A stretch of DNA of 64,000 nucleotides from Thermodesulfobacteriota bacterium (GTDB taxonomy: Bacteria > Desulfobacterota_D > UBA1144 > Nemesobacterales > Mycalebacteriaceae). Made by a program: the position numbers and the translations under genes. The notes under the pieces are model-generated. The model ran no database searches. It was not told where the DNA came from and worked only from the letters and a program-made list of their open reading frames with translations. This document shows positions 1 to 64,000 of the stretch, one piece after another (within the stretch, counting starts at the first letter, position 1; every line of letters starts with the position of its first letter). Where the stretch lies: contig OZ245366.1 of NCBI GenBank assembly GCA_965226585.1, positions 320,001-384,000 of the forward strand, read 5' to 3'.

Positions 1-1
1 T

Positions 2-187
2 CACGAGCAGTTTTGCCTCTGGATGGCGGAGCGCGTTCCCGTCTACATGGTTCCCCGGTTTATACGGATATACGAACAGTTTCCCCTCACATCCACACAA
101 AAGGTGAATGTCGGCTCAATGAAGGAGGTAGACGGGGAGACCTGGGACAGAAGCAAAACGGAACTGTCTCTCAAGACAAGAAAGTAG
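2..187 (+). CDS. C-terminal fragment of a CaiC-like acyl-CoA ligase (5'-truncated by window edge; absent from ORF track)
   Basis: Frame starting at nt 2 reads HEQFCLWMAERVPVYMVPRFIRIYEQFPLTSTQKVNVGSMKEVDGETWDRSKTELSLKTRK* (TAG 185-187). This aligns with the C-terminus of the ligase ending at 3731 (FCKWMAERVMVAMVPRFIEIYEDGFPVTATQKVKV...TWDR...RK), including the A10-type P.T.TQK lysine. Confidence 0.85.
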   Translation, partial: HEQFCLWMAERVPVYMVPRFIRIYEQFPLTSTQKVNVGSMKEVDGETWDRSKTELSLKTRK

Positions 188-189
188 TT

Positions 190-217
190 TTGCTTTATAT
201 GCGGGTTTTGTTATAAT
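190..217 (+). promoter_or_regulatory. sigma70-type promoter (TTGCTT-16-TATAAT, with TG extended -10)
   Basis: ttgctt at 190-195, tg-t-tataat at 209-217, upstream of the 251 ATG. Confidence 0.5.
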
Positions 218-250
218 CACCCATTCCAAAATTACGTGGGGCAGATTTTT

Positions 251-832
251 ATGTTTAAATCAATTTTTTCAATACTTTTTGCCGTTATATTCGGCATGAC
301 AGCAATGTCCGCAGTGGCATGGGCGCAGACCAATCCCGGTAAAAACGCCCGTGAAGGCGGGGTGAAAGAGTGCGCGGATGAGATTGAAGAGGTGGCTTCC
401 ATCTTTTTCAAACAAGACGGACAGGACATTCCGCACATCAGTCACGATTTTACAACCCCGAACAAGAGCGAGGTTGACAAGCGTCCCTTTTCCTCCCTTT
501 CATTCAGAGGATACGGGGATGTGGGTATTTCCCACATAAACATAGTCGCCTCAAACACATACCTTGAGGGCGGCGGTTTCTTTTCAAGAGGCTCAAACAG
601 AAAGTGTGATGTGAGCGTGGTGGAGACCTTCTCCTCGCCCAAGACCTGCGAAGAGGTTTCAGGCGAATACTCACAGCAGGGCTACAACGTGTCTCCGTTC
701 ACAAAAGACATAACTCTTCTGGAAAACGACGGCAGCAACCCCAATCAGTTCTTTACGCACTACTACCTGACTTCCAACCCCAAGGGCGACACCTGCCTTG
801 TAACCAGAAGAAGGGTTGTGATTCAGCCGTAG
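251..832 (+). CDS. hypothetical exported protein with signal peptide and four Cys
   Basis: ORF 236..832; ATG 251 gives MFKSIFSILFAVIFGMTAMSAVAWA-Q, a Sec-type signal ending in AxA; no family recognised. Confidence 0.7.
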   Translation: MFKSIFSILFAVIFGMTAMSAVAWAQTNPGKNAREGGVKECADEIEEVASIFFKQDGQDIPHISHDFTTPNKSEVDKRPFSSLSFRGYGDVGISHINIVASNTYLEGGGFFSRGSNRKCDVSVVETFSSPKTCEEVSGEYSQQGYNVSPFTKDITLLENDGSNPNQFFTHYYLTSNPKGDTCLVTRRRVVIQP

Positions 833-839
833 CAGGTAA

Positions 840-1784
840 CTACGAGCCCGCGAATACCCGGTAGAGAAACGCTCCGTATATCAGAAGAAGCACGGCTCCC
901 GCCGTTCTTCCCGCCGTTGCCCCTTTTTTCATAAAGGGAAGCGTAAGCGCGGTTAACCCTATTGCGACGGGCAGCTGGAAGCCCGGCACTTCAGAATCCA
1001 CCGAAAGCGGCACTATGGATGAGGTGAGCCCCAGAATTATTATGTTGAAAAGGTTGCTTCCCGCGATGTTGCCTACCGCGATTGAGTGTTCGCGCCGCGA
1101 CACCGCCGCGACAGACGCGGCGAGCTCGGGCAGTGAAGTTCCCACGGCAACCGCCGTTGCCCCGATAACCACTTCCGGAACCTCAGCCCTATGGGCGATA
1201 GACACCGCGCTTTCAACCAGAAGGCTGCTTCCAAGACCAAGCGCCGCAAGCCCGGCGGCAATCGTAACGAGCACCGCCCCCGCGCCGCTTGCAATTTCCT
1301 CAGGGATTTCTTCGCCCGTTTTTCCCGCCTGCCTCACATACAGATAGGCGGTAAGCGGGGCAACGGCGGCGATTACATAAAAACCTTCCGCCCTGCCGAG
1401 AGTTCCATCCGCGCACAGAAACAGAAGAAGCCCCAGCCCGGCGGCGGCGGCGGCGGTTTCCGCCCTCAAGCCCTGCCGCACGCTGATTGGCGCGAGCACG
1501 GCGCTTATCCCCGCTATCAGACCGATGTTTGAGATGTTGCTTCCCACTATGTTTCCGGTCGCAATGTCCGCAGAACCCTTGAATGCCGCCGTGAGGCAGA
1601 CAAAGATTTCAGGCAGTGAAGTGCCCACCGCAATCACCGTCAGCCCGGCGATAACGGGATTCACCTTCAGTTTCCGCGCAAGCAGAGACGCGCCTGCGAC
1701 CGCAGAGTCCGCGCCCACCCAAACGCCCGCGATTCCGGTGGCGAGAAAAATCGCCTCTATAAAAAAAGAGTCAGTTGAAAACAT
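840..1784 (-). CDS. calcium/sodium antiporter (CaCA, YrbG-like)
   Basis: Two alpha-repeats, GTSLPE...GNIVGSNISN and GTSLPE...GNIAGSNLFN; about 10 TM segments. Confidence 0.92.
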   Translation of the reverse strand: MFSTDSFFIEAIFLATGIAGVWVGADSAVAGASLLARKLKVNPVIAGLTVIAVGTSLPEIFVCLTAAFKGSADIATGNIVGSNISNIGLIAGISAVLAPISVRQGLRAETAAAAAGLGLLLFLCADGTLGRAEGFYVIAAVAPLTAYLYVRQAGKTGEEIPEEIASGAGAVLVTIAAGLAALGLGSSLLVESAVSIAHRAEVPEVVIGATAVAVGTSLPELAASVAAVSRREHSIAVGNIAGSNLFNIIILGLTSSIVPLSVDSEVPGFQLPVAIGLTALTLPFMKKGATAGRTAGAVLLLIYGAFLYRVFAGS

Positions 1785-2001
1785 CGTGTTCCGGTCAGTT
1801 CCGCTCTCCGGGGAGCGGAGCAGGGAGTATCAAATATAAACGCGCCCCGCGCAAATGGGAAAGAGATTATTGCGCCCGGCGTGTTGAAATTGTTTTCCGG
1901 TTTGTATAGTTTTTCTCTCCGTGGCTTGGGGAAACCGGAATATCCGGATTCCCGGAAAGATTTACTTAACAGCAATATGCAACCATAGGGAGGATAAAGC
2001 A

Positions 2002-3731
2002 ATGCGCCTTTTATTTAAACCACGCGACCGGCACTATGTGGGAGCCGGGCAGCTGCCTTTCGGAACTTTTGACGACACCACGCAGTGGGAGCCCGTCACA
2101 ACAAATCTTGAAAAGGGAGCCGAACAGTTTCCCGACAAGGATATGTTCAAAGTTGGCGACAGAGACGGAAATGTCGTCAGAACATTCACCTACAAAGAGA
2201 CCAACGAACTTGCCAACAAAGTTGCCAACGGTCTTATAAAGGATTTCGGAATCTCAAAGGGCGAAAAAGTCGGCATGTATATGCTTAACTGCGCGGAGTA
2301 TGTTCTCTCCATCATCGCGGCGCACAAAACCGGCGCGGTTCAGGTTCCAATCAACAAAGACGAAAAAGGCGAGCGGCTTGCCTATGTCATCAACTATTCA
2401 GAGATGAAGGTTGTCATCATAGACGGCGGAAGCATTCCCTTTCTTGAAGAGATAGCGGACGGACTTGAAAAACTGGAGGCGATTTTTGTTGTTTCCGAGG
2501 GAGACGAAAAACTCCCTTCCAAAATAGGAAAAGCGGCCGTTCACCCGTTTTCGGTTTTTGACTCTTCAGATGCTTCAAACCCCGGAGTCAAGGTTTCGGT
2601 GGACGACATGGAAAGATGTATGTTCACCTCCGGAACAACGGGAATGCCCAAGGGTGTTGCCAGAGACCACGGCGGTGTTGTGATGACCGTGCGCTCATAC
2701 ATACAGCAACAGGGCGTCCGCAGTGACGATGTTCTCATGAGCGTCCTTTCTCTCGGACACGCAAACGCTCAGGTGATGTGCCTGTTCAGCGCGATAGGCG
2801 CGGGCGCGACTGCGGTTTTCTTCCCGCGTTTTTCCGCTTCCAACTTCTGGAAGTGGGCAGCCGGGTGCGGAGCCAATTCAGTAAATATGCTTGGAGCCGT
2901 GGCGGAATATCTGTGGTCTGCCCCTGAGAGCGAATGGGACACAAAGCACAACGTGAGAATAATGCTTGGCTCTCCCGCTCCGAGAAATCTGGAGCAGTTT
3001 CAGAAAAGATTTAACGTCAGAGTGGTAGACGGGTACGGCTCAACGGAGATGGGATGGTTCTCTGGAAAGACCCCGAAGACCACCGTCCCGGTTCTTCAGG
3101 TTTCCCGATGGAGGGATACCACGTTGAACTCAGAAACCCTGACAACGCGGACGAGTCGGTCAAATACTTCTGGGACCCCTCAGACGACATAACTCCGCCG
3201 GACGAGGCGAAAGGGCTTCTTTTTATAAAGCCGCTTGTTCCGCACACAACGCTTAACGAATACTTCAAAGACGAAAGGCGCACAAGAGAGGCGTTTGACG
3301 ATGAAGGTTTTTTCAACTCGGACGACCTGTTCGCCAGAGGAATAGACGGCAGATTCTACTTTGCCGGCAGATACAGCAGAATCAGGGTTTCGGGTGAAAA
3401 TGTTGACCCCGTTGCGGTCGCGGATGAAGCGATGCAGTATGCGGCGATACAGGAGGCGATTGCCGTTGGACTGCGGCTTCCAAACGTTTCCGATGACGAG
3501 ATAAAACTGTGCGTAACCGTTAAAAAGGGCGAGACTTTCGATCCCGTTGAGTTCTGCAAATGGATGGCGGAAAGGGTTATGGTCGCGATGGTTCCGAGGT
3601 TTATTGAAATCTACGAAGACGGTTTTCCCGTAACAGCGACTCAGAAGGTCAAGGTTGCCGAGATAAAGGAGATAACCGATAAAACCTGGGACAGAAATGA
3701 AGCCGGTCTCAAGTTCAGTGCGAGAAAGTAA
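2002..3731 (+). pseudogene. CaiC-like ATP-dependent acyl-CoA ligase, broken by a single-base frameshift at ~3054 (pseudogene or sequencing error)
   Basis: RBS GGGAGG before ATG 2002. FTSGTTGMPKGV and GYGSTE motifs lie in ORF 1921..3192; the FNSDDL, GRFYFAGR, RVSGENV and TATQK motifs continue in ORF 3054..3731. Adding one A in ATG GGA TGG gives the in-frame TEMGMVLWKD. Confidence 0.85.
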
Positions 3732-3762
3732 CCTCCGGGGAACTTTCCGCGACAGGGCTTTT

Positions 3763-4176
3763 ATGGAACTTGCCCTCCGGCAGGCGGAAGCGGCGGCGGC
3801 GGCGGGCGAAGTGCCCGTGGGGGCGGTTATTGCCGACTCGCAAGGCAATGTTCTTTCATCGGCGCACAACGAGACCGAAGCCCTCGCAGACCCCACTGCT
3901 CACGCGGAGATACTGGCAATACGCAGGGCGGCAGAGAAAACCGGCGACTGGCGTCTGTCCGGCTGTGTTCTGTATGTTACCCTTGAGCCGTGTATAATGT
4001 GCGCGGGCGCGGCGGTTAATTCGCGCATTGAAACCGTGGTTTTCGGCGCGTACGACAGCGAATCCGGCTCACCGCCCGGCAAAGAGGTTTGCCGGCGGGG
4101 TGGAGTGATGGAAGAGTGCTGTTCTGACTTGCTCCGTGGTTTTTTCAGCGGCTTGAGACGGAAGGAAGGTTCTTAA
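3763..4176 (+). CDS. tadA: tRNA adenosine(34) deaminase TadA / nucleoside deaminase (start uncertain)
   Basis: GEVPVGAV, DPTAHAE, LYVTLEPCIMCAGA, VVFGAYD and C-terminal LL..FF..LR motifs. Confidence 0.8.
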   Translation: MELALRQAEAAAAAGEVPVGAVIADSQGNVLSSAHNETEALADPTAHAEILAIRRAAEKTGDWRLSGCVLYVTLEPCIMCAGAAVNSRIETVVFGAYDSESGSPPGKEVCRRGGVMEECCSDLLRGFFSGLRRKEGS

Positions 4177-4204
4177 GAGGACGGGACACAAACGGTGGTG
4201 CAGA

Positions 4205-5347
4205 ATGTCTTTTAACTTTGAGTTCAGCGAAGAGCAGAAACTTTTTCAGGAAACCTTGTCGGATTTCTGCACAAACGAAATAGAGCCGCTTGTTGAAGAG
4301 CACGAAAAAGAGGAAAAGTTTCCCAAACACATATTTACTATGCTCGGACAGATGGGCTTTCTGGGGATTATGTATCCCGAAGAGTACGGCGGGGTTGGCA
4401 TGGACAAGGTTACGGACTGCATCTTTTCCGAGGAGATGGGAAAAGTTTGGTCTGCGGCGGCAATGGCGGTGAACGCCCACATCGGGCTTGCCTGTTTTCC
4501 AATTTACAAGTTTGGAACCGAGGAGCAGAAACAGAAATATCTTGTTCCCAGCATCAAGGGCGAGGTTATCGGCTCTCTGGGGCTGACTGAGCCGGGAGCC
4601 GGATCAGACGCGAGAAGCATCAGGAGTCAAGCCGTTAAAGACGGGAACAAATACATACTCAACGGCACAAAAACATGGATAACAAACGGAAGCATGGCGG
4701 ATTTTTCCATTGTCGCCGCTTATACGGACAAAACGAAAAAAGGCGAGGGAATAAGCATCTTTATTGTGGAAAAGGATTTTCCGGGCTTCAGCGTGAGCAG
4801 TAAGATACACAAACTGGGGCACCGCGCGGCGGACACTTCAGAGTTAATTTTTGAAAACTGCGAGGTTCCCGCGGAAAACCTTCTCGTTGGAGAAGGCGGT
4901 TTCGCGGGAGCGATGGACACTCTTCTCGGCGCGCGCATAACGCACGCCGCAAAGTCCGTGGGTCTTGCGCAGGCGTCTTTTGAGTATGCCCTTCAGTACT
5001 CAAAAGAAAGAGAGACTTTCGGCAAGCCCATATCAAAGCATCAGGAGATAAGTTCCAAACTCGCCACAATGGCGGTCAAGATAGAAACCGCGCGGCTTAT
5101 GGTTTACAAAGCCGCATGGCTTTACAGCAATGAAAAGCCCGCGCTTAAAGAGGCGTCAATGGCGAAACTTTACGCGGCGGAAGTTGTCCAGTGGGTTGCC
5201 ACGGAGGCGATTCAGGTTCTCGGCGGATACGGCTACAGCGTGGAATACAAAGCCGAACGCTTTTTCCGAGACGCCCGCCTCTCATCCATTACCGAGGGAA
5301 CTTCCGAGATTCAGCGCCTTGTAATAGCGCGTGAAATTGGCTGCTGA
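4205..5347 (+). CDS. acyl-CoA dehydrogenase (short/medium-chain type)
   Basis: LTEPGAGSDA, GTKTWITNG, R.TFGKPI, GGYGY..EY..ER.FRD, EGTSEIQR motifs. Confidence 0.95.
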   Translation: MSFNFEFSEEQKLFQETLSDFCTNEIEPLVEEHEKEEKFPKHIFTMLGQMGFLGIMYPEEYGGVGMDKVTDCIFSEEMGKVWSAAAMAVNAHIGLACFPIYKFGTEEQKQKYLVPSIKGEVIGSLGLTEPGAGSDARSIRSQAVKDGNKYILNGTKTWITNGSMADFSIVAAYTDKTKKGEGISIFIVEKDFPGFSVSSKIHKLGHRAADTSELIFENCEVPAENLLVGEGGFAGAMDTLLGARITHAAKSVGLAQASFEYALQYSKERETFGKPISKHQEISSKLATMAVKIETARLMVYKAAWLYSNEKPALKEASMAKLYAAEVVQWVATEAIQVLGGYGYSVEYKAERFFRDARLSSITEGTSEIQRLVIAREIGC

Positions 5348-5446
5348 CCGTCCGCCGCGCCGCGCTTCGCTCCCAAAAAAGGGTTGACTTAAACCCGCCT
5401 CCTCTGTTAAAAGGTTCTATAACTTACTTTAAGGAGGTAAGGAGAA

Positions 5447-5980
5447 ATGGTAGTCGAACAACTGTTAGGTTACGTCCTTCTGTTGGTGGGATTTGTATTC
5501 TTCACAAACGGAATGACCCTGCTCGGAAAGACAGGTGGAAAAGAAGTCGGAGTACTGAATCTCGGTGTTGCGCTTCTTATAGTTAAAGCGGCGTGGATGC
5601 TTCACGAACAAGGTGTGACATCGGCCGCGGCTCTGGTATCGGTATTCGCGCTGATATACCTTCTGGTATATGCGGTTTTTGTGCACGGGCACGATGCCAA
5701 GGGTCTTGGATGGTTTTGTCTGTTCGCGACAATAACGTTCGTGTGGTACGCCCTTAAGGTGTTCCCTGCGGGCATGAGTCCGGAAGGCGTTGGCATGTTC
5801 GGAGTATTCTGTCTGGCATGGGCTCTGCTTACTCTGCTTTGCTTCTTCGCTTTCGCACAGGGCAAAAATCTCGGCACATCAATAGGGTATCTCTTCATCA
5901 TTGAAGCATTTCTGACCCTGCTGATTCCGGGAATGATGCTCCTTTCCGGCACATGGAAGCCTCTCTCGGGCGGCGCATAA
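5447..5980 (+). CDS. AmiS/UreI family amide/urea channel
   Basis: N-terminus LLGYVLLLVGFVFFTNG...KEVGVLNL, D.KGLGWFCLF and C-terminal FLTLLIPG match the AmiS/UreI pattern; about 6 TM; strong RBS AAGGAGG. Confidence 0.85.
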   Translation: MVVEQLLGYVLLLVGFVFFTNGMTLLGKTGGKEVGVLNLGVALLIVKAAWMLHEQGVTSAAALVSVFALIYLLVYAVFVHGHDAKGLGWFCLFATITFVWYALKVFPAGMSPEGVGMFGVFCLAWALLTLLCFFAFAQGKNLGTSIGYLFIIEAFLTLLIPGMMLLSGTWKPLSGGA

Positions 5981-6032
5981 TACTGCCGGTTTGAAGACAG
6001 CAGAATTTTCCGATAGAAAAGGAAATAATATG

Positions 6033-6074
6033 AAAAAAGAGGCGGGCCCGCTTGCGGGTCTTCCTCTTTTTTTT
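6033..6074 (+). terminator. intrinsic terminator (CUUG-loop hairpin + T8; A-tract on the 5' side makes it potentially bidirectional)
   Basis: aaaaaagaggcgggcccg-cttg-cgggtcttcctc-tttttttt downstream of the AmiS/UreI gene. Confidence 0.8.
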
Positions 6075-6126
6075 ATTATGCGGCGGAACAATCAGGCGGC
6101 GCGTGTGGTATAGTTCCACTTGAGCG

Positions 6127-6744
6127 ATGGCAATAAAAGTAAAAGTTGTCCGGCAGCCCGAGCTCAGTTTTTTTGAGCGTCTGCATTTCCCACAAATCCT
6201 CACGGGTCTGTTCATAACGTTTAAGAATCTTTTCCGTTCAAAAATCACCGTCAGCTATCCCGATGAAGTAAAAGAACTGCCTCCGAACTACCGGGGTCTT
6301 CACGAGATGCCCGCCGATGATGACGGCAAAATAAGGTGCGTTGCCTGCAAACTGTGCGAGGTTGCGTGCCCCACTCAGGCGATTTCAATAGTCAGCGAAC
6401 CGGCTGATGATTACGGCGTTGAGAGAACGCCGTCTGTTTACAACATAGATTTTATGCGCTGTGTCTTCTGCGGCTTCTGCGTTGAGGCGTGTCCCTGCGA
6501 CGCGCTCAGAATGGGAATGGAATACGAACTCTCATCTTACAACAGGGCGGGTCTTGTTCACACAAAAGAGGTGTTTTTCAAACCCAACCTCAAAAGCGAC
6601 GCGCCGAGAGATAATGCCAATTTTCTCTACCAGTGCATGAAAGGCGACACTCTGGACACTCCGGGCGAAGTGGAAAAGGTTAAACGCCTTGACGGCTCCT
6701 ACTTGCCGGCTTCCGGCGGAGACAGTTCTTCCGTTTCCCGGTAG
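6127..6744 (+). CDS. nuoI: NADH-quinone oxidoreductase subunit I
   Basis: CVACKLCEVACP and CVFCGFCVEACP 2x[4Fe-4S] motifs; T.SYPDE...YRGLH N-terminal pattern. Confidence 0.92.
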   Translation: MAIKVKVVRQPELSFFERLHFPQILTGLFITFKNLFRSKITVSYPDEVKELPPNYRGLHEMPADDDGKIRCVACKLCEVACPTQAISIVSEPADDYGVERTPSVYNIDFMRCVFCGFCVEACPCDALRMGMEYELSSYNRAGLVHTKEVFFKPNLKSDAPRDNANFLYQCMKGDTLDTPGEVEKVKRLDGSYLPASGGDSSSVSR

Positions 6745-8525
6745 TCTTTCCTGTTTCTGAGGTTCAAGAGTCCCGACAGAAAGGACTTGAGTTGAGTTCT
6801 TTCCACCGCAGTGTGTATTCCCCCGTGCCTGAGGTAGAAATCCGGCGTCATTGTTTTCGGGTCTATACCTCTTCCCCCGCTTGTCAGCTTCACAACCCTG
6901 TCCCCGGCAAAGGCGATTATGGACTTTTTCTCCGCTATGATGAAGTCTCCCTGAACGGCGTAACTGGCAAGGGCTCCGCCCGTTGTCGGGTGGGCGAGAA
7001 CCGATATATATGAAAGCCCGGATTCCTTCAGTTTAAGAATGGCGGAGATGGTTTTTGCCATCTGATACAGCGCGACCGTTCCCTCCTGCATCCTCGCTCC
7101 GCCGCTTGCGGTAACCGAAACGAGATCCAGATTATTCTCTATGCAGTAGTCAACGATAATCCTCATCTTTTCACCGAAAATTGCGCTCATGGAGCCGCCC
7201 ATAAAGCGGAAGTCGCACATCGCAACCCCGACGGGACGGCCGAAAATAGAGCCGTATCCCACAACAAGGGAGTCCTTTGAGTTGGTTTTTTGCGCCATTT
7301 TTTTTCTCGTCTGCGAGTAGTCCGCTATGTTGAATTCGGACGATATGCTCTCAATGGACAGTTCCGGGCTTATTTCGCTGAAGGTTTCTTTGTCAAAAAG
7401 GAACTCAATGTAGTCGTCAGAACCCAGAGTTTCGGGCTTGTTGCAGTAAGGGCATGAGAACAGGTTGTTTTCAACCTCCTCTCTTTTGTAGCGGTTGTGG
7501 CATCCCTCGCGCACTATTTTCCCCTCCGAGTCCTTCTCATCGTTGCAGAAAAAAGGTTCCGCTCCGTAAATGGCAATCTGAATTTGAGACACTTCCGGGG
7601 TTTTCGGGGTGGAAAGCCTGGACGGCAGAAGTGATTTAATCTTCCGCGATATGACATTATAAATATGAGACTTTTCCGGCACACGGCCGCACATGTTTAT
7701 TTTGTTCCTGAGGTTTGCTTTCAGTTCCTCAACATCGCTTTTTTCAAGTTCTTCAATCGCCGCCGCTATCCGCTCGCCCATCCTTTTCGCCGTTTCGCGC
7801 GGGTAGTTTTTGCCGCCTATTTCCGGCTCCGCGATTATGTCGTCAATAATGTTGTATTTCAGCATATGCTCAGCAGTCGGCTGGAGCACTTCAAGCGACT
7901 CCGCCACTTTGTCAGGGCTTCTGAACAGTATCGCCGAGCACCCTTCGGGTGTGATAACTGAAAACTCCGCCCTTGAAAGCATAAGTCTGCAGTGGGCAAG
8001 TTGAAGGGCGATGGCGCCGCCGCTTCCGCCAAGCCCGATAATGGTTGAGACCGACCTTGTCGCGAGAGACAGCATTTTCGCCTGACAGTCCGATATGAGC
8101 CACGACTGCAGTTTTTCCGCCGAATACTCGTAAGGGTCTCCCCCGACCGTGTCTATAAAAGTGTTGAGAATAATTCCCTGCTTCTCCGCGTATTCCATCA
8201 TATTGATGGAGATGGCGTAACCGTCCGCCTTTACCATTCCGAAGTTCATTTCCAGCCGCTCTTCTTCGTTTGAGGGAGTCTGCTGGGCGATAACAGCAAC
8301 CTTCTTGCCGTTTTTCTTCAGGGTTCCCACTCCGGCTATAATCGCCGGGTCGTCCGCTATCTCAATCTTCCGCCCGTTTGGAGCCTTGATGTGGGTTGAA
8401 AAACCCTCAAGCTCGTTCCACGGTGTAAAGTCCGAATAGATAAGGTCTACAATCTTGCGCGCCTTAATCCTGTCGGGAGATTTGGCTTCCTCGTGCGCCT
8501 CAACTGCTTTGGATACTTTTGACAT
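6699..8525 (-). CDS. fused acetyl-CoA carboxylase carboxyltransferase alpha + beta (AccA-AccD)
   Basis: N-half is AccA-like (DDPAIIAG, NFGM..DGY, FIDT.G, GGSGGA, FSVITPEGCSAIL); C-half is AccD-like (Zn finger ...CPYC, DFRFMGGSM, SGGARMQEG, PTTGG..AS, I.FAG.RV). Confidence 0.88.
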   Translation of the reverse strand: MSKVSKAVEAHEEAKSPDRIKARKIVDLIYSDFTPWNELEGFSTHIKAPNGRKIEIADDPAIIAGVGTLKKNGKKVAVIAQQTPSNEEERLEMNFGMVKADGYAISINMMEYAEKQGIILNTFIDTVGGDPYEYSAEKLQSWLISDCQAKMLSLATRSVSTIIGLGGSGGAIALQLAHCRLMLSRAEFSVITPEGCSAILFRSPDKVAESLEVLQPTAEHMLKYNIIDDIIAEPEIGGKNYPRETAKRMGERIAAAIEELEKSDVEELKANLRNKINMCGRVPEKSHIYNVISRKIKSLLPSRLSTPKTPEVSQIQIAIYGAEPFFCNDEKDSEGKIVREGCHNRYKREEVENNLFSCPYCNKPETLGSDDYIEFLFDKETFSEISPELSIESISSEFNIADYSQTRKKMAQKTNSKDSLVVGYGSIFGRPVGVAMCDFRFMGGSMSAIFGEKMRIIVDYCIENNLDLVSVTASGGARMQEGTVALYQMAKTISAILKLKESGLSYISVLAHPTTGGALASYAVQGDFIIAEKKSIIAFAGDRVVKLTSGGRGIDPKTMTPDFYLRHGGIHTAVERTQLKSFLSGLLNLRNRKDYRETEELSPPEAGK

Positions 8526-8585
8526 ATCGGTTTCCGCCCTTCTCTCCTGCTCCGGAGGGGGAGAGACCGGAACTTTTAAGGTGTT

Positions 8586-8915
8586 TTAGACGTTGAAGGA
8601 CTGTCCGCAACCGCATGAACCCTTGGAGTTCGGATTGCTGATAGAAAATCCCGTTCCGTTCAGTCCGCCCTGATAGTCAAGGCTTGCCCCTTCGAGATGC
8701 TGAAAGCTTATGCCGTCAATAACGACCTTCACGCCTTCCTCCTCGAAAACCCGGTCTGATTTTTCAAGTTCGTCATCAAAGCCCATTTCATAGGAGAATC
8801 CCGAACAGCCGCCCGGCACAACGCGCACCCTCAGGAAACCGTTTTCCACATTTTCTCCGGAAATCAGTTTTCTGATTTCTTCCGCCGCCTGTTTTGTTAC
8901 CCCGAACATAGCCAT
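8586..8915 (-). CDS. A-type Fe-S carrier (IscA/ErpA/HesB family)
   Basis: GGCSGFSY and NPN..GSCGCGQSF motifs; RBS GGAGGT before ATG 8915. Confidence 0.93.
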   Translation of the reverse strand: MAMFGVTKQAAEEIRKLISGENVENGFLRVRVVPGGCSGFSYEMGFDDELEKSDRVFEEEGVKVVIDGISFQHLEGASLDYQGGLNGTGFSISNPNSKGSCGCGQSFNV

Positions 8916-9013
8916 CAAACCTCCATCCGAATTGAACGGACAACACAATTATATAACAGCGCGGCTCTCAAAACAACCGCCGAAAACTTCTCCCGTTCGG
9001 TATATTTGTTCAA

Positions 9014-10153
9014 ATGAAAAAAGGAAACAGGAAAGAAAAGGCGGTTTTGATAATAGATTCAACTGAAGGCAATCCCGACCTTTTCCACTCTACCGGTGGT
9101 TTTTCAGTTCCCGACCCGGTTGTTTTTCTGAGGCACGGAGGCGAGTCCGTTCTTGTTCTGAGCGACCTTGAGCTTTCGCGCGGAAGGGAAAAAGCCGCCG
9201 TTTCCACTATTCTTCCTCTCTCACGCTACGCCCCGCGCCGCCGCGGGGGAGCGGGGCTTGCCGGTGTCGCCCTTGCGCTTCTGCGCGAAAGGAAGATAAA
9301 AAGCGTTGAGGTGCAGAGGAGTTTCCCGCTTGCTTTCGCGGACTTTTTAAGGGACAAGGGCGTCCGGGTTTCCTGCTCGAAAAACGCCGTTCTGTTCAGC
9401 GAAAGAACGGTAAAAACTCCGCGCGAAGTCGCTCTCATACGCAAGTCTCTCAAAGACACGGCGGCGGCAATGAAAACCGCCACAGCCCTTGTGTTCAGGG
9501 CAAAACCGGGCAAAAACGGAGTTCTGTTTTCTGGCGGAAAACTGCTTACTTCAGAGCGGATAAAAGGCGCGATAAACTCTCAACTTGCGGGCGCGGGATA
9601 TTCCGTTTCCGGAACCATAGCCGCCTGCGGAGAGCATTCTGCGATGCCCCACCATTCGGGCGAAGGTCCCGTTTTTGCAAACCTCCCGGTCGTTATTGAC
9701 ATCTTTCCCCGCTCTGCGGACGGATATTTCGGCGACATGACAAGGACTGTTGTAAACGGCGCTCCGTCTCCCGCGCTTTCCGCCATGTACAAAGCCGTTC
9801 TCAAAGCGCAGAAGCTGGCAATCAGCATGATAAAGCACGGCGTTAAAACCGCGCAAGTTCACGGCGCGGTCAGGGATTTGTTTGATTCCGAAGGGTTTCC
9901 GACTTCCGGGGGTGAGAAACCCGGCGGTTTCATACATTCCACCGGACACGGGCTTGGCGTGGGGCTTCACGAGCCGCCGTCCGTGGGTCCGGGGACAGAT
10001 GTTCTTCAAAAGGGCAATGTTGTTACCGTTGAGCCGGGGCTTTACTACGAAGGCGTGGGGGGAATACGCATAGAAGATGTTGTTCTTGTGACGGCGGGCG
10101 GATGCGAAAATCTCACGAGATGCCCGAAGGTGTTTTCCCGCCCGCACGGCTGA
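9014..10153 (+). CDS. Xaa-Pro aminopeptidase (M24 family)
   Basis: DIFP...GYFGDMTRT, HSTGHGLG..LHE.P, TVEPGLY, GIRIEDVV metal-ligand motifs. Confidence 0.92.
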   Translation: MKKGNRKEKAVLIIDSTEGNPDLFHSTGGFSVPDPVVFLRHGGESVLVLSDLELSRGREKAAVSTILPLSRYAPRRRGGAGLAGVALALLRERKIKSVEVQRSFPLAFADFLRDKGVRVSCSKNAVLFSERTVKTPREVALIRKSLKDTAAAMKTATALVFRAKPGKNGVLFSGGKLLTSERIKGAINSQLAGAGYSVSGTIAACGEHSAMPHHSGEGPVFANLPVVIDIFPRSADGYFGDMTRTVVNGAPSPALSAMYKAVLKAQKLAISMIKHGVKTAQVHGAVRDLFDSEGFPTSGGEKPGGFIHSTGHGLGVGLHEPPSVGPGTDVLQKGNVVTVEPGLYYEGVGGIRIEDVVLVTAGGCENLTRCPKVFSRPHG

Positions 10154-10154
10154 G

Positions 10155-11369
10155 TCAGTCCGCTTTTGTAAGCGCGCCCGCGAGTTTCCATCCATGCTCA
10201 AAAACCGTTCCCGCCCCGGCGGCGCACTTTTCAGAATAGACCGCCCCGCCCCGCCCCGCATTTTTGCGGGAATCGTATATGGCAAACGGCACGAGGTCTC
10301 TGGAATGTGTCTTCAAAGACAGAGGCGTGGGGTGATCTGAGGTTACAAGGGCGCGAAAATTGCCGAACCTTTTCATTCCCTCAAGCGCCGGTCCCGCAAC
10401 CCGGGAGTCAAAATCCTCAATCGCCCGCAGTTTCAAATCCGTTTCGCCCGTGTGTCCCGTCTCATCGGTTGACTCTATGTGTATCATCACAAGGTCGTTT
10501 TTCTCAAGCGCCTTCAGCGCGTATTCAACCTTTCCCTCATAGTTCGTGTCCAGATACCCGGTCGCGCCCGGCACGTTTATAACCTCCATGGCGGCGCAGT
10601 TTCCGATTCCCTTCACAAGGTCAACCGCGGAGATGACGGCTCCCTTCACGCCGTAAACTTCCTCAAAAGGTGGCAGAGACGGCGCGGTTCCCTCTCCCCA
10701 CAGCCAGATGTCTGTCACGGGGTTTTCGCCGTTCTTTATCCTCTCCCTGTTGACGGGGTGGTCTGCGAGCACTTCGCGCGCCTTTTCCATGAGTTCGTTG
10801 AAGAGGGCGGAGTTTTCGCCGCGCGGCACAAACCCGGAAACCTCCCTGCCCGTGATGTCGTGCGGCGGTGTGGAGGTTATCCCGCTCTCAGCGTTGTTTA
10901 TCACAATCAGATGCCTGTAACTCACTCCCGGAAAAAACTTCAGGTTTTTTGTCTCAAGTTTTGCGGCAAGCGTTTTGACTATCTCGTGTGCCTGCGGTGT
11001 CGGGATGTGCCCCGCGCTGTAATCTTCCATAAAGGTTCCGTCTTCGCCCCGCCTGAGGGTTACGAGGTTGCATCTGCAAGTAAGGTCTGTTTTTTTCAGA
11101 GCAATGCCCATCCCCGCCGCTTCAAGCGGAGACCTGCCCGTGTAATAGACCATAGGGTCGTAGCCCAGAACGCTCAGGTTGCCCACGTCGCTTCCGGGCG
11201 GAAGAGAGTCCGGAATCGGTTTTGCCATGCCGAACTCAACCGCTTCTTTTGCCAAGGCGTCAAGGGCGGGAGTTGCCACCGCTTCAAGAGGGGTTTTGCC
11301 GCCAAGTTCGTCAAGGGGTCTGTCCGGCATTCCGTCTCCCTGAAGAATCAGATATTTCAAAGAAGTCAC
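10155..11369 (-). CDS. apgM: cofactor-independent phosphoglycerate mutase, ApgM type
   Basis: GDGMPD, PGSDVGNLSVLGYDP, TGRSPLEA, DE.GH.G, TSDHPTP motifs. Confidence 0.9.
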   Translation of the reverse strand: MTSLKYLILQGDGMPDRPLDELGGKTPLEAVATPALDALAKEAVEFGMAKPIPDSLPPGSDVGNLSVLGYDPMVYYTGRSPLEAAGMGIALKKTDLTCRCNLVTLRRGEDGTFMEDYSAGHIPTPQAHEIVKTLAAKLETKNLKFFPGVSYRHLIVINNAESGITSTPPHDITGREVSGFVPRGENSALFNELMEKAREVLADHPVNRERIKNGENPVTDIWLWGEGTAPSLPPFEEVYGVKGAVISAVDLVKGIGNCAAMEVINVPGATGYLDTNYEGKVEYALKALEKNDLVMIHIESTDETGHTGETDLKLRAIEDFDSRVAGPALEGMKRFGNFRALVTSDHPTPLSLKTHSRDLVPFAIYDSRKNAGRGGAVYSEKCAAGAGTVFEHGWKLAGALTKAD

Positions 11370-12344
11370 CTAAACGCGAAGTTCCCGCTCCGGAGCGTCC
11401 TGTTTGGAGTCCAGTTTCAGAACCTGTTTTTCGGCGTGATAGGAGCTGCGAACAAGGGGTCCCGACTCAACGTGCGGAATTCCCACTATCTTTTCGCCGT
11501 AATCTTTTAGTGATTCAAACTCAACCGGGTGGTAGAAGCGCGAAACGGGAATGTGGTCATGCGAGGGTTGCAGATATTGCCCTATGGTAACTATGTCGCA
11601 TCCCGCTCGGTGAAGGTCTTTCAGCGTACCGGTAACCTCTTCAAACGTCTCTCCCAGCCCCACCATTATTCCGGACTTTGTAAGCATTGCGCTTCCGCCT
11701 TGCTCAGCCGCTGTTTCAAGCAGTTTGAGCGAACGCCCGTAAACCGCCTGCGGGCGAACGGCGCGGAGTTTTCCGGACTGCGTTTTCTGCTGAAGGCCGT
11801 ACAGACGCGGCACGGTTTCGATGTTGTGATTGAGAACATCAGGTTTCTGCCCGAGAACCATCAGTAGGGCTTCGCGGCTGCCCTTGAAGTCCGGAATCAG
11901 GCACTCTATTTTCACTTCCGGGGCGGCGTTTCTTATCTCCTTCACCGTCATCGCGAAGATTTCCGCGCTCTCAAGGTTTCTATCGTCTCTGTTGACGGAG
12001 GTTACAACTATGTGGGAGATGAGCGAGTTGTGGGCGGTCAGGTTTTTCACGGCATCCGCGATTTTTGCCGGTTCGTTCCAGTCGAGTTCACCGCCGCTGC
12101 CGGTTTTCACGTGGCAGAAACCGCAACTCCTTGTGCAGGTATCGCCCATTATCATGAAGGTGAGAGTTCCCGCGCCCCAGCATTCGCCTATGTTCGGACA
12201 GCGGGCTTCCTCGCAAACGGTGTGAAGACCCAGCCCCCGCACAAGCCCTTTAAGGCGGTTGTAGTTTTCACCTGAAGGTATGGAGGCTTTTATCCACGAA
12301 GGCTTTGAAGATTTGGAGATTTTTGACGCTTTCATGGCGCTCAT
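11370..12344 (-). CDS. lipA: lipoyl synthase (start may be 12335)
   Basis: CEEARCPNIGEC, CTRSCGFC radical-SAM motif, GQYLQP, GPLVRSSYHA. Confidence 0.97.
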   Translation of the reverse strand: MSAMKASKISKSSKPSWIKASIPSGENYNRLKGLVRGLGLHTVCEEARCPNIGECWGAGTLTFMIMGDTCTRSCGFCHVKTGSGGELDWNEPAKIADAVKNLTAHNSLISHIVVTSVNRDDRNLESAEIFAMTVKEIRNAAPEVKIECLIPDFKGSREALLMVLGQKPDVLNHNIETVPRLYGLQQKTQSGKLRAVRPQAVYGRSLKLLETAAEQGGSAMLTKSGIMVGLGETFEEVTGTLKDLHRAGCDIVTIGQYLQPSHDHIPVSRFYHPVEFESLKDYGEKIVGIPHVESGPLVRSSYHAEKQVLKLDSKQDAPERELRV

Positions 12345-12356
12345 CTTTAGAGTTGT

Positions 12357-12662
12357 CTATTCGTCTTCCGTGTTGTTTTTTCCGCCGCGCCCCGCTTCCC
12401 TTTCAAGTTTTCTTATCTTTCTGTTCTTGCCCGCCAACTCTATCCAGTTGAGAGACGAGTAAATCAGGGTGAACGCCATTCCCAGCAGAAAAGCCACCCC
12501 GAGCGCCGCGCCTCCGGTTGTGTATACATCGCCTATTTCATAAAAGGGAACCTTCAGGAAACTGACGACAAGTTCCGTTTTCATCCACTCTGTATTGCCA
12601 AAATAGACAATCGCTCCCGCAATAACAAATATGAGTGTCGCAAGCAGTTTTACGTATTTCAT
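12357..12662 (-). CDS. small membrane protein, LapA (DUF1049)-like
   Basis: Two TM segments then a basic coiled tail (RKIRKLERE); position after rpsA-sppA fits lapA; RBS AGGAG. Confidence 0.55.
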   Translation of the reverse strand: MKYVKLLATLIFVIAGAIVYFGNTEWMKTELVVSFLKVPFYEIGDVYTTGGAALGVAFLLGMAFTLIYSSLNWIELAGKNRKIRKLEREAGRGGKNNTEDE

Positions 12663-12716
12663 AATCTCTCCTTCCGCTCCGGGTCTTCAACTAACATACA
12701 GGAATTTGACACTTAA

Positions 12717-13613
12717 TTAAAAGATTTTCCCACCGCCAAATTTCTCAGACAGATAGTAGATCCCAGAACCGCGCAACACGGATGACGGAAAATGCCTGTC
12801 AATCAAGCCGCCGGCACGCCCCGACAGCAAAAATTCGGTCAAACTGAACTTCCGTTCGGGAAACGTTACCACAGGCGAATTTGCCGGTATTTCCGCCATT
12901 TGCGCGGCGGCTTCAATCGCATTCAAAAGCGTTCCCGTCTCATCAACAAGCCCGGACTCTTTCGCCTGCAGTCCGAGAAGCAGTCTTCCGTCTGAAATGT
13001 TTTTAAGGGTGTCAGGGTCTATTTTTCTGCTCTGCGAAACCGCTTCCTGAAACTGCCCGAGAGCGTCGTCCATAACTTTCTGAAGATATTCGCGCTCGCT
13101 CCCGGTGAGAGCGCGCAGAGGTGTTCCGGTGTCTTTAAGGTCGCCCGTTTTTATAACTTCAAAATCAACCTTTGCCCAGTTCAGAAGTTCTTTGTAGTTT
13201 GCGAAAGTTGCTATAACTCCGATGCTTCCGGTAAGGGTTCCGGGGTTTGCGAATATGGTTTGCGCCCCGCACGCGATGTAGTATCCTCCCGAAGCGGCAA
13301 CATTTCCCATGCTTGCGACCACGGGCATTTTTTCGCTCAGACGCTTTACGAGGGAATATATTTCCTGAGACGCGGCAACGCTTCCGCCGGGAGAGTCAAT
13401 CCGCACAACAAGCGCCTTGAAAGAGCCGTTTCTCTCTATTTCGCGCACGGCTTCGGTGTAGCCCCCGGACGACAGGACAATGCCCTCAATGTTCAGAATG
13501 GCAATTTTGCCCCGCCTGTCTTCAGCAAAAACTGAAATCAGTCCCAGCAGAATAATCGCCGCGACTATGTAGCGGAACCTCAGAAGTGAGAAAAATCTAC
13601 TTATCGTTTTCAT
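12717..13613 (-). CDS. sppA: signal peptide peptidase SppA (36K type)
   Basis: RIDSPGGSV, SMGNVAASGGYY, TGSIGV, KTG..KD motifs; N-terminal TM. Confidence 0.93.
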   Translation of the reverse strand: MKTISRFFSLLRFRYIVAAIILLGLISVFAEDRRGKIAILNIEGIVLSSGGYTEAVREIERNGSFKALVVRIDSPGGSVAASQEIYSLVKRLSEKMPVVASMGNVAASGGYYIACGAQTIFANPGTLTGSIGVIATFANYKELLNWAKVDFEVIKTGDLKDTGTPLRALTGSEREYLQKVMDDALGQFQEAVSQSRKIDPDTLKNISDGRLLLGLQAKESGLVDETGTLLNAIEAAAQMAEIPANSPVVTFPERKFSLTEFLLSGRAGGLIDRHFPSSVLRGSGIYYLSEKFGGGKIF

Positions 13614-15072
13614 CAGAGCCCATCTGCCCGGACATCAGGTCGCCCAGTTTCGGCGCATCTCCCTCTCCGTGCGTGGAGTTGAACTCTTTCAGTATTTCTC
13701 TTTCGTTTTTCTTGTGCAGCATCACGGAGCTCAAACTGACCGAGCGTGCCTCATTGTCCACATTTTTCACAACGCCCTTAATCTCCATTCCCGCCTTGTA
13801 GTGTTCCGAGCCGTCAGAGTCCGCTATGTCTGAGAAGCGGATAAAACCCTCAATATCGTCATCAAGTTCAAGAATCAGACCGCCTCTTGACTCTTTTTTG
13901 ACCCTTCCGGTAACAACGGTTTCCCCCCTTTTAAGTTTTTTGACGGCGGTTTTCCAGGGGTCTTTCTGAAGCTGTTTGACCCCGAGAGACATCTTTTCCC
14001 TCGCAGGGTCGCATTTGAGCATCACGACCTCAATCTGCTCTCCCTTTTTGGAACCGTAAACCTCAAGCGGGTCGGGCGCTTCCTTCCAGCTTATGTTGTC
14101 GGGGTGGAGAAGCCCCACAACGTCGCGCGCGACCTCAACAAAAACTCCCGCCTTGTTCACGTTTTTTATCTTTCCCTTCAGGCGCGAGTTTTGCGGGGTT
14201 TTTTCCGCGAACTCCTGCCATGGTGTCGGCTGTGTCTGTTTGTAGCTCAACCCGATTCTGCCGCTTTCGCTGTCCAGATTGATAATTTTTACCTTTATCT
14301 CCTGCCCGGGTTTCAAAACATCTGCGGGTGTTTTCACTCTCCGCCATGCCACTTCGCTTATCGGCATGAACCCTTCCACAACGCCGCTGCCGTCCGTCAA
14401 ATCCACAAAAGCGCCCGAATCTATGGTGTTTGAAACAACGCCCTTTATCTCCATTCCCACATCCACGCTCTTTATGAACCCGGCAACCTGCTCCGCCTTG
14501 AGTTTTTCAAGAACCCGTTTTCTGGAAAGAACAACCCTTCTGCCGTCCAGCTCAATTATGAGGGCGTCAAAACTGCTTCCGATTATCTTGTCCGCATTTT
14601 GCCGCGCGTTTCTCATTTGAACCTCGGATGACGGCATAAACGCCTTGATTTCCGACCCTTCCGTTATGCACTCAACGCCGCCCTTTATTCTCTTTGCCGC
14701 CGTCACGCGCACGGTTTCGCCGCTTTCAAATATCTCTTTCAGCCGTTTTATGTTTTTGATGGCATCCGCTTCGGATTTGGAGATTCTCGGCAGTCCTCTG
14801 CCCGCGCTTTTTACCAGAACCTCAACCTTCTGCCCCTCAGACACTTCATATGCTCCCGTCTCGTCAAGAAACTCTTTCAGAGGAACAATTCCCTCAGACC
14901 TCAGGCCTATGTTCACGAAAACGTTTTCCTGCTCGACCCGCACAACGGTTCCGTCCACGACCTTGCCCACTATGTTTTCTTTGTCGTTCCGAAACCCGCT
15001 TTCGTCAAGAAGACGGGAAAAATCCTGGGAGTCGCCGCCCAGTTCAGTCGGCTTGTTTGCGAAATCACTCAT
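13597..15072 (-). CDS. rpsA: 30S ribosomal protein S1 (about five S1 repeats)
   Basis: Repeated S1/OB motifs (G.V..V..., GAFVDL, GVFVEV, I.L.YKQ..P.PW); directly downstream of cmk. Confidence 0.88.
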   Translation of the reverse strand: MSDFANKPTELGGDSQDFSRLLDESGFRNDKENIVGKVVDGTVVRVEQENVFVNIGLRSEGIVPLKEFLDETGAYEVSEGQKVEVLVKSAGRGLPRISKSEADAIKNIKRLKEIFESGETVRVTAAKRIKGGVECITEGSEIKAFMPSSEVQMRNARQNADKIIGSSFDALIIELDGRRVVLSRKRVLEKLKAEQVAGFIKSVDVGMEIKGVVSNTIDSGAFVDLTDGSGVVEGFMPISEVAWRRVKTPADVLKPGQEIKVKIINLDSESGRIGLSYKQTQPTPWQEFAEKTPQNSRLKGKIKNVNKAGVFVEVARDVVGLLHPDNISWKEAPDPLEVYGSKKGEQIEVVMLKCDPAREKMSLGVKQLQKDPWKTAVKKLKRGETVVTGRVKKESRGGLILELDDDIEGFIRFSDIADSDGSEHYKAGMEIKGVVKNVDNEARSVSLSSVMLHKKNEREILKEFNSTHGEGDAPKLGDLMSGQMGSDENDK

Positions 15073-15734
15073 GCAACACGGTTGAGAATTATCTCAACAA
15101 CCTCATCCACACCCAAACGGGTTGTGTCTATTATCACAGCATCATCCGCAGGTTTCAAGGGCGACAGCTTTCTGCGGGCGTCTCTTTCGTCTCTCACGCA
15201 CATCTCCTCAACGGTGTCTTCAAAGGTCTGTGAGCCGCCGGATTCTTTGATTTCCGAGTTTCTTCTCCGCGCCCTTTCTTCGGGGTTTGCGGTTAGAAAG
15301 AACTTGTAATCGGCGTCATAAAAAACCCTTGTTCCCATGTCCCTTCCTTCCGCCACTATGCTCGTGTTCCGCCCGTGGGCGCGCTGGATGCGCCCGAGCA
15401 CGTCTCTCACGCTTCCTATTTCAGAAAATCTGGACGCGCTTTCAGATATTTCCGGAGTCCTTATCATCCCGCTCACGTCCCGCCCGTTCAGCATCACCGA
15501 ATAGCCGCCGGGATTGTTCAGAAATGATATTTCCGCATCTTTCAGCAGGGCGTCCACTTTTTCCCCGTCTTCAGGGCTGACGCCTCTGCCGTCCGCAAAC
15601 AGCGCGAAAGCCCTGTATGTCGCGCCCGTGTCCAGATAGTCCGCCCCGAGGCGGCGCGCCACCTCTCTTGCGACCGTTCCCTTGCCCGAAGCACTTGGGC
15701 CGTCAATTGCTATGACTTTTCTTTCTCCGTTCAT
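15069..15734 (-). CDS. cmk: cytidylate kinase
   Basis: IAIDGPSASGKGT, YLDTGATYR, EGRDMGT.VF, RD.RD..R..SPL. Confidence 0.96.
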   Translation of the reverse strand: MNGERKVIAIDGPSASGKGTVAREVARRLGADYLDTGATYRAFALFADGRGVSPEDGEKVDALLKDAEISFLNNPGGYSVMLNGRDVSGMIRTPEISESASRFSEIGSVRDVLGRIQRAHGRNTSIVAEGRDMGTRVFYDADYKFFLTANPEERARRRNSEIKESGGSQTFEDTVEEMCVRDERDARRKLSPLKPADDAVIIDTTRLGVDEVVEIILNRVA

Positions 15735-17026
15735 TTTCCGCTCCTCAGCTTTTCAAGAAACTCAAAAAATCCCCTGAACGAAACCGCCGCGCAATCCGCG
15801 CCCTCAATCGCGCTGTTTCCCTCAGCGCCGCTTGCCGCCACCGCAAGCGCCATCGCGACCCTGTGGTCTCCCGCGCTTGAGCAGACACCCGCTTTCAAAG
15901 CGCAGCCGTCAATTCTCATTCCGTCTTCAAAATCCTCAACCTTCGCCCCGAGGTTTCTCAAACCCTGTGTCATCGCCTCTATTCTGTCGCTCTCTTTCAC
16001 CCTCAACTCCGCCGCCCCCGATATTTTTGTGGTTCCCCGCGCGAAGCAAGCGACCGCCGCCACTGCGGGCAGTTCGTCTATCGCCCTCGCTATGACGCCG
16101 CCGGTTATCTCAATCCCCTCAAGTTTGCCCGCGCCGCTCGCCGCTATGTCTGCCACCCGCTCCCCGCCGGAATCCCTTTCGTTCAAAAGCCGTATGTCCG
16201 CGCCCATTTGTTTCAAAATTTCAATTCCCCCCGTCCGCTCGGGGTTCACGCCCACGTTTTCTATGACGACTTCCGAGCCCGGATTCACAGCCGCCGCCGC
16301 CACCGGAAAAATGGCGGATGATATGTCTGCGGGCACATCCACTTCCGCTCCGGCGAGGTCTTTCAGCGAGCCGCCTTCAAGCGTTACCTCTTTTCCCGCG
16401 CTTTCCACCCGCGCTCCGAAACGCCTCAACATTATCTCCGTGTGGTCTCTTGTTTTGACCGGCTCCACCACTTGCGTCTGTTCGTCCGCGAAAAGCCCGG
16501 CAAGCAAAATCGCGGATTTTACCTGCGCGCTTGCCACGGGTGTTTCGTACCGTATCGCGGAAACCTCGCCGCCATCAATCAGCACCGGAAGCCGTCCGCC
16601 GTCAGCGGATATGCGCGCGCCCATAAGAGAGAGCGGTTTTATCACCCGCTCCATTGGTCTTTTTACGAGGTAGCGGTCTCCGGTCAGAGCGGATTTGAAC
16701 GGCTGGGCGCAGAGAATGCCTGTGAGAAGCCGCGCCGTTGTTCCGGAGTTTCCGCAGTCAACAACACCTGACGGAGGAGACAGTTTTTCCGCTCTCGCCG
16801 TTGTTTTTCCCGCGGAAGTTTCTATGCTCGCCCCCAGAAGCCTTAAAGCGTTTTTTGTGGAGCGAACGTCTTCGCTGTCAAGAAGGTTTGAGATATCCGC
16901 CCCTTCTTTTGAGAGGCATCCGATTATGAGAGCCCTGTGAGATATGGATTTGTCGCCCGGAACCGTAACGCACCCCCGCGCCGGGCGTCCTTTGCCTGCA
17001 AGGGTGATGGTTGTTTGAGATGACAC
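15731..17026 (-). CDS. aroA: 3-phosphoshikimate 1-carboxyvinyltransferase (class II)
   Basis: PGDKSISHRA, CGNSGTT.RL, ASAQVKSA, RDHTE, ELRVKESDR, DHRVAM. Confidence 0.97.
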   Translation of the reverse strand: MSSQTTITLAGKGRPARGCVTVPGDKSISHRALIIGCLSKEGADISNLLDSEDVRSTKNALRLLGASIETSAGKTTARAEKLSPPSGVVDCGNSGTTARLLTGILCAQPFKSALTGDRYLVKRPMERVIKPLSLMGARISADGGRLPVLIDGGEVSAIRYETPVASAQVKSAILLAGLFADEQTQVVEPVKTRDHTEIMLRRFGARVESAGKEVTLEGGSLKDLAGAEVDVPADISSAIFPVAAAAVNPGSEVVIENVGVNPERTGGIEILKQMGADIRLLNERDSGGERVADIAASGAGKLEGIEITGGVIARAIDELPAVAAVACFARGTTKISGAAELRVKESDRIEAMTQGLRNLGAKVEDFEDGMRIDGCALKAGVCSSAGDHRVAMALAVAASGAEGNSAIEGADCAAVSFRGFFEFLEKLRSGK

Positions 17027-17043
17027 TTTCTTCCGGCGCGCGC

Positions 17044-17475
17044 CTAAGGGGTGATTATCGTTCCCCCGCTTTTCTCTCCTTCCCCGCCCCCTGGAGCCTG
17101 CTTTTTGGCGCGGGATTCAATCAGGGAGAGAAGACGCTCCTTGAAGTTCTCCTCGTAGTCGCAGATAGACGGCACTATGTATCCCATAAGGGCTATCTGC
17201 AGAAGGTATTCGGTGTTGGCAATTATCTGCTCCTGCTGAGCCTTTTCCCCGTACTGTTTTGAAAGCCCCGTGAATATGTGCTGTCCCAACTCGCTGAGAA
17301 TCTGCGCTATGCTCTTTGTTCCCTTCGCCTGCTGATTGGCGGAAACGCCGAGGTTAAAAGCCATGGTTATTGATGCGGCAAGGTCGTTTTCCATTCCGCC
17401 TTCAGGTGTTTTTGCGTCTGCGCCGTTCTCTGCGCCATCCGGTGCGGGGGGTTCTCTTTTTTCAGAATCACTCAT
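17044..17475 (-). CDS. hypothetical protein
   Basis: 143-aa ORF co-oriented 17 bp upstream of aroA, with a promoter-like sequence just upstream; no family recognised. Confidence 0.65.
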   Translation of the reverse strand: MSDSEKREPPAPDGAENGADAKTPEGGMENDLAASITMAFNLGVSANQQAKGTKSIAQILSELGQHIFTGLSKQYGEKAQQEQIIANTEYLLQIALMGYIVPSICDYEENFKERLLSLIESRAKKQAPGGGEGEKSGGTIITP

Positions 17476-17535
17476 TTGCGGTTATCCTAACACGGAGGCT
17501 CAGTCCTGTAAATTGCGGCTGAGGCGCGTGCCCGT

Positions 17536-18033
17536 TTGAATTCCTCTCAACTTATCAAAAAACTCGGTCTGAAACCGCTTGAGCCCGAAGGCGGACTTTA
17601 CAGGGAAACCTACGTGAGTTCCGAAACTTTTCCGCCCGGCAGTCTTCCCGGCCGCTACGGGGGAGACAGGAAATTTTCTTCGGCAATCTACTACCTTCTT
17701 GAAAAGGGCGGCGTTTCGGCAATGCACCGGCTTGTGTCGGATGAGGTTTATCACTTTTACTCAGGCGACCCCGTTCAGCTTCTCACTTTGTCTTCCTCAG
17801 GGGCGGGGCTGATATTTCTCGGAACCGACATAATGTCGGGTCAGCATCCTCAGGTGGTGGTTCCGGCGGGAGTGTGGCAGGGGATGAAACTGGTGGACGG
17901 CGGCGAGTTCGCCCTTATGGGAACAACCGTGTCTCCCGCTTACACGCAAGAGGATTTTGAAGCGGGAGACACGGAGGAGTTGTCAAAACAGTTTCCGTCC
18001 CACGCCGAACTTATCAAAACGCTTTCACGCTAA
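17536..18033 (+). CDS. cupin superfamily protein (DUF985/Cupin_5)
   Basis: L.P.EPEGG.YRETY, SAIYYLL, HRL.SDEVYHFY.GDP, PQVVVPAGVWQ, TVSP...DF. Confidence 0.9.
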   Translation: MNSSQLIKKLGLKPLEPEGGLYRETYVSSETFPPGSLPGRYGGDRKFSSAIYYLLEKGGVSAMHRLVSDEVYHFYSGDPVQLLTLSSSGAGLIFLGTDIMSGQHPQVVVPAGVWQGMKLVDGGEFALMGTTVSPAYTQEDFEAGDTEELSKQFPSHAELIKTLSR

Positions 18034-18115
18034 CGCCCGTTTTTTGACAACGCGGATTTTTGAAGTTAGAAGTTAGGCATTCCCGCCGCCGGCGGGAAGA
18101 GGTGGGTTTTTTGCG

Positions 18116-19468
18116 ATGAGTGATTCCAAGGTTCCAACGAGCGCGGATTCGGAGAGAGCCGTTCTGGGAGCGGTAATAATTGACAATTCGTGCATAAACG
18201 AAGTCCTCTCCATACTGAAGCCGGACGACTTCTACTTCAGAGATAACAAAACGATTTTTGAAACCATGGTTGCCATGGACAAAGAGGAAAAGCCGATAGA
18301 CGTGCTTACTCTTTCCGAGCAGATAAACATGGCGGGACAGAACTCTCTCGCTGAAGTGGGCGGAAGCCACTACATCACTTCTCTCGCGGAATTGGTTACC
18401 ACCTCTTCAAACGTGGCGCAATACGCGCGCTACGTGAAAGACACCGCCGCTTTGAGGCAGATAATTGATACGGGGGGTGAAATAGTTCGCGGCGGTAGTG
18501 AGGGAATGAGCCCTGAAGACCTTCTGGAACGCTCCGAGGAAAACCTCATGAAGATAGCCGGGGAGAGGGCGAAATCCGCTTTTGCCCATCCACACAAACT
18601 TGCCGCGCAGACCCTCAAGCACATAGAAGAGGCGCAGAAGAAAAAACAGGCGATTACCGGGCTTTCAACCGGCTTCAGAAGAATAGACGAACTCACCTCC
18701 GGCCTACAGCCTGGAGACCTCATAGTTGTGGCGGCGCGTCCCAGTCTCGGAAAAACATCTTTCAGTCTTAACATAGCCGAGCACGCAGGCGCGGTGGGCG
18801 GAAAAACCGTGGCGATTTTTTCCCTTGAGATGACGGAAATGGTGCTTGCGCTGAGATTGTTCTCGATGATGTCTGAGGTCAGTTTTTCAGACATCAGGGG
18901 CGGACACATGAAAGACAGGGATGTTTCCAGGATAGAGAAGGCATCGGAAAGTTTCGGAAACTCCCGCATTCTGATAGATGACGGCGCGGGGCAAACGGCT
19001 CTTGAAATTCGCGCGAAATGCAGACGGCTTAAAAAAGACAAAGGGCTTGACCTTGTCATTGTTGACTACCTTCAGCTTATGAGGGGAGACCAGAGGGAGC
19101 AGAACAGGGAGAGGGAGATTGCGAGTATATCGTCATCTCTCAAGGCGCTTGCCAAAGAATTGAATGTGCCCGTGATAGCGGTTTCCCAGCTCAGCCGCCA
19201 GACCGAAGTCCGCACCGACCGCCGCCCTCAGCTTTCGGATTTGAGAGAGAGCGGAGCGATAGAGCAGGACGCCGATGTGGTTATGTTCATACACCGTCCC
19301 GATTTCTACAAAAAAGATGACGAGCAAAGAGACGGCGTGGCGGAGGTGATTATCGGAAAGCAGAGAAACGGACCCCTCGGGGTTGCCAAACTGTCATTTC
19401 TTGAAAGCAAGGGAGTGCCGGGATTTGCCGAGTATTCCGATGAGTATGAAGATATTTACGGCGGTTAA
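18116..19468 (+). CDS. dnaB: replicative DNA helicase
   Basis: AARPSLGKT, FSLEM, IVDYLQL, SQLSR, DLRESGAIEQDAD, KQRNGP. Confidence 0.97.
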   Translation: MSDSKVPTSADSERAVLGAVIIDNSCINEVLSILKPDDFYFRDNKTIFETMVAMDKEEKPIDVLTLSEQINMAGQNSLAEVGGSHYITSLAELVTTSSNVAQYARYVKDTAALRQIIDTGGEIVRGGSEGMSPEDLLERSEENLMKIAGERAKSAFAHPHKLAAQTLKHIEEAQKKKQAITGLSTGFRRIDELTSGLQPGDLIVVAARPSLGKTSFSLNIAEHAGAVGGKTVAIFSLEMTEMVLALRLFSMMSEVSFSDIRGGHMKDRDVSRIEKASESFGNSRILIDDGAGQTALEIRAKCRRLKKDKGLDLVIVDYLQLMRGDQREQNREREIASISSSLKALAKELNVPVIAVSQLSRQTEVRTDRRPQLSDLRESGAIEQDADVVMFIHRPDFYKKDDEQRDGVAEVIIGKQRNGPLGVAKLSFLESKGVPGFAEYSDEYEDIYGG

Positions 19469-19477
19469 GCGCGGCGA

Positions 19478-20116
19478 CTACACAAGCAAAGGTTTTATCT
19501 TTCTCTCTTCCGCCGTTTCCGCCGCGTGAAGTTCGCCGTCTTTCTGCCACAGAGCGAACCGGTCAAATATTTTTTTCATTTTTTTCTGCGTTGATGCCCA
19601 TCCGAAACTCCACTCGTCATCTTTCCAGCCGTCCTCAAAAAAGGTTTTGAGAAAAAACTCTCTTTCCCTTCTGAGCCCTTTTTCCGCCAACCAGCCCGTG
19701 CGGGCAACGGCGTATCCGCAGGCAAATCCCATCGCCATAGTGCCTCTGAGACCCAAAGCCACCGCCGCGGTGGAAACAATCTCAATGTGGCAGTAGAGAG
19801 CCTGCTGAGTGCGGTATTTTTTCTCAGGCATAAGCGCGTCCATCGCCAGCAGGTTTTTCACAAAATACATCGGGTAGTAGGTTGGGCTGTTGACGTCAAC
19901 CGACTTTGTGGCGCACAGAAGCGGCTTTTTTGCTATCACGTCCTCATCAATTACGCCCACCATAAAACTGCGCCGGTCAAACTCCCCTGCGTCTCCGCAC
20001 AGCCGCAAACTGAGGCGGACTTTTTCCCACTCCCTAGCGGCTATCTCCATCGCAGATTCTATGCGCCCGTGTCCGGGGGCTTCCACAAGACCGTCAAGAT
20101 TAGTTCCCGCGCTCAC
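19478..20116 (-). CDS. hypothetical protein
   Basis: 212-aa ORF with a 4-bp start/stop overlap with the glycerate kinase gene, implying translational coupling; no family recognised. Confidence 0.65.
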   Translation of the reverse strand: MSAGTNLDGLVEAPGHGRIESAMEIAAREWEKVRLSLRLCGDAGEFDRRSFMVGVIDEDVIAKKPLLCATKSVDVNSPTYYPMYFVKNLLAMDALMPEKKYRTQQALYCHIEIVSTAAVALGLRGTMAMGFACGYAVARTGWLAEKGLRREREFFLKTFFEDGWKDDEWSFGWASTQKKMKKIFDRFALWQKDGELHAAETAEERKIKPLLV

Positions 20117-21444
20117 TCCGGCATCTCCACAAGCACAATTCCAATGTCCATAACATTTGTTCCGGTGGATCCGGTTTTAATCAGATCGTCCAGAGATTCG
20201 AAAAAAGTGTAAGAGTCGTTTTCCATCAGGTGGTTGCGTGCGCTTATGTCTCTCTTGCGCGCCAGCAGACGCGAAGCACCGTCGCATATCGCTCCCGCCG
20301 CGTCCGTGGGTCCGTCTATTCCGTCCGTTCCGGCAAACAAGCCCACTATGTTTTCGTGCCCGGCAACTTCCATACAAAATGACAGTGCGGTTTCCGTGTT
20401 CCTTCCGCCTCTTCCGCCGCGCTTCACGTTCACGGTTGTTTCGCCGCCGAAGATAACGCACGCAGGCGTCTCAAGCGGTTTTCCGAACCGCTCAACATCA
20501 AGCGCGATTGCCGCAACACATTTCGCCACCTCTTTTGCCTCCCCCCTTATCTGCGATGACAGCACAAGGGTTGAGTATCCGAGGGCGCGCGCCTTTTCCT
20601 CAGCGGCGGAAACGCATTTGCTGTTGTTGCCAACCACTTCGGTTCGCACTTTCGCGCCGGGCGGAACGGTTTTTTCAAGGTTCGTTTCGTCTCTCATACC
20701 CCTTTCAAGCTCAACAACAACGCGGGGCGGAATCTGATGCTCAACGCCCAGCGCCTCAACCACGCGCCACGCCTCTTTGAAGGTGGTTGTGTCTTCAACC
20801 GTGGGTCCCGAAGCTATCATTTCAAGGTTGTCTCCGACAACGTCTGAAAGGATTAACGTTACAACCTCTGACGGAAGCGCCTGCCGCAGAAGCCCGCCGC
20901 CCTTTATGCTGGACAGTTTTTTTCTGACTGTGTTCAGTCCGTAAGTGTCAACCCCGGAGATGAGGAGCTGTTCGGTAACTTTGCGCTTGTCTACAAGGGA
21001 AAGCCCTTCGCGGGGCTTGGCGAGCATTGAGCTTCCGCCGCCCGATATGAGAAACAGCACGAGGTCGTTTTTGCCGGTTTTCTCAAGCAGTTTCATAATT
21101 TCGTCCGCCGCGCGCGCGCTTTTTTCATCGGGAACCGGGTGGCTTGAAAGCATGAATTTCATTACGGCAAAGTCAGAGGCGGGAGCGGAGTTTGAAACCA
21201 CAATCCCGTCCGTGATTCTGTCGCCGAGCAGTTTTTCCGCCGCCGCCGCCATCGCCGGGGCGGCTTTTCCGAACGAGACCACATAGATGCCTTTGTATGA
21301 AGAAAGGTCGTAATTTTTTCCTTCCACTTTCAGGGTTTCGCCCTCAACTGATGCGTGCTCAAACACGCACCGCTCCGGATTGACCGCTTCAATTCCCGCG
21401 TCAAGAATCTCCATCGCGTGTTTTCTCAGGGTTTTGTTTGACAT
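20113..21444 (-). CDS. glycerate 2-kinase (MOFRL/DUF4147 family)
   Basis: GKAAPAMA, HPVPD, LISGGGSS, KGGGL, SDVVGD...IASGPT, GGETTV, GGRN.E, TDGIDG, TGTNVMD. Confidence 0.93.
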   Translation of the reverse strand: MSNKTLRKHAMEILDAGIEAVNPERCVFEHASVEGETLKVEGKNYDLSSYKGIYVVSFGKAAPAMAAAAEKLLGDRITDGIVVSNSAPASDFAVMKFMLSSHPVPDEKSARAADEIMKLLEKTGKNDLVLFLISGGGSSMLAKPREGLSLVDKRKVTEQLLISGVDTYGLNTVRKKLSSIKGGGLLRQALPSEVVTLILSDVVGDNLEMIASGPTVEDTTTFKEAWRVVEALGVEHQIPPRVVVELERGMRDETNLEKTVPPGAKVRTEVVGNNSKCVSAAEEKARALGYSTLVLSSQIRGEAKEVAKCVAAIALDVERFGKPLETPACVIFGGETTVNVKRGGRGGRNTETALSFCMEVAGHENIVGLFAGTDGIDGPTDAAGAICDGASRLLARKRDISARNHLMENDSYTFFESLDDLIKTGSTGTNVMDIGIVLVEMPE

Positions 21445-21453
21445 TTTCCGCTT

Positions 21454-21927
21454 TTAAGATTTTTTCAACTCTTCCAGAATTTTGTCCACCGATTCGCGGG
21501 TCAGGTTTTCGTGAAGCGAGTTGTCCACAAGCATAACCGGCGCAGAGCCGCACGCCGCGAGGCATTCGGCTTCCATAACCGTTATCTTGCCGTCTCCGGT
21601 CGTTTCACCCTTTGAGATACCCAGTTTGCCGCAAATGTGCTCCTCAACTTCGTCCGCCCCTTTGAGAGCGCACGACAGCGTTCCGCAAACCCAGACCGTG
21701 TGTCTGCCAACCGGTTTTGTGAAGAACATGGTGTAGAAAGTTGCCACATTCCGGACGCTTGCCGGGGTTATGTCCAGAATCTCCGCAACCTCGCTCATGG
21801 ATTCTTCAGCCAGCCAGCCCAGTTTCTGCTGGACTTTCCACAGAGCCGGAATCAAAGCCGCGCGCGTGTTTTCCGCTTCGCTTTTAATGCGCTCTATTTC
21901 CGCTCTTGTGTCGTCAGGCAGTGGCAT
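21454..21927 (-). CDS. nuoE: NADH-quinone oxidoreductase subunit E
   Basis: VATFYTMF, VCGTLSC, ECLAACGSAP [2Fe-2S] motifs. Confidence 0.93.
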   Translation of the reverse strand: MPLPDDTRAEIERIKSEAENTRAALIPALWKVQQKLGWLAEESMSEVAEILDITPASVRNVATFYTMFFTKPVGRHTVWVCGTLSCALKGADEVEEHICGKLGISKGETTGDGKITVMEAECLAACGSAPVMLVDNSLHENLTRESVDKILEELKKS

Positions 21928-21938
21928 TTTGGTGAGCC

Positions 21939-22685
21939 TTACTTTACGTACTCAAACTGCGGGTATACAAAACTGCCCTTCATCCATACAGCCCATGTGG
22001 GGTCGGCAACCGGTTTGAGTTTGTTCAAGCGGTGACCGTCCGGAGCGGTGATTTCGATTTTCGCGTCTGTTATCGCTTTTGTGGAGCCGATGTATGGAAT
22101 GGCGTATTTTACAAGTTTTCCGCCCTTTTTTCCGAAGTAGTTCAGGTGCCCGCCTTCGCGGTTTTCAAGTTTTCTGCCGGTAACCTTCGCTTCGGCTTTT
22201 ATAAGAGTTTTGCCTCCCGCTTTCAGGCGCGCCTTCAGTTTGCCTTTTCTGACGCGCGCGGTGGTTTTTCCCTTCTCCGCCGGAATTCCGGCGCCACGGG
22301 CGAACTTTCTCATCTTCTCCGAACTGTTGAAGTAGAAAACAAAATACCTGCCGGGATAGCCGTTTTTACTGTCCATCACGTAAGAGTCGCGCCCTTTCAG
22401 CTCAACCGTCAAATACGTTAGGGTATACGCTCCAAATCCCGAAGTCTGAGTGTCTTTCGGAACCGTGTACATGTTGATAACCACATGCCCGGTGGGTTCA
22501 AGCCCTTTCGGCAGCATCTTTTTCAGTTCTTTCTCATCCGCCTTGTAAGCCGCCATGAACATCCACGCGTCCTCAACAAGTTGAGGGGCGGGAAGCGGGT
22601 CGGGCGTTTTCGCGGCTCCGGCAACAGAAACCGGAATAACGACCGCAAGCAAAACGGCGGCAACAATCTTTTTCAGTTTTCTCAT
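21939..22685 (-). CDS. exported protein with acetoacetate-decarboxylase-like fold
   Basis: RBS AAAGGAGG before ATG 22685; signal peptide MRKLKKIVAAVLLAVVIPVSVAGA; D..ELKKMLP.GLEP and FGAY...Y..V patterns resemble the ADC superfamily. Confidence 0.6.
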   Translation of the reverse strand: MRKLKKIVAAVLLAVVIPVSVAGAAKTPDPLPAPQLVEDAWMFMAAYKADEKELKKMLPKGLEPTGHVVINMYTVPKDTQTSGFGAYTLTYLTVELKGRDSYVMDSKNGYPGRYFVFYFNSSEKMRKFARGAGIPAEKGKTTARVRKGKLKARLKAGGKTLIKAEAKVTGRKLENREGGHLNYFGKKGGKLVKYAIPYIGSTKAITDAKIEITAPDGHRLNKLKPVADPTWAVWMKGSFVYPQFEYVK

Positions 22686-22798
22686 AACAAAACCTCCTTT
22701 GTCGTACACGGATTTTTTAACAGATAAGCAAGCCAACCGCAAACGGACGGCGGCGGATGCGGTTTGAATTGACCCCCGCGCTGGGCTATGCTTCTGCG

Positions 22799-23362
22799 GT
22801 GGCAAAGAGGCGTATAACAAGGGTTTACACAAAGACCGGCGACGGCGGGCAAACCTCGCTTGTGGGCGGCTCAAGGGTTGACAAAGACTCCGCCAGAGTG
22901 TCTGCGTACGGAGATGTGGACGAGTTGAACTCGGCTCTTGGTGTCGCTCGCGCGTTCTGCAATGGCGGCGAACTTGAGTCCATAATTCTGGAAATTCAGA
23001 ACGACCTTTTCATTCTCGGCTCAGACCTTGCCAGCCCCGCCGGGGTTGACTCTCCCAGAATTGACGAGTCTCGCGCCGAGAAGCTGGAGGCGTGGATAGA
23101 CCGCCACCTTGAGCAGATGGAGACGCTAAAAGAGTTCATACTTCCCGCCGGAAAACCCGCCGGGGCGTTTTTCCACCTTTCGCGCTCAATATGCCGCAGG
23201 GCGGAGAGAAGCGCGGTCGCCCTGATGAAAAAAGAGAAAACCTCACAGGCGGCGGCAATTTATCTCAACCGCCTTTCCGACCTTCTTTTTGTTCTCGCCC
23301 GCGCGGCAAACATCCGGGACGGTTTTGCCGAGGTTCCGGTTGACTTCGGTGGCAAACCTTGA
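22799..23362 (+). CDS. ATP:cob(I)alamin adenosyltransferase, PduO type
   Basis: VYTKTGDGGQTSL, AYGDVDELNS, IQNDLF..G.DL, FILPAG, CRRAER, YLNRLSDLLFVLAR; GTG start chosen from promoter spacing. Confidence 0.93.
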   Translation: MAKRRITRVYTKTGDGGQTSLVGGSRVDKDSARVSAYGDVDELNSALGVARAFCNGGELESIILEIQNDLFILGSDLASPAGVDSPRIDESRAEKLEAWIDRHLEQMETLKEFILPAGKPAGAFFHLSRSICRRAERSAVALMKKEKTSQAAAIYLNRLSDLLFVLARAANIRDGFAEVPVDFGGKP

Positions 23363-24030
23363 AAGAAGACACAACAGAACAAAAGTTGACCGTTGTCCAC
23401 CCGGAGATGGACTCTTATATGGCTTCCCTTGCGGAAGGGGCGGCTTTTCCTCAAACGGATGGCACGGTTGCCGAGATGGAGGCGCTTGCGGGGCAGAGGG
23501 ATTTCCCCATAATCGGCCGCCTCGCGGGAAGGTTTCTTTTTCAGCAGACGCTTTTGCTGGGGGCGCGTTCGGTTTTTGAAATGGGTTCGGGTTTCGGTTA
23601 TTCGGCTTACTGGTTCGCAAAAGCGGTCGGAAGCGGGGGGACGGTTGTGTGCACGGACAGGAGTGAGGAAAACTCAACGCTTGCCCGGAGTTTTATGGAG
23701 AAATGCGGATTCACAGACAGAACGGTTCTGCGCACGGGAGACGCAGTTGCCCTTATGGATGAAGCGGACGGAGTGTTTGACATAGTTTTTACAGACATAG
23801 ACAAACGCAGGTATCCGGAGGCGTTTCGCTCCGCGCGCGGCAAGATACGACCGGGAGGGCTTTACATAGTTGACAACGCTTTCTGGGACGGCCGCGCCGC
23901 AAACCCTTCGGGCGACCCGGACTCTGAAGGGGTGGCGGAGTTCAACAAGGCGGTGATGAGCGACCCCGATTTTCTCACGGTTCAAGTTCCGATAAGAGAC
24001 GGTGTTTCGGTGAGTTTGAAACTGCGTTAG
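23359..24030 (+). CDS. class I SAM-dependent O-methyltransferase (caffeoyl-CoA OMT/Methyltransf_3-like)
   Basis: FPIIG...G.FL, EMGSGFGYSA, FDIVFTDIDK..Y, GGLYIVDN, PIRDGV; TTG start overlaps the upstream stop. Confidence 0.88.
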   Translation: MKEDTTEQKLTVVHPEMDSYMASLAEGAAFPQTDGTVAEMEALAGQRDFPIIGRLAGRFLFQQTLLLGARSVFEMGSGFGYSAYWFAKAVGSGGTVVCTDRSEENSTLARSFMEKCGFTDRTVLRTGDAVALMDEADGVFDIVFTDIDKRRYPEAFRSARGKIRPGGLYIVDNAFWDGRAANPSGDPDSEGVAEFNKAVMSDPDFLTVQVPIRDGVSVSLKLR

Positions 24031-24045
24031 GGTTCAAAACGCGCG

Positions 24046-26688
24046 ATGAAATCGACTGACAGAACGGAGGAGGAAACGGAGCGGCTCAAGAAGTTCTATC
24101 TTGACGGCGCGCAGAAAATACGGGACAAGCATTTTTCCTTTACTCCGGAAAACAGGTTTGTTGCCGGAATGGAACTTGCGCGCGAGCGGACCGCCCTTGT
24201 TGACTCTTTTATCACAAAAGCCTCCGCAGACCGAAGCGGAAAATGCCCCGAAGGCGTTTCGCTTGTCGCCCTCGGCGGCTACGGCAGAAAAGACCTTTGC
24301 CCGTTTTCAGACATAGACCTTCTTGTTCTTCACAAGCCCGGGTTTGAGGAAGTCGCCCGCAAAACGGTTGAAAACATCTTCTATCCCATCTGGGACATGA
24401 ATCTTGACCTCGGTCACGCCGTCAGAACGGCTAATGAGTGCGCTCAAATGTGCGCCGGGGATTTTGTAACCTTCACCTCGCTTCTTGACAGCCGCTTCAT
24501 CACCGGCGACCCGGCGGAGTTTGCCGCGCTCGCAAAGGGGCTTTCCGAAGACGTTATGCCGTCTGTCTCAGCGCGCTTTATTGATGAAAAACTCACTGAG
24601 GCGCGAATCCGCAGAAAGAAGTTCGGAAGTTCGGTCTGGATGCTTGAGCCCAACGTGAAAGAGGCGGAGGGCGCGCAGAGAGATTTGAACACAATGCTCT
24701 GGCTGTGTCAGGCGAAATACAAAATCAAAGCTTTTGATGAACTGCCGGACAAGGGGATTATGAGCGAAAAGGAGTTCAGAGTAACGTTCAAGTGCATGAG
24801 TTTCCTCCTTCTCGTCCGCTCGCATCTTCACTACCTCGCGGGCAGAAAACACGACAAATTGAGTTTTGATTTTCAGCCCGATGTGGCGAAGTTTTTCGGG
24901 TATCAGGATTCTTCAAAGAAAGCGGTTGAAAAGTTTATGAGAATCTACTACCTGCGCGCCGGGCTTGTGAGCGAGAACTTTCAGCGTGTTGTGGAAAGGG
25001 TTTCGGAAAAATCCTCGTCTGCGGCAAAGCATTCCAAAATCCGCCATCTTGACCACGGGTTTACAATCAGCGACGGGGTTCTTTCCGTAACGGGAAAAAA
25101 TGTTTTCAGGGAAACACCGGTAAATCTGATAAGGGCGTTTGAATACGCGGACAGGCACGGCGCGGAAATGAGCCGGTACATGAGGGCGCTTATCAGAGAG
25201 CACGTTCCGCTTATTGACGAAGAGGTGAGAAACAGCCCGGAGTTCAGCCGCATATTCACCGGTATTCTCAAAAACGGCTCAAACGTCTACAAGGTTCTCT
25301 CCCTCATGAACCGCCTGAGGTTTCTCGCCCACTACATACCGGAGTTCGGAAGAATTGTCTGCATGATGCAGCACAACGCCTACCACCTTTACACGGTGGA
25401 TATTCACTCGCTTTTCCTTGTGAACGAGGTGGAGCGGCTTTTCAAATACGAGTACGAAGATGAGTTTCCCCTTCTGACGAAGGTCGCGGAATCGGTTGTC
25501 AGCAGAGACGTTCTGTATCTCGCGTGTCTGCTTCACGACATAGGCAAGGGTTCTGCCGGGCACGACCACGCGCGGGTGTCAAAGGAGATGGTTGAAAAAA
25601 TCGGAGTGCGTCTCGGTCTCCCGCCGGATGATGCCGCCGTGCTTGAATTTCTTGTTGAAAACCACCAGATAATGTCGGATTTTTCACAGAAGCAGGACAT
25701 CAACGATTCGGAACTTGTCTCAAAGTTTGCCGAATCAGTCGGAGACGACGAACGGCTTTCCCTGCTCTACATACTCACTTTCGCGGACTTGAGGTCTGTC
25801 GGCACGGAGGTGTGGAACAACTGGAAATCCATGCTTCTCAGAAAACTGTATTTTTCCTCCCTCAGAAGTCTTGAACCCGGACGCCCCGGCCAGACCGAGG
25901 ATGCGGACATGAGAAAGGAGACGGTGTGCAGGGAAGTAGAGCGCGCCTCTTCAGGCGAAATTACCGCTTCAGAAGCGGCTCGCGCCGTGGAAAATATGCC
26001 TCTGTCATACCTGTTCAACCATTTGCCCGCCGACATTGGAAGGCACATCTCCATTATGAAATCCGCCCGCAACGGAATCGCGACCGATGTTATCCACCAC
26101 GAGGACGGGGGATATGACGAGTTTATTTTCTGGGGAAAAGACCGCAAAAGTTTGTTTCGCACCCTTTGCGGAGCCGTGAGCGCGAACGGTCTGAACATCC
26201 TCGGGGCGAGAGCGGAAAGCGGCGCAGACGGCATGGCTCTGGACATCATGTATCTGAACCGGCTTGGCGGCTCGGCGGCGGACAGTCCGGAGTTGTGGGA
26301 AAAACTTGACGGCGACATCAGAGCCGCTCTGGGCGGCACGCTCGACATTGACGCTGTTATGAAAAAGCGCAAGCAGTTCTCTCCCGTGAAAAGGAAACTC
26401 ACCTCCACTCCTCCGAGGATTGTTTTTGACAACGAGTGGTCTGAAAAGGCGACTCTTGTGGAGGTGTTCGCAGACGACAAGCCGGGCATTCTCTACGACA
26501 TCGCGACCGTGCTTGCGGACGCAGGCGTTTCAATAACTCACGCCAAGGTGTCAACCAGAGCGGAGCAGGTTTTTGACGTTTTCTACGTTACCGGCGCGGA
26601 CGGGCGCAAGGTGGAAAACCCCGATATTCTTGAGAAAATCAAAGAGGCGTTGCCGCGAGCCCTGGAACGGGATGCGGCGGATGTTTAG
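24046..26688 (+). CDS. glnD: [protein-PII] uridylyltransferase
   Basis: ALGGYGR...P.SDIDLL NTase motif, EPNVKE..G..RD, H.YTVD.H...LLHDIGKG HD domain, two C-terminal ACT domains. Confidence 0.95.
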   Translation: MKSTDRTEEETERLKKFYLDGAQKIRDKHFSFTPENRFVAGMELARERTALVDSFITKASADRSGKCPEGVSLVALGGYGRKDLCPFSDIDLLVLHKPGFEEVARKTVENIFYPIWDMNLDLGHAVRTANECAQMCAGDFVTFTSLLDSRFITGDPAEFAALAKGLSEDVMPSVSARFIDEKLTEARIRRKKFGSSVWMLEPNVKEAEGAQRDLNTMLWLCQAKYKIKAFDELPDKGIMSEKEFRVTFKCMSFLLLVRSHLHYLAGRKHDKLSFDFQPDVAKFFGYQDSSKKAVEKFMRIYYLRAGLVSENFQRVVERVSEKSSSAAKHSKIRHLDHGFTISDGVLSVTGKNVFRETPVNLIRAFEYADRHGAEMSRYMRALIREHVPLIDEEVRNSPEFSRIFTGILKNGSNVYKVLSLMNRLRFLAHYIPEFGRIVCMMQHNAYHLYTVDIHSLFLVNEVERLFKYEYEDEFPLLTKVAESVVSRDVLYLACLLHDIGKGSAGHDHARVSKEMVEKIGVRLGLPPDDAAVLEFLVENHQIMSDFSQKQDINDSELVSKFAESVGDDERLSLLYILTFADLRSVGTEVWNNWKSMLLRKLYFSSLRSLEPGRPGQTEDADMRKETVCREVERASSGEITASEAARAVENMPLSYLFNHLPADIGRHISIMKSARNGIATDVIHHEDGGYDEFIFWGKDRKSLFRTLCGAVSANGLNILGARAESGADGMALDIMYLNRLGGSAADSPELWEKLDGDIRAALGGTLDIDAVMKKRKQFSPVKRKLTSTPPRIVFDNEWSEKATLVEVFADDKPGILYDIATVLADAGVSITHAKVSTRAEQVFDVFYVTGADGRKVENPDILEKIKEALPRALERDAADV

Positions 26689-26714
26689 TTTTTGCGTGGG
26701 AGGCGCGCTTTGGA

Positions 26715-28301
26715 ATGTTTCGTAATGAGCCGGAAACAGATGTTCTTGTCATAGGAAGCGGGCTTGCGGGCTTGTACGCGGCTTTCAGCGCGGCGGCTGA
26801 GGGCGCGAGGGTGACGGTTGTAACGCGCACCACGATAAAGGAGAGCAATTCGTACTGGGCTCAGGGCGGAATTGCCGCCGCCGTTGATTCCGCCGACTCG
26901 GTGCTTCTGCACAAAAACGACACCATAAAAGCGGGTTGCGGACTTTGCGACCGGGACGCGGTGGATGTTCTGGTTCAAGAGGGCAGGGAGAGGGTGATGG
27001 AGATGGCGGAGTTCGGAATGGAGTTTGATTCAGACGCATACGGTTTTGACCTGGGGCTTGAAGGCGGCCACTCCAAACGGCGCGTTCTTCACGCGGGCGG
27101 AGCGGCTACGGGAAGAAAGATGATTGAGTTTCTCATCTCATCGGTAGAGAAGGCTGAGGGCGTTTCAATTATGGAGAGCACAGAGGTTGAGAGTCTTATA
27201 TCTTCAGGCGGCGAGTGCCTCGGCGCGTGGACGGTTCAAAGCGGCGGAGGGCGCGCCGCCGTGAGGGCGCGCTCAACCATACTCGCCACCGGAGGAGCCG
27301 CCGCGCTTTTCAGCCGGACAACAAACCCGCAAGCCGCCAAGGGAGACGGAATCCACATGGCATACCGCGCCGGAGCCGAGATAATGGACATGGAGTTTGT
27401 GCAGTTTCACCCCACTGCGTTTTACTCTCCGGGCGGCGAATGTTTTCTCATATCCGAAGCCATCAGGGGCGAGGGCGGATTTCTTACAAACTCAAAAGGC
27501 GAGAGATTTATGGAGGGCGCGCACCCGCTCGGCGACCTTGCTCCGAGAGACGTGGTGTCGAGGGCTATACATTCCCAGATAAGCGGCGGCGGAGAGGATT
27601 TTGTCTGCCTTGACGTTACGGGCATAGAACCCGGAATTGTCAGGAACAGATTTTCAGACATCTATCGCCGCTGTCTTGAAAACGGCGTTGACTGCCTTGC
27701 CTCTCCCATTCCCGTTGCCCCCGCCGCCCACTACACAATAGGCGGCGTAAAGACCGGGCTTTACGGTGAGACCAGCCTGAAAGGGCTCTACTGCTGCGGC
27801 GAGACGGCGTGCGTTGGTGTTCACGGCGCGAACCGCCTTGCGAGCAACTCCCTGCTTGAATGTCTTGTTTTTTCAAAAAGGTCGGCCGGGGGGGCGGTTG
27901 AAAATCTCACCTCCGCCCGCCCGCCCGCAGAGCTTCCCGCGCCTCCGGATGATGACCAGAGCGGGGGAGATGAAAAACAGTACGACCGGCTTTGCGCAGA
28001 GATTGTTTCAAAAACCGGCTCCATGCTCGGCATAGTCAGAACGGGAGAGAAGATAAAAAGTTTTATCTCCGCCGCCGGGCGGATTCTGGATGAGTCTCAA
28101 AACATGGCGGGGTGGCGGGGGCGCAGGGTTGCCTCAATGGCAAACATTTGCCTGATGACGGCGCGGGCGGCTCTTATGAGGGAGGAGTCGAGAGGGGTTC
28201 ACATACGGGAAGATTTTCCCGAAACAGACCCCCGGCTTTGCCGTCACAGTGTTTTCAGTAAAACTTCGTCCGCGCCCGCCCCGCGCTGGGAGGATTTGTG
28301 A
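26715..28301 (+). CDS. nadB: L-aspartate oxidase
   Basis: IGSGLAGL, SYWAQGGIAA, EGGHS.RRVLH, QFHPT, LAPRDVVSRA, PAAHY, GVHGANRLASNSLLEC. Confidence 0.95.
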   Translation: MFRNEPETDVLVIGSGLAGLYAAFSAAAEGARVTVVTRTTIKESNSYWAQGGIAAAVDSADSVLLHKNDTIKAGCGLCDRDAVDVLVQEGRERVMEMAEFGMEFDSDAYGFDLGLEGGHSKRRVLHAGGAATGRKMIEFLISSVEKAEGVSIMESTEVESLISSGGECLGAWTVQSGGGRAAVRARSTILATGGAAALFSRTTNPQAAKGDGIHMAYRAGAEIMDMEFVQFHPTAFYSPGGECFLISEAIRGEGGFLTNSKGERFMEGAHPLGDLAPRDVVSRAIHSQISGGGEDFVCLDVTGIEPGIVRNRFSDIYRRCLENGVDCLASPIPVAPAAHYTIGGVKTGLYGETSLKGLYCCGETACVGVHGANRLASNSLLECLVFSKRSAGGAVENLTSARPPAELPAPPDDDQSGGDEKQYDRLCAEIVSKTGSMLGIVRTGEKIKSFISAAGRILDESQNMAGWRGRRVASMANICLMTARAALMREESRGVHIREDFPETDPRLCRHSVFSKTSSAPAPRWEDL

Positions 28302-29173
28302 AAAGCGAAAGAAAGCCGCCGGTTCTTGACTGGGAAAAGGTTGACCGCCTGATAGAGACTGCCGTCGCAGAAGATGTGCGCGGCGGCGACGTAACAACGG
28401 AACTGCTTTTTGAAACCGATGTTTCCTGCCGCGCGGCGGTGCACGCGAACCAGCCCGGAACCCTCGCGGGAATAGATGTTGCGCGAACCGTTTTTGAAAA
28501 ACTTGACAAGAATCTCAAATGGAAAAACCACAGGGATGACGGCGACAAACTGGAAAAAGGGGATGGCATTGTTACCATAACCGGCTCGCAGAGGCACATT
28601 CTCACCGGCGAGCGGCTTGCCCTTAACATACTTCAGCGGCTCAGCGGAATAGCTACTTTCACGGCGCGTTTTGTTGCCGCCGTTGAGGGAACGGGAGTTC
28701 TGATTGTTGACACGCGCAAAACCGCTCCGGGTATGAGGGAACTTGAGAAATATGCTGTGCGCATGGGCGGCGGGGGCAACCACAGATTTGGTCTTTATGA
28801 CGGCATTCTTATAAAAGACAATCATATAAAACTTGCCGGCGGGGTGAAAAAAGCCGTTGAAAAGGCGCGCCGCCGCGCGGCGGAATCGGCAGAAAACTAC
28901 GAGCGGTTTCCGATTGAAGTTGAGGCGAAGGAGATGTATCAGGTATCCGAAGCCGTTTCCTGCGGCGCGAGCGTTGTAATGCTTGACAACATGAGCGCGC
29001 AGCAGATGAAAGAAGCCGTCCGGCTTGTGGACGGAAGGGTTCTGCTTGAAGCATCCGGCGGAGTTACGCTTGAAAGCGTAAAAGAGGTTGCCGAAACGGG
29101 CGTCAACATCATCTCAGTCGGCGCGCTCACGCATTCCGCCCCCGCGCTGGATATAAGTCTGGATATGATTTGA
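28298..29173 (+). CDS. nadC: nicotinate-nucleotide pyrophosphorylase (carboxylating)
   Basis: GERLALN.LQRLSGIAT, DTRKT.PG, NHR.GL.D.ILIKDNH, MLDNM, EASGG, SVGALTHS. Confidence 0.97.
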   Translation: MKSERKPPVLDWEKVDRLIETAVAEDVRGGDVTTELLFETDVSCRAAVHANQPGTLAGIDVARTVFEKLDKNLKWKNHRDDGDKLEKGDGIVTITGSQRHILTGERLALNILQRLSGIATFTARFVAAVEGTGVLIVDTRKTAPGMRELEKYAVRMGGGGNHRFGLYDGILIKDNHIKLAGGVKKAVEKARRRAAESAENYERFPIEVEAKEMYQVSEAVSCGASVVMLDNMSAQQMKEAVRLVDGRVLLEASGGVTLESVKEVAETGVNIISVGALTHSAPALDISLDMI

Positions 29174-29264
29174 AGGGCTTTTGGTTTTTTGTCTGCCGCT
29201 CTGTTCTTGCCGGGGAACCCGCCCCGCCTGTGGTATAATTCCATTGCGGCTGATTTGAGGGAGA

Positions 29265-30224
29265 ATGACAGACACACTGAAAAACACCGCGCGGCGAATT
29301 GACGAACTCAAGAGAGAGAAAAACGCCGTTATACTCGCGCACAACTACCAGGTGCCTGAAGTTCAGGACATTGCCGACTATGTGGGAGACTCTCTGGGGC
29401 TTTCCCGCAAGGCGGCGCAAACGGGGGCGGACGTTATCGTTTTCTGCGGCGTTCACTTTATGGCTGAGACCGCTAGCATAATTTCACCCGATAAAAAAGT
29501 TCTTATCCCCGACCCCCAAGCCGGCTGTTCGCTGGCAGACACCATCACCATTGAGCAACTCAAAGAGTGGAAAAATGAACACCCCGGCGCGGTTGTGGTT
29601 TCCTATGTCAACACCTCCGCCGCGGTCAAAAGCGAGAGCGACTACTGCGTTACATCTTCAAACGCCGTAAAGGTTGTGGAGTCAATCCCCGAAGACAGGA
29701 AAATACTTTTTCTGCCCGATATTTTTCTGGGCTCCTATGTGGCGAAACAAACAGGCAGAGAGATGGAGATATGGCCCGGCGAATGCCATGTTCATTCCGG
29801 CATCAAGGTTAAAGACATCAAAAACGTGAAAGCCCGCCACCCCGGCGCCGAAGTTGTTGTCCACCCCGAATGCGGATGCACAACCCACTATCTCTACAAC
29901 AGCGTTTCGGAAAAAGGCGAAGCCGTTCCGGGCGATGTGACATTTCTCTCAACTTCGGGCATGACAGAGCGCGCCCGCAAGGGCGGCGAAGAGTTTATAG
30001 TTGCCACGGAAATGGGAATGCTTCACCGCCTCCGCAAGGATAATCCGGGCAAAAAGTTTTTTCCGGCAAGCGAAAGCGCCGTTTGCGAATATATGAAAAT
30101 GATAACCCTTGACAAGGTTCTGCGCTCTCTTGAAGAGGAAATATACGAGGTGAAGGTTCCGCAACAACTGGCACTTCGCGCAAAGAAACCGATAGACAGA
30201 ATGCTTGGCGTTTCCGCCGCTTGA
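29265..30224 (+). CDS. nadA: quinolinate synthase
   Basis: LAHNYQ, FCGVHFMAETA, AGCSLA, YVNTSA, C.VH, HPEC, C.YMK. Confidence 0.97.
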   Translation: MTDTLKNTARRIDELKREKNAVILAHNYQVPEVQDIADYVGDSLGLSRKAAQTGADVIVFCGVHFMAETASIISPDKKVLIPDPQAGCSLADTITIEQLKEWKNEHPGAVVVSYVNTSAAVKSESDYCVTSSNAVKVVESIPEDRKILFLPDIFLGSYVAKQTGREMEIWPGECHVHSGIKVKDIKNVKARHPGAEVVVHPECGCTTHYLYNSVSEKGEAVPGDVTFLSTSGMTERARKGGEEFIVATEMGMLHRLRKDNPGKKFFPASESAVCEYMKMITLDKVLRSLEEEIYEVKVPQQLALRAKKPIDRMLGVSAA

Positions 30225-30249
30225 AAAGCTTTTGAGAAAAGAGCCGCCG

Positions 30250-30750
30250 CTACTCTGCGGCTTCTCTCGCTCCAACCTCTCTGTCCACCATAAGCAGGGC
30301 GGCGGGGTTGTCTTCTGCGAGCTTCAGGCTGTCGAGAATTTCCGTTGCGGCTTTCTCCTCCTCAACCTGCTCTTCTATGAACCACTCAAGCATGACGGCG
30401 GTTGCCATGTCTTTTTCTTTAACCGCCTCGCCGTGAAGTTTGTGAATCATGTCTGTTACAAGGCGTTCGTGTTTCAGCGACTGCTCGAACATCCCGGTAA
30501 TGGTTCCGAATGAAGACGCCGGTTTTTTGATGGCTCCCAGCTCCACGCGGCCGCCCCTGTCAAGGACGAAATTAAACAGCTTCATGGCGTGGGCGGTTTC
30601 CTCTTCACTCTGTTTTCTCATCCATTTTCCGAAGCCCGGAAATCCTTTTGCTTCGCAGTCCGCCGCCATTGAAAGGTATATGTATGAAGAGTAGAGTTCG
30701 GCGTTTATCTGGCCGTTAATGTGTTCCTGCATTTTTTTGCCTATAGTCAT
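30250..30750 (-). CDS. ftnA: non-heme ferritin
   Basis: QINAELYSSYIYLSMA, EE..HAMK, LEWFIEEQVEEE ferroxidase pattern. Confidence 0.93.
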   Translation of the reverse strand: MTIGKKMQEHINGQINAELYSSYIYLSMAADCEAKGFPGFGKWMRKQSEEETAHAMKLFNFVLDRGGRVELGAIKKPASSFGTITGMFEQSLKHERLVTDMIHKLHGEAVKEKDMATAVMLEWFIEEQVEEEKAATEILDSLKLAEDNPAALLMVDREVGAREAAE

Positions 30751-30772
30751 TTGGCACCTCCCGTATGAATTG

Positions 30773-30800
30773 ATTATAAGGCTCGCGGCGCGGTTTTCAA
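30773..30800 (-). promoter_or_regulatory. sigma70-type promoter for ferritin (TTGAAA-16-TATAAT)
   Basis: Reverse complement reads TTGAAA accgcgccgcgagcct TATAAT, then RBS GGGAGG. Confidence 0.55.
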
Positions 30801-30877
30801 CCGATGCGGGGCATCAGGCGGCTCAAAACCGGGCGGCGGTCTAGCGGAATAACGCGGTAACTATTAAAAAAGTTTCG

Positions 30878-30905
30878 TTGATATGTGTTTCTGCGTGCTT
30901 ATAAT
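30878..30905 (+). promoter_or_regulatory. sigma70-type promoter for lon (TTGATA-16-TATAAT)
   Basis: TTGATA 30878-30883, TATAAT 30900-30905; RBS AAGGAGG before ATG 30968. Confidence 0.55.
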
Positions 30906-30967
30906 GTTTATGTAACGGTAGTTAACGGTAACGCGGGCGCATCAGGCGCCAAGGAGGAGCGCGCCGG

Positions 30968-33388
30968 ATGAGCACAGAAAAGACCCCAAGAGAGATTCCT
31001 ATGCTTCCGCTTAGGGATGTTGTTATGTTTCCCTACATGGTTGCCCCGCTTTTTGTGGGAAGGGCAAGGTCGATAAAAGCCATTGAGGCGGCCGAAAGCA
31101 CTGACAAAGAGATATTTCTCTGCACTCAGATGGATGCCAGCGAGAATGAGCCGAAGCGGGATGAAATATATTCCACCGGCGTCATAGGAACAGTTGCCCA
31201 GATGCTGCGTCTGCCGGACGGAACCGTGAAGGTTCTTGTTGAGGGCAGAAAAAGGGGGCGCATAGAGGAATACGCCGACACGGACGGTTTCTACAAGGTG
31301 AAGGTTTCCGTCATTGAAGAGGACAAAGAAACGGAAAGCGCCGAGGGAGACGCGCTCAGAAGGTCTGTTCTCAAAGCGTTTGAGGGATACATAAAACTCA
31401 ACAGAAAAATACCGAGCGAGGTTTTCTCAACTGTTTCCGCCATAGAGAACACAAGCCGTCTTTCCGACACGGTTGCGTCTCATCTGAATCTGAAAATTGC
31501 CGACAAGCAGGATCTGCTTGAGACGAACAAACCCGAAGAGAGAATGAAAAAACTGCACGAGAAGATGCAGGAAGAGGTTGAGATTCTTGAGATTGAAAAA
31601 CGCATAGGCAAAAGAGTGCGCAGGCAGATGGAGAAGTCTCAAAGGGAGTACTATCTGACCGAACAGATGAAAGCCATTCAGAAGGAACTGGGCGAAAAGG
31701 ACGACATGAAGTCTGATGTTCAGGAGATTGAGGCGAAACTCAAAGACAAGGGTCTTCCCCCCGATGTTGAGGAAAGGGTGAAGAAAGAACTGAAAAAACT
31801 CAAAATGATGCCGGCAATGTCAGCCGAAGCCACGGTTGTGCGCAACTATGTTGACTGGATAATGGACCTTCCGTGGACGAAAGAGCACACCAAAGACCGG
31901 CTTGATGTGAAAGAGGCGCACAAGATACTTGACGAGGATCACTACGGACTTAAAGACCCGAAAGACAGAATCCTTGAATACCTTGCCGTCCGCACTCTCA
32001 CCGAGAAGATACGCGGCCCCATTCTCTGCTTTGTGGGACCTCCGGGAGTGGGAAAAACCTCTCTCGCAAAATCCATAGCGAGGTCTATGGGAAGAAAGTT
32101 TGTGCGTGTTTCCCTCGGAGGAGTCAGAGACGAATCCGAGATACGCGGCCACAGAAGAACCTACATAGGCGCGCTTCCGGGAAAGATAATTCAGGGCATG
32201 AAGAAAGCCGGAACCAACAACCCCGTGTTCCTTCTTGACGAGATGGACAAACTCGGAATGGACTTCAGGGGCGACCCGGCGTCCGCGCTTCTTGAGTGCC
32301 TCGACCCGGAACAGAACTGCAACTTTAATGACCACTATCTGGAGGCGGACTACGACCTGTCCAAGGTGCTGTTTATCGCCACCGCGAACATAATTCACAC
32401 GATTCCGTGGGCGCTTCAGGACAGAATGGAGATAATACGCATTCCGGGTTACACCGAGGATGAGAAACTCCGCATAGCAAAGAATTTCCTGCTCGGCAAA
32501 CAGACAAAAGAGCACGGGCTTACTGAAAGCGCCGTCAGCGTGGCGGATTCCGCGCTTCTTGAGATGATAAGGCGCTACACCAAGGAAGCCGGAGTGAGAA
32601 CGCTTGAGCGCGAAATTGCCAAACTGTGCAGAAAGGTCGCGCGGAAAGTGGCGGAAAAACAAGGCGGCAAATCCGGCTCGAAGGTCAGGGTGACGGCGAG
32701 GAACATCGGCTCCTATCTCGGAGTTCCGAAGTTCAAGCACGGCGAAATAGAAAAAGACAACCAGATTGGAGCCGTAACGGGGCTCGCGTGGACTGAGGTT
32801 GGCGGCGAACTTCTCACCATAGAGGTTTCCATCGTTCCCGGAAAGGGAAGTTTTACGGTTACGGGCGTCAAGCCGGAAGGCGAGAACGTTATGAAAGAGT
32901 CCGCCCGCGCGGCAATGAGCTATGTCCGTTCGCGAGGAGCGCAACTCGGGCTTGACAGGGATTTCTACCAGATGGTTGACATCCACATTCACGCCCCCGA
33001 AGGAGCGACACCCAAAGACGGTCCGTCTGCCGGAATAGCCATAGTTACGGCGATTGTGTCCGCCCTGCTCAAAAAACCGGTCAAGCGCGATGTGGCGATG
33101 ACGGGAGAGATAACCCTCAGGGGGCAGGTGCTCCCCATAGGCGGGCTGAAAGAGAAAATACTTGCCGCCCAGCGAGGGAAGGTTAAGACCGTGATACTTC
33201 CGCAAGAGAACGAGAAGGACATGGAGGAAGTTCCCGCCGAGGTGAAAAAGGGAGTGGAGATAAAGTTTGTGGAGCACATGGACAAGGTTCTTGAAGAGGC
33301 GATCATTTCCGAAGAGCCGCTTCTCAGGAGTTTCGTTTCCCCGCTTGGGAGCGGAAGCATTGAGGTTCCCGAAACCAAGATGAACTGA
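30968..33388 (+). CDS. lon: ATP-dependent protease La
   Basis: LPLRDVV.FP N-domain, GPPGVGKTS, RRTYIGALPG, PKDGPSAG catalytic Ser, IGGLKEK. Confidence 0.98.
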   Translation: MSTEKTPREIPMLPLRDVVMFPYMVAPLFVGRARSIKAIEAAESTDKEIFLCTQMDASENEPKRDEIYSTGVIGTVAQMLRLPDGTVKVLVEGRKRGRIEEYADTDGFYKVKVSVIEEDKETESAEGDALRRSVLKAFEGYIKLNRKIPSEVFSTVSAIENTSRLSDTVASHLNLKIADKQDLLETNKPEERMKKLHEKMQEEVEILEIEKRIGKRVRRQMEKSQREYYLTEQMKAIQKELGEKDDMKSDVQEIEAKLKDKGLPPDVEERVKKELKKLKMMPAMSAEATVVRNYVDWIMDLPWTKEHTKDRLDVKEAHKILDEDHYGLKDPKDRILEYLAVRTLTEKIRGPILCFVGPPGVGKTSLAKSIARSMGRKFVRVSLGGVRDESEIRGHRRTYIGALPGKIIQGMKKAGTNNPVFLLDEMDKLGMDFRGDPASALLECLDPEQNCNFNDHYLEADYDLSKVLFIATANIIHTIPWALQDRMEIIRIPGYTEDEKLRIAKNFLLGKQTKEHGLTESAVSVADSALLEMIRRYTKEAGVRTLEREIAKLCRKVARKVAEKQGGKSGSKVRVTARNIGSYLGVPKFKHGEIEKDNQIGAVTGLAWTEVGGELLTIEVSIVPGKGSFTVTGVKPEGENVMKESARAAMSYVRSRGAQLGLDRDFYQMVDIHIHAPEGATPKDGPSAGIAIVTAIVSALLKKPVKRDVAMTGEITLRGQVLPIGGLKEKILAAQRGKVKTVILPQENEKDMEEVPAEVKKGVEIKFVEHMDKVLEEAIISEEPLLRSFVSPLGSGSIEVPETKMN

Positions 33389-33504
33389 AGAGTTTTTGCT
33401 TAAACTTGCCGCGCGCCCTTGAATAATTTCCGATAAGCCTTTACACTTGGGGCGAGCCGCCGGGTCTTGCCGGGCGTTTTAAATCAACCTTTACAGGAGA
33501 GTAA

Positions 33505-33765
33505 ATGAATATATACGTAGGAAATTTGCCTTACAACACAACCGAAGACGAACTCAGGGATCTGTTTTCACAGCACGGTTCGGTTGTAAGCGTGAATATA
33601 ATCAAGGACAGAGAGACAGGGAATTCAAAGGGATTTGGATTTGTGGAGATAGCCGAACAGGAAGCCGCTGAGAAAGCCATCAGCGAGCTCGACGGCTCAA
33701 CACTGAACAACAGAAACCTGAAAGTAAACCAGGCCCGCCCCAAGGGCGACAGCATCAGGCGCTAA
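33505..33765 (+). CDS. single-RRM RNA-binding protein
   Basis: RNP2 IYVGNL, RNP1 KGFGFVEI, LKVNQARP; promoter-like TTGAAT-17-TACACT and RBS AGGAG upstream. Confidence 0.95.
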   Translation: MNIYVGNLPYNTTEDELRDLFSQHGSVVSVNIIKDRETGNSKGFGFVEIAEQEAAEKAISELDGSTLNNRNLKVNQARPKGDSIRR

Positions 33766-33777
33766 TACCGCCTCAGC

Positions 33778-33809
33778 CGGGGCGGCTAAACCGCTCCGCT
33801 TTCGTTTTT
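33778..33809 (+). terminator. possible intrinsic terminator after the RRM gene
   Basis: cggggcgg-ctaaa-ccgctccg hairpin followed by ctttcgttttt. Confidence 0.45.
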
Positions 33810-33941
33810 CTTTCGGCCTTTATCGCTTCCGGCAATCGGAGGCGTGGCAATTCAGCCGGTTTTTTGCGAAAAACCGCTCCGTACTGTGGAGTGTTTTTTG
33901 CGGGTCGGTTAGTATAGCCACAAGCCCCGGATCGGACGCCA

Positions 33942-36900
33942 ATGAAAAACAATTTTGTTCATCTTCACGTGCACTCCCAGTACTCACTTCTGGACGGCGC
34001 GATAAAGTTTGACGAGCTTGTTGACAGAGTGAAAGAGTTGGATATGGGTGCGGTCGCGGTTACCGACCACGGCAACCTTTGCGGCGCCCGCGAGTTCTAC
34101 AACGAAGCGGCAAAGAAAGGCGTCAAGCCCATTATCGGCTGTGAGATTTATATTACCCCGACCCTGAAACTGGACAATCCGGGAGACGGAAAAAACTTTC
34201 ACCTTACGGTTCTCTGCATGAACGAGACCGGATATACGAACCTTTCCAATCTGGTTACGCGGGGCTACTTTGAAGGCTTTTATAGAAGGCCCAGAGTTGA
34301 CCGCGAGATGCTTGCCGAACATAACGAGGGGCTCATAGTTTTGAGCGGCTGTATGAGCAGTGAGTTGTCGCGGGCGATATTCAAGAGCACACCGGAAACT
34401 CCCGAAAACATCATCTCAACCTACAAGGAGATATTCGGCGACAGGTACTACCTTGAGGTTCAGGCAACCGGAACTCCTGAGCAGAACCGCATCAACAAAT
34501 CCTTGAAAAAACTGGGCGAAAAGTTTGACATTCCGCTTGTCGCCACAAACGACTGCCATTTTCTGCGGCGTTCCGACCACGGATTTCACGACGTTCTTCT
34601 CTGCATCCAGACGGGCAGTAAACTTGAAGACCGGAACAGAATGAGATTTCCGGGAGACGGTTTCTATCTGAAATCGCGGGAGGAGATGGAGAAGTCTCTC
34701 AAAGGGTACTCTGACGCGCTGGACAGAACGGTTCAGATAGCGGAAAGATGCGATTTTGAGTTTAAGGGCGAGGGCTACCGCTTTCCGAAATTTCCTCTGG
34801 AAAACGGACTTGACGCTGACGGGTTTTTGCACAAACTCGCTCTGGGCAAGATGAAGGAAAGGCTTGCGGTGCGCGGCATTACAGGCGAGGAGATTGAGAA
34901 ATACACCGAACGCCTTGACTATGAACTCGGCGAAATATGCAAGATGGGATTTGCGGATTATTTTCTTGTGGTCGCAGACCTTGTTCAAAACGCGAAAACC
35001 AACGGCATTCCGGTTGGTCCCGGCAGGGGAAGCGCGGCGGGAAGCCTTGCGGCTTACGCTCTGGGAATCACCGATGTCGACCCCATAGTTCACAAACTTA
35101 TATTTGAGCGGTTTCTCAATCCGGGCAGGGTGTCAATGCCCGATATTGACATAGATTTTTGCACCGAAGGGCGCGACAGGGTCATAGATTACGTAAGCGA
35201 GAAATACGGCAGAGAGAACGTTGCCCAGATAGGAACTTTCGGCAAGATGTCGTCAAAAGCCGTTGTGCGGGATGTGGGAAGAGTGCTGGGTGTTCCCTAC
35301 AGCGAAGTGGACAAGATTTCAAAACTTATTCCCTCCTACCGGGGCAAAGTGAGAAAGATTGAACAAGCCCTCAAGGAAAGCCCCGAACTGAGAAAGAAGG
35401 TTGAAGAGTCAGACGATATGACCCGCGTGGTTGAACTCGCGAAACCGCTTGAAGACATGGTGCGCCACGCTTCCACACATGCGGCGGGAGTGCTGATAGC
35501 GAGCGAAAAAATCTCAGACCGCGTTCCTCTCTACAAGGGCTCCAAAGACGAAACCGTGACACAGTTTGACATGGATGCCATTCAGGAACTCGGATACGTA
35601 AAGTTTGATTTCCTCGGGCTCAGAAACCTCACCGTTATCCGCAAAACAATTGACCTTATAGAAGAGAAGTCAAACGGCTCCGCGCCCGATTTGGACATAG
35701 ACCGTATGCCCCTTGATGACGAGGGGGCGTACAAACTTTTTGTCAACGGAAAGCCGCACGGGCTGTTTCAGGTTGAGGCGTCATCGGGAATGGCTTCCAT
35801 GCTCCGCAGGCTGAAACCTGAAAAGTTTGAAGACATAGTCGCCGCGCTCGCCCTCTACAGGCCCGGACCCATAGACAGCGGCATGGTTGAGGACTTCATC
35901 AAAAGAAAGAACGGCAAGGCGCGCGTCTCGTATCCGCACCCTCTGCTTGAGGAAATTCTCAGCGAAACGCACGGGCTGTTTGTGTATCAGGAGCAGATAA
36001 TGAGAACGGCAAGCGTTTGCGCGAACTACACCCTGTCGGACGCGGATTTGATGAGAAGGGCGATGGGAAAGAAAAATACTGCGGAGATGAAGGCGCAGAG
36101 GGAAAAGTTTGTATCCGGCGCGCTTGAAAACGGAATAGAAAAGGGAAAAGCCGCCGAACTGTTTGACATCATGGAGAAGTTTGCCGGCTATTCGTTCAAC
36201 AAGAGCCACAGCGCCGCCTACGCGCTTATCACCTACCAGACCGCTTTTCTGAAGGCGCACCATGCGGCTGAGTTTATGTCTTCCCTCATGACTGTTGATT
36301 CGGCAAACAACGACAAGGTGATTTCCCACATAGCGGAGTGCAGAAAGATGGAAATAAAAGTGCTTCCGCCCGATGTGAACGAGAGCATGGCGGAGTTTAC
36401 TCCGGTGGATTCCGGCACCATCCGCTTTGGTCTTTCCGCCCTCAAAAGCGTGAATGACGACGTTGTCGCAGACATAATCGCGGCGCGCGAAGAAGGCGCG
36501 TTCACGGATCTTTTTGATTTCTGTTCGCGGGTCAAGTCGAAGCGGCTCACAAAAAAGGTGTTTGAGATGCTTATAAGAAGCGGAGCGTTTGACTCTTTTG
36601 AAAGCAACAGGGCGAAGCTTTTCGGCTCTCTTGAAACGGTGGTTTCCTTCTACATGCTCAAACAGTCTGCGGCGGACAACGGGCAGGGCTCGCTTTTCAA
36701 TTCGCTGGAAAGCGAAGCCGTTATTCCGCCTCTTCCCGAAGTGGAGCCGTGGAGCGAGCAGGAGATGCTTGAAAGCGAACTTGAATCGCTGGGGCTTTTT
36801 GTTTCAAAACACCCGATGGAGAGATGCGCGGAGCAGTTGAAAATCGTTTCTTCCTGCGTTGACAGTTCCGGGTTTGAAGAGCTTAAAGACAGAAAAGAGG

Positions 36901-37394
36901 TATGCATCGCGGGCGTTGTGCGCTCCTTTTCAACGAAGGTTACAAAGTCCGGAAAAGGGCAGTTCGGCAGGATAGTTCTTGAAGACCTGAAGGGCTCGGT
37001 TGAGTGCGTAATCTTCAACGACGCCATAACCAGAAACCGCCTCCTGCTTGAGCAAAAAATACACCCGGTTGTGCTCATCGGCACGGTTGACGGCGGGGAA
37101 GACAAAAAGAGCCTCAAAGTGAAAGAGGCTCTGTCTGTTCACGACCTTATGGCGAAAAAGCACCGCGTTACAATCTCAATAGATGGCGAAGCCGCAGACG
37201 GCGATACCCTCATCAAACTGGAAAACATTATGAAACAGCACGGAGGCGGGTCCAAAGTTGATCTCAACCTCAAGGTTGACGGCAAAACCGTTTCCATAAA
37301 CGTGGGGAAATACGGGGTTGCCGCCACAGACGGTTTTGTCAGCGAGGTTAAAGGGCTTTTGGGAGACAGGTCTCTTTCACTTGATGTTTTGTAG
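33942..37394 (+). CDS. dnaE: DNA polymerase III alpha subunit
   Basis: FVHLHVHSQYSLLDG PHP domain, GPGRGSAAGS, FERFLNP.RVSMPDIDIDF, KFDFLGL, YSFNKSHSAAY, C-terminal OB fold. Confidence 0.98.
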   Translation: MKNNFVHLHVHSQYSLLDGAIKFDELVDRVKELDMGAVAVTDHGNLCGAREFYNEAAKKGVKPIIGCEIYITPTLKLDNPGDGKNFHLTVLCMNETGYTNLSNLVTRGYFEGFYRRPRVDREMLAEHNEGLIVLSGCMSSELSRAIFKSTPETPENIISTYKEIFGDRYYLEVQATGTPEQNRINKSLKKLGEKFDIPLVATNDCHFLRRSDHGFHDVLLCIQTGSKLEDRNRMRFPGDGFYLKSREEMEKSLKGYSDALDRTVQIAERCDFEFKGEGYRFPKFPLENGLDADGFLHKLALGKMKERLAVRGITGEEIEKYTERLDYELGEICKMGFADYFLVVADLVQNAKTNGIPVGPGRGSAAGSLAAYALGITDVDPIVHKLIFERFLNPGRVSMPDIDIDFCTEGRDRVIDYVSEKYGRENVAQIGTFGKMSSKAVVRDVGRVLGVPYSEVDKISKLIPSYRGKVRKIEQALKESPELRKKVEESDDMTRVVELAKPLEDMVRHASTHAAGVLIASEKISDRVPLYKGSKDETVTQFDMDAIQELGYVKFDFLGLRNLTVIRKTIDLIEEKSNGSAPDLDIDRMPLDDEGAYKLFVNGKPHGLFQVEASSGMASMLRRLKPEKFEDIVAALALYRPGPIDSGMVEDFIKRKNGKARVSYPHPLLEEILSETHGLFVYQEQIMRTASVCANYTLSDADLMRRAMGKKNTAEMKAQREKFVSGALENGIEKGKAAELFDIMEKFAGYSFNKSHSAAYALITYQTAFLKAHHAAEFMSSLMTVDSANNDKVISHIAECRKMEIKVLPPDVNESMAEFTPVDSGTIRFGLSALKSVNDDVVADIIAAREEGAFTDLFDFCSRVKSKRLTKKVFEMLIRSGAFDSFESNRAKLFGSLETVVSFYMLKQSAADNGQGSLFNSLESEAVIPPLPEVEPWSEQEMLESELESLGLFVSKHPMERCAEQLKIVSSCVDSSGFEELKDRKEVCIAGVVRSFSTKVTKSGKGQFGRIVLEDLKGSVECVIFNDAITRNRLLLEQKIHPVVLIGTVDGGEDKKSLKVKEALSVHDLMAKKHRVTISIDGEAADGDTLIKLENIMKQHGGGSKVDLNLKVDGKTVSINVGKYGVAATDGFVSEVKGLLGDRSLSLDVL

Positions 37395-39776
37395 CCGCCC
37401 GTCGCTTTTTCCCGCCGCGCTCATCAGAGGCTCAAAAACTTCAGTTCCCGTAATTCTCTCTCCATCAGAAAACACCGAGACCATTCCCTCGTTTTCCGTC
37501 TCCCGTATCTCCGCCGGTGTTCCGCTCAAATCTCCCGCGCAACTGCGGCAAACCACAATTTCCGGGCGCGCCGTTTTTACCAGCGCGACCAGCGCGGCGC
37601 GGTTTTTATCATTAATTTTCGGCAGAAACACCACATCGCTTTCCACCTCATCTCCATACAGTTTCTCCACACCCTTTTTATGAGTATTGTGGATTGATTC
37701 CGTCAACAGGAACGAAGTTTTCCCCGCCACAACTTTCACCAGCAAGGGATACGGAACTCCGGAATTCTCCACGCCCATTTTTTCGTGTAAGTGCAGGAAC
37801 TTAATTTGCGCAAGACCGGTCTCTCCAATCTCTTGAACAGGTGATGAACGGTAGATTTTTTTCCACTTAACGCCGTGTTTTTCCACAGTTTTCCACAGTC
37901 TGTCGTTAAGTTTTGCACTGTTTATCCACAAGTTTTCCACACCGCCACCCTCTATAATTGCCGCCGCGCCGTTAAGCTGACCTCGGTCGTTTGAGAGCAG
38001 TATCAGAATGTCGGTTTTTGTAACGCGCTTTTTTCTGAGAGCAGGGAACACAACCGCCCTTTCTATGAAGTCCGAGCGGGCGAGTTTTGAAAAACCCCCT
38101 TTGATGAGAACCGTCTTTCCGTCCGGGAAGGTGAACAGCGCGATATTTTTTCTTCCCGCGTCAAAGAAAGACGCTTCGGTTTGCGCTCCGCCGGGGGGGC
38201 GGAAGTCGTAAGCCGCGCTCGCCGTGAGGCACAACATGAGAGCCGCCGCCGGATATGCCATTTTGCGGTTCAGTTTCACAAGCAGGAAAGCCGCCGCGCA
38301 CAGGTAGAATAGGGCGAAAGTCCACCCGCTGAGCGAAGGCACGGTAACGGCGGGCGCGATGGAAGACAGGGCTTCCACCAGCGCCAGCAGGACGGCGGCA
38401 AAAACGGACAACGCTTCAAGAAGAAAACCCGGAACGAAGCCGAGCACGGCGAAAACCGCCACCGACACTATGCACAGGGGCACCATCGCAAGCGCCACGG
38501 GCATAGCCGCGAGGTTGGCGGGGAAGGTGAGAACGGGAAGGAATCCGAACATGTTGATGACAAACGGCAGAGTTGCCGCCGTGGCGGCGGCAGTTGTGAA
38601 AAGCGCGGCGGCAAGGGCTTTTCCGGCTTTGAGTCCCGTGTTTTCCTCCGCTTCCTCTCTGCCGCCGCCGTAAAGATTCAGGGCGAGCAAAATTCCGAGA
38701 ACGGCTGAGAACGACAGTATAAAAGACGCCTCAAAAAGCGCGCCCGGGGCGGCAACAAGAATGATAATCGCGGCGGCGGCGAGAGAGTTGAGACGGTCAT
38801 CCTTTCTTCCCGCGACTATTGCGGTCAGGTACACCGCCGCCATAATCGCGGCGCGCACCGCGGAATTGCTCATCCCCGCGAGCAGGGCGTAGATGAACAC
38901 CGCCGGAATTGTGGCAAAGGCTGCCATTTTCGGCACGATGAAAGCCACCATCAGGTATCCCGATCTTTTCATAAGCCATTTGACGACCATGTAGAAAAAA
39001 ACCGCCGCCACCCCGACGTGAAGCCCGGAGATTGCCAGCAGGTGACCGATTCCGAGTTTGGAAAAGCGGGTTTTCAGCTCAACCGGCAGCGCGCTTTTGT
39101 CTCCGGTAGACAGGGCGTTCACAATCTCCGCGCTCGCGGGCTCAAGTTTCTGCCTTATAAAAACGGCGTAATCTCTGCGAAGCCCTCCCACAAGGCGCAA
39201 TATCGGATTTGAATCCCCCGCTCCCGCAGTCTTGATTTTGCCGGCGTCCGAATAAGCCGTGAAAAACACGCCCCTTGAGGCGAGCCTTTCCCGGTATCCT
39301 CCCGCGCCGGGGTTTTTGAACTCCCTGACGGGTTTGATTTTGAGGCGCGCCTCCACGCGGTCTCCGTAGGCGAGGCCGTCAAGCCCGTTTGAATAGACAA
39401 GGATTTTCCCGTCCGCTTTTTCCTCTACTCCCGAATGTTCAACCGCATCAACCAGAAGCGGAATTTTCGCGCTTGAGGGTCTTTTCTGCGCGTTTTCATA
39501 AAGCTGCCCTTTCACTACCACCTGCCTGTCAATATTCTTGAGAAGCGCGGGATCCGGCTTTGCCGAGTGGAGAAACGGCAGAATAATTCCGGCGGGCAGG
39601 AAGGCGAGAAAAAGCAGTTTCGGAAACCGCAGACCCGCCCCGGCGATGAACAACACCGCAAGCGCGGCCGCGTGATATGCGGACGGCATATAGCGTGAAG
39701 CCGTTATTCCCAGAATAAGCAGGATTGCGCACACGGCAATTTTGTGCGCCCTGAACAGTGTGGAGAGGGCAGGCAT
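37377..39776 (-). CDS. comEC: DNA uptake channel ComEC/Rec2 with degenerate C-terminal MBL domain
   Basis: NPG OB domain, GIGHLLAISGLHVG, S.VRAAIM, F.LSF.AV competence domain motifs. Confidence 0.9.
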   Translation of the reverse strand: MPALSTLFRAHKIAVCAILLILGITASRYMPSAYHAAALAVLFIAGAGLRFPKLLFLAFLPAGIILPFLHSAKPDPALLKNIDRQVVVKGQLYENAQKRPSSAKIPLLVDAVEHSGVEEKADGKILVYSNGLDGLAYGDRVEARLKIKPVREFKNPGAGGYRERLASRGVFFTAYSDAGKIKTAGAGDSNPILRLVGGLRRDYAVFIRQKLEPASAEIVNALSTGDKSALPVELKTRFSKLGIGHLLAISGLHVGVAAVFFYMVVKWLMKRSGYLMVAFIVPKMAAFATIPAVFIYALLAGMSNSAVRAAIMAAVYLTAIVAGRKDDRLNSLAAAAIIILVAAPGALFEASFILSFSAVLGILLALNLYGGGREEAEENTGLKAGKALAAALFTTAAATAATLPFVINMFGFLPVLTFPANLAAMPVALAMVPLCIVSVAVFAVLGFVPGFLLEALSVFAAVLLALVEALSSIAPAVTVPSLSGWTFALFYLCAAAFLLVKLNRKMAYPAAALMLCLTASAAYDFRPPGGAQTEASFFDAGRKNIALFTFPDGKTVLIKGGFSKLARSDFIERAVVFPALRKKRVTKTDILILLSNDRGQLNGAAAIIEGGGVENLWINSAKLNDRLWKTVEKHGVKWKKIYRSSPVQEIGETGLAQIKFLHLHEKMGVENSGVPYPLLVKVVAGKTSFLLTESIHNTHKKGVEKLYGDEVESDVVFLPKINDKNRAALVALVKTARPEIVVCRSCAGDLSGTPAEIRETENEGMVSVFSDGERITGTEVFEPLMSAAGKSDGRLQNIK

Positions 39777-40966
39777 CAGGCTTTTTCAATCAGGCACATC
39801 GCCTTTGCCGCCACCCCTTCGCCCCTGCCGGTGAAGCCCATTTTCTCCGTGGTTGTGGCTTTTATGTTCACCGCGTCCGTTCCCAGTATGGCTGAGATTT
39901 TTTCCCGCATCTCTCCGGTGTGCGGAGACAGGCGGGGTTTTTCGCAGACAATCACGCAGTCCACATTCACGGCTTGAAAACCGGCGCGTGATATGATGGC
40001 GCGAGTCTGTTCCAGCAGATGCGCCCCTGTCGCGTTTTTGTACGCGGGGTCTGAGTCCGGAAAATGCTTGCCTATATCTCCAAGCCCCGCCGCTCCCAGA
40101 AGAGAGTCGCATATCGCGTGGGCAAGGGCATCTGCGTCTGAATGTCCTATAAGCCCTTTCTCAAACGGAATCTCCACACAGCCGAGAAACAGTTTTCTGT
40201 TCTTCCCAAACCTGTGGGCGTCAAATCCTGTTCCAACTCTGAAGCTCTTCATTCCGCCCCGCTCGAGCCCCCTGATGATTGCTTCGGCTGTTATCAAGTC
40301 TTCGCCGGTGGTGATTTTCATGTTCCGTTTTTCCCCTCCGGCGATAAGCACCTCTTTTCCGCGCCCTTCAAAAAGAGACGCTTCATCGGTTATCTCTTCG
40401 GGGTTTCCCGAAAAGTTTTCATAGATTTCCCCAAGCAGTTCTTTGCGGAACGCCTGAGGCGTTTGCGCCCGCCACACTCCGGAGCGCGGTATGCATTTGT
40501 GAAAGTACCGCTCTGCGCCGTTTTTTTCGTCCCCCCGGGTTTTCTTTATCGTGTCGTCAAGGGCAACTCCCGCAGAAGCCGCGCCGGAATCGTTCGCTCC
40601 CGAGATAACCGCCAGTATGGAGTGAGTGCTCACAAACGGTCTTGCCGCATCGTGAAAAACAACCACACCGCCGCCTGCGTTTTCAAATCCCAGCCGCGCG
40701 GATTCAAAGCGCGTTTTTCCACCGGTGATAACCTTTGTTTTTCCGCCTCCAAATTTTTCCGCTACTTCCTGTGCCTGTCCGATATGCTCTGCGGGGGCGG
40801 TGATTATGATTTCGCCTATGCCTTCGCAGTCTCTGAAAGTTTCAAGGCTGTGGGCAAGGAGCGGTTTTCCGCACAGATTCAGAAACTGCTTCGGCTCTCC
40901 CCCGACCCGTTTTCCCTCTCCCGCCGCGAGAATGATGGCGGAAACAATAGACCTGTTTTCTAACAT
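39776..40966 (-). CDS. ispDF: bifunctional IspD/IspF
   Basis: IILAAGEGKR...PKQF, HDAARPF, QTPQAF, KITT.ED (IspD); GFDAHRF, GHSDAD, DIGKHFPD, NIKATTTEKMG (IspF). Confidence 0.96.
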   Translation of the reverse strand: MLENRSIVSAIILAAGEGKRVGGEPKQFLNLCGKPLLAHSLETFRDCEGIGEIIITAPAEHIGQAQEVAEKFGGGKTKVITGGKTRFESARLGFENAGGGVVVFHDAARPFVSTHSILAVISGANDSGAASAGVALDDTIKKTRGDEKNGAERYFHKCIPRSGVWRAQTPQAFRKELLGEIYENFSGNPEEITDEASLFEGRGKEVLIAGGEKRNMKITTGEDLITAEAIIRGLERGGMKSFRVGTGFDAHRFGKNRKLFLGCVEIPFEKGLIGHSDADALAHAICDSLLGAAGLGDIGKHFPDSDPAYKNATGAHLLEQTRAIISRAGFQAVNVDCVIVCEKPRLSPHTGEMREKISAILGTDAVNIKATTTEKMGFTGRGEGVAAKAMCLIEKA

Positions 40967-40993
40967 TTGAAAATGCTATATCTGTGGGCGTTT

Positions 40994-43900
40994 TCATTCA
41001 AGTGGGTCACCCAAATCAAGCCTCAATCCCAAATAACGGACATCAAGTTTGTCCGCCTTGAACTGGTCAAAGGGATTTTCCAGTAGCGATATTCCGGTTT
41101 CATTTCCCCCCGCATTGAAAACCGTGCAAATCTGGTACTCGCCTAACTCCATTTGATTTTGACATCTACGGGCGTGTTCCCACTGTGGACCTGTAATTTC
41201 GAAGGTGTGAGGGGGGCTACTTATTGTTGTCTTGACCTCTACGAAGATATCCAAATTGCCTTTTCTGCTGATGCTTATGTCATAGGGCTTACTGCTTTCC
41301 CCTGCTTCATTCATCCAGACTACCTCATCTTCCAGATATTTCTTTTGTAGTGCGAGAAGAACTTCTTCTTCTCCCCATCTTCCGGCTTCCAGATTTGGCT
41401 TTGTAGGTCTGCTGTTATTACTATCCTCTCTTGTGGAATTGTTCTGACGAGGGGAAGAGGTTCTTGGCGACAGTGTAGGCGTTACGGCGCGGTATATTTT
41501 CGATGAACCATTCGGCTCGCGTTCGGGTTTCCATGGTTCTTCTGCAAAATTGTTGGGTTCCCCCGGTGTTCTGACCCCGCTTCTTTCATAGTTGCTTGAG
41601 CGCGGTTGTTTTAGTTGTTTCAGTTCTGCTTTCAATTCTTCATTCTCTTGCTTTAACTGTGTGTTTTCCTCCGCTTTTTCTTGGTACTCTTTGCGAGTAA
41701 CAACTTCCGGTCTCATTCCCAGAGCGCGAGCTAATGTGTCTCGGGCTATTGGGGTTCCTTTCTCATACATTTCGTTCAAATCTTCAAATCCGTAATTTCC
41801 CAGAGATTCTATTTGTATCAGTTCGTTTTTTTTATCGTAGAGCCAGTTGTGTTTTTGTATAGTCTGTCCGGCTTCTGAGAACATCTCACACGTATTTTTG
41901 TTGGAAAAATTCTTTTGAGAACTACAAGATACTTTTCCCCTTAAATGGTCATAATATTTCAAGAGGAAACTCCACAAAATCTTTGAACGGCCCTCATTGA
42001 TATTTTCGAGAGAGTATTGAAGCCCGTAGATTTTGAAGTTAGGCTTAAAACCGTCTTCGCCTTTTTTATGGGGATTATCGGGAGTTCCGTGACGTACTGT
42101 TTTCTTCCACTCTTCGCCATCCCATTCCCACTTTCCATCGTCATATTCCAAATCTTTAAAGCATCCGATTTTTACAAACATTTCTTTTATTTCTTTATTG
42201 TTTTTCTCTGTCCATTTCAACTCTTTGACAGGTTCTATCTCTTTATTGTCTTTGAACCATTTTGTAGTTATCTCATCCTGCAGGAAAGTTTTGTCCGGTT
42301 TGCTATAGATTCCTGTTTCCGTGCGAATAATATAGAGGTTTTTTAATGACTTTGTGATGTCACTATCATTTTTGTAGCCTGCTATACGAGCAATGTTTTT
42401 GAGGTGATATTCTTCATTTATTTGGTGGTTTTCGTTTTCGTATTTGGGCAGTATGTCTTTTTGTATCCAGTCTTTTTCATCAGGTTCTTTGATTCCTAGG
42501 TATTCAAACAGTTTTTTGGCGTTTTCTTGCTTCAAAATTTCTTTGTCAATTATTTTGAAGGATGAGGACTCACTGTTGGATTCGTACGGTCTGAAAACCT
42601 GTAGGTTTCCTTTAGAATCAAACGGAGACACGTAGTCTCCATTCTGTAGGCGTAAGATAGGTTTTTCTTTGAACAAGTCAATTATTTCACGATACCTCCC
42701 GTAAAATTTAGGTTTTAATTCACTTTCTTTTTCTTCTATAAAAATACCGTAAAAGTTATTTAGCCACTTATCATCTTTTTTACTGATGAATTCTTTATCT
42801 AATTTCTCTGCAAACTTTTCTAACGAGAATTCTTCTATTGAGAGGATTTGGCGAATGTTATCTGGAATGTCCGTGGAGACCCATTTATACATGACATCTT
42901 TTATTTCGTGTGGTTTAAGAAGTTTGGTTAGTTCCTTGTCTTTAGTAAACAAACATTCTTTCGGGTGAAGATATGTGTTTACTTCAACACCCGGAAGCAG
43001 TTTTTCTTGTTTCATTTTCTCTGTCACGGCCTCGCGTACGGTAGAGTATGGTTCTTCTCCATTTCTTTCGTTCACGGGCAGAAATCTTAAGACATCGGTT
43101 GATAGCAAACCTATATCTCTTATCAATGGCAGAGAATCGGCAACGAGTCTTCCCAAGCTCTTTGTAATTTCTTGGTTGTCTTCGTCATCAAGGCAGAGAT
43201 TCTCTCTGCTGGGAGTTGTTCCGTAGGGTGCTTGAACAAGAAAAGGGAGATAACTTTCCGTGCTTGTCGGAAAAAAAACAAATACTGGGCTCTCGGCAAC
43301 GCTAACCAGATTTCTTTTTTCTTTGAGTAAAGCGATTTTAATTTTATGGCTGGTTTTCCTGACTGATTTTATTGGCTCTATTACAAGATAGTGTTGGTCA
43401 CCACCATCTCCGACAGTTGTTTCAGTAACTTTGAAATCTTTTTTGTATTTCTGCGGAATTTTTAGTGATTTTCTCTTTATGTGTAGATTCCATTTCTTGT
43501 CCTTATAGGAGAAAGTTATTCTTTGTATGTTTTTGAGGAAAAGGAGATTTTCACTTTTTGTTTCTTCAAATCCTTTGATTATAGTTTGTTTGATGTTCTG
43601 AGATTCATCGTTTTTGAGGCGAAGAATAAAAAGTGTTTCTTTTCCAATGTCTTTGGGTTTAACTTCTTCTGGAAGTATATAGTCCTCAATTTTGAAGTGG
43701 TATTTCCCCGAATGAATAATCGGAGAATCTGTAATGTTAAAAACTGACTTGAAGCCAACCCCGAACTTTCCTATGTCGTTTTTTCCTTCTTTATCTGAGT
43801 CACCAAAGTTAGTTATTGAATCAACATTGTTATAAGTAAAAACTTTTTTGCCATCGTGTCTTATCAGCAATTCTTTGTCTGACAAATCAAAGTGTACGAA

Positions 43901-44077
43901 CTTTGCTTCCTTATCTTCGGCATTTTGAAGAAATTCAAAAATGAACTGTGTTTTCTTAGAATGTTGTTCCGCAAGGAGTTTATGCGAGCGGTCTTTGCGT
44001 TTTTTCATCAGCTTGTGGTATTCGAGTATTTCCTCGCGAAGTTTGGCCAATCCGGGGTTGATATCTGCTTTATCCAT
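40994..44077 (-). CDS. sacsin/NOV-like GHKL ATPase fused to C-terminal DUF3883 PD-(D/E)XK nuclease; AT-rich, putative defence protein
   Basis: FIFEFLQNAED, HDG..FT..NV.SI...G.S.K, IGKFGVGFKSVF (GHKL/sacsin); GRWGEE.V...W.NE.GES.KPYDI...FVEVKTT...FEIT..QW (DUF3883); RBS GAGGAG before ATG 44077. Confidence 0.85.
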   Translation of the reverse strand: MDKADINPGLAKLREEILEYHKLMKKRKDRSHKLLAEQHSKKTQFIFEFLQNAEDKEAKFVHFDLSDKELLIRHDGKKVFTYNNVDSITNFGDSDKEGKNDIGKFGVGFKSVFNITDSPIIHSGKYHFKIEDYILPEEVKPKDIGKETLFILRLKNDESQNIKQTIIKGFEETKSENLLFLKNIQRITFSYKDKKWNLHIKRKSLKIPQKYKKDFKVTETTVGDGGDQHYLVIEPIKSVRKTSHKIKIALLKEKRNLVSVAESPVFVFFPTSTESYLPFLVQAPYGTTPSRENLCLDDEDNQEITKSLGRLVADSLPLIRDIGLLSTDVLRFLPVNERNGEEPYSTVREAVTEKMKQEKLLPGVEVNTYLHPKECLFTKDKELTKLLKPHEIKDVMYKWVSTDIPDNIRQILSIEEFSLEKFAEKLDKEFISKKDDKWLNNFYGIFIEEKESELKPKFYGRYREIIDLFKEKPILRLQNGDYVSPFDSKGNLQVFRPYESNSESSSFKIIDKEILKQENAKKLFEYLGIKEPDEKDWIQKDILPKYENENHQINEEYHLKNIARIAGYKNDSDITKSLKNLYIIRTETGIYSKPDKTFLQDEITTKWFKDNKEIEPVKELKWTEKNNKEIKEMFVKIGCFKDLEYDDGKWEWDGEEWKKTVRHGTPDNPHKKGEDGFKPNFKIYGLQYSLENINEGRSKILWSFLLKYYDHLRGKVSCSSQKNFSNKNTCEMFSEAGQTIQKHNWLYDKKNELIQIESLGNYGFEDLNEMYEKGTPIARDTLARALGMRPEVVTRKEYQEKAEENTQLKQENEELKAELKQLKQPRSSNYERSGVRTPGEPNNFAEEPWKPEREPNGSSKIYRAVTPTLSPRTSSPRQNNSTREDSNNSRPTKPNLEAGRWGEEEVLLALQKKYLEDEVVWMNEAGESSKPYDISISRKGNLDIFVEVKTTISSPPHTFEITGPQWEHARRCQNQMELGEYQICTVFNAGGNETGISLLENPFDQFKADKLDVRYLGLRLDLGDPLE

Positions 44078-44197
44078 ATCAGTTTCTCTCCTCATGAGCA
44101 GTGTGTAATCTGCACAGAGCCAAGACTTTATCCAAAAAGAGCCTTGAAACCAAAGGCGCGAATACTCATAATAGCCCTGTCTACGGAGACTCTATTA

Positions 44198-44941
44198 TTG
44201 AAAGTACAAACCCTTGCCAGCGGAAGTTCGGGAAACTGCACTTTTATAGACAGCGGATGCTCAAAGATACTTGTTGACGCCGGTATCGGTGTGCGAAAAC
44301 TCTCCAAATTCCTCGGGCAAATAGGCGTAAGTATGGAAGAGATAGACGCCGTTGTTGTCAGCCACGAACACTTAGACCACGCAAAAGCGATAACCTCCAT
44401 TCCCGTTCCCGTCTATGTTTCATCCGCCACGGCGCACCTGTGGCACAAAAAAGTTGACTCTCTTTCCGAGTTCAATTCCGGCGGCGGTTTCGAAGTCGGC
44501 GCGATGACGATAAACACCTTTCCCGTTCCCCATGACGCCCTGGACCCGGTCGGCTTCACCGTTGAGGCGAAAGGCAAAAAAGTGGGAGTTGTTACCGATA
44601 TCGGCAGAGAAACCGGAGTTGTTTCCGACCGGCTGCGCGATTGCGATATGCTGGTGATAGAGTCAAACCACGATGAACGACAGCTTCTGTCCGGGCTCTA
44701 CCCGTGGGAATTGAAACAGAGAATCGGCGGAAGTCTCGGCCATCTGTCAAACCGGCAGTGCTCAAATCTTCTCTGCGGCGTGGCGCACGACAAACTGCGT
44801 TTTGTGGTTCTCGCCCACTTGAGCGAGTCAAACAATATGCCCGCTCTCGCCCTTGACTCCGCGCGCGCGGCGGTCAGGGGGAGCGGGGCGTCCGTTCACG
44901 TGGCTCCCAGAGTGTCGCCGGGGGAGGCGTTCATAATTTGA
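44198..44941 (+). CDS. metallo-beta-lactamase-fold hydrolase (YycJ/WalJ-like)
   Basis: LASGSSGNC, LVDAG, SHEHLDH, VPHDA.DP, TD.G, ESNHD, GHLSN, AHLSE.NN; TTG start with RBS GGAG and upstream TTGAAA-17-CATAAT. Confidence 0.9.
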   Translation: MKVQTLASGSSGNCTFIDSGCSKILVDAGIGVRKLSKFLGQIGVSMEEIDAVVVSHEHLDHAKAITSIPVPVYVSSATAHLWHKKVDSLSEFNSGGGFEVGAMTINTFPVPHDALDPVGFTVEAKGKKVGVVTDIGRETGVVSDRLRDCDMLVIESNHDERQLLSGLYPWELKQRIGGSLGHLSNRQCSNLLCGVAHDKLRFVVLAHLSESNNMPALALDSARAAVRGSGASVHVAPRVSPGEAFII

Positions 44942-46230
44942 TTTCACGATACAGCAGAAAGGAAATGGCGGACATCTGGAGCGACAAATCCAGATACTCC
45001 AAATGGCTTGAAGTGGAACTCGCCGTCTGCAGGGCTTGGAGCGAGGCGGGAAAAATTCCCCCGAAAGCCCTTGCGGATATAGAAAAAAAAGCCGCCTTTG
45101 ATACCGCGAGAATAGCGAAACTGGAAAAGAGTTTGAAGCACGACGTGCTCGCGTTTCTCACTTCCGTTTCAGAAAAAGTGGGCGCGAACTCAAGATACAT
45201 TCACATGGGCATCACCTCGTCAGATGTTCTGGACACCGCGTTCGCCCTCCAGCTTGGGCAAGCCGCGCAACTCATAATGAAAGATATGAAAGACGTGATG
45301 AAGGTTTTGAAAAAACACGCTCTCCGGCACAAAAAAACCCCGATGATAGGAAGGTCTCACGGCATTCACGCCGAGCCCAAAACCCTCGGGCTTGTTTTCG
45401 CCCTATGGTATGACGAGATGTCTCGAAACCTTGCCAGAATGAAGCGCGCCGCCCATGAGGCGGGGGTGGGCATGATGTCGGGACCTGTTGGAACCTACGC
45501 GAGCGTGCCGCCCCGGATTGAGAAAAGTGCCTGCAAAAAACTGGGTCTTCGTCCCGCCGCGATATCAACCCAGATAATTCACCGCGACATACACGCCGAG
45601 TATTTTCTCTGCCTCTCGCTCATCGCCGCCGGAATTGAGAGAATAGCGACCGAGATACGGCACTTTCAAAGAACCGAGGTTCTTGAAATGGAGGAGCCGT
45701 TCGGAAGCGGGCAGAAAGGGTCTTCGGCGATGCCCCACAAAAAAAATCCGATATTGTCGGAAAATCTCTGCGGCCTCGCAAGGGTTGTGAGGTCTCACTC
45801 TGCGGCCGCGCTTGAAAACATCTCCCTGTGGCACGAGAGAGACATAAGCCACTCGTCGGTTGAAAGGATTATCGCCCCGGACGGCACCACTCTTGTTGAT
45901 TTTATGCTCGTCCGCCTCAAACTTCTTCTGGATGGTCTTGTGATACACAAGGACAAACTTTCGGAAAACATGGACCTGACAAAAGGGCTTGTGTTTTCCC
46001 AGAAAGTTTTGCTGAAGATTATAGACAAGGGCGTCTCCCGTGAGAATGCGTACGCGATTGTGCAGAGAAACGCCATGAAATGCTGGGAGGAGAAGACCGA
46101 CTTTTCAGCCATCCTTAAAACGGACGGGGAGTTGATGAAGATTCTCCCGGAGGACGAAATTGACTCATGTTTTGATACTTCAGAGGATTTTCAGCATGTT
46201 GAGACGATTTTTAAGAGAGTTTTCTCCTGA
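44938..46230 (+). CDS. purB: adenylosuccinate lyase
   Basis: MISRYSR.EM, KHDVLAF, H.G.TSSD, GRSHGIHAEP, GSSAMPHKKNP, WHERDISHSS. Confidence 0.97.
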   Translation: MISRYSRKEMADIWSDKSRYSKWLEVELAVCRAWSEAGKIPPKALADIEKKAAFDTARIAKLEKSLKHDVLAFLTSVSEKVGANSRYIHMGITSSDVLDTAFALQLGQAAQLIMKDMKDVMKVLKKHALRHKKTPMIGRSHGIHAEPKTLGLVFALWYDEMSRNLARMKRAAHEAGVGMMSGPVGTYASVPPRIEKSACKKLGLRPAAISTQIIHRDIHAEYFLCLSLIAAGIERIATEIRHFQRTEVLEMEEPFGSGQKGSSAMPHKKNPILSENLCGLARVVRSHSAAALENISLWHERDISHSSVERIIAPDGTTLVDFMLVRLKLLLDGLVIHKDKLSENMDLTKGLVFSQKVLLKIIDKGVSRENAYAIVQRNAMKCWEEKTDFSAILKTDGELMKILPEDEIDSCFDTSEDFQHVETIFKRVFS

Positions 46231-47230
46231 CCTTCCGGTTGTTGCCTCTCTCTGTTTTTTGCTGATTTTCTGCGCCGCGCAGAACTCCGCCGCAAGGAGT
46301 TTTGAGCAAAAAACCCGCGCGGCGGCGGAGACATTCGCAAAAAGTTTTGTGCTTTTTCTCCCCGCCGGATACACGGTTGGCGTTGAGAAATCCGGCGCGA
46401 AAAGACAGAGAGGGTTTATAAGCGGAAGGTTTGTTTTCAAATCCCCCAAAGGGAAAAAGGCGGACGTTCCGCCCGTTGCGTTTCTTCTGACTTCAGACGG
46501 AAAGTATTTGATTCTGGGAACAGACAAAGTGGTTGGCACGGCTGACCTTGAAGGCTCAGACCTTTCCGGATTCGCCAAAATCCCAAATTTCTTCAAAGAG
46601 GCGCCGGTGGTTCTTTTCTCAAAAGACGGGCGGATAATCGCCGCGAACAACATTCTTGAAGTCGGCGCGGATTACGCCCTGAAGAACAGGCGGAAAATGT
46701 CATTCAAAAACTCCCCGGTGCTGGGAGACCCGCGCGCCGAGGTGTCAATTGTTGAGTATTCGAACTTTCAATGCCCCTACTGCAAGGAGGCGCTTTTTTT
46801 AATCAGGGATGTTCTGGATAAGTATGAGGGCAAGGTGAGGCTTGTGTACAAACACCTTCCGGCAAGTTTTCATGAGTGGTCGTACCCCGCAGCCGCCGCT
46901 TCGTACTGTTTTGCCAGATTCGGGGGCAACAAGGCGTTCAGGTATTTTCACGATGAGGTTTTCAGGCATCAGGCATCCATAACTCCGCAAAACTACGCCA
47001 AACGCTTTGCCGCCCTCGCGCGCCGGTCGGGGCTTTCGCCGGGGCGCATATCAAAATGCATGGATTCATCCGAAGCAAAGGATATTATCAGTCGCGACAT
47101 AAAAGAGGCGGAATCGCTGGAAGTGGAAGGAACTCCAACGTTTTTTGTTGACGGAATCAGGGTTCCCGTGGACGCGGATTTGCTCAAGCGGGCAATTGAG
47201 ATACGTCTTTCCCGCAGGGGTTTACAATGA
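46196..47230 (+). CDS. DsbA/DsbG-like thioredoxin-fold protein with N-terminal extension (start uncertain)
   Basis: P.LG...A.V.IVEYSNFQCPYC and GTPTFFVDG cis-Pro loop; N-terminal hydrophobic signal. Confidence 0.85.
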   Translation: MLRRFLREFSPDLPVVASLCFLLIFCAAQNSAARSFEQKTRAAAETFAKSFVLFLPAGYTVGVEKSGAKRQRGFISGRFVFKSPKGKKADVPPVAFLLTSDGKYLILGTDKVVGTADLEGSDLSGFAKIPNFFKEAPVVLFSKDGRIIAANNILEVGADYALKNRRKMSFKNSPVLGDPRAEVSIVEYSNFQCPYCKEALFLIRDVLDKYEGKVRLVYKHLPASFHEWSYPAAAASYCFARFGGNKAFRYFHDEVFRHQASITPQNYAKRFAALARRSGLSPGRISKCMDSSEAKDIISRDIKEAESLEVEGTPTFFVDGIRVPVDADLLKRAIEIRLSRRGLQ

Positions 47231-47240
47231 AAGGGGCGAT

Positions 47241-48452
47241 ATGGATTTTATAGAACAGGCGGGAAAAGCGGTAAGGCGGAAAGCCCCGGAATTGCGGGAC
47301 TGGGAGGCGGAGCATCTGTCGAAAATACTGGCGCCTTTTTATTCCTCCGCCGACCTCAGGGTTTCAGAGAAAAAGTGCGCCGTTGTTGACACAAACATCT
47401 TTCCCGCCGGTTTCAACAACCTTTCCGCGCCATTCCGTTCAGCCCTAGGTTCTCTCATAAAAGACGCTCTTGAGCGGAAATATCCCGGCACGGAAAGTGT
47501 TCTTATAGTTCCCGAAGTTCACACGCGAAACCCGTATTACTGGGAGAATATTAAGACGCTTGAAAAGGTTCTGCTGAGCCGCGGTTTTGAGGCGCGGGTT
47601 GGTTTTATTGACGACTCGGTTGAGCGCGAAAAAATCTCATGTGAGACATCGGGCGGCGAGACGGTGGAGCTTGCCAAAATACGTTCCGAGGGCGGAAAGA
47701 TAACAGCCGGGGGTTTTACCGCGGACGCGGTTTTGCTGAACAACGATTTTTCCGATGACTGCCCGTCAATTCTGCGTGACGTTGTTCAGCCGATTGTGCC
47801 TCCGGTTGAAATCGGGTGGCATTCCCGCAGAAAAGATGTTCATTTTGAGTTTTACAACTCCCTTGCGTCCGAAGCCGCGCTGATATGCGGAATTGACCCC
47901 GCCTCGGTTCAGGTTCTCACCCGTCCGGTGGAGGATGTGGATTTTGACGAAGCGGATGACAGGGAGAGGGTTGCCCTTGCCGCAGACGGCATGACCGGGG
48001 AGATGAAAAACGGTTCCGAGCCGTTTGTTTTTGTCAAAAGCAACAACGGCACTTACGGGATGGCGGTGGTTTCGGTTGCGGACGGCGATGCGGTGAGAAA
48101 CATGAACGCCGAGAACAGAAAGAAGATGCGCGCCGGAAAATCAAAACAGCCTTTGAGAAACGTGGTTGTTCAGGAAGGCGTTCCGACCGCTTTGCGGACA
48201 ACGGACGGAATGCCCACCGAACCCGTTCTCTACATGGTGGAAACGCAAGTTGCGGGCGCGTTTTACCGGGCAAACTCCAGGAAAGACGCGCAGCAGAATC
48301 TGAACTCATCGGGAATGGAGTTCCGACCGTTTCCCGATGCGGTGAGCGGTTTTCAGGAGATACCGGAACTGTTTTCCCTATGCGCCAAAATCGCCGTCAT
48401 CGCCGCCGGATACGAGATTGAAAAGGTCATGCTGGAAGGGGGCTGTGAGTGA
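47241..48452 (+). CDS. gshA: glutamate--cysteine ligase (ATP-grasp-like GshA family)
   Basis: PFYSSADLR...VDTNIFPAGFNNL, LIVPE.HTRN.YY, LLNND.S, GW..RRK..HF, VK..NGTYGM.V, QEGV.T, EPVLY, FYR.N....NLNS.GM. Confidence 0.88.
   Translation: MDFIEQAGKAVRRKAPELRDWEAEHLSKILAPFYSSADLRVSEKKCAVVDTNIFPAGFNNLSAPFRSALGSLIKDALERKYPGTESVLIVPEVHTRNPYYWENIKTLEKVLLSRGFEARVGFIDDSVEREKISCETSGGETVELAKIRSEGGKITAGGFTADAVLLNNDFSDDCPSILRDVVQPIVPPVEIGWHSRRKDVHFEFYNSLASEAALICGIDPASVQVLTRPVEDVDFDEADDRERVALAADGMTGEMKNGSEPFVFVKSNNGTYGMAVVSVADGDAVRNMNAENRKKMRAGKSKQPLRNVVVQEGVPTALRTTDGMPTEPVLYMVETQVAGAFYRANSRKDAQQNLNSSGMEFRPFPDAVSGFQEIPELFSLCAKIAVIAAGYEIEKVMLEGGCE
48443..48450 (+). repeat. left copy of 8-bp direct repeat CTGTGAGT (island boundary)
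   Basis: ctgtgagt(g)agtc here versus ctgtgagt-agtc at 51360-51371; covers the last codons of gshA. Confidence 0.7.
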
Positions 48453-48496
48453 GTCGGAAATTTTGTTTGTGCGGATTTGGTTGATACCATTAAGAA

Positions 48497-49291
48497 ATGG
48501 CAAAGAATCTGAACCCTTGGATAGAGATGAGTATTGAATACGCGAACCAGCGTAGTTACTTGGATGATTTGTTCACCGTTTATCCGACAATACCGGATGG
48601 TATTCGTGAAATAGATGAGGAAGTTCGGGAAAGTGTGGAAAAATCGTTTGAAAAGCAGGACAACATTTCGCTTATTGAAAACTTGCTCAAACTTGAACTT
48701 TTTCCGGTCAAGGACTCGTATGTAGCGTACCTCAGGAGAGACAAAGAATCCTTGAGACGCAATCCTGCCACCGTAGACAGGCTTGCCGGTCGCATTTATG
48801 ATTTGGGGCTGGAGGAAGTTTTGTCTCGCTCTTCCGAGCCGAAAGAAACCAACAGGCAAATAGGCCCGCTTTTCAAACGCTGGATTAGTGGAAAGTCTCT
48901 CGGTGTGAAGCCAGTGAAGTTGGATAAGTTTTTGGAAACAAAAAGAAACGCTGTTCTTGATGCAAGTGATGAAGAGATGAAAGAATTTGCTTGGAAAAAT
49001 CTGAATTACAAGCATGACAAAGGGCTCGATTTTGTCGGGCGTTTTAACGGCAAATACGTTATTGGAGAAGCAAAATTCCTAACTGATTTTGGAGGACATC
49101 AGAACGCTCAATTCAATGATGCTGTAGCTACTGTAACAGCGCGTGGAGTGAAAGCAGTTCAGGTCGCAATTCTTGACGGTGTCCTATACATTGAAAGCAG
49201 AAGTAAATTGCATAAGGAAATTACCGGACGGCTTAGAAACAAAAATATAATGAGTGCATTGGTTTTTCGGGAGTTTCTGTATCAGGTCTAA
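48497..49291 (+). CDS. type II restriction endonuclease, Tsp45I-like
   Basis: W.E.SIEYANQRSYLDDLF.VYP, P.KDSYVAYL, PKETNRQIGP.F, and KGLDF...IGEAKFLTDFGGHQNAQF PD-(D/E)XK core recalled as Tsp45I family; coupled to a methyltransferase. Confidence 0.78.
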   Translation: MAKNLNPWIEMSIEYANQRSYLDDLFTVYPTIPDGIREIDEEVRESVEKSFEKQDNISLIENLLKLELFPVKDSYVAYLRRDKESLRRNPATVDRLAGRIYDLGLEEVLSRSSEPKETNRQIGPLFKRWISGKSLGVKPVKLDKFLETKRNAVLDASDEEMKEFAWKNLNYKHDKGLDFVGRFNGKYVIGEAKFLTDFGGHQNAQFNDAVATVTARGVKAVQVAILDGVLYIESRSKLHKEITGRLRNKNIMSALVFREFLYQV

Positions 49292-50421
49292 TGCCAATGT
49301 TCATTACTTATGAAAACAAGAAGTCTGAGAAAGATATTCTCGACAAAACTTCTGGCGTAGGTCTGGATGTTGTTTCCGGGCAAGGGGCGGCAAACAAGCT
49401 TATTCACGCAGACAACCTTCCAACTCTTAAAACTCTACTTGCCGATTATGCTGGGAAAATTGATTTGATTTACATTGACCCCCCATTTGCCACGAACGGA
49501 CATTTCAAAATCAGCAAAGACAGGGCGAATACGGTCAGCTGTTGCAATGGTGATGAAGTGGCGTACAGCGATACCCTTTTAGGAGTGGATTTTCTGGAAT
49601 TTTTGCGTGAAAGGCTGGTACTGTTGCGCGAACTCTTATCCGAACACGGGTCAATTTATCTGCACATTGACTACAAGATAGGGCATTACGTCAAGTTGAT
49701 AATGGATGAGATATTTGGAATCGGTACGTTCCGGAACGATATTACCAGAGTTAAGTGTAATCCGAAGAATTTTAACCGTAAAGCGTATGGAAACATTAAG
49801 GATTTGATACTTTTTTATTCAAAATCTCCTACTCCGAAATGGAATGACCCGCGTATTCCTTTTTCAAAAGAGGATGAGGAACGCTTGTTCAAAAAAACAG
49901 ATGATAACGGGCGGAAATATACGACAATACCGCTTCACGCGCCTGGAGAAACTTCAAGCGGTAAGACGAGCGAGGAGTGGAAAGGTATGAAGCCGCCTAG
50001 GGGAAGGCATTGGCGTACCGACCCGGCGATACTTGAGAAATGGGACAATCAGGGATTGGTTGAGTGGTCGGTAAACGGAGTTCCACGTAAGAAAATCTTT
50101 CTTGATGAGAGGAGAGGTAAGAAAATGCAAGACATTTGGGAATTCAAGGACCCGCAGTATCCGCAGTACCCAACGGAGAAAAGTTTGAATCTTTTGAAAT
50201 TTATTATTGAAGCGTCATCAAACGAAGGAGATTTGGTACTGGATTGTTTTGCGGGTTCGGGAACGACTCTTGTCGCAGCACAATCTCTGAACCGTCATTG
50301 GATAGGAATTGACGAGTCTGAATCGGCGATTAAAGTTATCAAAGAGAGAATAAACGATTTGCCTGCCACTCTTTTTTCACTTGTTGAATATGAGTTTTTG
50401 AGAACAGTACAAATGCCATAG
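49291..50421 (+). CDS. site-specific DNA methyltransferase (N6/N4 amino-MTase, beta-class order)
   Basis: IDLIYIDPPF (motif IV) precedes YPTEK and VLDCFAGSGTT (motif I); TAATG overlap with the endonuclease gene. Confidence 0.92.
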   Translation: MPMFITYENKKSEKDILDKTSGVGLDVVSGQGAANKLIHADNLPTLKTLLADYAGKIDLIYIDPPFATNGHFKISKDRANTVSCCNGDEVAYSDTLLGVDFLEFLRERLVLLRELLSEHGSIYLHIDYKIGHYVKLIMDEIFGIGTFRNDITRVKCNPKNFNRKAYGNIKDLILFYSKSPTPKWNDPRIPFSKEDEERLFKKTDDNGRKYTTIPLHAPGETSSGKTSEEWKGMKPPRGRHWRTDPAILEKWDNQGLVEWSVNGVPRKKIFLDERRGKKMQDIWEFKDPQYPQYPTEKSLNLLKFIIEASSNEGDLVLDCFAGSGTTLVAAQSLNRHWIGIDESESAIKVIKERINDLPATLFSLVEYEFLRTVQMP

Positions 50422-50446
50422 TATTCGACCTGATGACCAAGAAAAA

Positions 50447-50475
50447 TTGACACTTTTCAGGCAGTTAGGTATAGA
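50447..50475 (+). promoter_or_regulatory. sigma70-type promoter for the Panacea operon (TTGACA-17-TATAGA)
   Basis: Perfect TTGACA at 50447-50452, TATAGA at 50470-50475. Confidence 0.55.
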
Positions 50476-50526
50476 ATGTGAGGTAGCGATTGAACTTATT
50501 GTAAGTATGAAAATAGGGGGGTTGCA

Positions 50527-51057
50527 ATGCCGAAATCAACAAAAAAGCTAACCGAACTTCTCTTGTATGTTGCGTCTAAATCTGAAGGAGACGGGAGTTT
50601 TGGAATGACTAAACTCAACAAATTGATGTTTTTTTCAGATTTTTCTCACTACAAAAAGACTGGAAGATCTATTACAGACACCACTTATGTAAGAAACCAT
50701 CGGGGACCCACCATTAAGGATTTACATTTGGTATTGAATGAAATGGAGAGTAATCGTGTTTCTGCGATTAAAGAGACAGATTTTCACGGCTATCCACAGA
50801 AGCGTCTAATTGCACTGAGACGCGCTGACATATCACAGTTTACGGTTGATGAGATAGACACGGTAGGGAGTGTTCTATCACTTCTGAAGGGTCATAATGC
50901 GTCAGAAGTTAGTGAAGCATCCCACGAATTCGTAGGGTGGAGATTTGCCCGTCAGGGTGAGGAAATCCCTTACATGACTATTAATATATGTAGTCCTGAA
51001 CAGGTTGCTGAATCAATGTCAGATGAAGAGTTAAGGCAAGCAAGTGAGTACGACTGA
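50527..51057 (+). CDS. Panacea-domain (DUF4065/SocA-like) antitoxin
   Basis: LLLYV...G.TKLNKLMFFSDF..Y..TG.SIT...Y.R..RGP, then S..SH...W..A..GE.IPY. Confidence 0.85.
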   Translation: MPKSTKKLTELLLYVASKSEGDGSFGMTKLNKLMFFSDFSHYKKTGRSITDTTYVRNHRGPTIKDLHLVLNEMESNRVSAIKETDFHGYPQKRLIALRRADISQFTVDEIDTVGSVLSLLKGHNASEVSEASHEFVGWRFARQGEEIPYMTINICSPEQVAESMSDEELRQASEYD

Positions 51058-51346
51058 TAACCTTTTCAATATAATTGAAACAGGCGAATATAAGAAAAGT
51101 ATCCGGTGCCTGAAAAGAAAGGATCTCTTTGACTCCAAGGGTCTCAAGTTCGCAAGGGATGCTGTCCGGTGGGCGTTGGAGCGCAGTCCGGAGGATTACC
51201 TTGTAGTTAATCCTAAGGCATCCATCCGTTTTATAAGAGTTTGGAACCAAAGAGGAACCACCTCGCTAGGGGTTTTTTACAAAGTTTGTGAGGGAGATGT
51301 GTGCTTACGTGGTGCGTGTGCTACTAAGAAGGAGTGGTTAATGTAG
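51044..51346 (+). CDS. putative toxin, RelE/ParE-like small basic protein
   Basis: 100 aa; GTG start overlaps the Panacea stop by 14 nt; I.ET.EY.KSI..L N-terminus, L...P, IR.IRV and VFYKV....V.L resemble RelE/ParE topology. Confidence 0.5.
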   Translation: MSTTDNLFNIIETGEYKKSIRCLKRKDLFDSKGLKFARDAVRWALERSPEDYLVVNPKASIRFIRVWNQRGTTSLGVFYKVCEGDVCLRGACATKKEWLM

Positions 51347-51359
51347 TCGATGATTTTGC

Positions 51360-51367
51360 CTGTGAGT
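51360..51367 (+). repeat. right copy of 8-bp direct repeat CTGTGAGT (island boundary)
   Basis: c-tgt-gag-tag-tca: in-register copy of the gshA terminal codons followed directly by the ClC stop. Confidence 0.7.
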
Positions 51368-51369
51368 AG

Positions 51370-53070
51370 TCACCCCTCTGCCACCGCGTTATTATACGCT
51401 TCAATCACATCCCTTCGCGACAAAATCCCCACTATTTTTCTTGACCCCTTGGACTCCACAACCGGAAGTATTTCCGCGGGCTTCTGCCCCAGCACTTTTA
51501 CCACATCGTAGAGATTGTCATCGGGGCAGGCGGTTGTTACGTCAAGAGTCGCGAACTCCTTGACGAGCAGAAGGTCTTTCAAATCCTCCTGAAACAGCCA
51601 CTGGCGGAAATCCTGTATTGACACTATCCCCGATAAAAGCCCTTCCGAGTCTACAATCGGAAAGGTTGTGAACCTGCTCTGCGGAATGTCTTCAATCAGT
51701 TTTCTCAACTTGGTGTTCTCGTCAACCGTCTCAATACTCGTTCTCATCACATCTTTCACGCTCAGGGAATGCAGGTTTTCGTTCTCTATCCCGCTTATCT
51801 CAACCCCCTCTTTTTTCAACTCAAGCATGTCCATTGAGCCGCCCGTAAGAGCGCGGGCAAGCGACCAGCTTACAACCGTGCACGCCATCACCGGAACTAT
51901 CACCTGATAACTCTGTGTCAACTCAATTATCAAAAATATGGAAGTCAGAGGGGCGTGCGTGATGGCGGCAAGAAACGCCCCCATGCCCAGAGTTGCGCAA
52001 ACGGACGATATGTTTGGCGGAGCGGAAAAAATACTTGACGCCGCCTTCGCAAAAGCCCCGCCCGCGGCGGCTCCCATGAATATGGCGGGCGCGAACAAAC
52101 CTCCGGGCCACCCGCTGCCGACCGTAACGCAAGTCGCAACCGGCTTCAAAAGAGCCACCGCCGCAAGCCCAAGCAGCGGAGCGTTTCCCTTCAGTATATC
52201 CCTCACGTGCTCGTAGCCGTTTCCAAGAATGTCGGGCGAAGCAAAAGACAGCCCGCCCAGAAGAGCCGCCCCGATGAACAGGCGAATCTTCCTGTCGCCT
52301 ATCTTTGAAAACAGGTCTTCAGTTACGGAAAATATCTTCATAAAACCCGCCGCATTGAAACCGATAACAACCCCCAGCGGCAGGTAGAAAATCATAAGGT
52401 CGCGCATGTTAAACGCTTCGTTCTGAAAACTCGGCATCTCAAAAAGCGGAGTGCTGCCGCCCAGAAAATATGACAGAGCGGTTGCGGTCGCAGATGATAT
52501 GACTATCGGAATAAAAGTTGCCGACCTCAGGTTTCTCAAGAGCACTATCTCTTCAGAAAAAAGCACTCCCGTAATCGGCGCGTTGAAGGTTGCCGCGATT
52601 GCCGCCGCCGTTCCGCACGCTATGAAAGTGCGGATGCCGGTTTTGGACAGACGCACCCGCTCTCCAATCATACTGCCAATCGCCCCGCCCGTTTGGGCGA
52701 TGGGTCCCTCCTGCCCGGCGGAGCCGCCGAAACCCAATGCAACCACAGATCCCGCGGCGCGTGAGATTGCCTCGCGCCCCCTGATAACTCCGCTTCCGAG
52801 GTTTATCCTCTCAACAAATCTCGGAAACCCGAAACCCAGCAGGTCTTTCGGGGAAAACGGCAGTTTTGAAATGACGGCAAGCAAAGCCGCGCCGGCAAAA
52901 AGAGGGATGAAAATTTTTGCCCCGGCTCCCGTAAACGGAGAAACGGCAAAGTGGTAGAGACTTTCATACGAGGTGACAAACAGATGGTTCACCCCGCCCG
53001 CCGCAAGCCCTATCACAAGAGCCCCGGCGATGAGAACGGTCTGCTCGGACAGCAGGCGGTTTTTTTTCAT
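51370..53070 (-). CDS. ClC chloride channel/antiporter with two C-terminal CBS domains
   Basis: GGSAGQEGP, AA.IAATFNAPITG.LFSEE, PGGLFAP, HAPLTS..LI.ELT, CBS pair. Confidence 0.93.
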   Translation of the reverse strand: MKKNRLLSEQTVLIAGALVIGLAAGGVNHLFVTSYESLYHFAVSPFTGAGAKIFIPLFAGAALLAVISKLPFSPKDLLGFGFPRFVERINLGSGVIRGREAISRAAGSVVALGFGGSAGQEGPIAQTGGAIGSMIGERVRLSKTGIRTFIACGTAAAIAATFNAPITGVLFSEEIVLLRNLRSATFIPIVISSATATALSYFLGGSTPLFEMPSFQNEAFNMRDLMIFYLPLGVVIGFNAAGFMKIFSVTEDLFSKIGDRKIRLFIGAALLGGLSFASPDILGNGYEHVRDILKGNAPLLGLAAVALLKPVATCVTVGSGWPGGLFAPAIFMGAAAGGAFAKAASSIFSAPPNISSVCATLGMGAFLAAITHAPLTSIFLIIELTQSYQVIVPVMACTVVSWSLARALTGGSMDMLELKKEGVEISGIENENLHSLSVKDVMRTSIETVDENTKLRKLIEDIPQSRFTTFPIVDSEGLLSGIVSIQDFRQWLFQEDLKDLLLVKEFATLDVTTACPDDNLYDVVKVLGQKPAEILPVVESKGSRKIVGILSRRDVIEAYNNAVAEG

Positions 53071-53158
53071 TCAGCCTCCCCCCGGCATTGACAGCAAAGC
53101 ATCTTGATATGTAGAGTTTGTGCCAAACTTTTCCGCTCGCGCGCTGAAGATAATTCTC

Positions 53159-54454
53159 ATGATACAAGAAACCCTTCCCGGTGTGCCGCAACTGTCAGAA
53201 AGCGGTTTTCTGCTGATTTTATCCCTTGTGCTGCTTGTATCCAAGTTTTTCGCCGAAGTGGCGGAACGCTTCCGGCAGTCGTCCGTTCTGGGCGAACTTG
53301 TGGCGGGTGTTGTTCTGGGCGGCGGAATTCTGGCGGTTATGCCTTCCGGACCGGCGGATTCCGGCTACCACACCTTCTATCTGATTTCCGAACTCGCGGT
53401 TGTTGTTCTTCTGTTTGAAATAGGGCTTGAAACCAAACTCAAAGATATTCTGAAAGTCGGTCCCGTCTCGCTTCTTGTCGCCCTTGTCGGGATTGTCGCG
53501 CCTTTTGCTCTGGGCTTTATTTCGATCTACGCGCTTTCCTCATACAGCATAATGGAGATGCACCTGCTCGAACCGACCGGGCTGTTTCTTGTTGCCGTAA
53601 CCACGGGAGCCACCCTCACGGCAACAAGCGTGGGAATAACGGCGAGGGTGCTTTCAGACATAAAACAGCTGGGCGCGCCCGAGTCAAAGATAATCATCGG
53701 CGCGGCGGTTATAGATGATGTGGTGGGGCTTATAATCCTCAGCCTTGTAAGCGGGCTGATACAGTCGCACGGAGCGGGTGTTGAGAGCGGAATATCAGTT
53801 GCCCAGGTGGCGCTGATTTCGGCAAAGGCGTTTGGTTTTCTTTTCATCGCCGTGGTTGTGGGCAACCTTGTTGTTGAAAAGGTTTTCTCTTTCATAGGAA
53901 ATCTCAAAAGCCGGGGCGCGCTTGTGGTTGCCGCCCTGTCAGTCGCATTTCTCTACGCGTACGCGGGAAAGTATTTTGCGGATGTTGCCCCGATAGTGGG
54001 AGCGTTTGCCGCGGGTCTTGTTATCAGAAAAGCGCCGCAGTTTGAATCCATAGAGCACAGCATCAGAACGGTGTCGGATTTTCTTGTGCCTGTTTTCTTT
54101 GTCGCGGTAGGGGCGCAGGTTGACGTGAGGGTTCTCAATCCGTTCGGAGACGGAAACTCTCAAGTGCTTGCCGTGGCGGTGGGGCTTTTTGTTGTGGCGT
54201 TTATAGGCAAGTACGTAAGCGCGATTGCCGCCTTCGGGTCGGGCATAAGGAGAAACATCGTGGGCATCGGTATGGTTCCGCGCGGCGAGGTGGGATTGAT
54301 TTTTGCGCAGATAGGCTACAATAACGGCAACGGGGTTTTTGACTCAATGTTCTTTTCGGCTATTGTGCTGACCGTTATGCTTACGACCTTCGTGGTACCG
54401 CCCCTTCTGCAGAGAGGCTTTGGAAAAGCGGAGGCGGATGCGGGTTCCGCATGA
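53159..54454 (+). CDS. cation:proton antiporter (CPA2, NapA/KefB-like; start uncertain)
   Basis: VLGELVAG, LLFEIGLE, ATSVGITARVL, GAAVIDDV.GL, GMVPRGEVGLIFA. Confidence 0.92.
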   Translation: MIQETLPGVPQLSESGFLLILSLVLLVSKFFAEVAERFRQSSVLGELVAGVVLGGGILAVMPSGPADSGYHTFYLISELAVVVLLFEIGLETKLKDILKVGPVSLLVALVGIVAPFALGFISIYALSSYSIMEMHLLEPTGLFLVAVTTGATLTATSVGITARVLSDIKQLGAPESKIIIGAAVIDDVVGLIILSLVSGLIQSHGAGVESGISVAQVALISAKAFGFLFIAVVVGNLVVEKVFSFIGNLKSRGALVVAALSVAFLYAYAGKYFADVAPIVGAFAAGLVIRKAPQFESIEHSIRTVSDFLVPVFFVAVGAQVDVRVLNPFGDGNSQVLAVAVGLFVVAFIGKYVSAIAAFGSGIRRNIVGIGMVPRGEVGLIFAQIGYNNGNGVFDSMFFSAIVLTVMLTTFVVPPLLQRGFGKAEADAGSA

Positions 54455-54490
54455 CGATTTTTTTGACGTTCTGTGTTTAGAGAAAAAAAG

Positions 54491-54997
54491 ATGAGACTGT
54501 TTCGGGCATCAGCGTATATTTTCCTCACATTCACAGCCGCCGCGCAAAGCGCGTTTGCGGCGGGCGATTTGATAACCGCAGACAAAACCGTGTTTGTGCA
54601 GTTCGCCATTTTTCTGGTCGCCCTGTATCTGCTGAACATCCTGTTCTTCAGACCGCTTATCTATCTTGCGGATAAAAGGGAGAGCGCGACTTCCGGCTCC
54701 GGCAGAGAGGCGGAGGAGTTGACGGCAAAATCCGAAGAATTAACGGCGCGCTACAACGCGGAGGTTAAAGAGGCGAGAGAGCGGGCGGCTGAGGAAAGGA
54801 CGCTCATCACAAAGGCGGCTATTGAAGAGGCGGACGGCATAGTTTCATCGGCGAGAGAGGAAGCGCGCGCGCTTCTGGACGAGCGCACGGCGGAGCTTTC
54901 CGCAGAGGTTGAAAAGACAAAATCAGAGATGAGTTCCGAAATAGAGGAAATTGCGGTGATGATAACCCGCGCGGCGGGAGGCGGCAAAGATGCTTGA
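54491..54997 (+). CDS. F0 ATP synthase subunit b'
   Basis: TVFVQFAIFLV.LYLLN.LFFRP TM followed by a long helical stalk; first of two b-type genes. Confidence 0.82.
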   Translation: MRLFRASAYIFLTFTAAAQSAFAAGDLITADKTVFVQFAIFLVALYLLNILFFRPLIYLADKRESATSGSGREAEELTAKSEELTARYNAEVKEARERAAEERTLITKAAIEEADGIVSSAREEARALLDERTAELSAEVEKTKSEMSSEIEEIAVMITRAAGGGKDA

Positions 54998-55538
54998 CGC
55001 GGGATTTCTCGCGGCGGCGGGTGAAGCCGCCGGAACGGCGCCGTATTTCAACTGGACATACGTTGGCAAGCACGCGTTCAACCTTGCCGTTCTTATAGGA
55101 ATTCTCTACTATGTTCTCAGGAAACCGGTTTCAGGTTTTCTAAAATCCCGCAGAAAAGAGATGGTGGAAAAGTTTGAGGAATCAGGCAGAAAACTGAACG
55201 AGGCGAAAAAGATATTTGAGCAGTGCTCTGAGAAACTTGACGGCGTTAAAGCCGAGACGGATTCTCTGAAATCCACCATCGCCGCGCAGGCGCAAAACGA
55301 AAGGGAGAACATCATCCGCCGCGCCCGCGCCGAAAAAGAGGCGATACTGAAAGAGACGGCTGAAAGCATTGAGTCCGCCGCCGCGAGGGCGCGCGCTTCG
55401 ATAAGGCGGGAGGCGGTTGCCGCCGCCATGAGCATAGCGGAACGGAAACTGAAAGAGTCCGGGGGCGGAAGCCCGGTTGACATCAAATCTTTTGAGTCTG
55501 CGGTTGAGGAGGGCAAATGGCTTCGGTCGCGAAACTGA
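54990..55538 (+). CDS. atpF: F0 ATP synthase subunit b
   Basis: FNLAVLIGILYYVLRKPV..FL..R TM plus coiled coil. Confidence 0.85.
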   Translation: MLDAGFLAAAGEAAGTAPYFNWTYVGKHAFNLAVLIGILYYVLRKPVSGFLKSRRKEMVEKFEESGRKLNEAKKIFEQCSEKLDGVKAETDSLKSTIAAQAQNERENIIRRARAEKEAILKETAESIESAAARARASIRREAVAAAMSIAERKLKESGGGSPVDIKSFESAVEEGKWLRSRN

Positions 55539-56065
55539 AAGATATGGTTGACGCTCTTGTCTTGTGTTGCGCGGAGTCCGGAGAGTTCTCCGTTGACGAT
55601 TGCGCTGAGGGGCTTGAGAGTTTTTTCTCAAAAGTGGAAGAGGGCGGGCTTTTGAAAAAAGCGCTTGAAAGCCCGGTTGTTGCGGCGGGAGAGAAGGCGG
55701 AAATTTTGCGCGATTTGTGCTCGGCGGCGGAGTTTCCTCCGCTTCTTGCCAACTTCCTTGTTACGGCGGCGGAGTTTGACAAACTGAGAGCCCTGCTTAA
55801 CCGTCGCAGAACGGTTCTGGAATGGATACGCTCTGCGGGAGGAACGGTGAGAGCCACCGTTACGGTTGCTTCCCCGGTCAGCCAGGAGGATGAGCGGCGG
55901 GTGAGGGAAGCGGTGTCGCGGCTTGCGGGCGGCGGGAAATGCGAGGTTGAGTTCGTTCAGGATTCGGAGATAATAGGCGGGATGATTGTGAGGATTGGCA
56001 ACAGCGTTTACGATGACAGCGTTAAAACCCATCTGGACGGAATGCGTTACGAGCTTTCAAAATAG
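55517..56065 (+). CDS. atpH: F1 subunit delta
   Basis: L.SPVV...EK, ATVTVASP, D.EIIGGMIVRIG..VYD.SVK; position between atpF and atpA. Confidence 0.87.
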   Translation: MASVAKLKDMVDALVLCCAESGEFSVDDCAEGLESFFSKVEEGGLLKKALESPVVAAGEKAEILRDLCSAAEFPPLLANFLVTAAEFDKLRALLNRRRTVLEWIRSAGGTVRATVTVASPVSQEDERRVREAVSRLAGGGKCEVEFVQDSEIIGGMIVRIGNSVYDDSVKTHLDGMRYELSK

Positions 56066-56107
56066 GACTTTTTCGCGCGAAACATAAAACTCAAAAAGGA
56101 GAGGAAA

Positions 56108-57637
56108 ATGCAGGAATCGATAAAAGTTGATGATGTTGGCGAGATACTGAAAAAGAGAATCAGCGGTTACGAACGCAAGTTTGAAACCTCTGAGGTTGGA
56201 ACCGTAATCTCAGTTGGGGACGGAATCGCGAGGGTCTACGGTCTTGACAACTCAATGGCGGGGGAACTTGTTGAATTTCCGGGAGGAATCAAAGGGCTGG
56301 TTCTGAACCTTGAGGAAGACAATGTCGGTGTCGCCATTCTCGGTGAAGAGAAAGACATCAAGCAGGGAGATGTTGTCAAGCGCACGGGCGGCATCGCCCG
56401 GATTCCCGTTGGAGACGCCGCGCTCGGAAGAGTTGTGAACTCCCTCGGTGTTCCCGTGGACGGCAAAGGCGATATTCAAACATCCGAAACAAGACCCCTT
56501 GAACTCAAGGCGCCGGGCGTTGTTTTCAGAAAATCCGTTCACGAGCCGCTTCAGACCGGCATAAAAGCCATTGACTCCATGATACCGATAGGCAGAGGAC
56601 AGAGGGAACTCATACTGGGCGACCGGCAGACCGGCAAGACCGCCATTGCAGTTGACACGATAATCAACCAGAAGGGCGAAGATGTTCACTGCATTTACGT
56701 TGCCATCGGTCAGAAAAAATCCAATGTCGTTCAGGTGGTGGACAAGTTGAGAGAACACGGAGCCATGGAGTACACGACCGTTGTTACGGCTTCGGCGAGC
56801 GAGCAGGCGCCGTTTCAGTTTATAGCCCCGTACGCTGGCTGCGCCCTCGGGGAATACTTCAGAGACAGCGGCAGGCACGCCCTTGTTATCTATGACGACC
56901 TTACAAAGCACGCATGGTCATACAGGCAGCTTTCGCTTCTGCTCAAACGCCCGCCCGGGCGCGAGGCGTATCCGGGAGATGTTTTCTACCTTCATTCGCG
57001 CCTTCTTGAGCGCGCGGCAAAGATGAGAGATGAGGACGGCGGCGGCTCGCTCACCGCTCTTCCCATAATTGAAACTCAGGCGGGAGACGTTTCCGCCTAC
57101 ATACCGACAAACGTGATTTCCATTACGGACGGTCAGATATACCTTGAAAGCAACCTTTTCTACTCCGGCGTGAGACCCGCGATTAACGTGGGGCTTTCGG
57201 TTTCAAGGGTTGGCGGCTCGGCGCAGATAAAGGCGATGAAAAAAGTCGCCGGAACTCTGAGGCTTGACCTCGCCCAGTACAGAGAGGTTGAGGCTTTTTC
57301 GCAATTCGCCTCAGACCTTGACAAAATCACACAGAATCAGCTCGCGAGGGGAGTCCGGCTTGTTGAGATTCTCAAGCAGGATCAGTTTGTTCCCCTTCCC
57401 GTTGAAAAGCAGGTCATCTCAATATTTGCCGTCACAAAAGGGTATCTGGACGAACACCCCGTTTCCTCCGTGCGCGCCTATGAGAAAGAGCTGTTCGCGT
57501 TCTTTGAAGCCAAATACAACGGGCTTCTGGAAGAGGTAAGAAACAAAAAGGAGATATCCGAAGAACTTGAGCCGCAAGTGATAAAGGCGCTTGATGAACT
57601 CAAGTTGCAAACGGCTGATTTAACACAGGACGGATAA
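56108..57637 (+). CDS. atpA: F1 subunit alpha
   Basis: [39 protein letters not shown]. Confidence 0.98.
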
Positions 57638-57647
57638 GCGACCGCAA

Positions 57648-58523
57648 ATGCCAAGCCTTCAACAGATAAACACGAAGATAACGAGCGTGCGCGGCACAAT
57701 GCGCATCATGAGTGCCATGAAGCTTATCGCGGCGGTGAAACTGCAGAGAGCCCAGTCGCTTCTGAAGGCGCACCGCGACTACGTTTCCGCCTACACGAAA
57801 ATTTCATCAGGCGTTCTCGCCACCTGCGAGCCCGACTCGCATCCGCTCCTTTTCCGTCCCGAAGAGAAAAAGAGGGCGCATGTGGTGTTTCTGACATCGG
57901 ACAGGGGGCTTTGCGGAAACTTCAACAATGTTCTCATAAAGGGTCTTGACGCGATGCTTGAGGAACGCGGGTTTGACAAAGACAACCTGAAGATGACTTT
58001 CCTCGGAAACAAGGGGAGAAACTTCTTTGCCCCGCGCGGGCTTGCTCAGGGCTCATACTACAGCGGAATAAACGAAAGCAACTACACCGAAGTTTCCGAA
58101 GAGCTTTCAACACTGCTTTCAAGAGAGTTCACCGAAAGGGAGACTGATGAGGTGATTGTGGTTCACAGCAATTTCATTTCCGCCCTTTCAAGGGAAACAG
58201 TTTTTGACACTTTTCTTCCAATAGAGTTTCCCCCCGACGAGCAAGACCCGGACGACTGCGTGTTTGAGCCTTCAAAGGAGAAAATAGTTGAAGACCTGAT
58301 ACCGGGATACTTGAGGCTTCGCATGGAGAAAGCGGTTCTGGAATCCCTCACAAGCGAGCACTCGGCGCGCATGACGGCTATGGAAAGCGCCACAAACAAC
58401 GCTGATGAACTTGTAAAAAATCTTACTCTGTTGTTCAACAAAACCAGGCAGGCAATAATAACCACCGAGCTTATGGATATTGTGAACGGAACGGAAGCTT
58501 TAAGAGAAGGAGGAGACGATTAA
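57648..58523 (+). CDS. atpG: F1 subunit gamma
   Basis: TSDRGLCGNFN, SEHSARMTAM..AT.NA, RQA.IT.EL. Confidence 0.96.
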   Translation: MPSLQQINTKITSVRGTMRIMSAMKLIAAVKLQRAQSLLKAHRDYVSAYTKISSGVLATCEPDSHPLLFRPEEKKRAHVVFLTSDRGLCGNFNNVLIKGLDAMLEERGFDKDNLKMTFLGNKGRNFFAPRGLAQGSYYSGINESNYTEVSEELSTLLSREFTERETDEVIVVHSNFISALSRETVFDTFLPIEFPPDEQDPDDCVFEPSKEKIVEDLIPGYLRLRMEKAVLESLTSEHSARMTAMESATNNADELVKNLTLLFNKTRQAIITTELMDIVNGTEALREGGDD

Positions 58524-59927
<1,404 letters not shown>

Positions 59928-59949
59928 CTCGGGAAAAAGGAAAACTGAA

Positions 59950-60348
59950 TTGGCTGACGAACTTACTTTGAAAGTTATCACCCCGGCGGGGCTTGCCCTT
60001 GAAGAACAGGTTGAAACTGTTGTTCTCAAAGGCGAGATGGGCGAGTTCGGCGTTCTTGCCGGGCATGTTCCGATGGTTTCAACCCTCGTTGCCGGAACGA
60101 TGCGCTATGAAAGCGCGAAGGGTGAAGAAAAAACTTTCATCATCCACAGAGGCGTCTCCGAAGTCCGCGAAGACACGGTGACGGTTCTGACCAAAGCCCT
60201 TGAAAGCCCGGGCGATATGAGCGTTTCCGAAGCGGCAAAAGAGGCGGAAGAAATAGAGCAGAGCCTGGAAGACGGCTCTCTTTCCGATGAAGAACACAAA
60301 CGCCTGTCCGGAAGGCTTATGCTTGTCCGCGCCCGCGCGGGAATGTAG
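59950..60348 (+). CDS. atpC: F1 subunit epsilon
   Basis: L.LKVITP, GEFGVLAGHVP; TTG start after atpD. Confidence 0.93.
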   Translation: MADELTLKVITPAGLALEEQVETVVLKGEMGEFGVLAGHVPMVSTLVAGTMRYESAKGEEKTFIIHRGVSEVREDTVTVLTKALESPGDMSVSEAAKEAEEIEQSLEDGSLSDEEHKRLSGRLMLVRARAGM

Positions 60349-60377
60349 CCCCCCTTCGCCAAAACAAAACACATTAT

Positions 60378-60417
60378 AAAAAACCCGACCGGAATAGGAA
60401 TTTCCGGCCGGGGTTTT
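60378..60417. terminator. intrinsic terminator between convergent atpC and nrdJ (best U-tract on the minus strand)
   Basis: aaaaaacccgaccggaa-taggaat-ttccggccggggtttt hairpin with A/T tracts on both sides. Confidence 0.7.
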
Positions 60418-60459
60418 AAGGAGGAGTGGAGGAGGAAAATCTCCTGTTTTTCTACGCTA

Positions 60460-62940
60460 CTAACCGCACTTCGAGTAACCACAGCTTCTGCAGGTTACGC
60501 ACCCCGATTCAAAAGCCAGAGAAGGGCTGTCGCATTCCGGGCATTTCGAAAAGTGGAGGTCTTTTGACCTCGGTTTTTCCACGGCAACGTCTTCGCCTTT
60601 GTCAACGAAGTGTCTTTTAAGCACCGCCGCCACGGCGTCAGGGATTGACATGACAAGCTTGCCCTCGGAGAAAACGGGGGACGCGCCGCCGATTCCTTCA
60701 AGTTGCTCGACTATCTTTTTTGCGCCGATTCCGGCCCTGAGTCCGAGAGAGGCAAGCCTTCCGATTGCTTCGGCGTCAGCCATTGTTGTATAGCCGGACT
60801 TGCCTATCTGAACAAACACCTCGAAGGGTTTTCCTTCAACGGTGTTGACCGTAACGTAGAGGTTGCCGTGCCCCGTTCTGACAACCTCGGTAAAGCCGTT
60901 CAGCACCTGCGGTCGTTCTTTCTTTTCCGTAGGCGCGGATTTTGAGGGATGAGGAGATGAGGTGAGGTTGGGGTGAGTGGCTTGAGAAATCTCCCCATCC
61001 CTATTCTTTTCATTTTTTTCTTCTTGCTGTTGCTCGGTAATCAGAATGCCCTCTCTGGAGCCTTCTCTGTAAATGGTGACGCCCTTGCAGCCGTTCTTCC
61101 ATGACTGGAAGTAAATTTTCTCCACCTCTTCAGGAGAGATGTCGGCGGGAAGGTTCACGGTGCTGGATATGCATGAATCTATGTGTTTCTGTATCGCGGC
61201 CTGCATGCGGACTCTGAAGCCGGGTTTTATATCGTGAGAGGTTACAAACAACTCCGGCAGGTCATCTTCGTCTGAGAGGCCGAACTTGTCCATGTAGGTT
61301 CCGACAAGCGGGTGATAGACCTTGAACTGCTCTTTTGAGAGTGATTCCGACCTTCTGAAGTATGAGAGCGCGAACATGGGTTCAATGCCGCTTGATGTGC
61401 CGGCGAGAACCGAACCGCTTCCGACCGGAGGAACGGTCAGGATGCAGGCGTTTCTGAGGCCGTTTTTACGCACCCTTCCAAGAACTTCCCCGTCAAGGGT
61501 GTCAAGGAAGGGGCTGTTGAAATGCTTTTCCGGGTCGTACGCAGGAAACGTTCCTTTCTCTTCGGCAAGTTTGGAACTTGAGGAGTAAACCGTGTTCTTT
61601 ATGTGGTCGAAAAGTTCATCCGTAAACTCAATTGCTTCGTCCGAGTCATATTTTTTGCCCAGTTTGGCTATCATGTCTCCGAAGCCGGTGAATCCCACGC
61701 CTATGCGTCTTGAGATTTGAGATGCTTCGGTTTGAAAACCGAGAGGGTGTTTGTTCTCGTTGTAGTCCAGAATGTTGTCCAGAAAGCGCACTGAGTAGGA
61801 CAGCGAGCGGTCAAGATTTTCCCAGTCAACACAGGCGTCTTTTGTGAATTCATCTTTCACGAAAAGGCTGAGGTTTATGTTGCCCAGACAGCAGTTTCCG
61901 TAGTTCTCAAGAGCCTGCTCACTGCAGGGATTAACGCCTTCCACTTCCATCCCGCCGTATTCGGTTGGGGAGTAGCGTTTCACGGCGTCCCAGAAGATAA
62001 GACCGGGCTCTGCGGAAGACCACGCAGATTTGACAAGTCTCTGCCAAATGTCTCTCGCCTTAACGGTTTTTCTCATGCGCACTTTCTTGTTTTCGTATTC
62101 AAGGTCAAAGTCGCCGTCTGTTTCAACGGCTTTCATAAACTCGTCTGAAACCTTCACGGAAATGTTGGCAAACTTCACCTGCGACCTGTCCGAGTCGTTT
62201 TTGATGTCCAGAAAATCCATTATGTCGGGGTGGTTGACGTCTATCGTTATCATGAGAGCGCCCCTTCTTCCCGCCTGACCGATTGTTCCGGTTGTGGTGG
62301 AGAGGAGTTCCATAAACGAGACGGCGCCCGTTGAGTGAATCGCCGAGTTGTTCACCGGCGCGCCTTTCGGTCTCAGAACGGATATATCCGTGCCGACTCC
62401 GCCGCCGAAGGAGTAGGTTCTTGCCGCTTCCTTGCACCACTCAAAGATTCCCTCTATGGAGTCTTCTTTGATGGGCATGAAGTAGCAGTTCAGAAGTGTC
62501 GAACGCCTTGTCTGCCCGGCTCCGAAAAGTATTCTGCCCCCGGGAACAAAGCGGAAGTTTGACAGAAGCCAGTAGAACTTCTCTGTCCATTCCTCTCTCA
62601 GTTCTCCGGTTGATTCGGTGGAAGCCATCTCCGTTGCGACCCTCTTCCACATCTGTTCCGGAAGTGTCTCAACCGTCGAGCCGTCTTCATCTTTCAGGGC
62701 GTATTTCTCATAGAAGACCCGCGCGCGGAGTTCGTCTCCCTCAAATGCTTCAATTGTTTCGCGGGGGATGTCTTCCTCTCCGGGTTGTTCATCAGCTACC
62801 AGCCTTGGAACATCCGGCTTTTCTTCATCTGAAAAGACTGTATCGTTGGAGAGAGATTTCTTGGGCAGTTCAAATATATTTCCGTTCTCGCCGGATGTGC
62901 CTTTTGCGCCTTCTTCAGTCTCTGTTTTGTCGGATGACAT
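60460..62940 (-). CDS. nrdJ: adenosylcobalamin-dependent (class II) ribonucleotide reductase with C-terminal TSCPD/Zn-ribbon region
   Basis: F.PGGRIL, NCYF, GGGVG...S.LRP, RRGALM, NISV, NPCSEQ, CCLGNINL, ISSTVNLP, KGVTIYREGSR, C-terminal CPEC...C..CGYSKC; no N-terminal ATP cone visible. Confidence 0.93.
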   Translation of the reverse strand: MSSDKTETEEGAKGTSGENGNIFELPKKSLSNDTVFSDEEKPDVPRLVADEQPGEEDIPRETIEAFEGDELRARVFYEKYALKDEDGSTVETLPEQMWKRVATEMASTESTGELREEWTEKFYWLLSNFRFVPGGRILFGAGQTRRSTLLNCYFMPIKEDSIEGIFEWCKEAARTYSFGGGVGTDISVLRPKGAPVNNSAIHSTGAVSFMELLSTTTGTIGQAGRRGALMITIDVNHPDIMDFLDIKNDSDRSQVKFANISVKVSDEFMKAVETDGDFDLEYENKKVRMRKTVKARDIWQRLVKSAWSSAEPGLIFWDAVKRYSPTEYGGMEVEGVNPCSEQALENYGNCCLGNINLSLFVKDEFTKDACVDWENLDRSLSYSVRFLDNILDYNENKHPLGFQTEASQISRRIGVGFTGFGDMIAKLGKKYDSDEAIEFTDELFDHIKNTVYSSSSKLAEEKGTFPAYDPEKHFNSPFLDTLDGEVLGRVRKNGLRNACILTVPPVGSGSVLAGTSSGIEPMFALSYFRRSESLSKEQFKVYHPLVGTYMDKFGLSDEDDLPELFVTSHDIKPGFRVRMQAAIQKHIDSCISSTVNLPADISPEEVEKIYFQSWKNGCKGVTIYREGSREGILITEQQQEEKNEKNRDGEISQATHPNLTSSPHPSKSAPTEKKERPQVLNGFTEVVRTGHGNLYVTVNTVEGKPFEVFVQIGKSGYTTMADAEAIGRLASLGLRAGIGAKKIVEQLEGIGGASPVFSEGKLVMSIPDAVAAVLKRHFVDKGEDVAVEKPRSKDLHFSKCPECDSPSLAFESGCVTCRSCGYSKCG

Positions 62941-62974
62941 GTTTCTCTCCTTTTATTTGCTCAATTCCTAGTGA

Positions 62975-63022
62975 AGCCCATATCTCGTGCTACGAGGGCT
63001 ATTAGACTACCATATATTGTGG
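62975..63022. promoter_or_regulatory. tandem NrdR boxes upstream of nrdJ
   Basis: agcccatatctcgtgc (62975-62990) and ctaccatatattgtgg (63007-63022) resemble the acaCwAtATaTwGtg consensus and are 32 bp apart. Confidence 0.75.
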
Positions 63023-63114
63023 CAAGTCAAGACAGTTTCCGGTGTTGATATTTACAAATTTGGAAATATCCTTTATTTGAAGCGGGTAACAGCGGATAGT
63101 TGCAGGACAGTGTT

Positions 63115-63729
63115 ATGTTGGTAGATAGTCTGGCAGAGAAGATACACGCCTTTTGGTTCGGTGAAATCGGTGAAAACGGCCTTTGCGATGCCGAAAAGTC
63201 GTCTGCGTGGTTCGAAAAAGACGACTGTTTCGACCGCCTCATGGAGCGTGAATTCGGGAATTTTCTGTCTTCCGTCCACAGCGGCGCTCTTGACGGCATG
63301 GATCAGACACCTCGCGGGGCGCTTTCCCTTATAGTTCTAACCGACCAGTTTCCGCGAAACATACACCGCGGACGCCCGGAATCCTTCGCTTTTGATTCAT
63401 TTGCGCTTGCTGTCTGCAGAAAAGGGATTGGCAAGGGTTTTGACAGTTTGCTTGCGCCTCCGGAGAGAGTTTTCTTCTACCTTCCGCTTATGCACTCGGA
63501 GAGTTTTGCGATACAGAAAATATCAGTAAAAACCTTTACATCTCTGGCGGAGGATTTCAGGGAAATTCCTGAAGTTTTTAAAACACTTAATTACTCCGTG
63601 GATTTTGCGCGCCGCCATTTTGACATTATTGAGCAGTTCGGCAGATACCCGCACAGAAATAAAATACTCGGCAGAGAGTCCACACCTGAGGAAATAGAGT
63701 TTCTTAAACAGCCGGGGAGTTCGTTTTAG
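63115..63729 (+). CDS. DUF924 family protein
   Basis: FWFGE, WF.KD..FD, P.GAL.LIVL.DQFPRNI.R, FFYLPLMHSE, H..II..FGRYPHRN.ILGRESTPEE..FL. Confidence 0.92.
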   Translation: MLVDSLAEKIHAFWFGEIGENGLCDAEKSSAWFEKDDCFDRLMEREFGNFLSSVHSGALDGMDQTPRGALSLIVLTDQFPRNIHRGRPESFAFDSFALAVCRKGIGKGFDSLLAPPERVFFYLPLMHSESFAIQKISVKTFTSLAEDFREIPEVFKTLNYSVDFARRHFDIIEQFGRYPHRNKILGRESTPEEIEFLKQPGSSF

Positions 63730-63741
63730 TATGAACCTTGC

Positions 63742-63999
63742 TTATTTCTTTTCATACTGTTCAACAAAATACGCAGGTCTTTTTTTGCCTCTGTATGAAG
63801 GGTGAGGACCAACATAAACAGTTCTTTTATTTGTCGATACAAAACTCAATATCTCTTCTTTGCGGTTAAATTCAAGGCTTTGAAAAATAATTATGTCTGG
63901 GTTGAAAATGTTGACTTCTTTAATAAAAAACTCTTGTTCAATGTCTTTTTTGTAATGCTTTCTGTTTTTCCCTCCTGATTTGTAATTTCTGCCTACGTC
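63742..63999 (-). CDS. C-terminal part of an AT-rich uracil-DNA-glycosylase-superfamily-like protein (5'-truncated by window edge; absent from ORF track)
   Basis: Minus frame reads DVGRNYKSGGKNRKHYKKDIEQEFFIKEVNIFNPDIIIFQS...TVYVGPHPSYRG...EKK*; E...F.PDIII and HPS match the UDG-fold C-terminal motifs. Confidence 0.55.
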   Translation of the reverse strand, partial: DVGRNYKSGGKNRKHYKKDIEQEFFIKEVNIFNPDIIIFQSLEFNRKEEILSFVSTNKRTVYVGPHPSYRGKKRPAYFVEQYEKK

Positions 64000-64000
64000 A

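Follow-up and report, generated by a model that had tools for sequence, protein, structure and literature searches.

The window analysed here is a stretch of 64,000 nucleotides from the genome of a sponge-associated bacterium (GCA_965226585.1, hereafter G000), which was compared with the genomes of five congeners (G001–G005; genome sizes in the genus are 1.2–1.6 Mb) and with contigs from six runs of three studies containing conspecific strains, whose alleles are referred to as X1, X2, X3, X5, and X6. Two convergent protein genes, gshA and clc, face each other at the locus (Table 1). The gshA gene, found in 39 of 41 genomes, belongs to an ORF that opens with TTG at 47145, with relatives supporting the ATG at 47241 as the start, and it ends in a TGA stop at 48450–48452; the clc stop lies on the minus strand at 51370–51372. 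The interval between them has a GC content of 42.4% vs. 51.6% for the genome and contains four ORFs (a REase, an N6/N4 MTase, a Panacea antitoxin, and a 100-aa ORF), none of which is a recombinase. The last codons of gshA, CTGTGAGT, recur at 51360–51367. All of these features, namely the 8-bp repeat (48443–48450 / 51360–51367), the low GC, and the four genes free of a recombinase, had been described in the original prediction and were confirmed.

Table 1. Features of the gshA-clc locus (positions in the window).
Feature	Position	Strand	Evidence or remark
gshA, glutamate-cysteine ligase, left anchor	47241..48452	+	PF08886 E 1e-108; TIGR02049 above cut-off
Left 8-mer CTGTGAGT, last codons of gshA; X1 left breakpoint (48450)	48443..48450	+	
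REase leader, homologous to G003 leader	48453..48496	+	blastn
Tsp45I-family type II REase, 264 aa, intact	48497..49291	+	PF06300 E 3e-118, 394 bits; PADLOC REase_II
Beta-class amino-MTase, 376 aa	49291..50421	+	PF01555; PADLOC MTase_II E 2e-169
Internal breakpoint between RM and TA modules	50443..50444	.	X6, X5 contigs
Promoter-like element (TTGACA, 17 nt, TATAGA) heading TA module	50447..50477	+	sequence inspection
Panacea-domain (PanA) putative antitoxin, 176 aa	50527..51057	+	PF13274 E 7e-15, above cut-off
Putative cognate toxin, 100 aa	51044..51346	+	overlaps PanA by 14 nt
Spacer of 13 nt, weakly homologous to entire G001 toxin-clc spacer	51347..51359	+	7/13 identical
10 nt (right 8-mer + AG), likely scar	51360..51369	+	not in G001
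Sole GTSAC site between 48450 and 51375	51369..51373	.	overlies clc stop
clc, CLC channel + CBS domains, right anchor	51370..53070	-	PF00654, PF00571

The REase matches PF06300 over its full length with a D...EAK motif around E191, gave no match under E 0.4 against PDB sequences, and is predicted to cut GTSAC, the recognition site given for Tsp45I (PMC5807929). The MTase start overlaps the REase stop by 1 nt, and its motifs follow the order DPPF (at 63) and then FAGSG (at ~320). Judging by their families, the MTase would mark the GTSAC sites of the host and the REase would cut unmarked phage or plasmid DNA. The observed/expected ratio of GTSAC is 0.28 in G000 (487 vs. 1733) and 0.36–0.51 in all five congeners, with 0.98–1.19 for the control GTWAC, although GTSAC shares its avoidance with CCWGG, CGWCG, and GGWCC and other enzymes could cause it. 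Such site avoidance has been attributed to long RM residence (PMC4687349). The module resembles Tsp45I RM systems in its full-length REase, in the separate but coupled beta-class MTase, and in a host that avoids GTSAC. Among 80 loci with this MTase, the REase is also present in 72, the toxin in none, and a weak PanA in 2, so that the PanA-toxin pair downstream sets the G000 module apart from the others; a single locus of the 80, that of G005, is adjacent to gshA.

The promoter-like element ahead of the second module is not among the matches of the consensus scan, and the promoter/terminator scan stayed at shuffle level. Five homologues of PanA were found, at 41–70%. The toxin ORF has one full-length homologue (48%) and a decayed copy in G001; it has no match in Pfam, PADLOC, or NCBIfam, and both a word search and a genome scan returned 0 matches. 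Three of its four phmmer matches were set aside as partial and lying within long repetitive proteins. Its ESM Atlas features (0.91–0.93) include RelE/ParE-named clusters, its low-confidence AF2 model (pLDDT 53) has a helix and three strands with no Foldseek match at E 0.001, and hhalign against the partners of paralogous PanA genes gave 0.1%; we treat the RelE/ParE-like assignment only as a lead. The arrangement is like that of PanAT type II TA systems as described in PMC8832971, with the Panacea gene first and a small overlapping partner second (<100 nt), and the toxin remnant accompanies RM remnants in G001 too; unlike the systems of that text, the putative partner here is one without a family match and with a single full-length homologue. 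From family membership, PanA would bind its toxin, and the RM and TA pairs would both penalise loss.

Defence-type cargo occupies the same slot in all five congeners, always below the GC of the flanks, and the repeat is present in none of them. The cargo comprises REase and toxin remnants in G001, a split NYN gene in G002, a REase/MTase deletion fusion with a PDC-S39-like gene in G003, and two type IIG/ISP RM genes with SIR2 in G004. While gshA and clc bracket the slot in G000 and four of the five congeners, clc has been translocated in G005 to ~43 kb from gshA and defence genes lie at both ends, a REase remnant with an intact MTase at gshA and a type I RM system with a DUF4411/ImmA pair at clc. 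Remnants of Tsp45I-family RM are found at the same site in three of the five (G001, G003, and G005). No integrase or transposase was found among the scanned cargo ORFs of G002–G005, no word longer than 6 nt is shared by the slot ends in G001–G004, and no congener has an empty allele. A metagenome scan with GshA gave 23 loci, one of them from a congener (L094, same place as G003) and none conspecific.

The conspecific strains are 97.7–99.2% identical in the flanking pieces, and their contigs break from the window at 48450, 48483, 50443, 51370, and 51389. X1 departs at 48450 and rejoins at 51370 after no fewer than 1475 + 2473 bases that do not match the window, at a depth of 45–50; its cargo spans the gshA stop to the clc stop with 6-bp inverted ends, and minor contigs (depth 2–3) of the same sample carry the RM genes of the window. 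X2 departs at 48483. The X6 contig matches 48413–50443 and then diverges, and the X5 contig links 50443 to 51389 via 1237 other letters, with a right side of 30 nt. X3, whose piece may come from a related species, rejoins at 51389 as X5 does and carries a different clc C-terminus. The 8-mer is absent at the right ends of X1 and X3. SNP density in X1 is 1.5% (36001–41143), 1.2% (46000–48450), and 0.8% (51370–56000), with no rise towards the slot in these three flanking pieces. The three loose-end 30-mers of the alleles were each found in 0 of 5 genomes with up to 3 mismatches, and the assembled contigs show no circle-type backward joint. X7 and X8, which stand outside this set, contained none of the sequence words searched for.

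These at least three other conspecific alleles with differing cargo, and the congeners, show the site between gshA and clc to be a hypervariable slot for defence genes, with a content that differs by strain and species. The expectation of horizontally acquired defence cargo in this interval was borne out, as was the expectation that the 3' end of gshA would adjoin other cargo in other genomes (5/5 congeners). The proposal that the four genes move as one unit found no support, since the RM and TA modules part at 50443. A nearly gap-free ancestral junction, as originally predicted, is plausible given the gshA-clc gap of −4 to 15 nt in four order-level genomes. The empty site itself was seen in none of the six runs; these are assembled contigs from which rare variants are dropped, so 0/6 does not mean absence.

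The left junction of G000 is ancestral and continuous with that of G003, as a single blastn HSP between the two (380 nt at 75% identity) spans the gshA end, the leader, and the REase start. This continuity, together with the repeat-less remnants at the site in three of the five congeners, gives no support to the suggestion that the duplication marks the first entry of the four genes. The fourfold-site identity between G000 and G005 is 0.44 for the MTase, 0.42 for gshA, 0.46 for clc, and 0.53 for purB; these sites are near saturation and thus exclude only a recent transfer. Raw MTase identity was rejected as evidence of descent because 10 of 80 unrelated MTases are at 81–83% to that of G000 vs. 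80% for G005, and a tree of 77 MTases was used instead, which places that of G005 as sister to that of G000 (SH-aLRT 86 in a quick tree, support not starred). Since GTSAC is avoided throughout the genus and the two MTases are sisters, the cassette is old at this site, and the RM genes and the predicted TA pair are likely long-resident. The host has recA, dprA, and comEC, although competence is not thereby demonstrated, and in its genome (94.6% complete) PF00589 finds two tyrosine recombinases, with best matches to XerC and XerD, and PF00239 (resolvase family) finds none.

The right copy of the repeat starts exactly where the homology to the G001 spacer ends and, with the AG that follows it, fills the 10-nt length difference between the two; the gshA of the X1 allele ends in the same 10 nt (51360–51369). 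The right copy is therefore probably a scar, in keeping with the original prediction, with the reservation that the spacer alignment is only 7/13 (at offset 0; the next best offset gives 5) and that the X1 identity adds the choice of stop codon alone (~1 in 3). Exact matches of at least 8 arise in 0.6% of 5000 random pairs drawn from narrow zones (20 × 26 nt) and in 7.9% of pairs from wide zones (74 × 54 nt). Among 27 tight-edged low-GC islands of G000, with edges set by crude ORF calls, an edge repeat of at least 7 occurs in one, the gshA-clc island; shuffled edge pairs reach at least 8 in 1.1%, so that 0.29 islands are expected by chance. The case for the repeat being beyond chance is thus borderline. 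A degenerate repeat (15/20, 48452–48471 / 51345–51364, score 10) was equalled by 165 of 3000 random pairs and is not significant. Another microhomology joint exists at the slot, the G003 fusion, at a point where REase 48672 and MTase 50204 match over 8 bp. On balance the 8-bp repeat is likely the scar of one swap at microhomology, and less so an integrase target.

With this in mind, the account that we judge somewhat better than even is that slot cargo is swapped by host recombination via the flanking core genes and that the repeat is the scar of a microhomology joint. The Tsp45I-type RM would have arrived once, from the groundwater/CPR gene pool, in the gshA 3' flank of the genus ancestor; the PanA-toxin pair would then have joined it, and lineages would afterwards have lost, eroded, or replaced the RM and TA cassette. 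The G000 species would have taken up, probably by competence, a fragment comprising a gshA end, the RM, and the TA. On its left the incoming fragment would have recombined through gshA homology, and on its right a few matching bases would have made the joint in the last codons of a resident TAG-ended gshA beside clc, so that the resident gshA terminus would stay behind the insert and look like a target duplication. Such a scar requires a past empty allele, seen in 0/5 congeners and 0/6 runs. Against the account also stand the SNP density of X1, which does not rise towards the slot in its three flanking pieces, and the X5 bridge, whose right side of 30 nt falls one short of what the bridging rule of the tool asks for. 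A repeat by chance in a replacement slot, with the cassette inherited in place or swapped by a plain double crossover, one in each flanking gene, and the 10 nt being an ordinary intergenic indel, is the rival that we take seriously while doubting it. The 0.29 islands expected among 27, the other alleles without the repeat, the cassette remnants in three of five congeners, and the missing empty site all speak for it; chance must then supply the start at the homology end, the 10-nt fit, and the match to the X1 stop together.

The remaining readings give the cassette mobility of its own. An insertion of the Kobayashi type, in which a circle of gshA end, RM, and TA enters by a single crossover at a short match, possibly aided by the REase, would yield the identical end structure, ancestral left junction included; such insertions are known from RM genes that lack mobility genes (PMC2853133), and the sole GTSAC of the interval sits at the right junction. 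We consider it unlikely, as the duplication is 8–10 bp here vs. >30 bp in the screen of PMC2853133, the RM module is also found where the right copy is missing, an edge repeat is found in 1/27 islands, and no empty target was found. Slightly less credit still goes to the gshA 3' end as an att site, with the cassette mobilised in trans or the remnant of an integrative element. Integrative elements supply a new 3' end to their target gene; the repeat here preserves the gshA product, the X1 cargo is bounded by the gshA and clc stops with its inverted ends, and X3 brings a new clc 3' end. This part of the original prediction finds no support in the other alleles, which have five different breakpoints and no common core at both ends, in the scanned cargo ORFs (G002–G005), which have no integrase-family match, in the G000 genome, which has XerC/D-like recombinases alone, or in the 80 MTase loci, where gshA is the neighbour in G005 alone. 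Least probable of all, and very improbable in itself, is restriction-driven homing without a mobility gene, whereby the cassette would cut an unmethylated empty junction at GTSAC and be copied in by repair through gshA homology. The predicted empty junction does carry GTSAC, the only one in 2.9 kb, and the slot would then be re-filled whenever the cassette is lost; however, the clc stop already fixes TCAC and a single further base completes the site, and the cut would leave 9/10 of the duplicated bases on the wrong side, with 486 other sites cut too.

The host-recombination account has a counterpart in the homology-facilitated illegitimate recombination of natural transformation, reportedly described by de Vries and Wackernagel in 2002. 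Such events can integrate kilobases. In PMC6382021 the microhomologous segments are 3–10 bp, with a RecA anchor on one side and microhomology on the other, an arrangement that the G000 locus would share in a host with recA, dprA, and comEC; unlike those cases, the process in this lineage is inferred from one junction. Constant core genes with variable defence cargo between them are also typical of cDHS1/2 of Pseudomonas aeruginosa (PMC10250203) and of replacement flexible genomic islands (PMC10872708), and for both it has been proposed that homologous recombination of the flanks spreads the cargo; in PMC10250203 many sites (29% and 47%) are given as being without a mobile gene. The gshA-clc slot is tiny in comparison, 0.9–8.4 kb vs. 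a median of 26 kb for cDHS1 (PMC10250203), lies between the stops of two convergent protein genes and not at the tRNA/tmRNA of that text, is conserved across a genus, and in X1 has borders without raised SNP density. With the RM insertions of PMC2853133 it shares an R and an M gene, a size <20 kb, no mobility gene, and a direct repeat over a gene 3' end. It differs in the repeat of 8–10 bp (rows of 45–49 bp in Table 2 of that genome-comparison screen, which took duplications >30 bp), in that no empty allele was seen, and in genes at the site before the repeat. The substitution class in the same text (other RM types at one locus in 116/760 locus pairs) fits the slot better than the insertion class. 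Judged by title and the start of the abstract, neither of two papers combining Dadabacteria, sponges, and restriction-modification concerns the gshA-clc locus, and gshA is not mentioned in the ten best-ranked of 213 matches.

The slot adds one more case to the replacement-type defence hotspots already known, with no new mechanism shown, and what appeared to be a micro-element turns out to be a defence slot as old as the genus, in a sponge-associated lineage that is uncultured. A single species has at least four alleles in circulation, two of which occur within single samples, with RM and TA exchanged separately, which makes the locus a natural case of defence-gene turnover in small genomes without integrases beyond XerC/D-like ones. 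It also advises caution, as a short repeat in register with the end of a gene may have arisen as a scar of recombination or by chance. New defence genes can be sought in the slot, with the X1, X2, and X5 cargo and the orphan PanA partner as starting material. A neighbouring slot (40994–44095) behaves similarly in the conspecific contigs.

The 8-mer CTGTGAGT noted at both ends of the island is indeed present there, and the interval is, as also described, AT-rich (42.4% GC over the 2917 bases between the copies, relative to 51.6% in the 1.48-Mb genome). Its four annotated ORFs are a Tsp45I-family endonuclease (REase), a beta-class amino-methyltransferase (MTase) coupled to it through a one-base overlap, a Panacea-domain protein (PanA), and a 100-aa ORF overlapping the Panacea-domain gene and giving no family match in this annotation; a recombinase gene is absent from among them. 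Taken alone the repeat is borderline: in 5000 randomly drawn pairs of zones an equal match arose in 0.6% to 7.9%, by zone width. Only this island among the 27 low-GC, tight-edged islands of the window's own genome (G000) has an edge repeat of at least 7 (0.29 expected), which means that target duplication is not the general look of this genome's islands.

Copies of the 8-bp repeat in the window and contents of the gshA-clc slot in five congeners (G001-G005)
Feature	Position or length	Description
8-mer CTGTGAGT, left copy	48443-48450	last codons of gshA
8-mer CTGTGAGT, right copy	51360-51367	2 bases short of the clc stop (clc convergent with gshA)
G001 slot	about 0.86 kb	decayed REase fused straight onto decayed toxin copy
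G002 slot		split NYN gene
G003 slot		REase start fused to MTase end, then PDC-S39-like gene
G004 slot	8.4 kb	two type IIG/ISP RM genes and a SIR2 gene
G005, gshA side		REase remnant and intact MTase behind gshA
G005, clc side	clc about 43 kb from gshA	type I RM and DUF4411/ImmA pair behind clc

Across the 41 genomes searched, gshA is present in 39 and the clc query matched 18 at E 1e-40. Beyond the genus, 8 genomes gave close matches to clc; the two genes abut in 4 of them (gaps of 15, −4, −4 and 3 nt; clc sits elsewhere in the other 4), so a tight junction is plausible as the ancestral state. None of the five congeners has an empty site, and in G001-G004 any word common to both cargo ends is at most 6 nt long. 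PF06300 matches occur in 5 of 61 genomes, at the gshA-clc site in G000, G001, G003 and G005 and at another site in G006, a genome of another family, where a Tsp45I-family RM (L047/L054) with a frameshift-split REase and an intact MTase lies in an unrelated setting. The gshA of G002 (L032:3459-4684) is broken by frameshifts and stops, through either decay or assembly error.

Strains of the same species were compared in six sequencing runs from three studies (X1-X6), all as contigs. X4 carries the entire stretch with zero differences and is probably the run from which the window derives. The X1 strain (about 99% identical, depth 45-50, from a sponge metagenome of another study) departs from the window at 48450 and rejoins at 51370, the unlike bases amounting to at least 1475 and at least 2473; its slot is filled with other cargo, not empty. 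Five small contigs of depth 2-3 in the same run bear the window's RM with 0-1 differences. X2 departs at 48483. X6 follows 48413-50443 before departing, and a minor X5 contig (depth 3.3 vs. 21-26), anchored by just 47 and 30 nt, has 1237 other bases in place of 50444-51388. Since these last two part at 50443/50444, RM and TA (PanA plus the 100-aa putative toxin) are separate modules, with the right-hand repeat belonging to the TA module. A joint across the island was found in none of the six runs. Three loose-end 30-mers of the other cargo each matched 0 of 5 genomes at up to 3 mismatches. The X1 cargo has no target duplication at its ends; GGTGAG directly follows the gshA stop and CTCACC directly precedes the clc stop, 6-bp inverted ends that may be due to chance because the gshA and clc ends have similar stop contexts. 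An X3 loose end lies at 51389, where the X5 contig also rejoins, in a piece that may come from a related species, and its last few clc codons differ (51370-51389), so cargo swaps can rewrite the C-terminus of an anchor gene.

The kinship of the cassette seems to reach further back than its repeat. The Tsp45I site GTSAC (PMC5807929) is avoided in G000 (487 seen vs. 1733 expected, ratio 0.28) and in all five congeners (0.36-0.51, in samples of 96-106 kb), while the control GTWAC is not (0.98-1.19); in other families, sampled as small pools of low power, the ratio was 0.66-1.19. The longer an RM system resides in a genome, the stronger the avoidance of its site, which can persist after the system itself is lost (PMC4687349). 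Fourfold-degenerate sites compared between G000 and G005 have diverged to the same degree in the MTase (0.44) and in gshA (0.42) and clc (0.46), near saturation. Raw MTase identity was dropped as a guide to descent, as 10 of 80 unrelated genomes outscore G005. A quick tree covered 77 proteins, including those of 76 of the 80 loci, with the G003 fragment and any partial or interrupted loci excluded; in it the MTases of G000 and G005 are sisters (SH-aLRT 86) and fall inside a set of sequences mostly from groundwater Patescibacteria. G003 has a homologous left junction, the homology running through the gshA end, leader and REase start. Together, avoidance, fourfold divergence, the sister MTases and the shared junction indicate that the four genes were most likely already at this site when these species diverged, rather than entering with the repeat, contrary to the proposed entry by target duplication. 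Other strongly avoided sites in G000, most of them also in congeners, are CCWGG (0.19), CGWCG (0.20), GCWGC (0.23) and GGWCC (0.40), which are traces of additional type II RM systems.

Aligned at the toxin end with G001, G000 has 10 extra bases, 51360-51369, between a 13-nt spacer of weak homology (7/13) and the clc stop. The X1 allele, whose gshA stops with TAG, has these same 10 bases at its gshA terminus. Because gshA ends vary among species and neutral sites are saturated, any true copy has to be of recent origin. Homology-facilitated illegitimate recombination can bring in inserts of kilobase size. The simplest reading of the repeat is re-entry of a fragment by this route: a gshA end with RM and TA would have come in by homologous recombination in gshA on the left, and by a microhomology joint just within the end of a resident gshA abutting clc on the right, a scheme of the kind described in PMC6382021. 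G000 encodes recA, dprA and comEC; its two tyrosine recombinases match XerC and XerD best, and a resolvase-family search gave no match. An 8-bp match underlies the deletion in G003, which shows that microhomology joints do form in these genomes. Against a scar stand the want of an empty allele among five congeners and six runs, the shortness of the supporting matches, and SNP densities giving no border tract at the slot. On balance the repeat is probably a real scar, whatever the route, while its origin by chance seems distinctly less probable though far from negligible.

We regard the slot as a new example of the known core defence hotspots or replacement islands: it works like those described in PMC10250203 and PMC10872708, and of their features that can be tested it shows all but border tracts. 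The slot also resembles RM insertion with target duplication, but the repeat falls short in length and an empty allele was not found, and of the classes outlined in PMC2853133 substitution suits it better. The tests for an integrative element, which covered tyrosine recombinase and resolvase families and a common core at the cargo ends, gave negative outcomes; that the island is a remnant of one is improbable.

By family, the RM is predicted to restrict DNA unmethylated at GTSAC, and the PanA pair to form a type II toxin-antitoxin module, as such pairs do (PMC8832971). A promoter-like element heads the TA module directly after the 50443 breakpoint. The putative toxin has one full-length homologue and language-model neighbours that include RelE/ParE-named clusters; a structural search with a low-confidence model gave no match. 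Sponge symbionts are enriched in RM and TA genes (PMC8163846), and competent bacteria have RM systems more frequently, often in small acquired regions (PMC4176335). Two more Panacea genes occur in G000, L109 (G000:C1:1443474-1446977) and L110 (G000:C1:121998-125210), one with an internal stop, the other having an unannotated partner of 130 aa.

A second slot (40994-44095, minus strand) holds an AT-rich 1033-aa sacsin/NOV_C gene, TmtA-like by PADLOC; X2 skips 40936-44197, with 150 other bases instead, and the X1 allele is strongly diverged. Low-GC segments of at least 2 kb number 34 in G000, and the full set of 55 low-GC segments spans 184 kb, or 12% of the sequence, in a genome whose tyrosine recombinases are only XerC/D-like. 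Dispersed repeats of at least 35 nt in G000:C1 form one family at 27751, 777109 and 1210788, which may be multicopy RNA genes, and another at 32041, 32113, 1251216 and 1251363, which may be a short-period repeat. Low-depth X4 and X5 contigs match 43271-43288 and 46179-46196 (18 nt each) on opposite strands, reflecting either an inverted 18-mer or a repeat from another organism.
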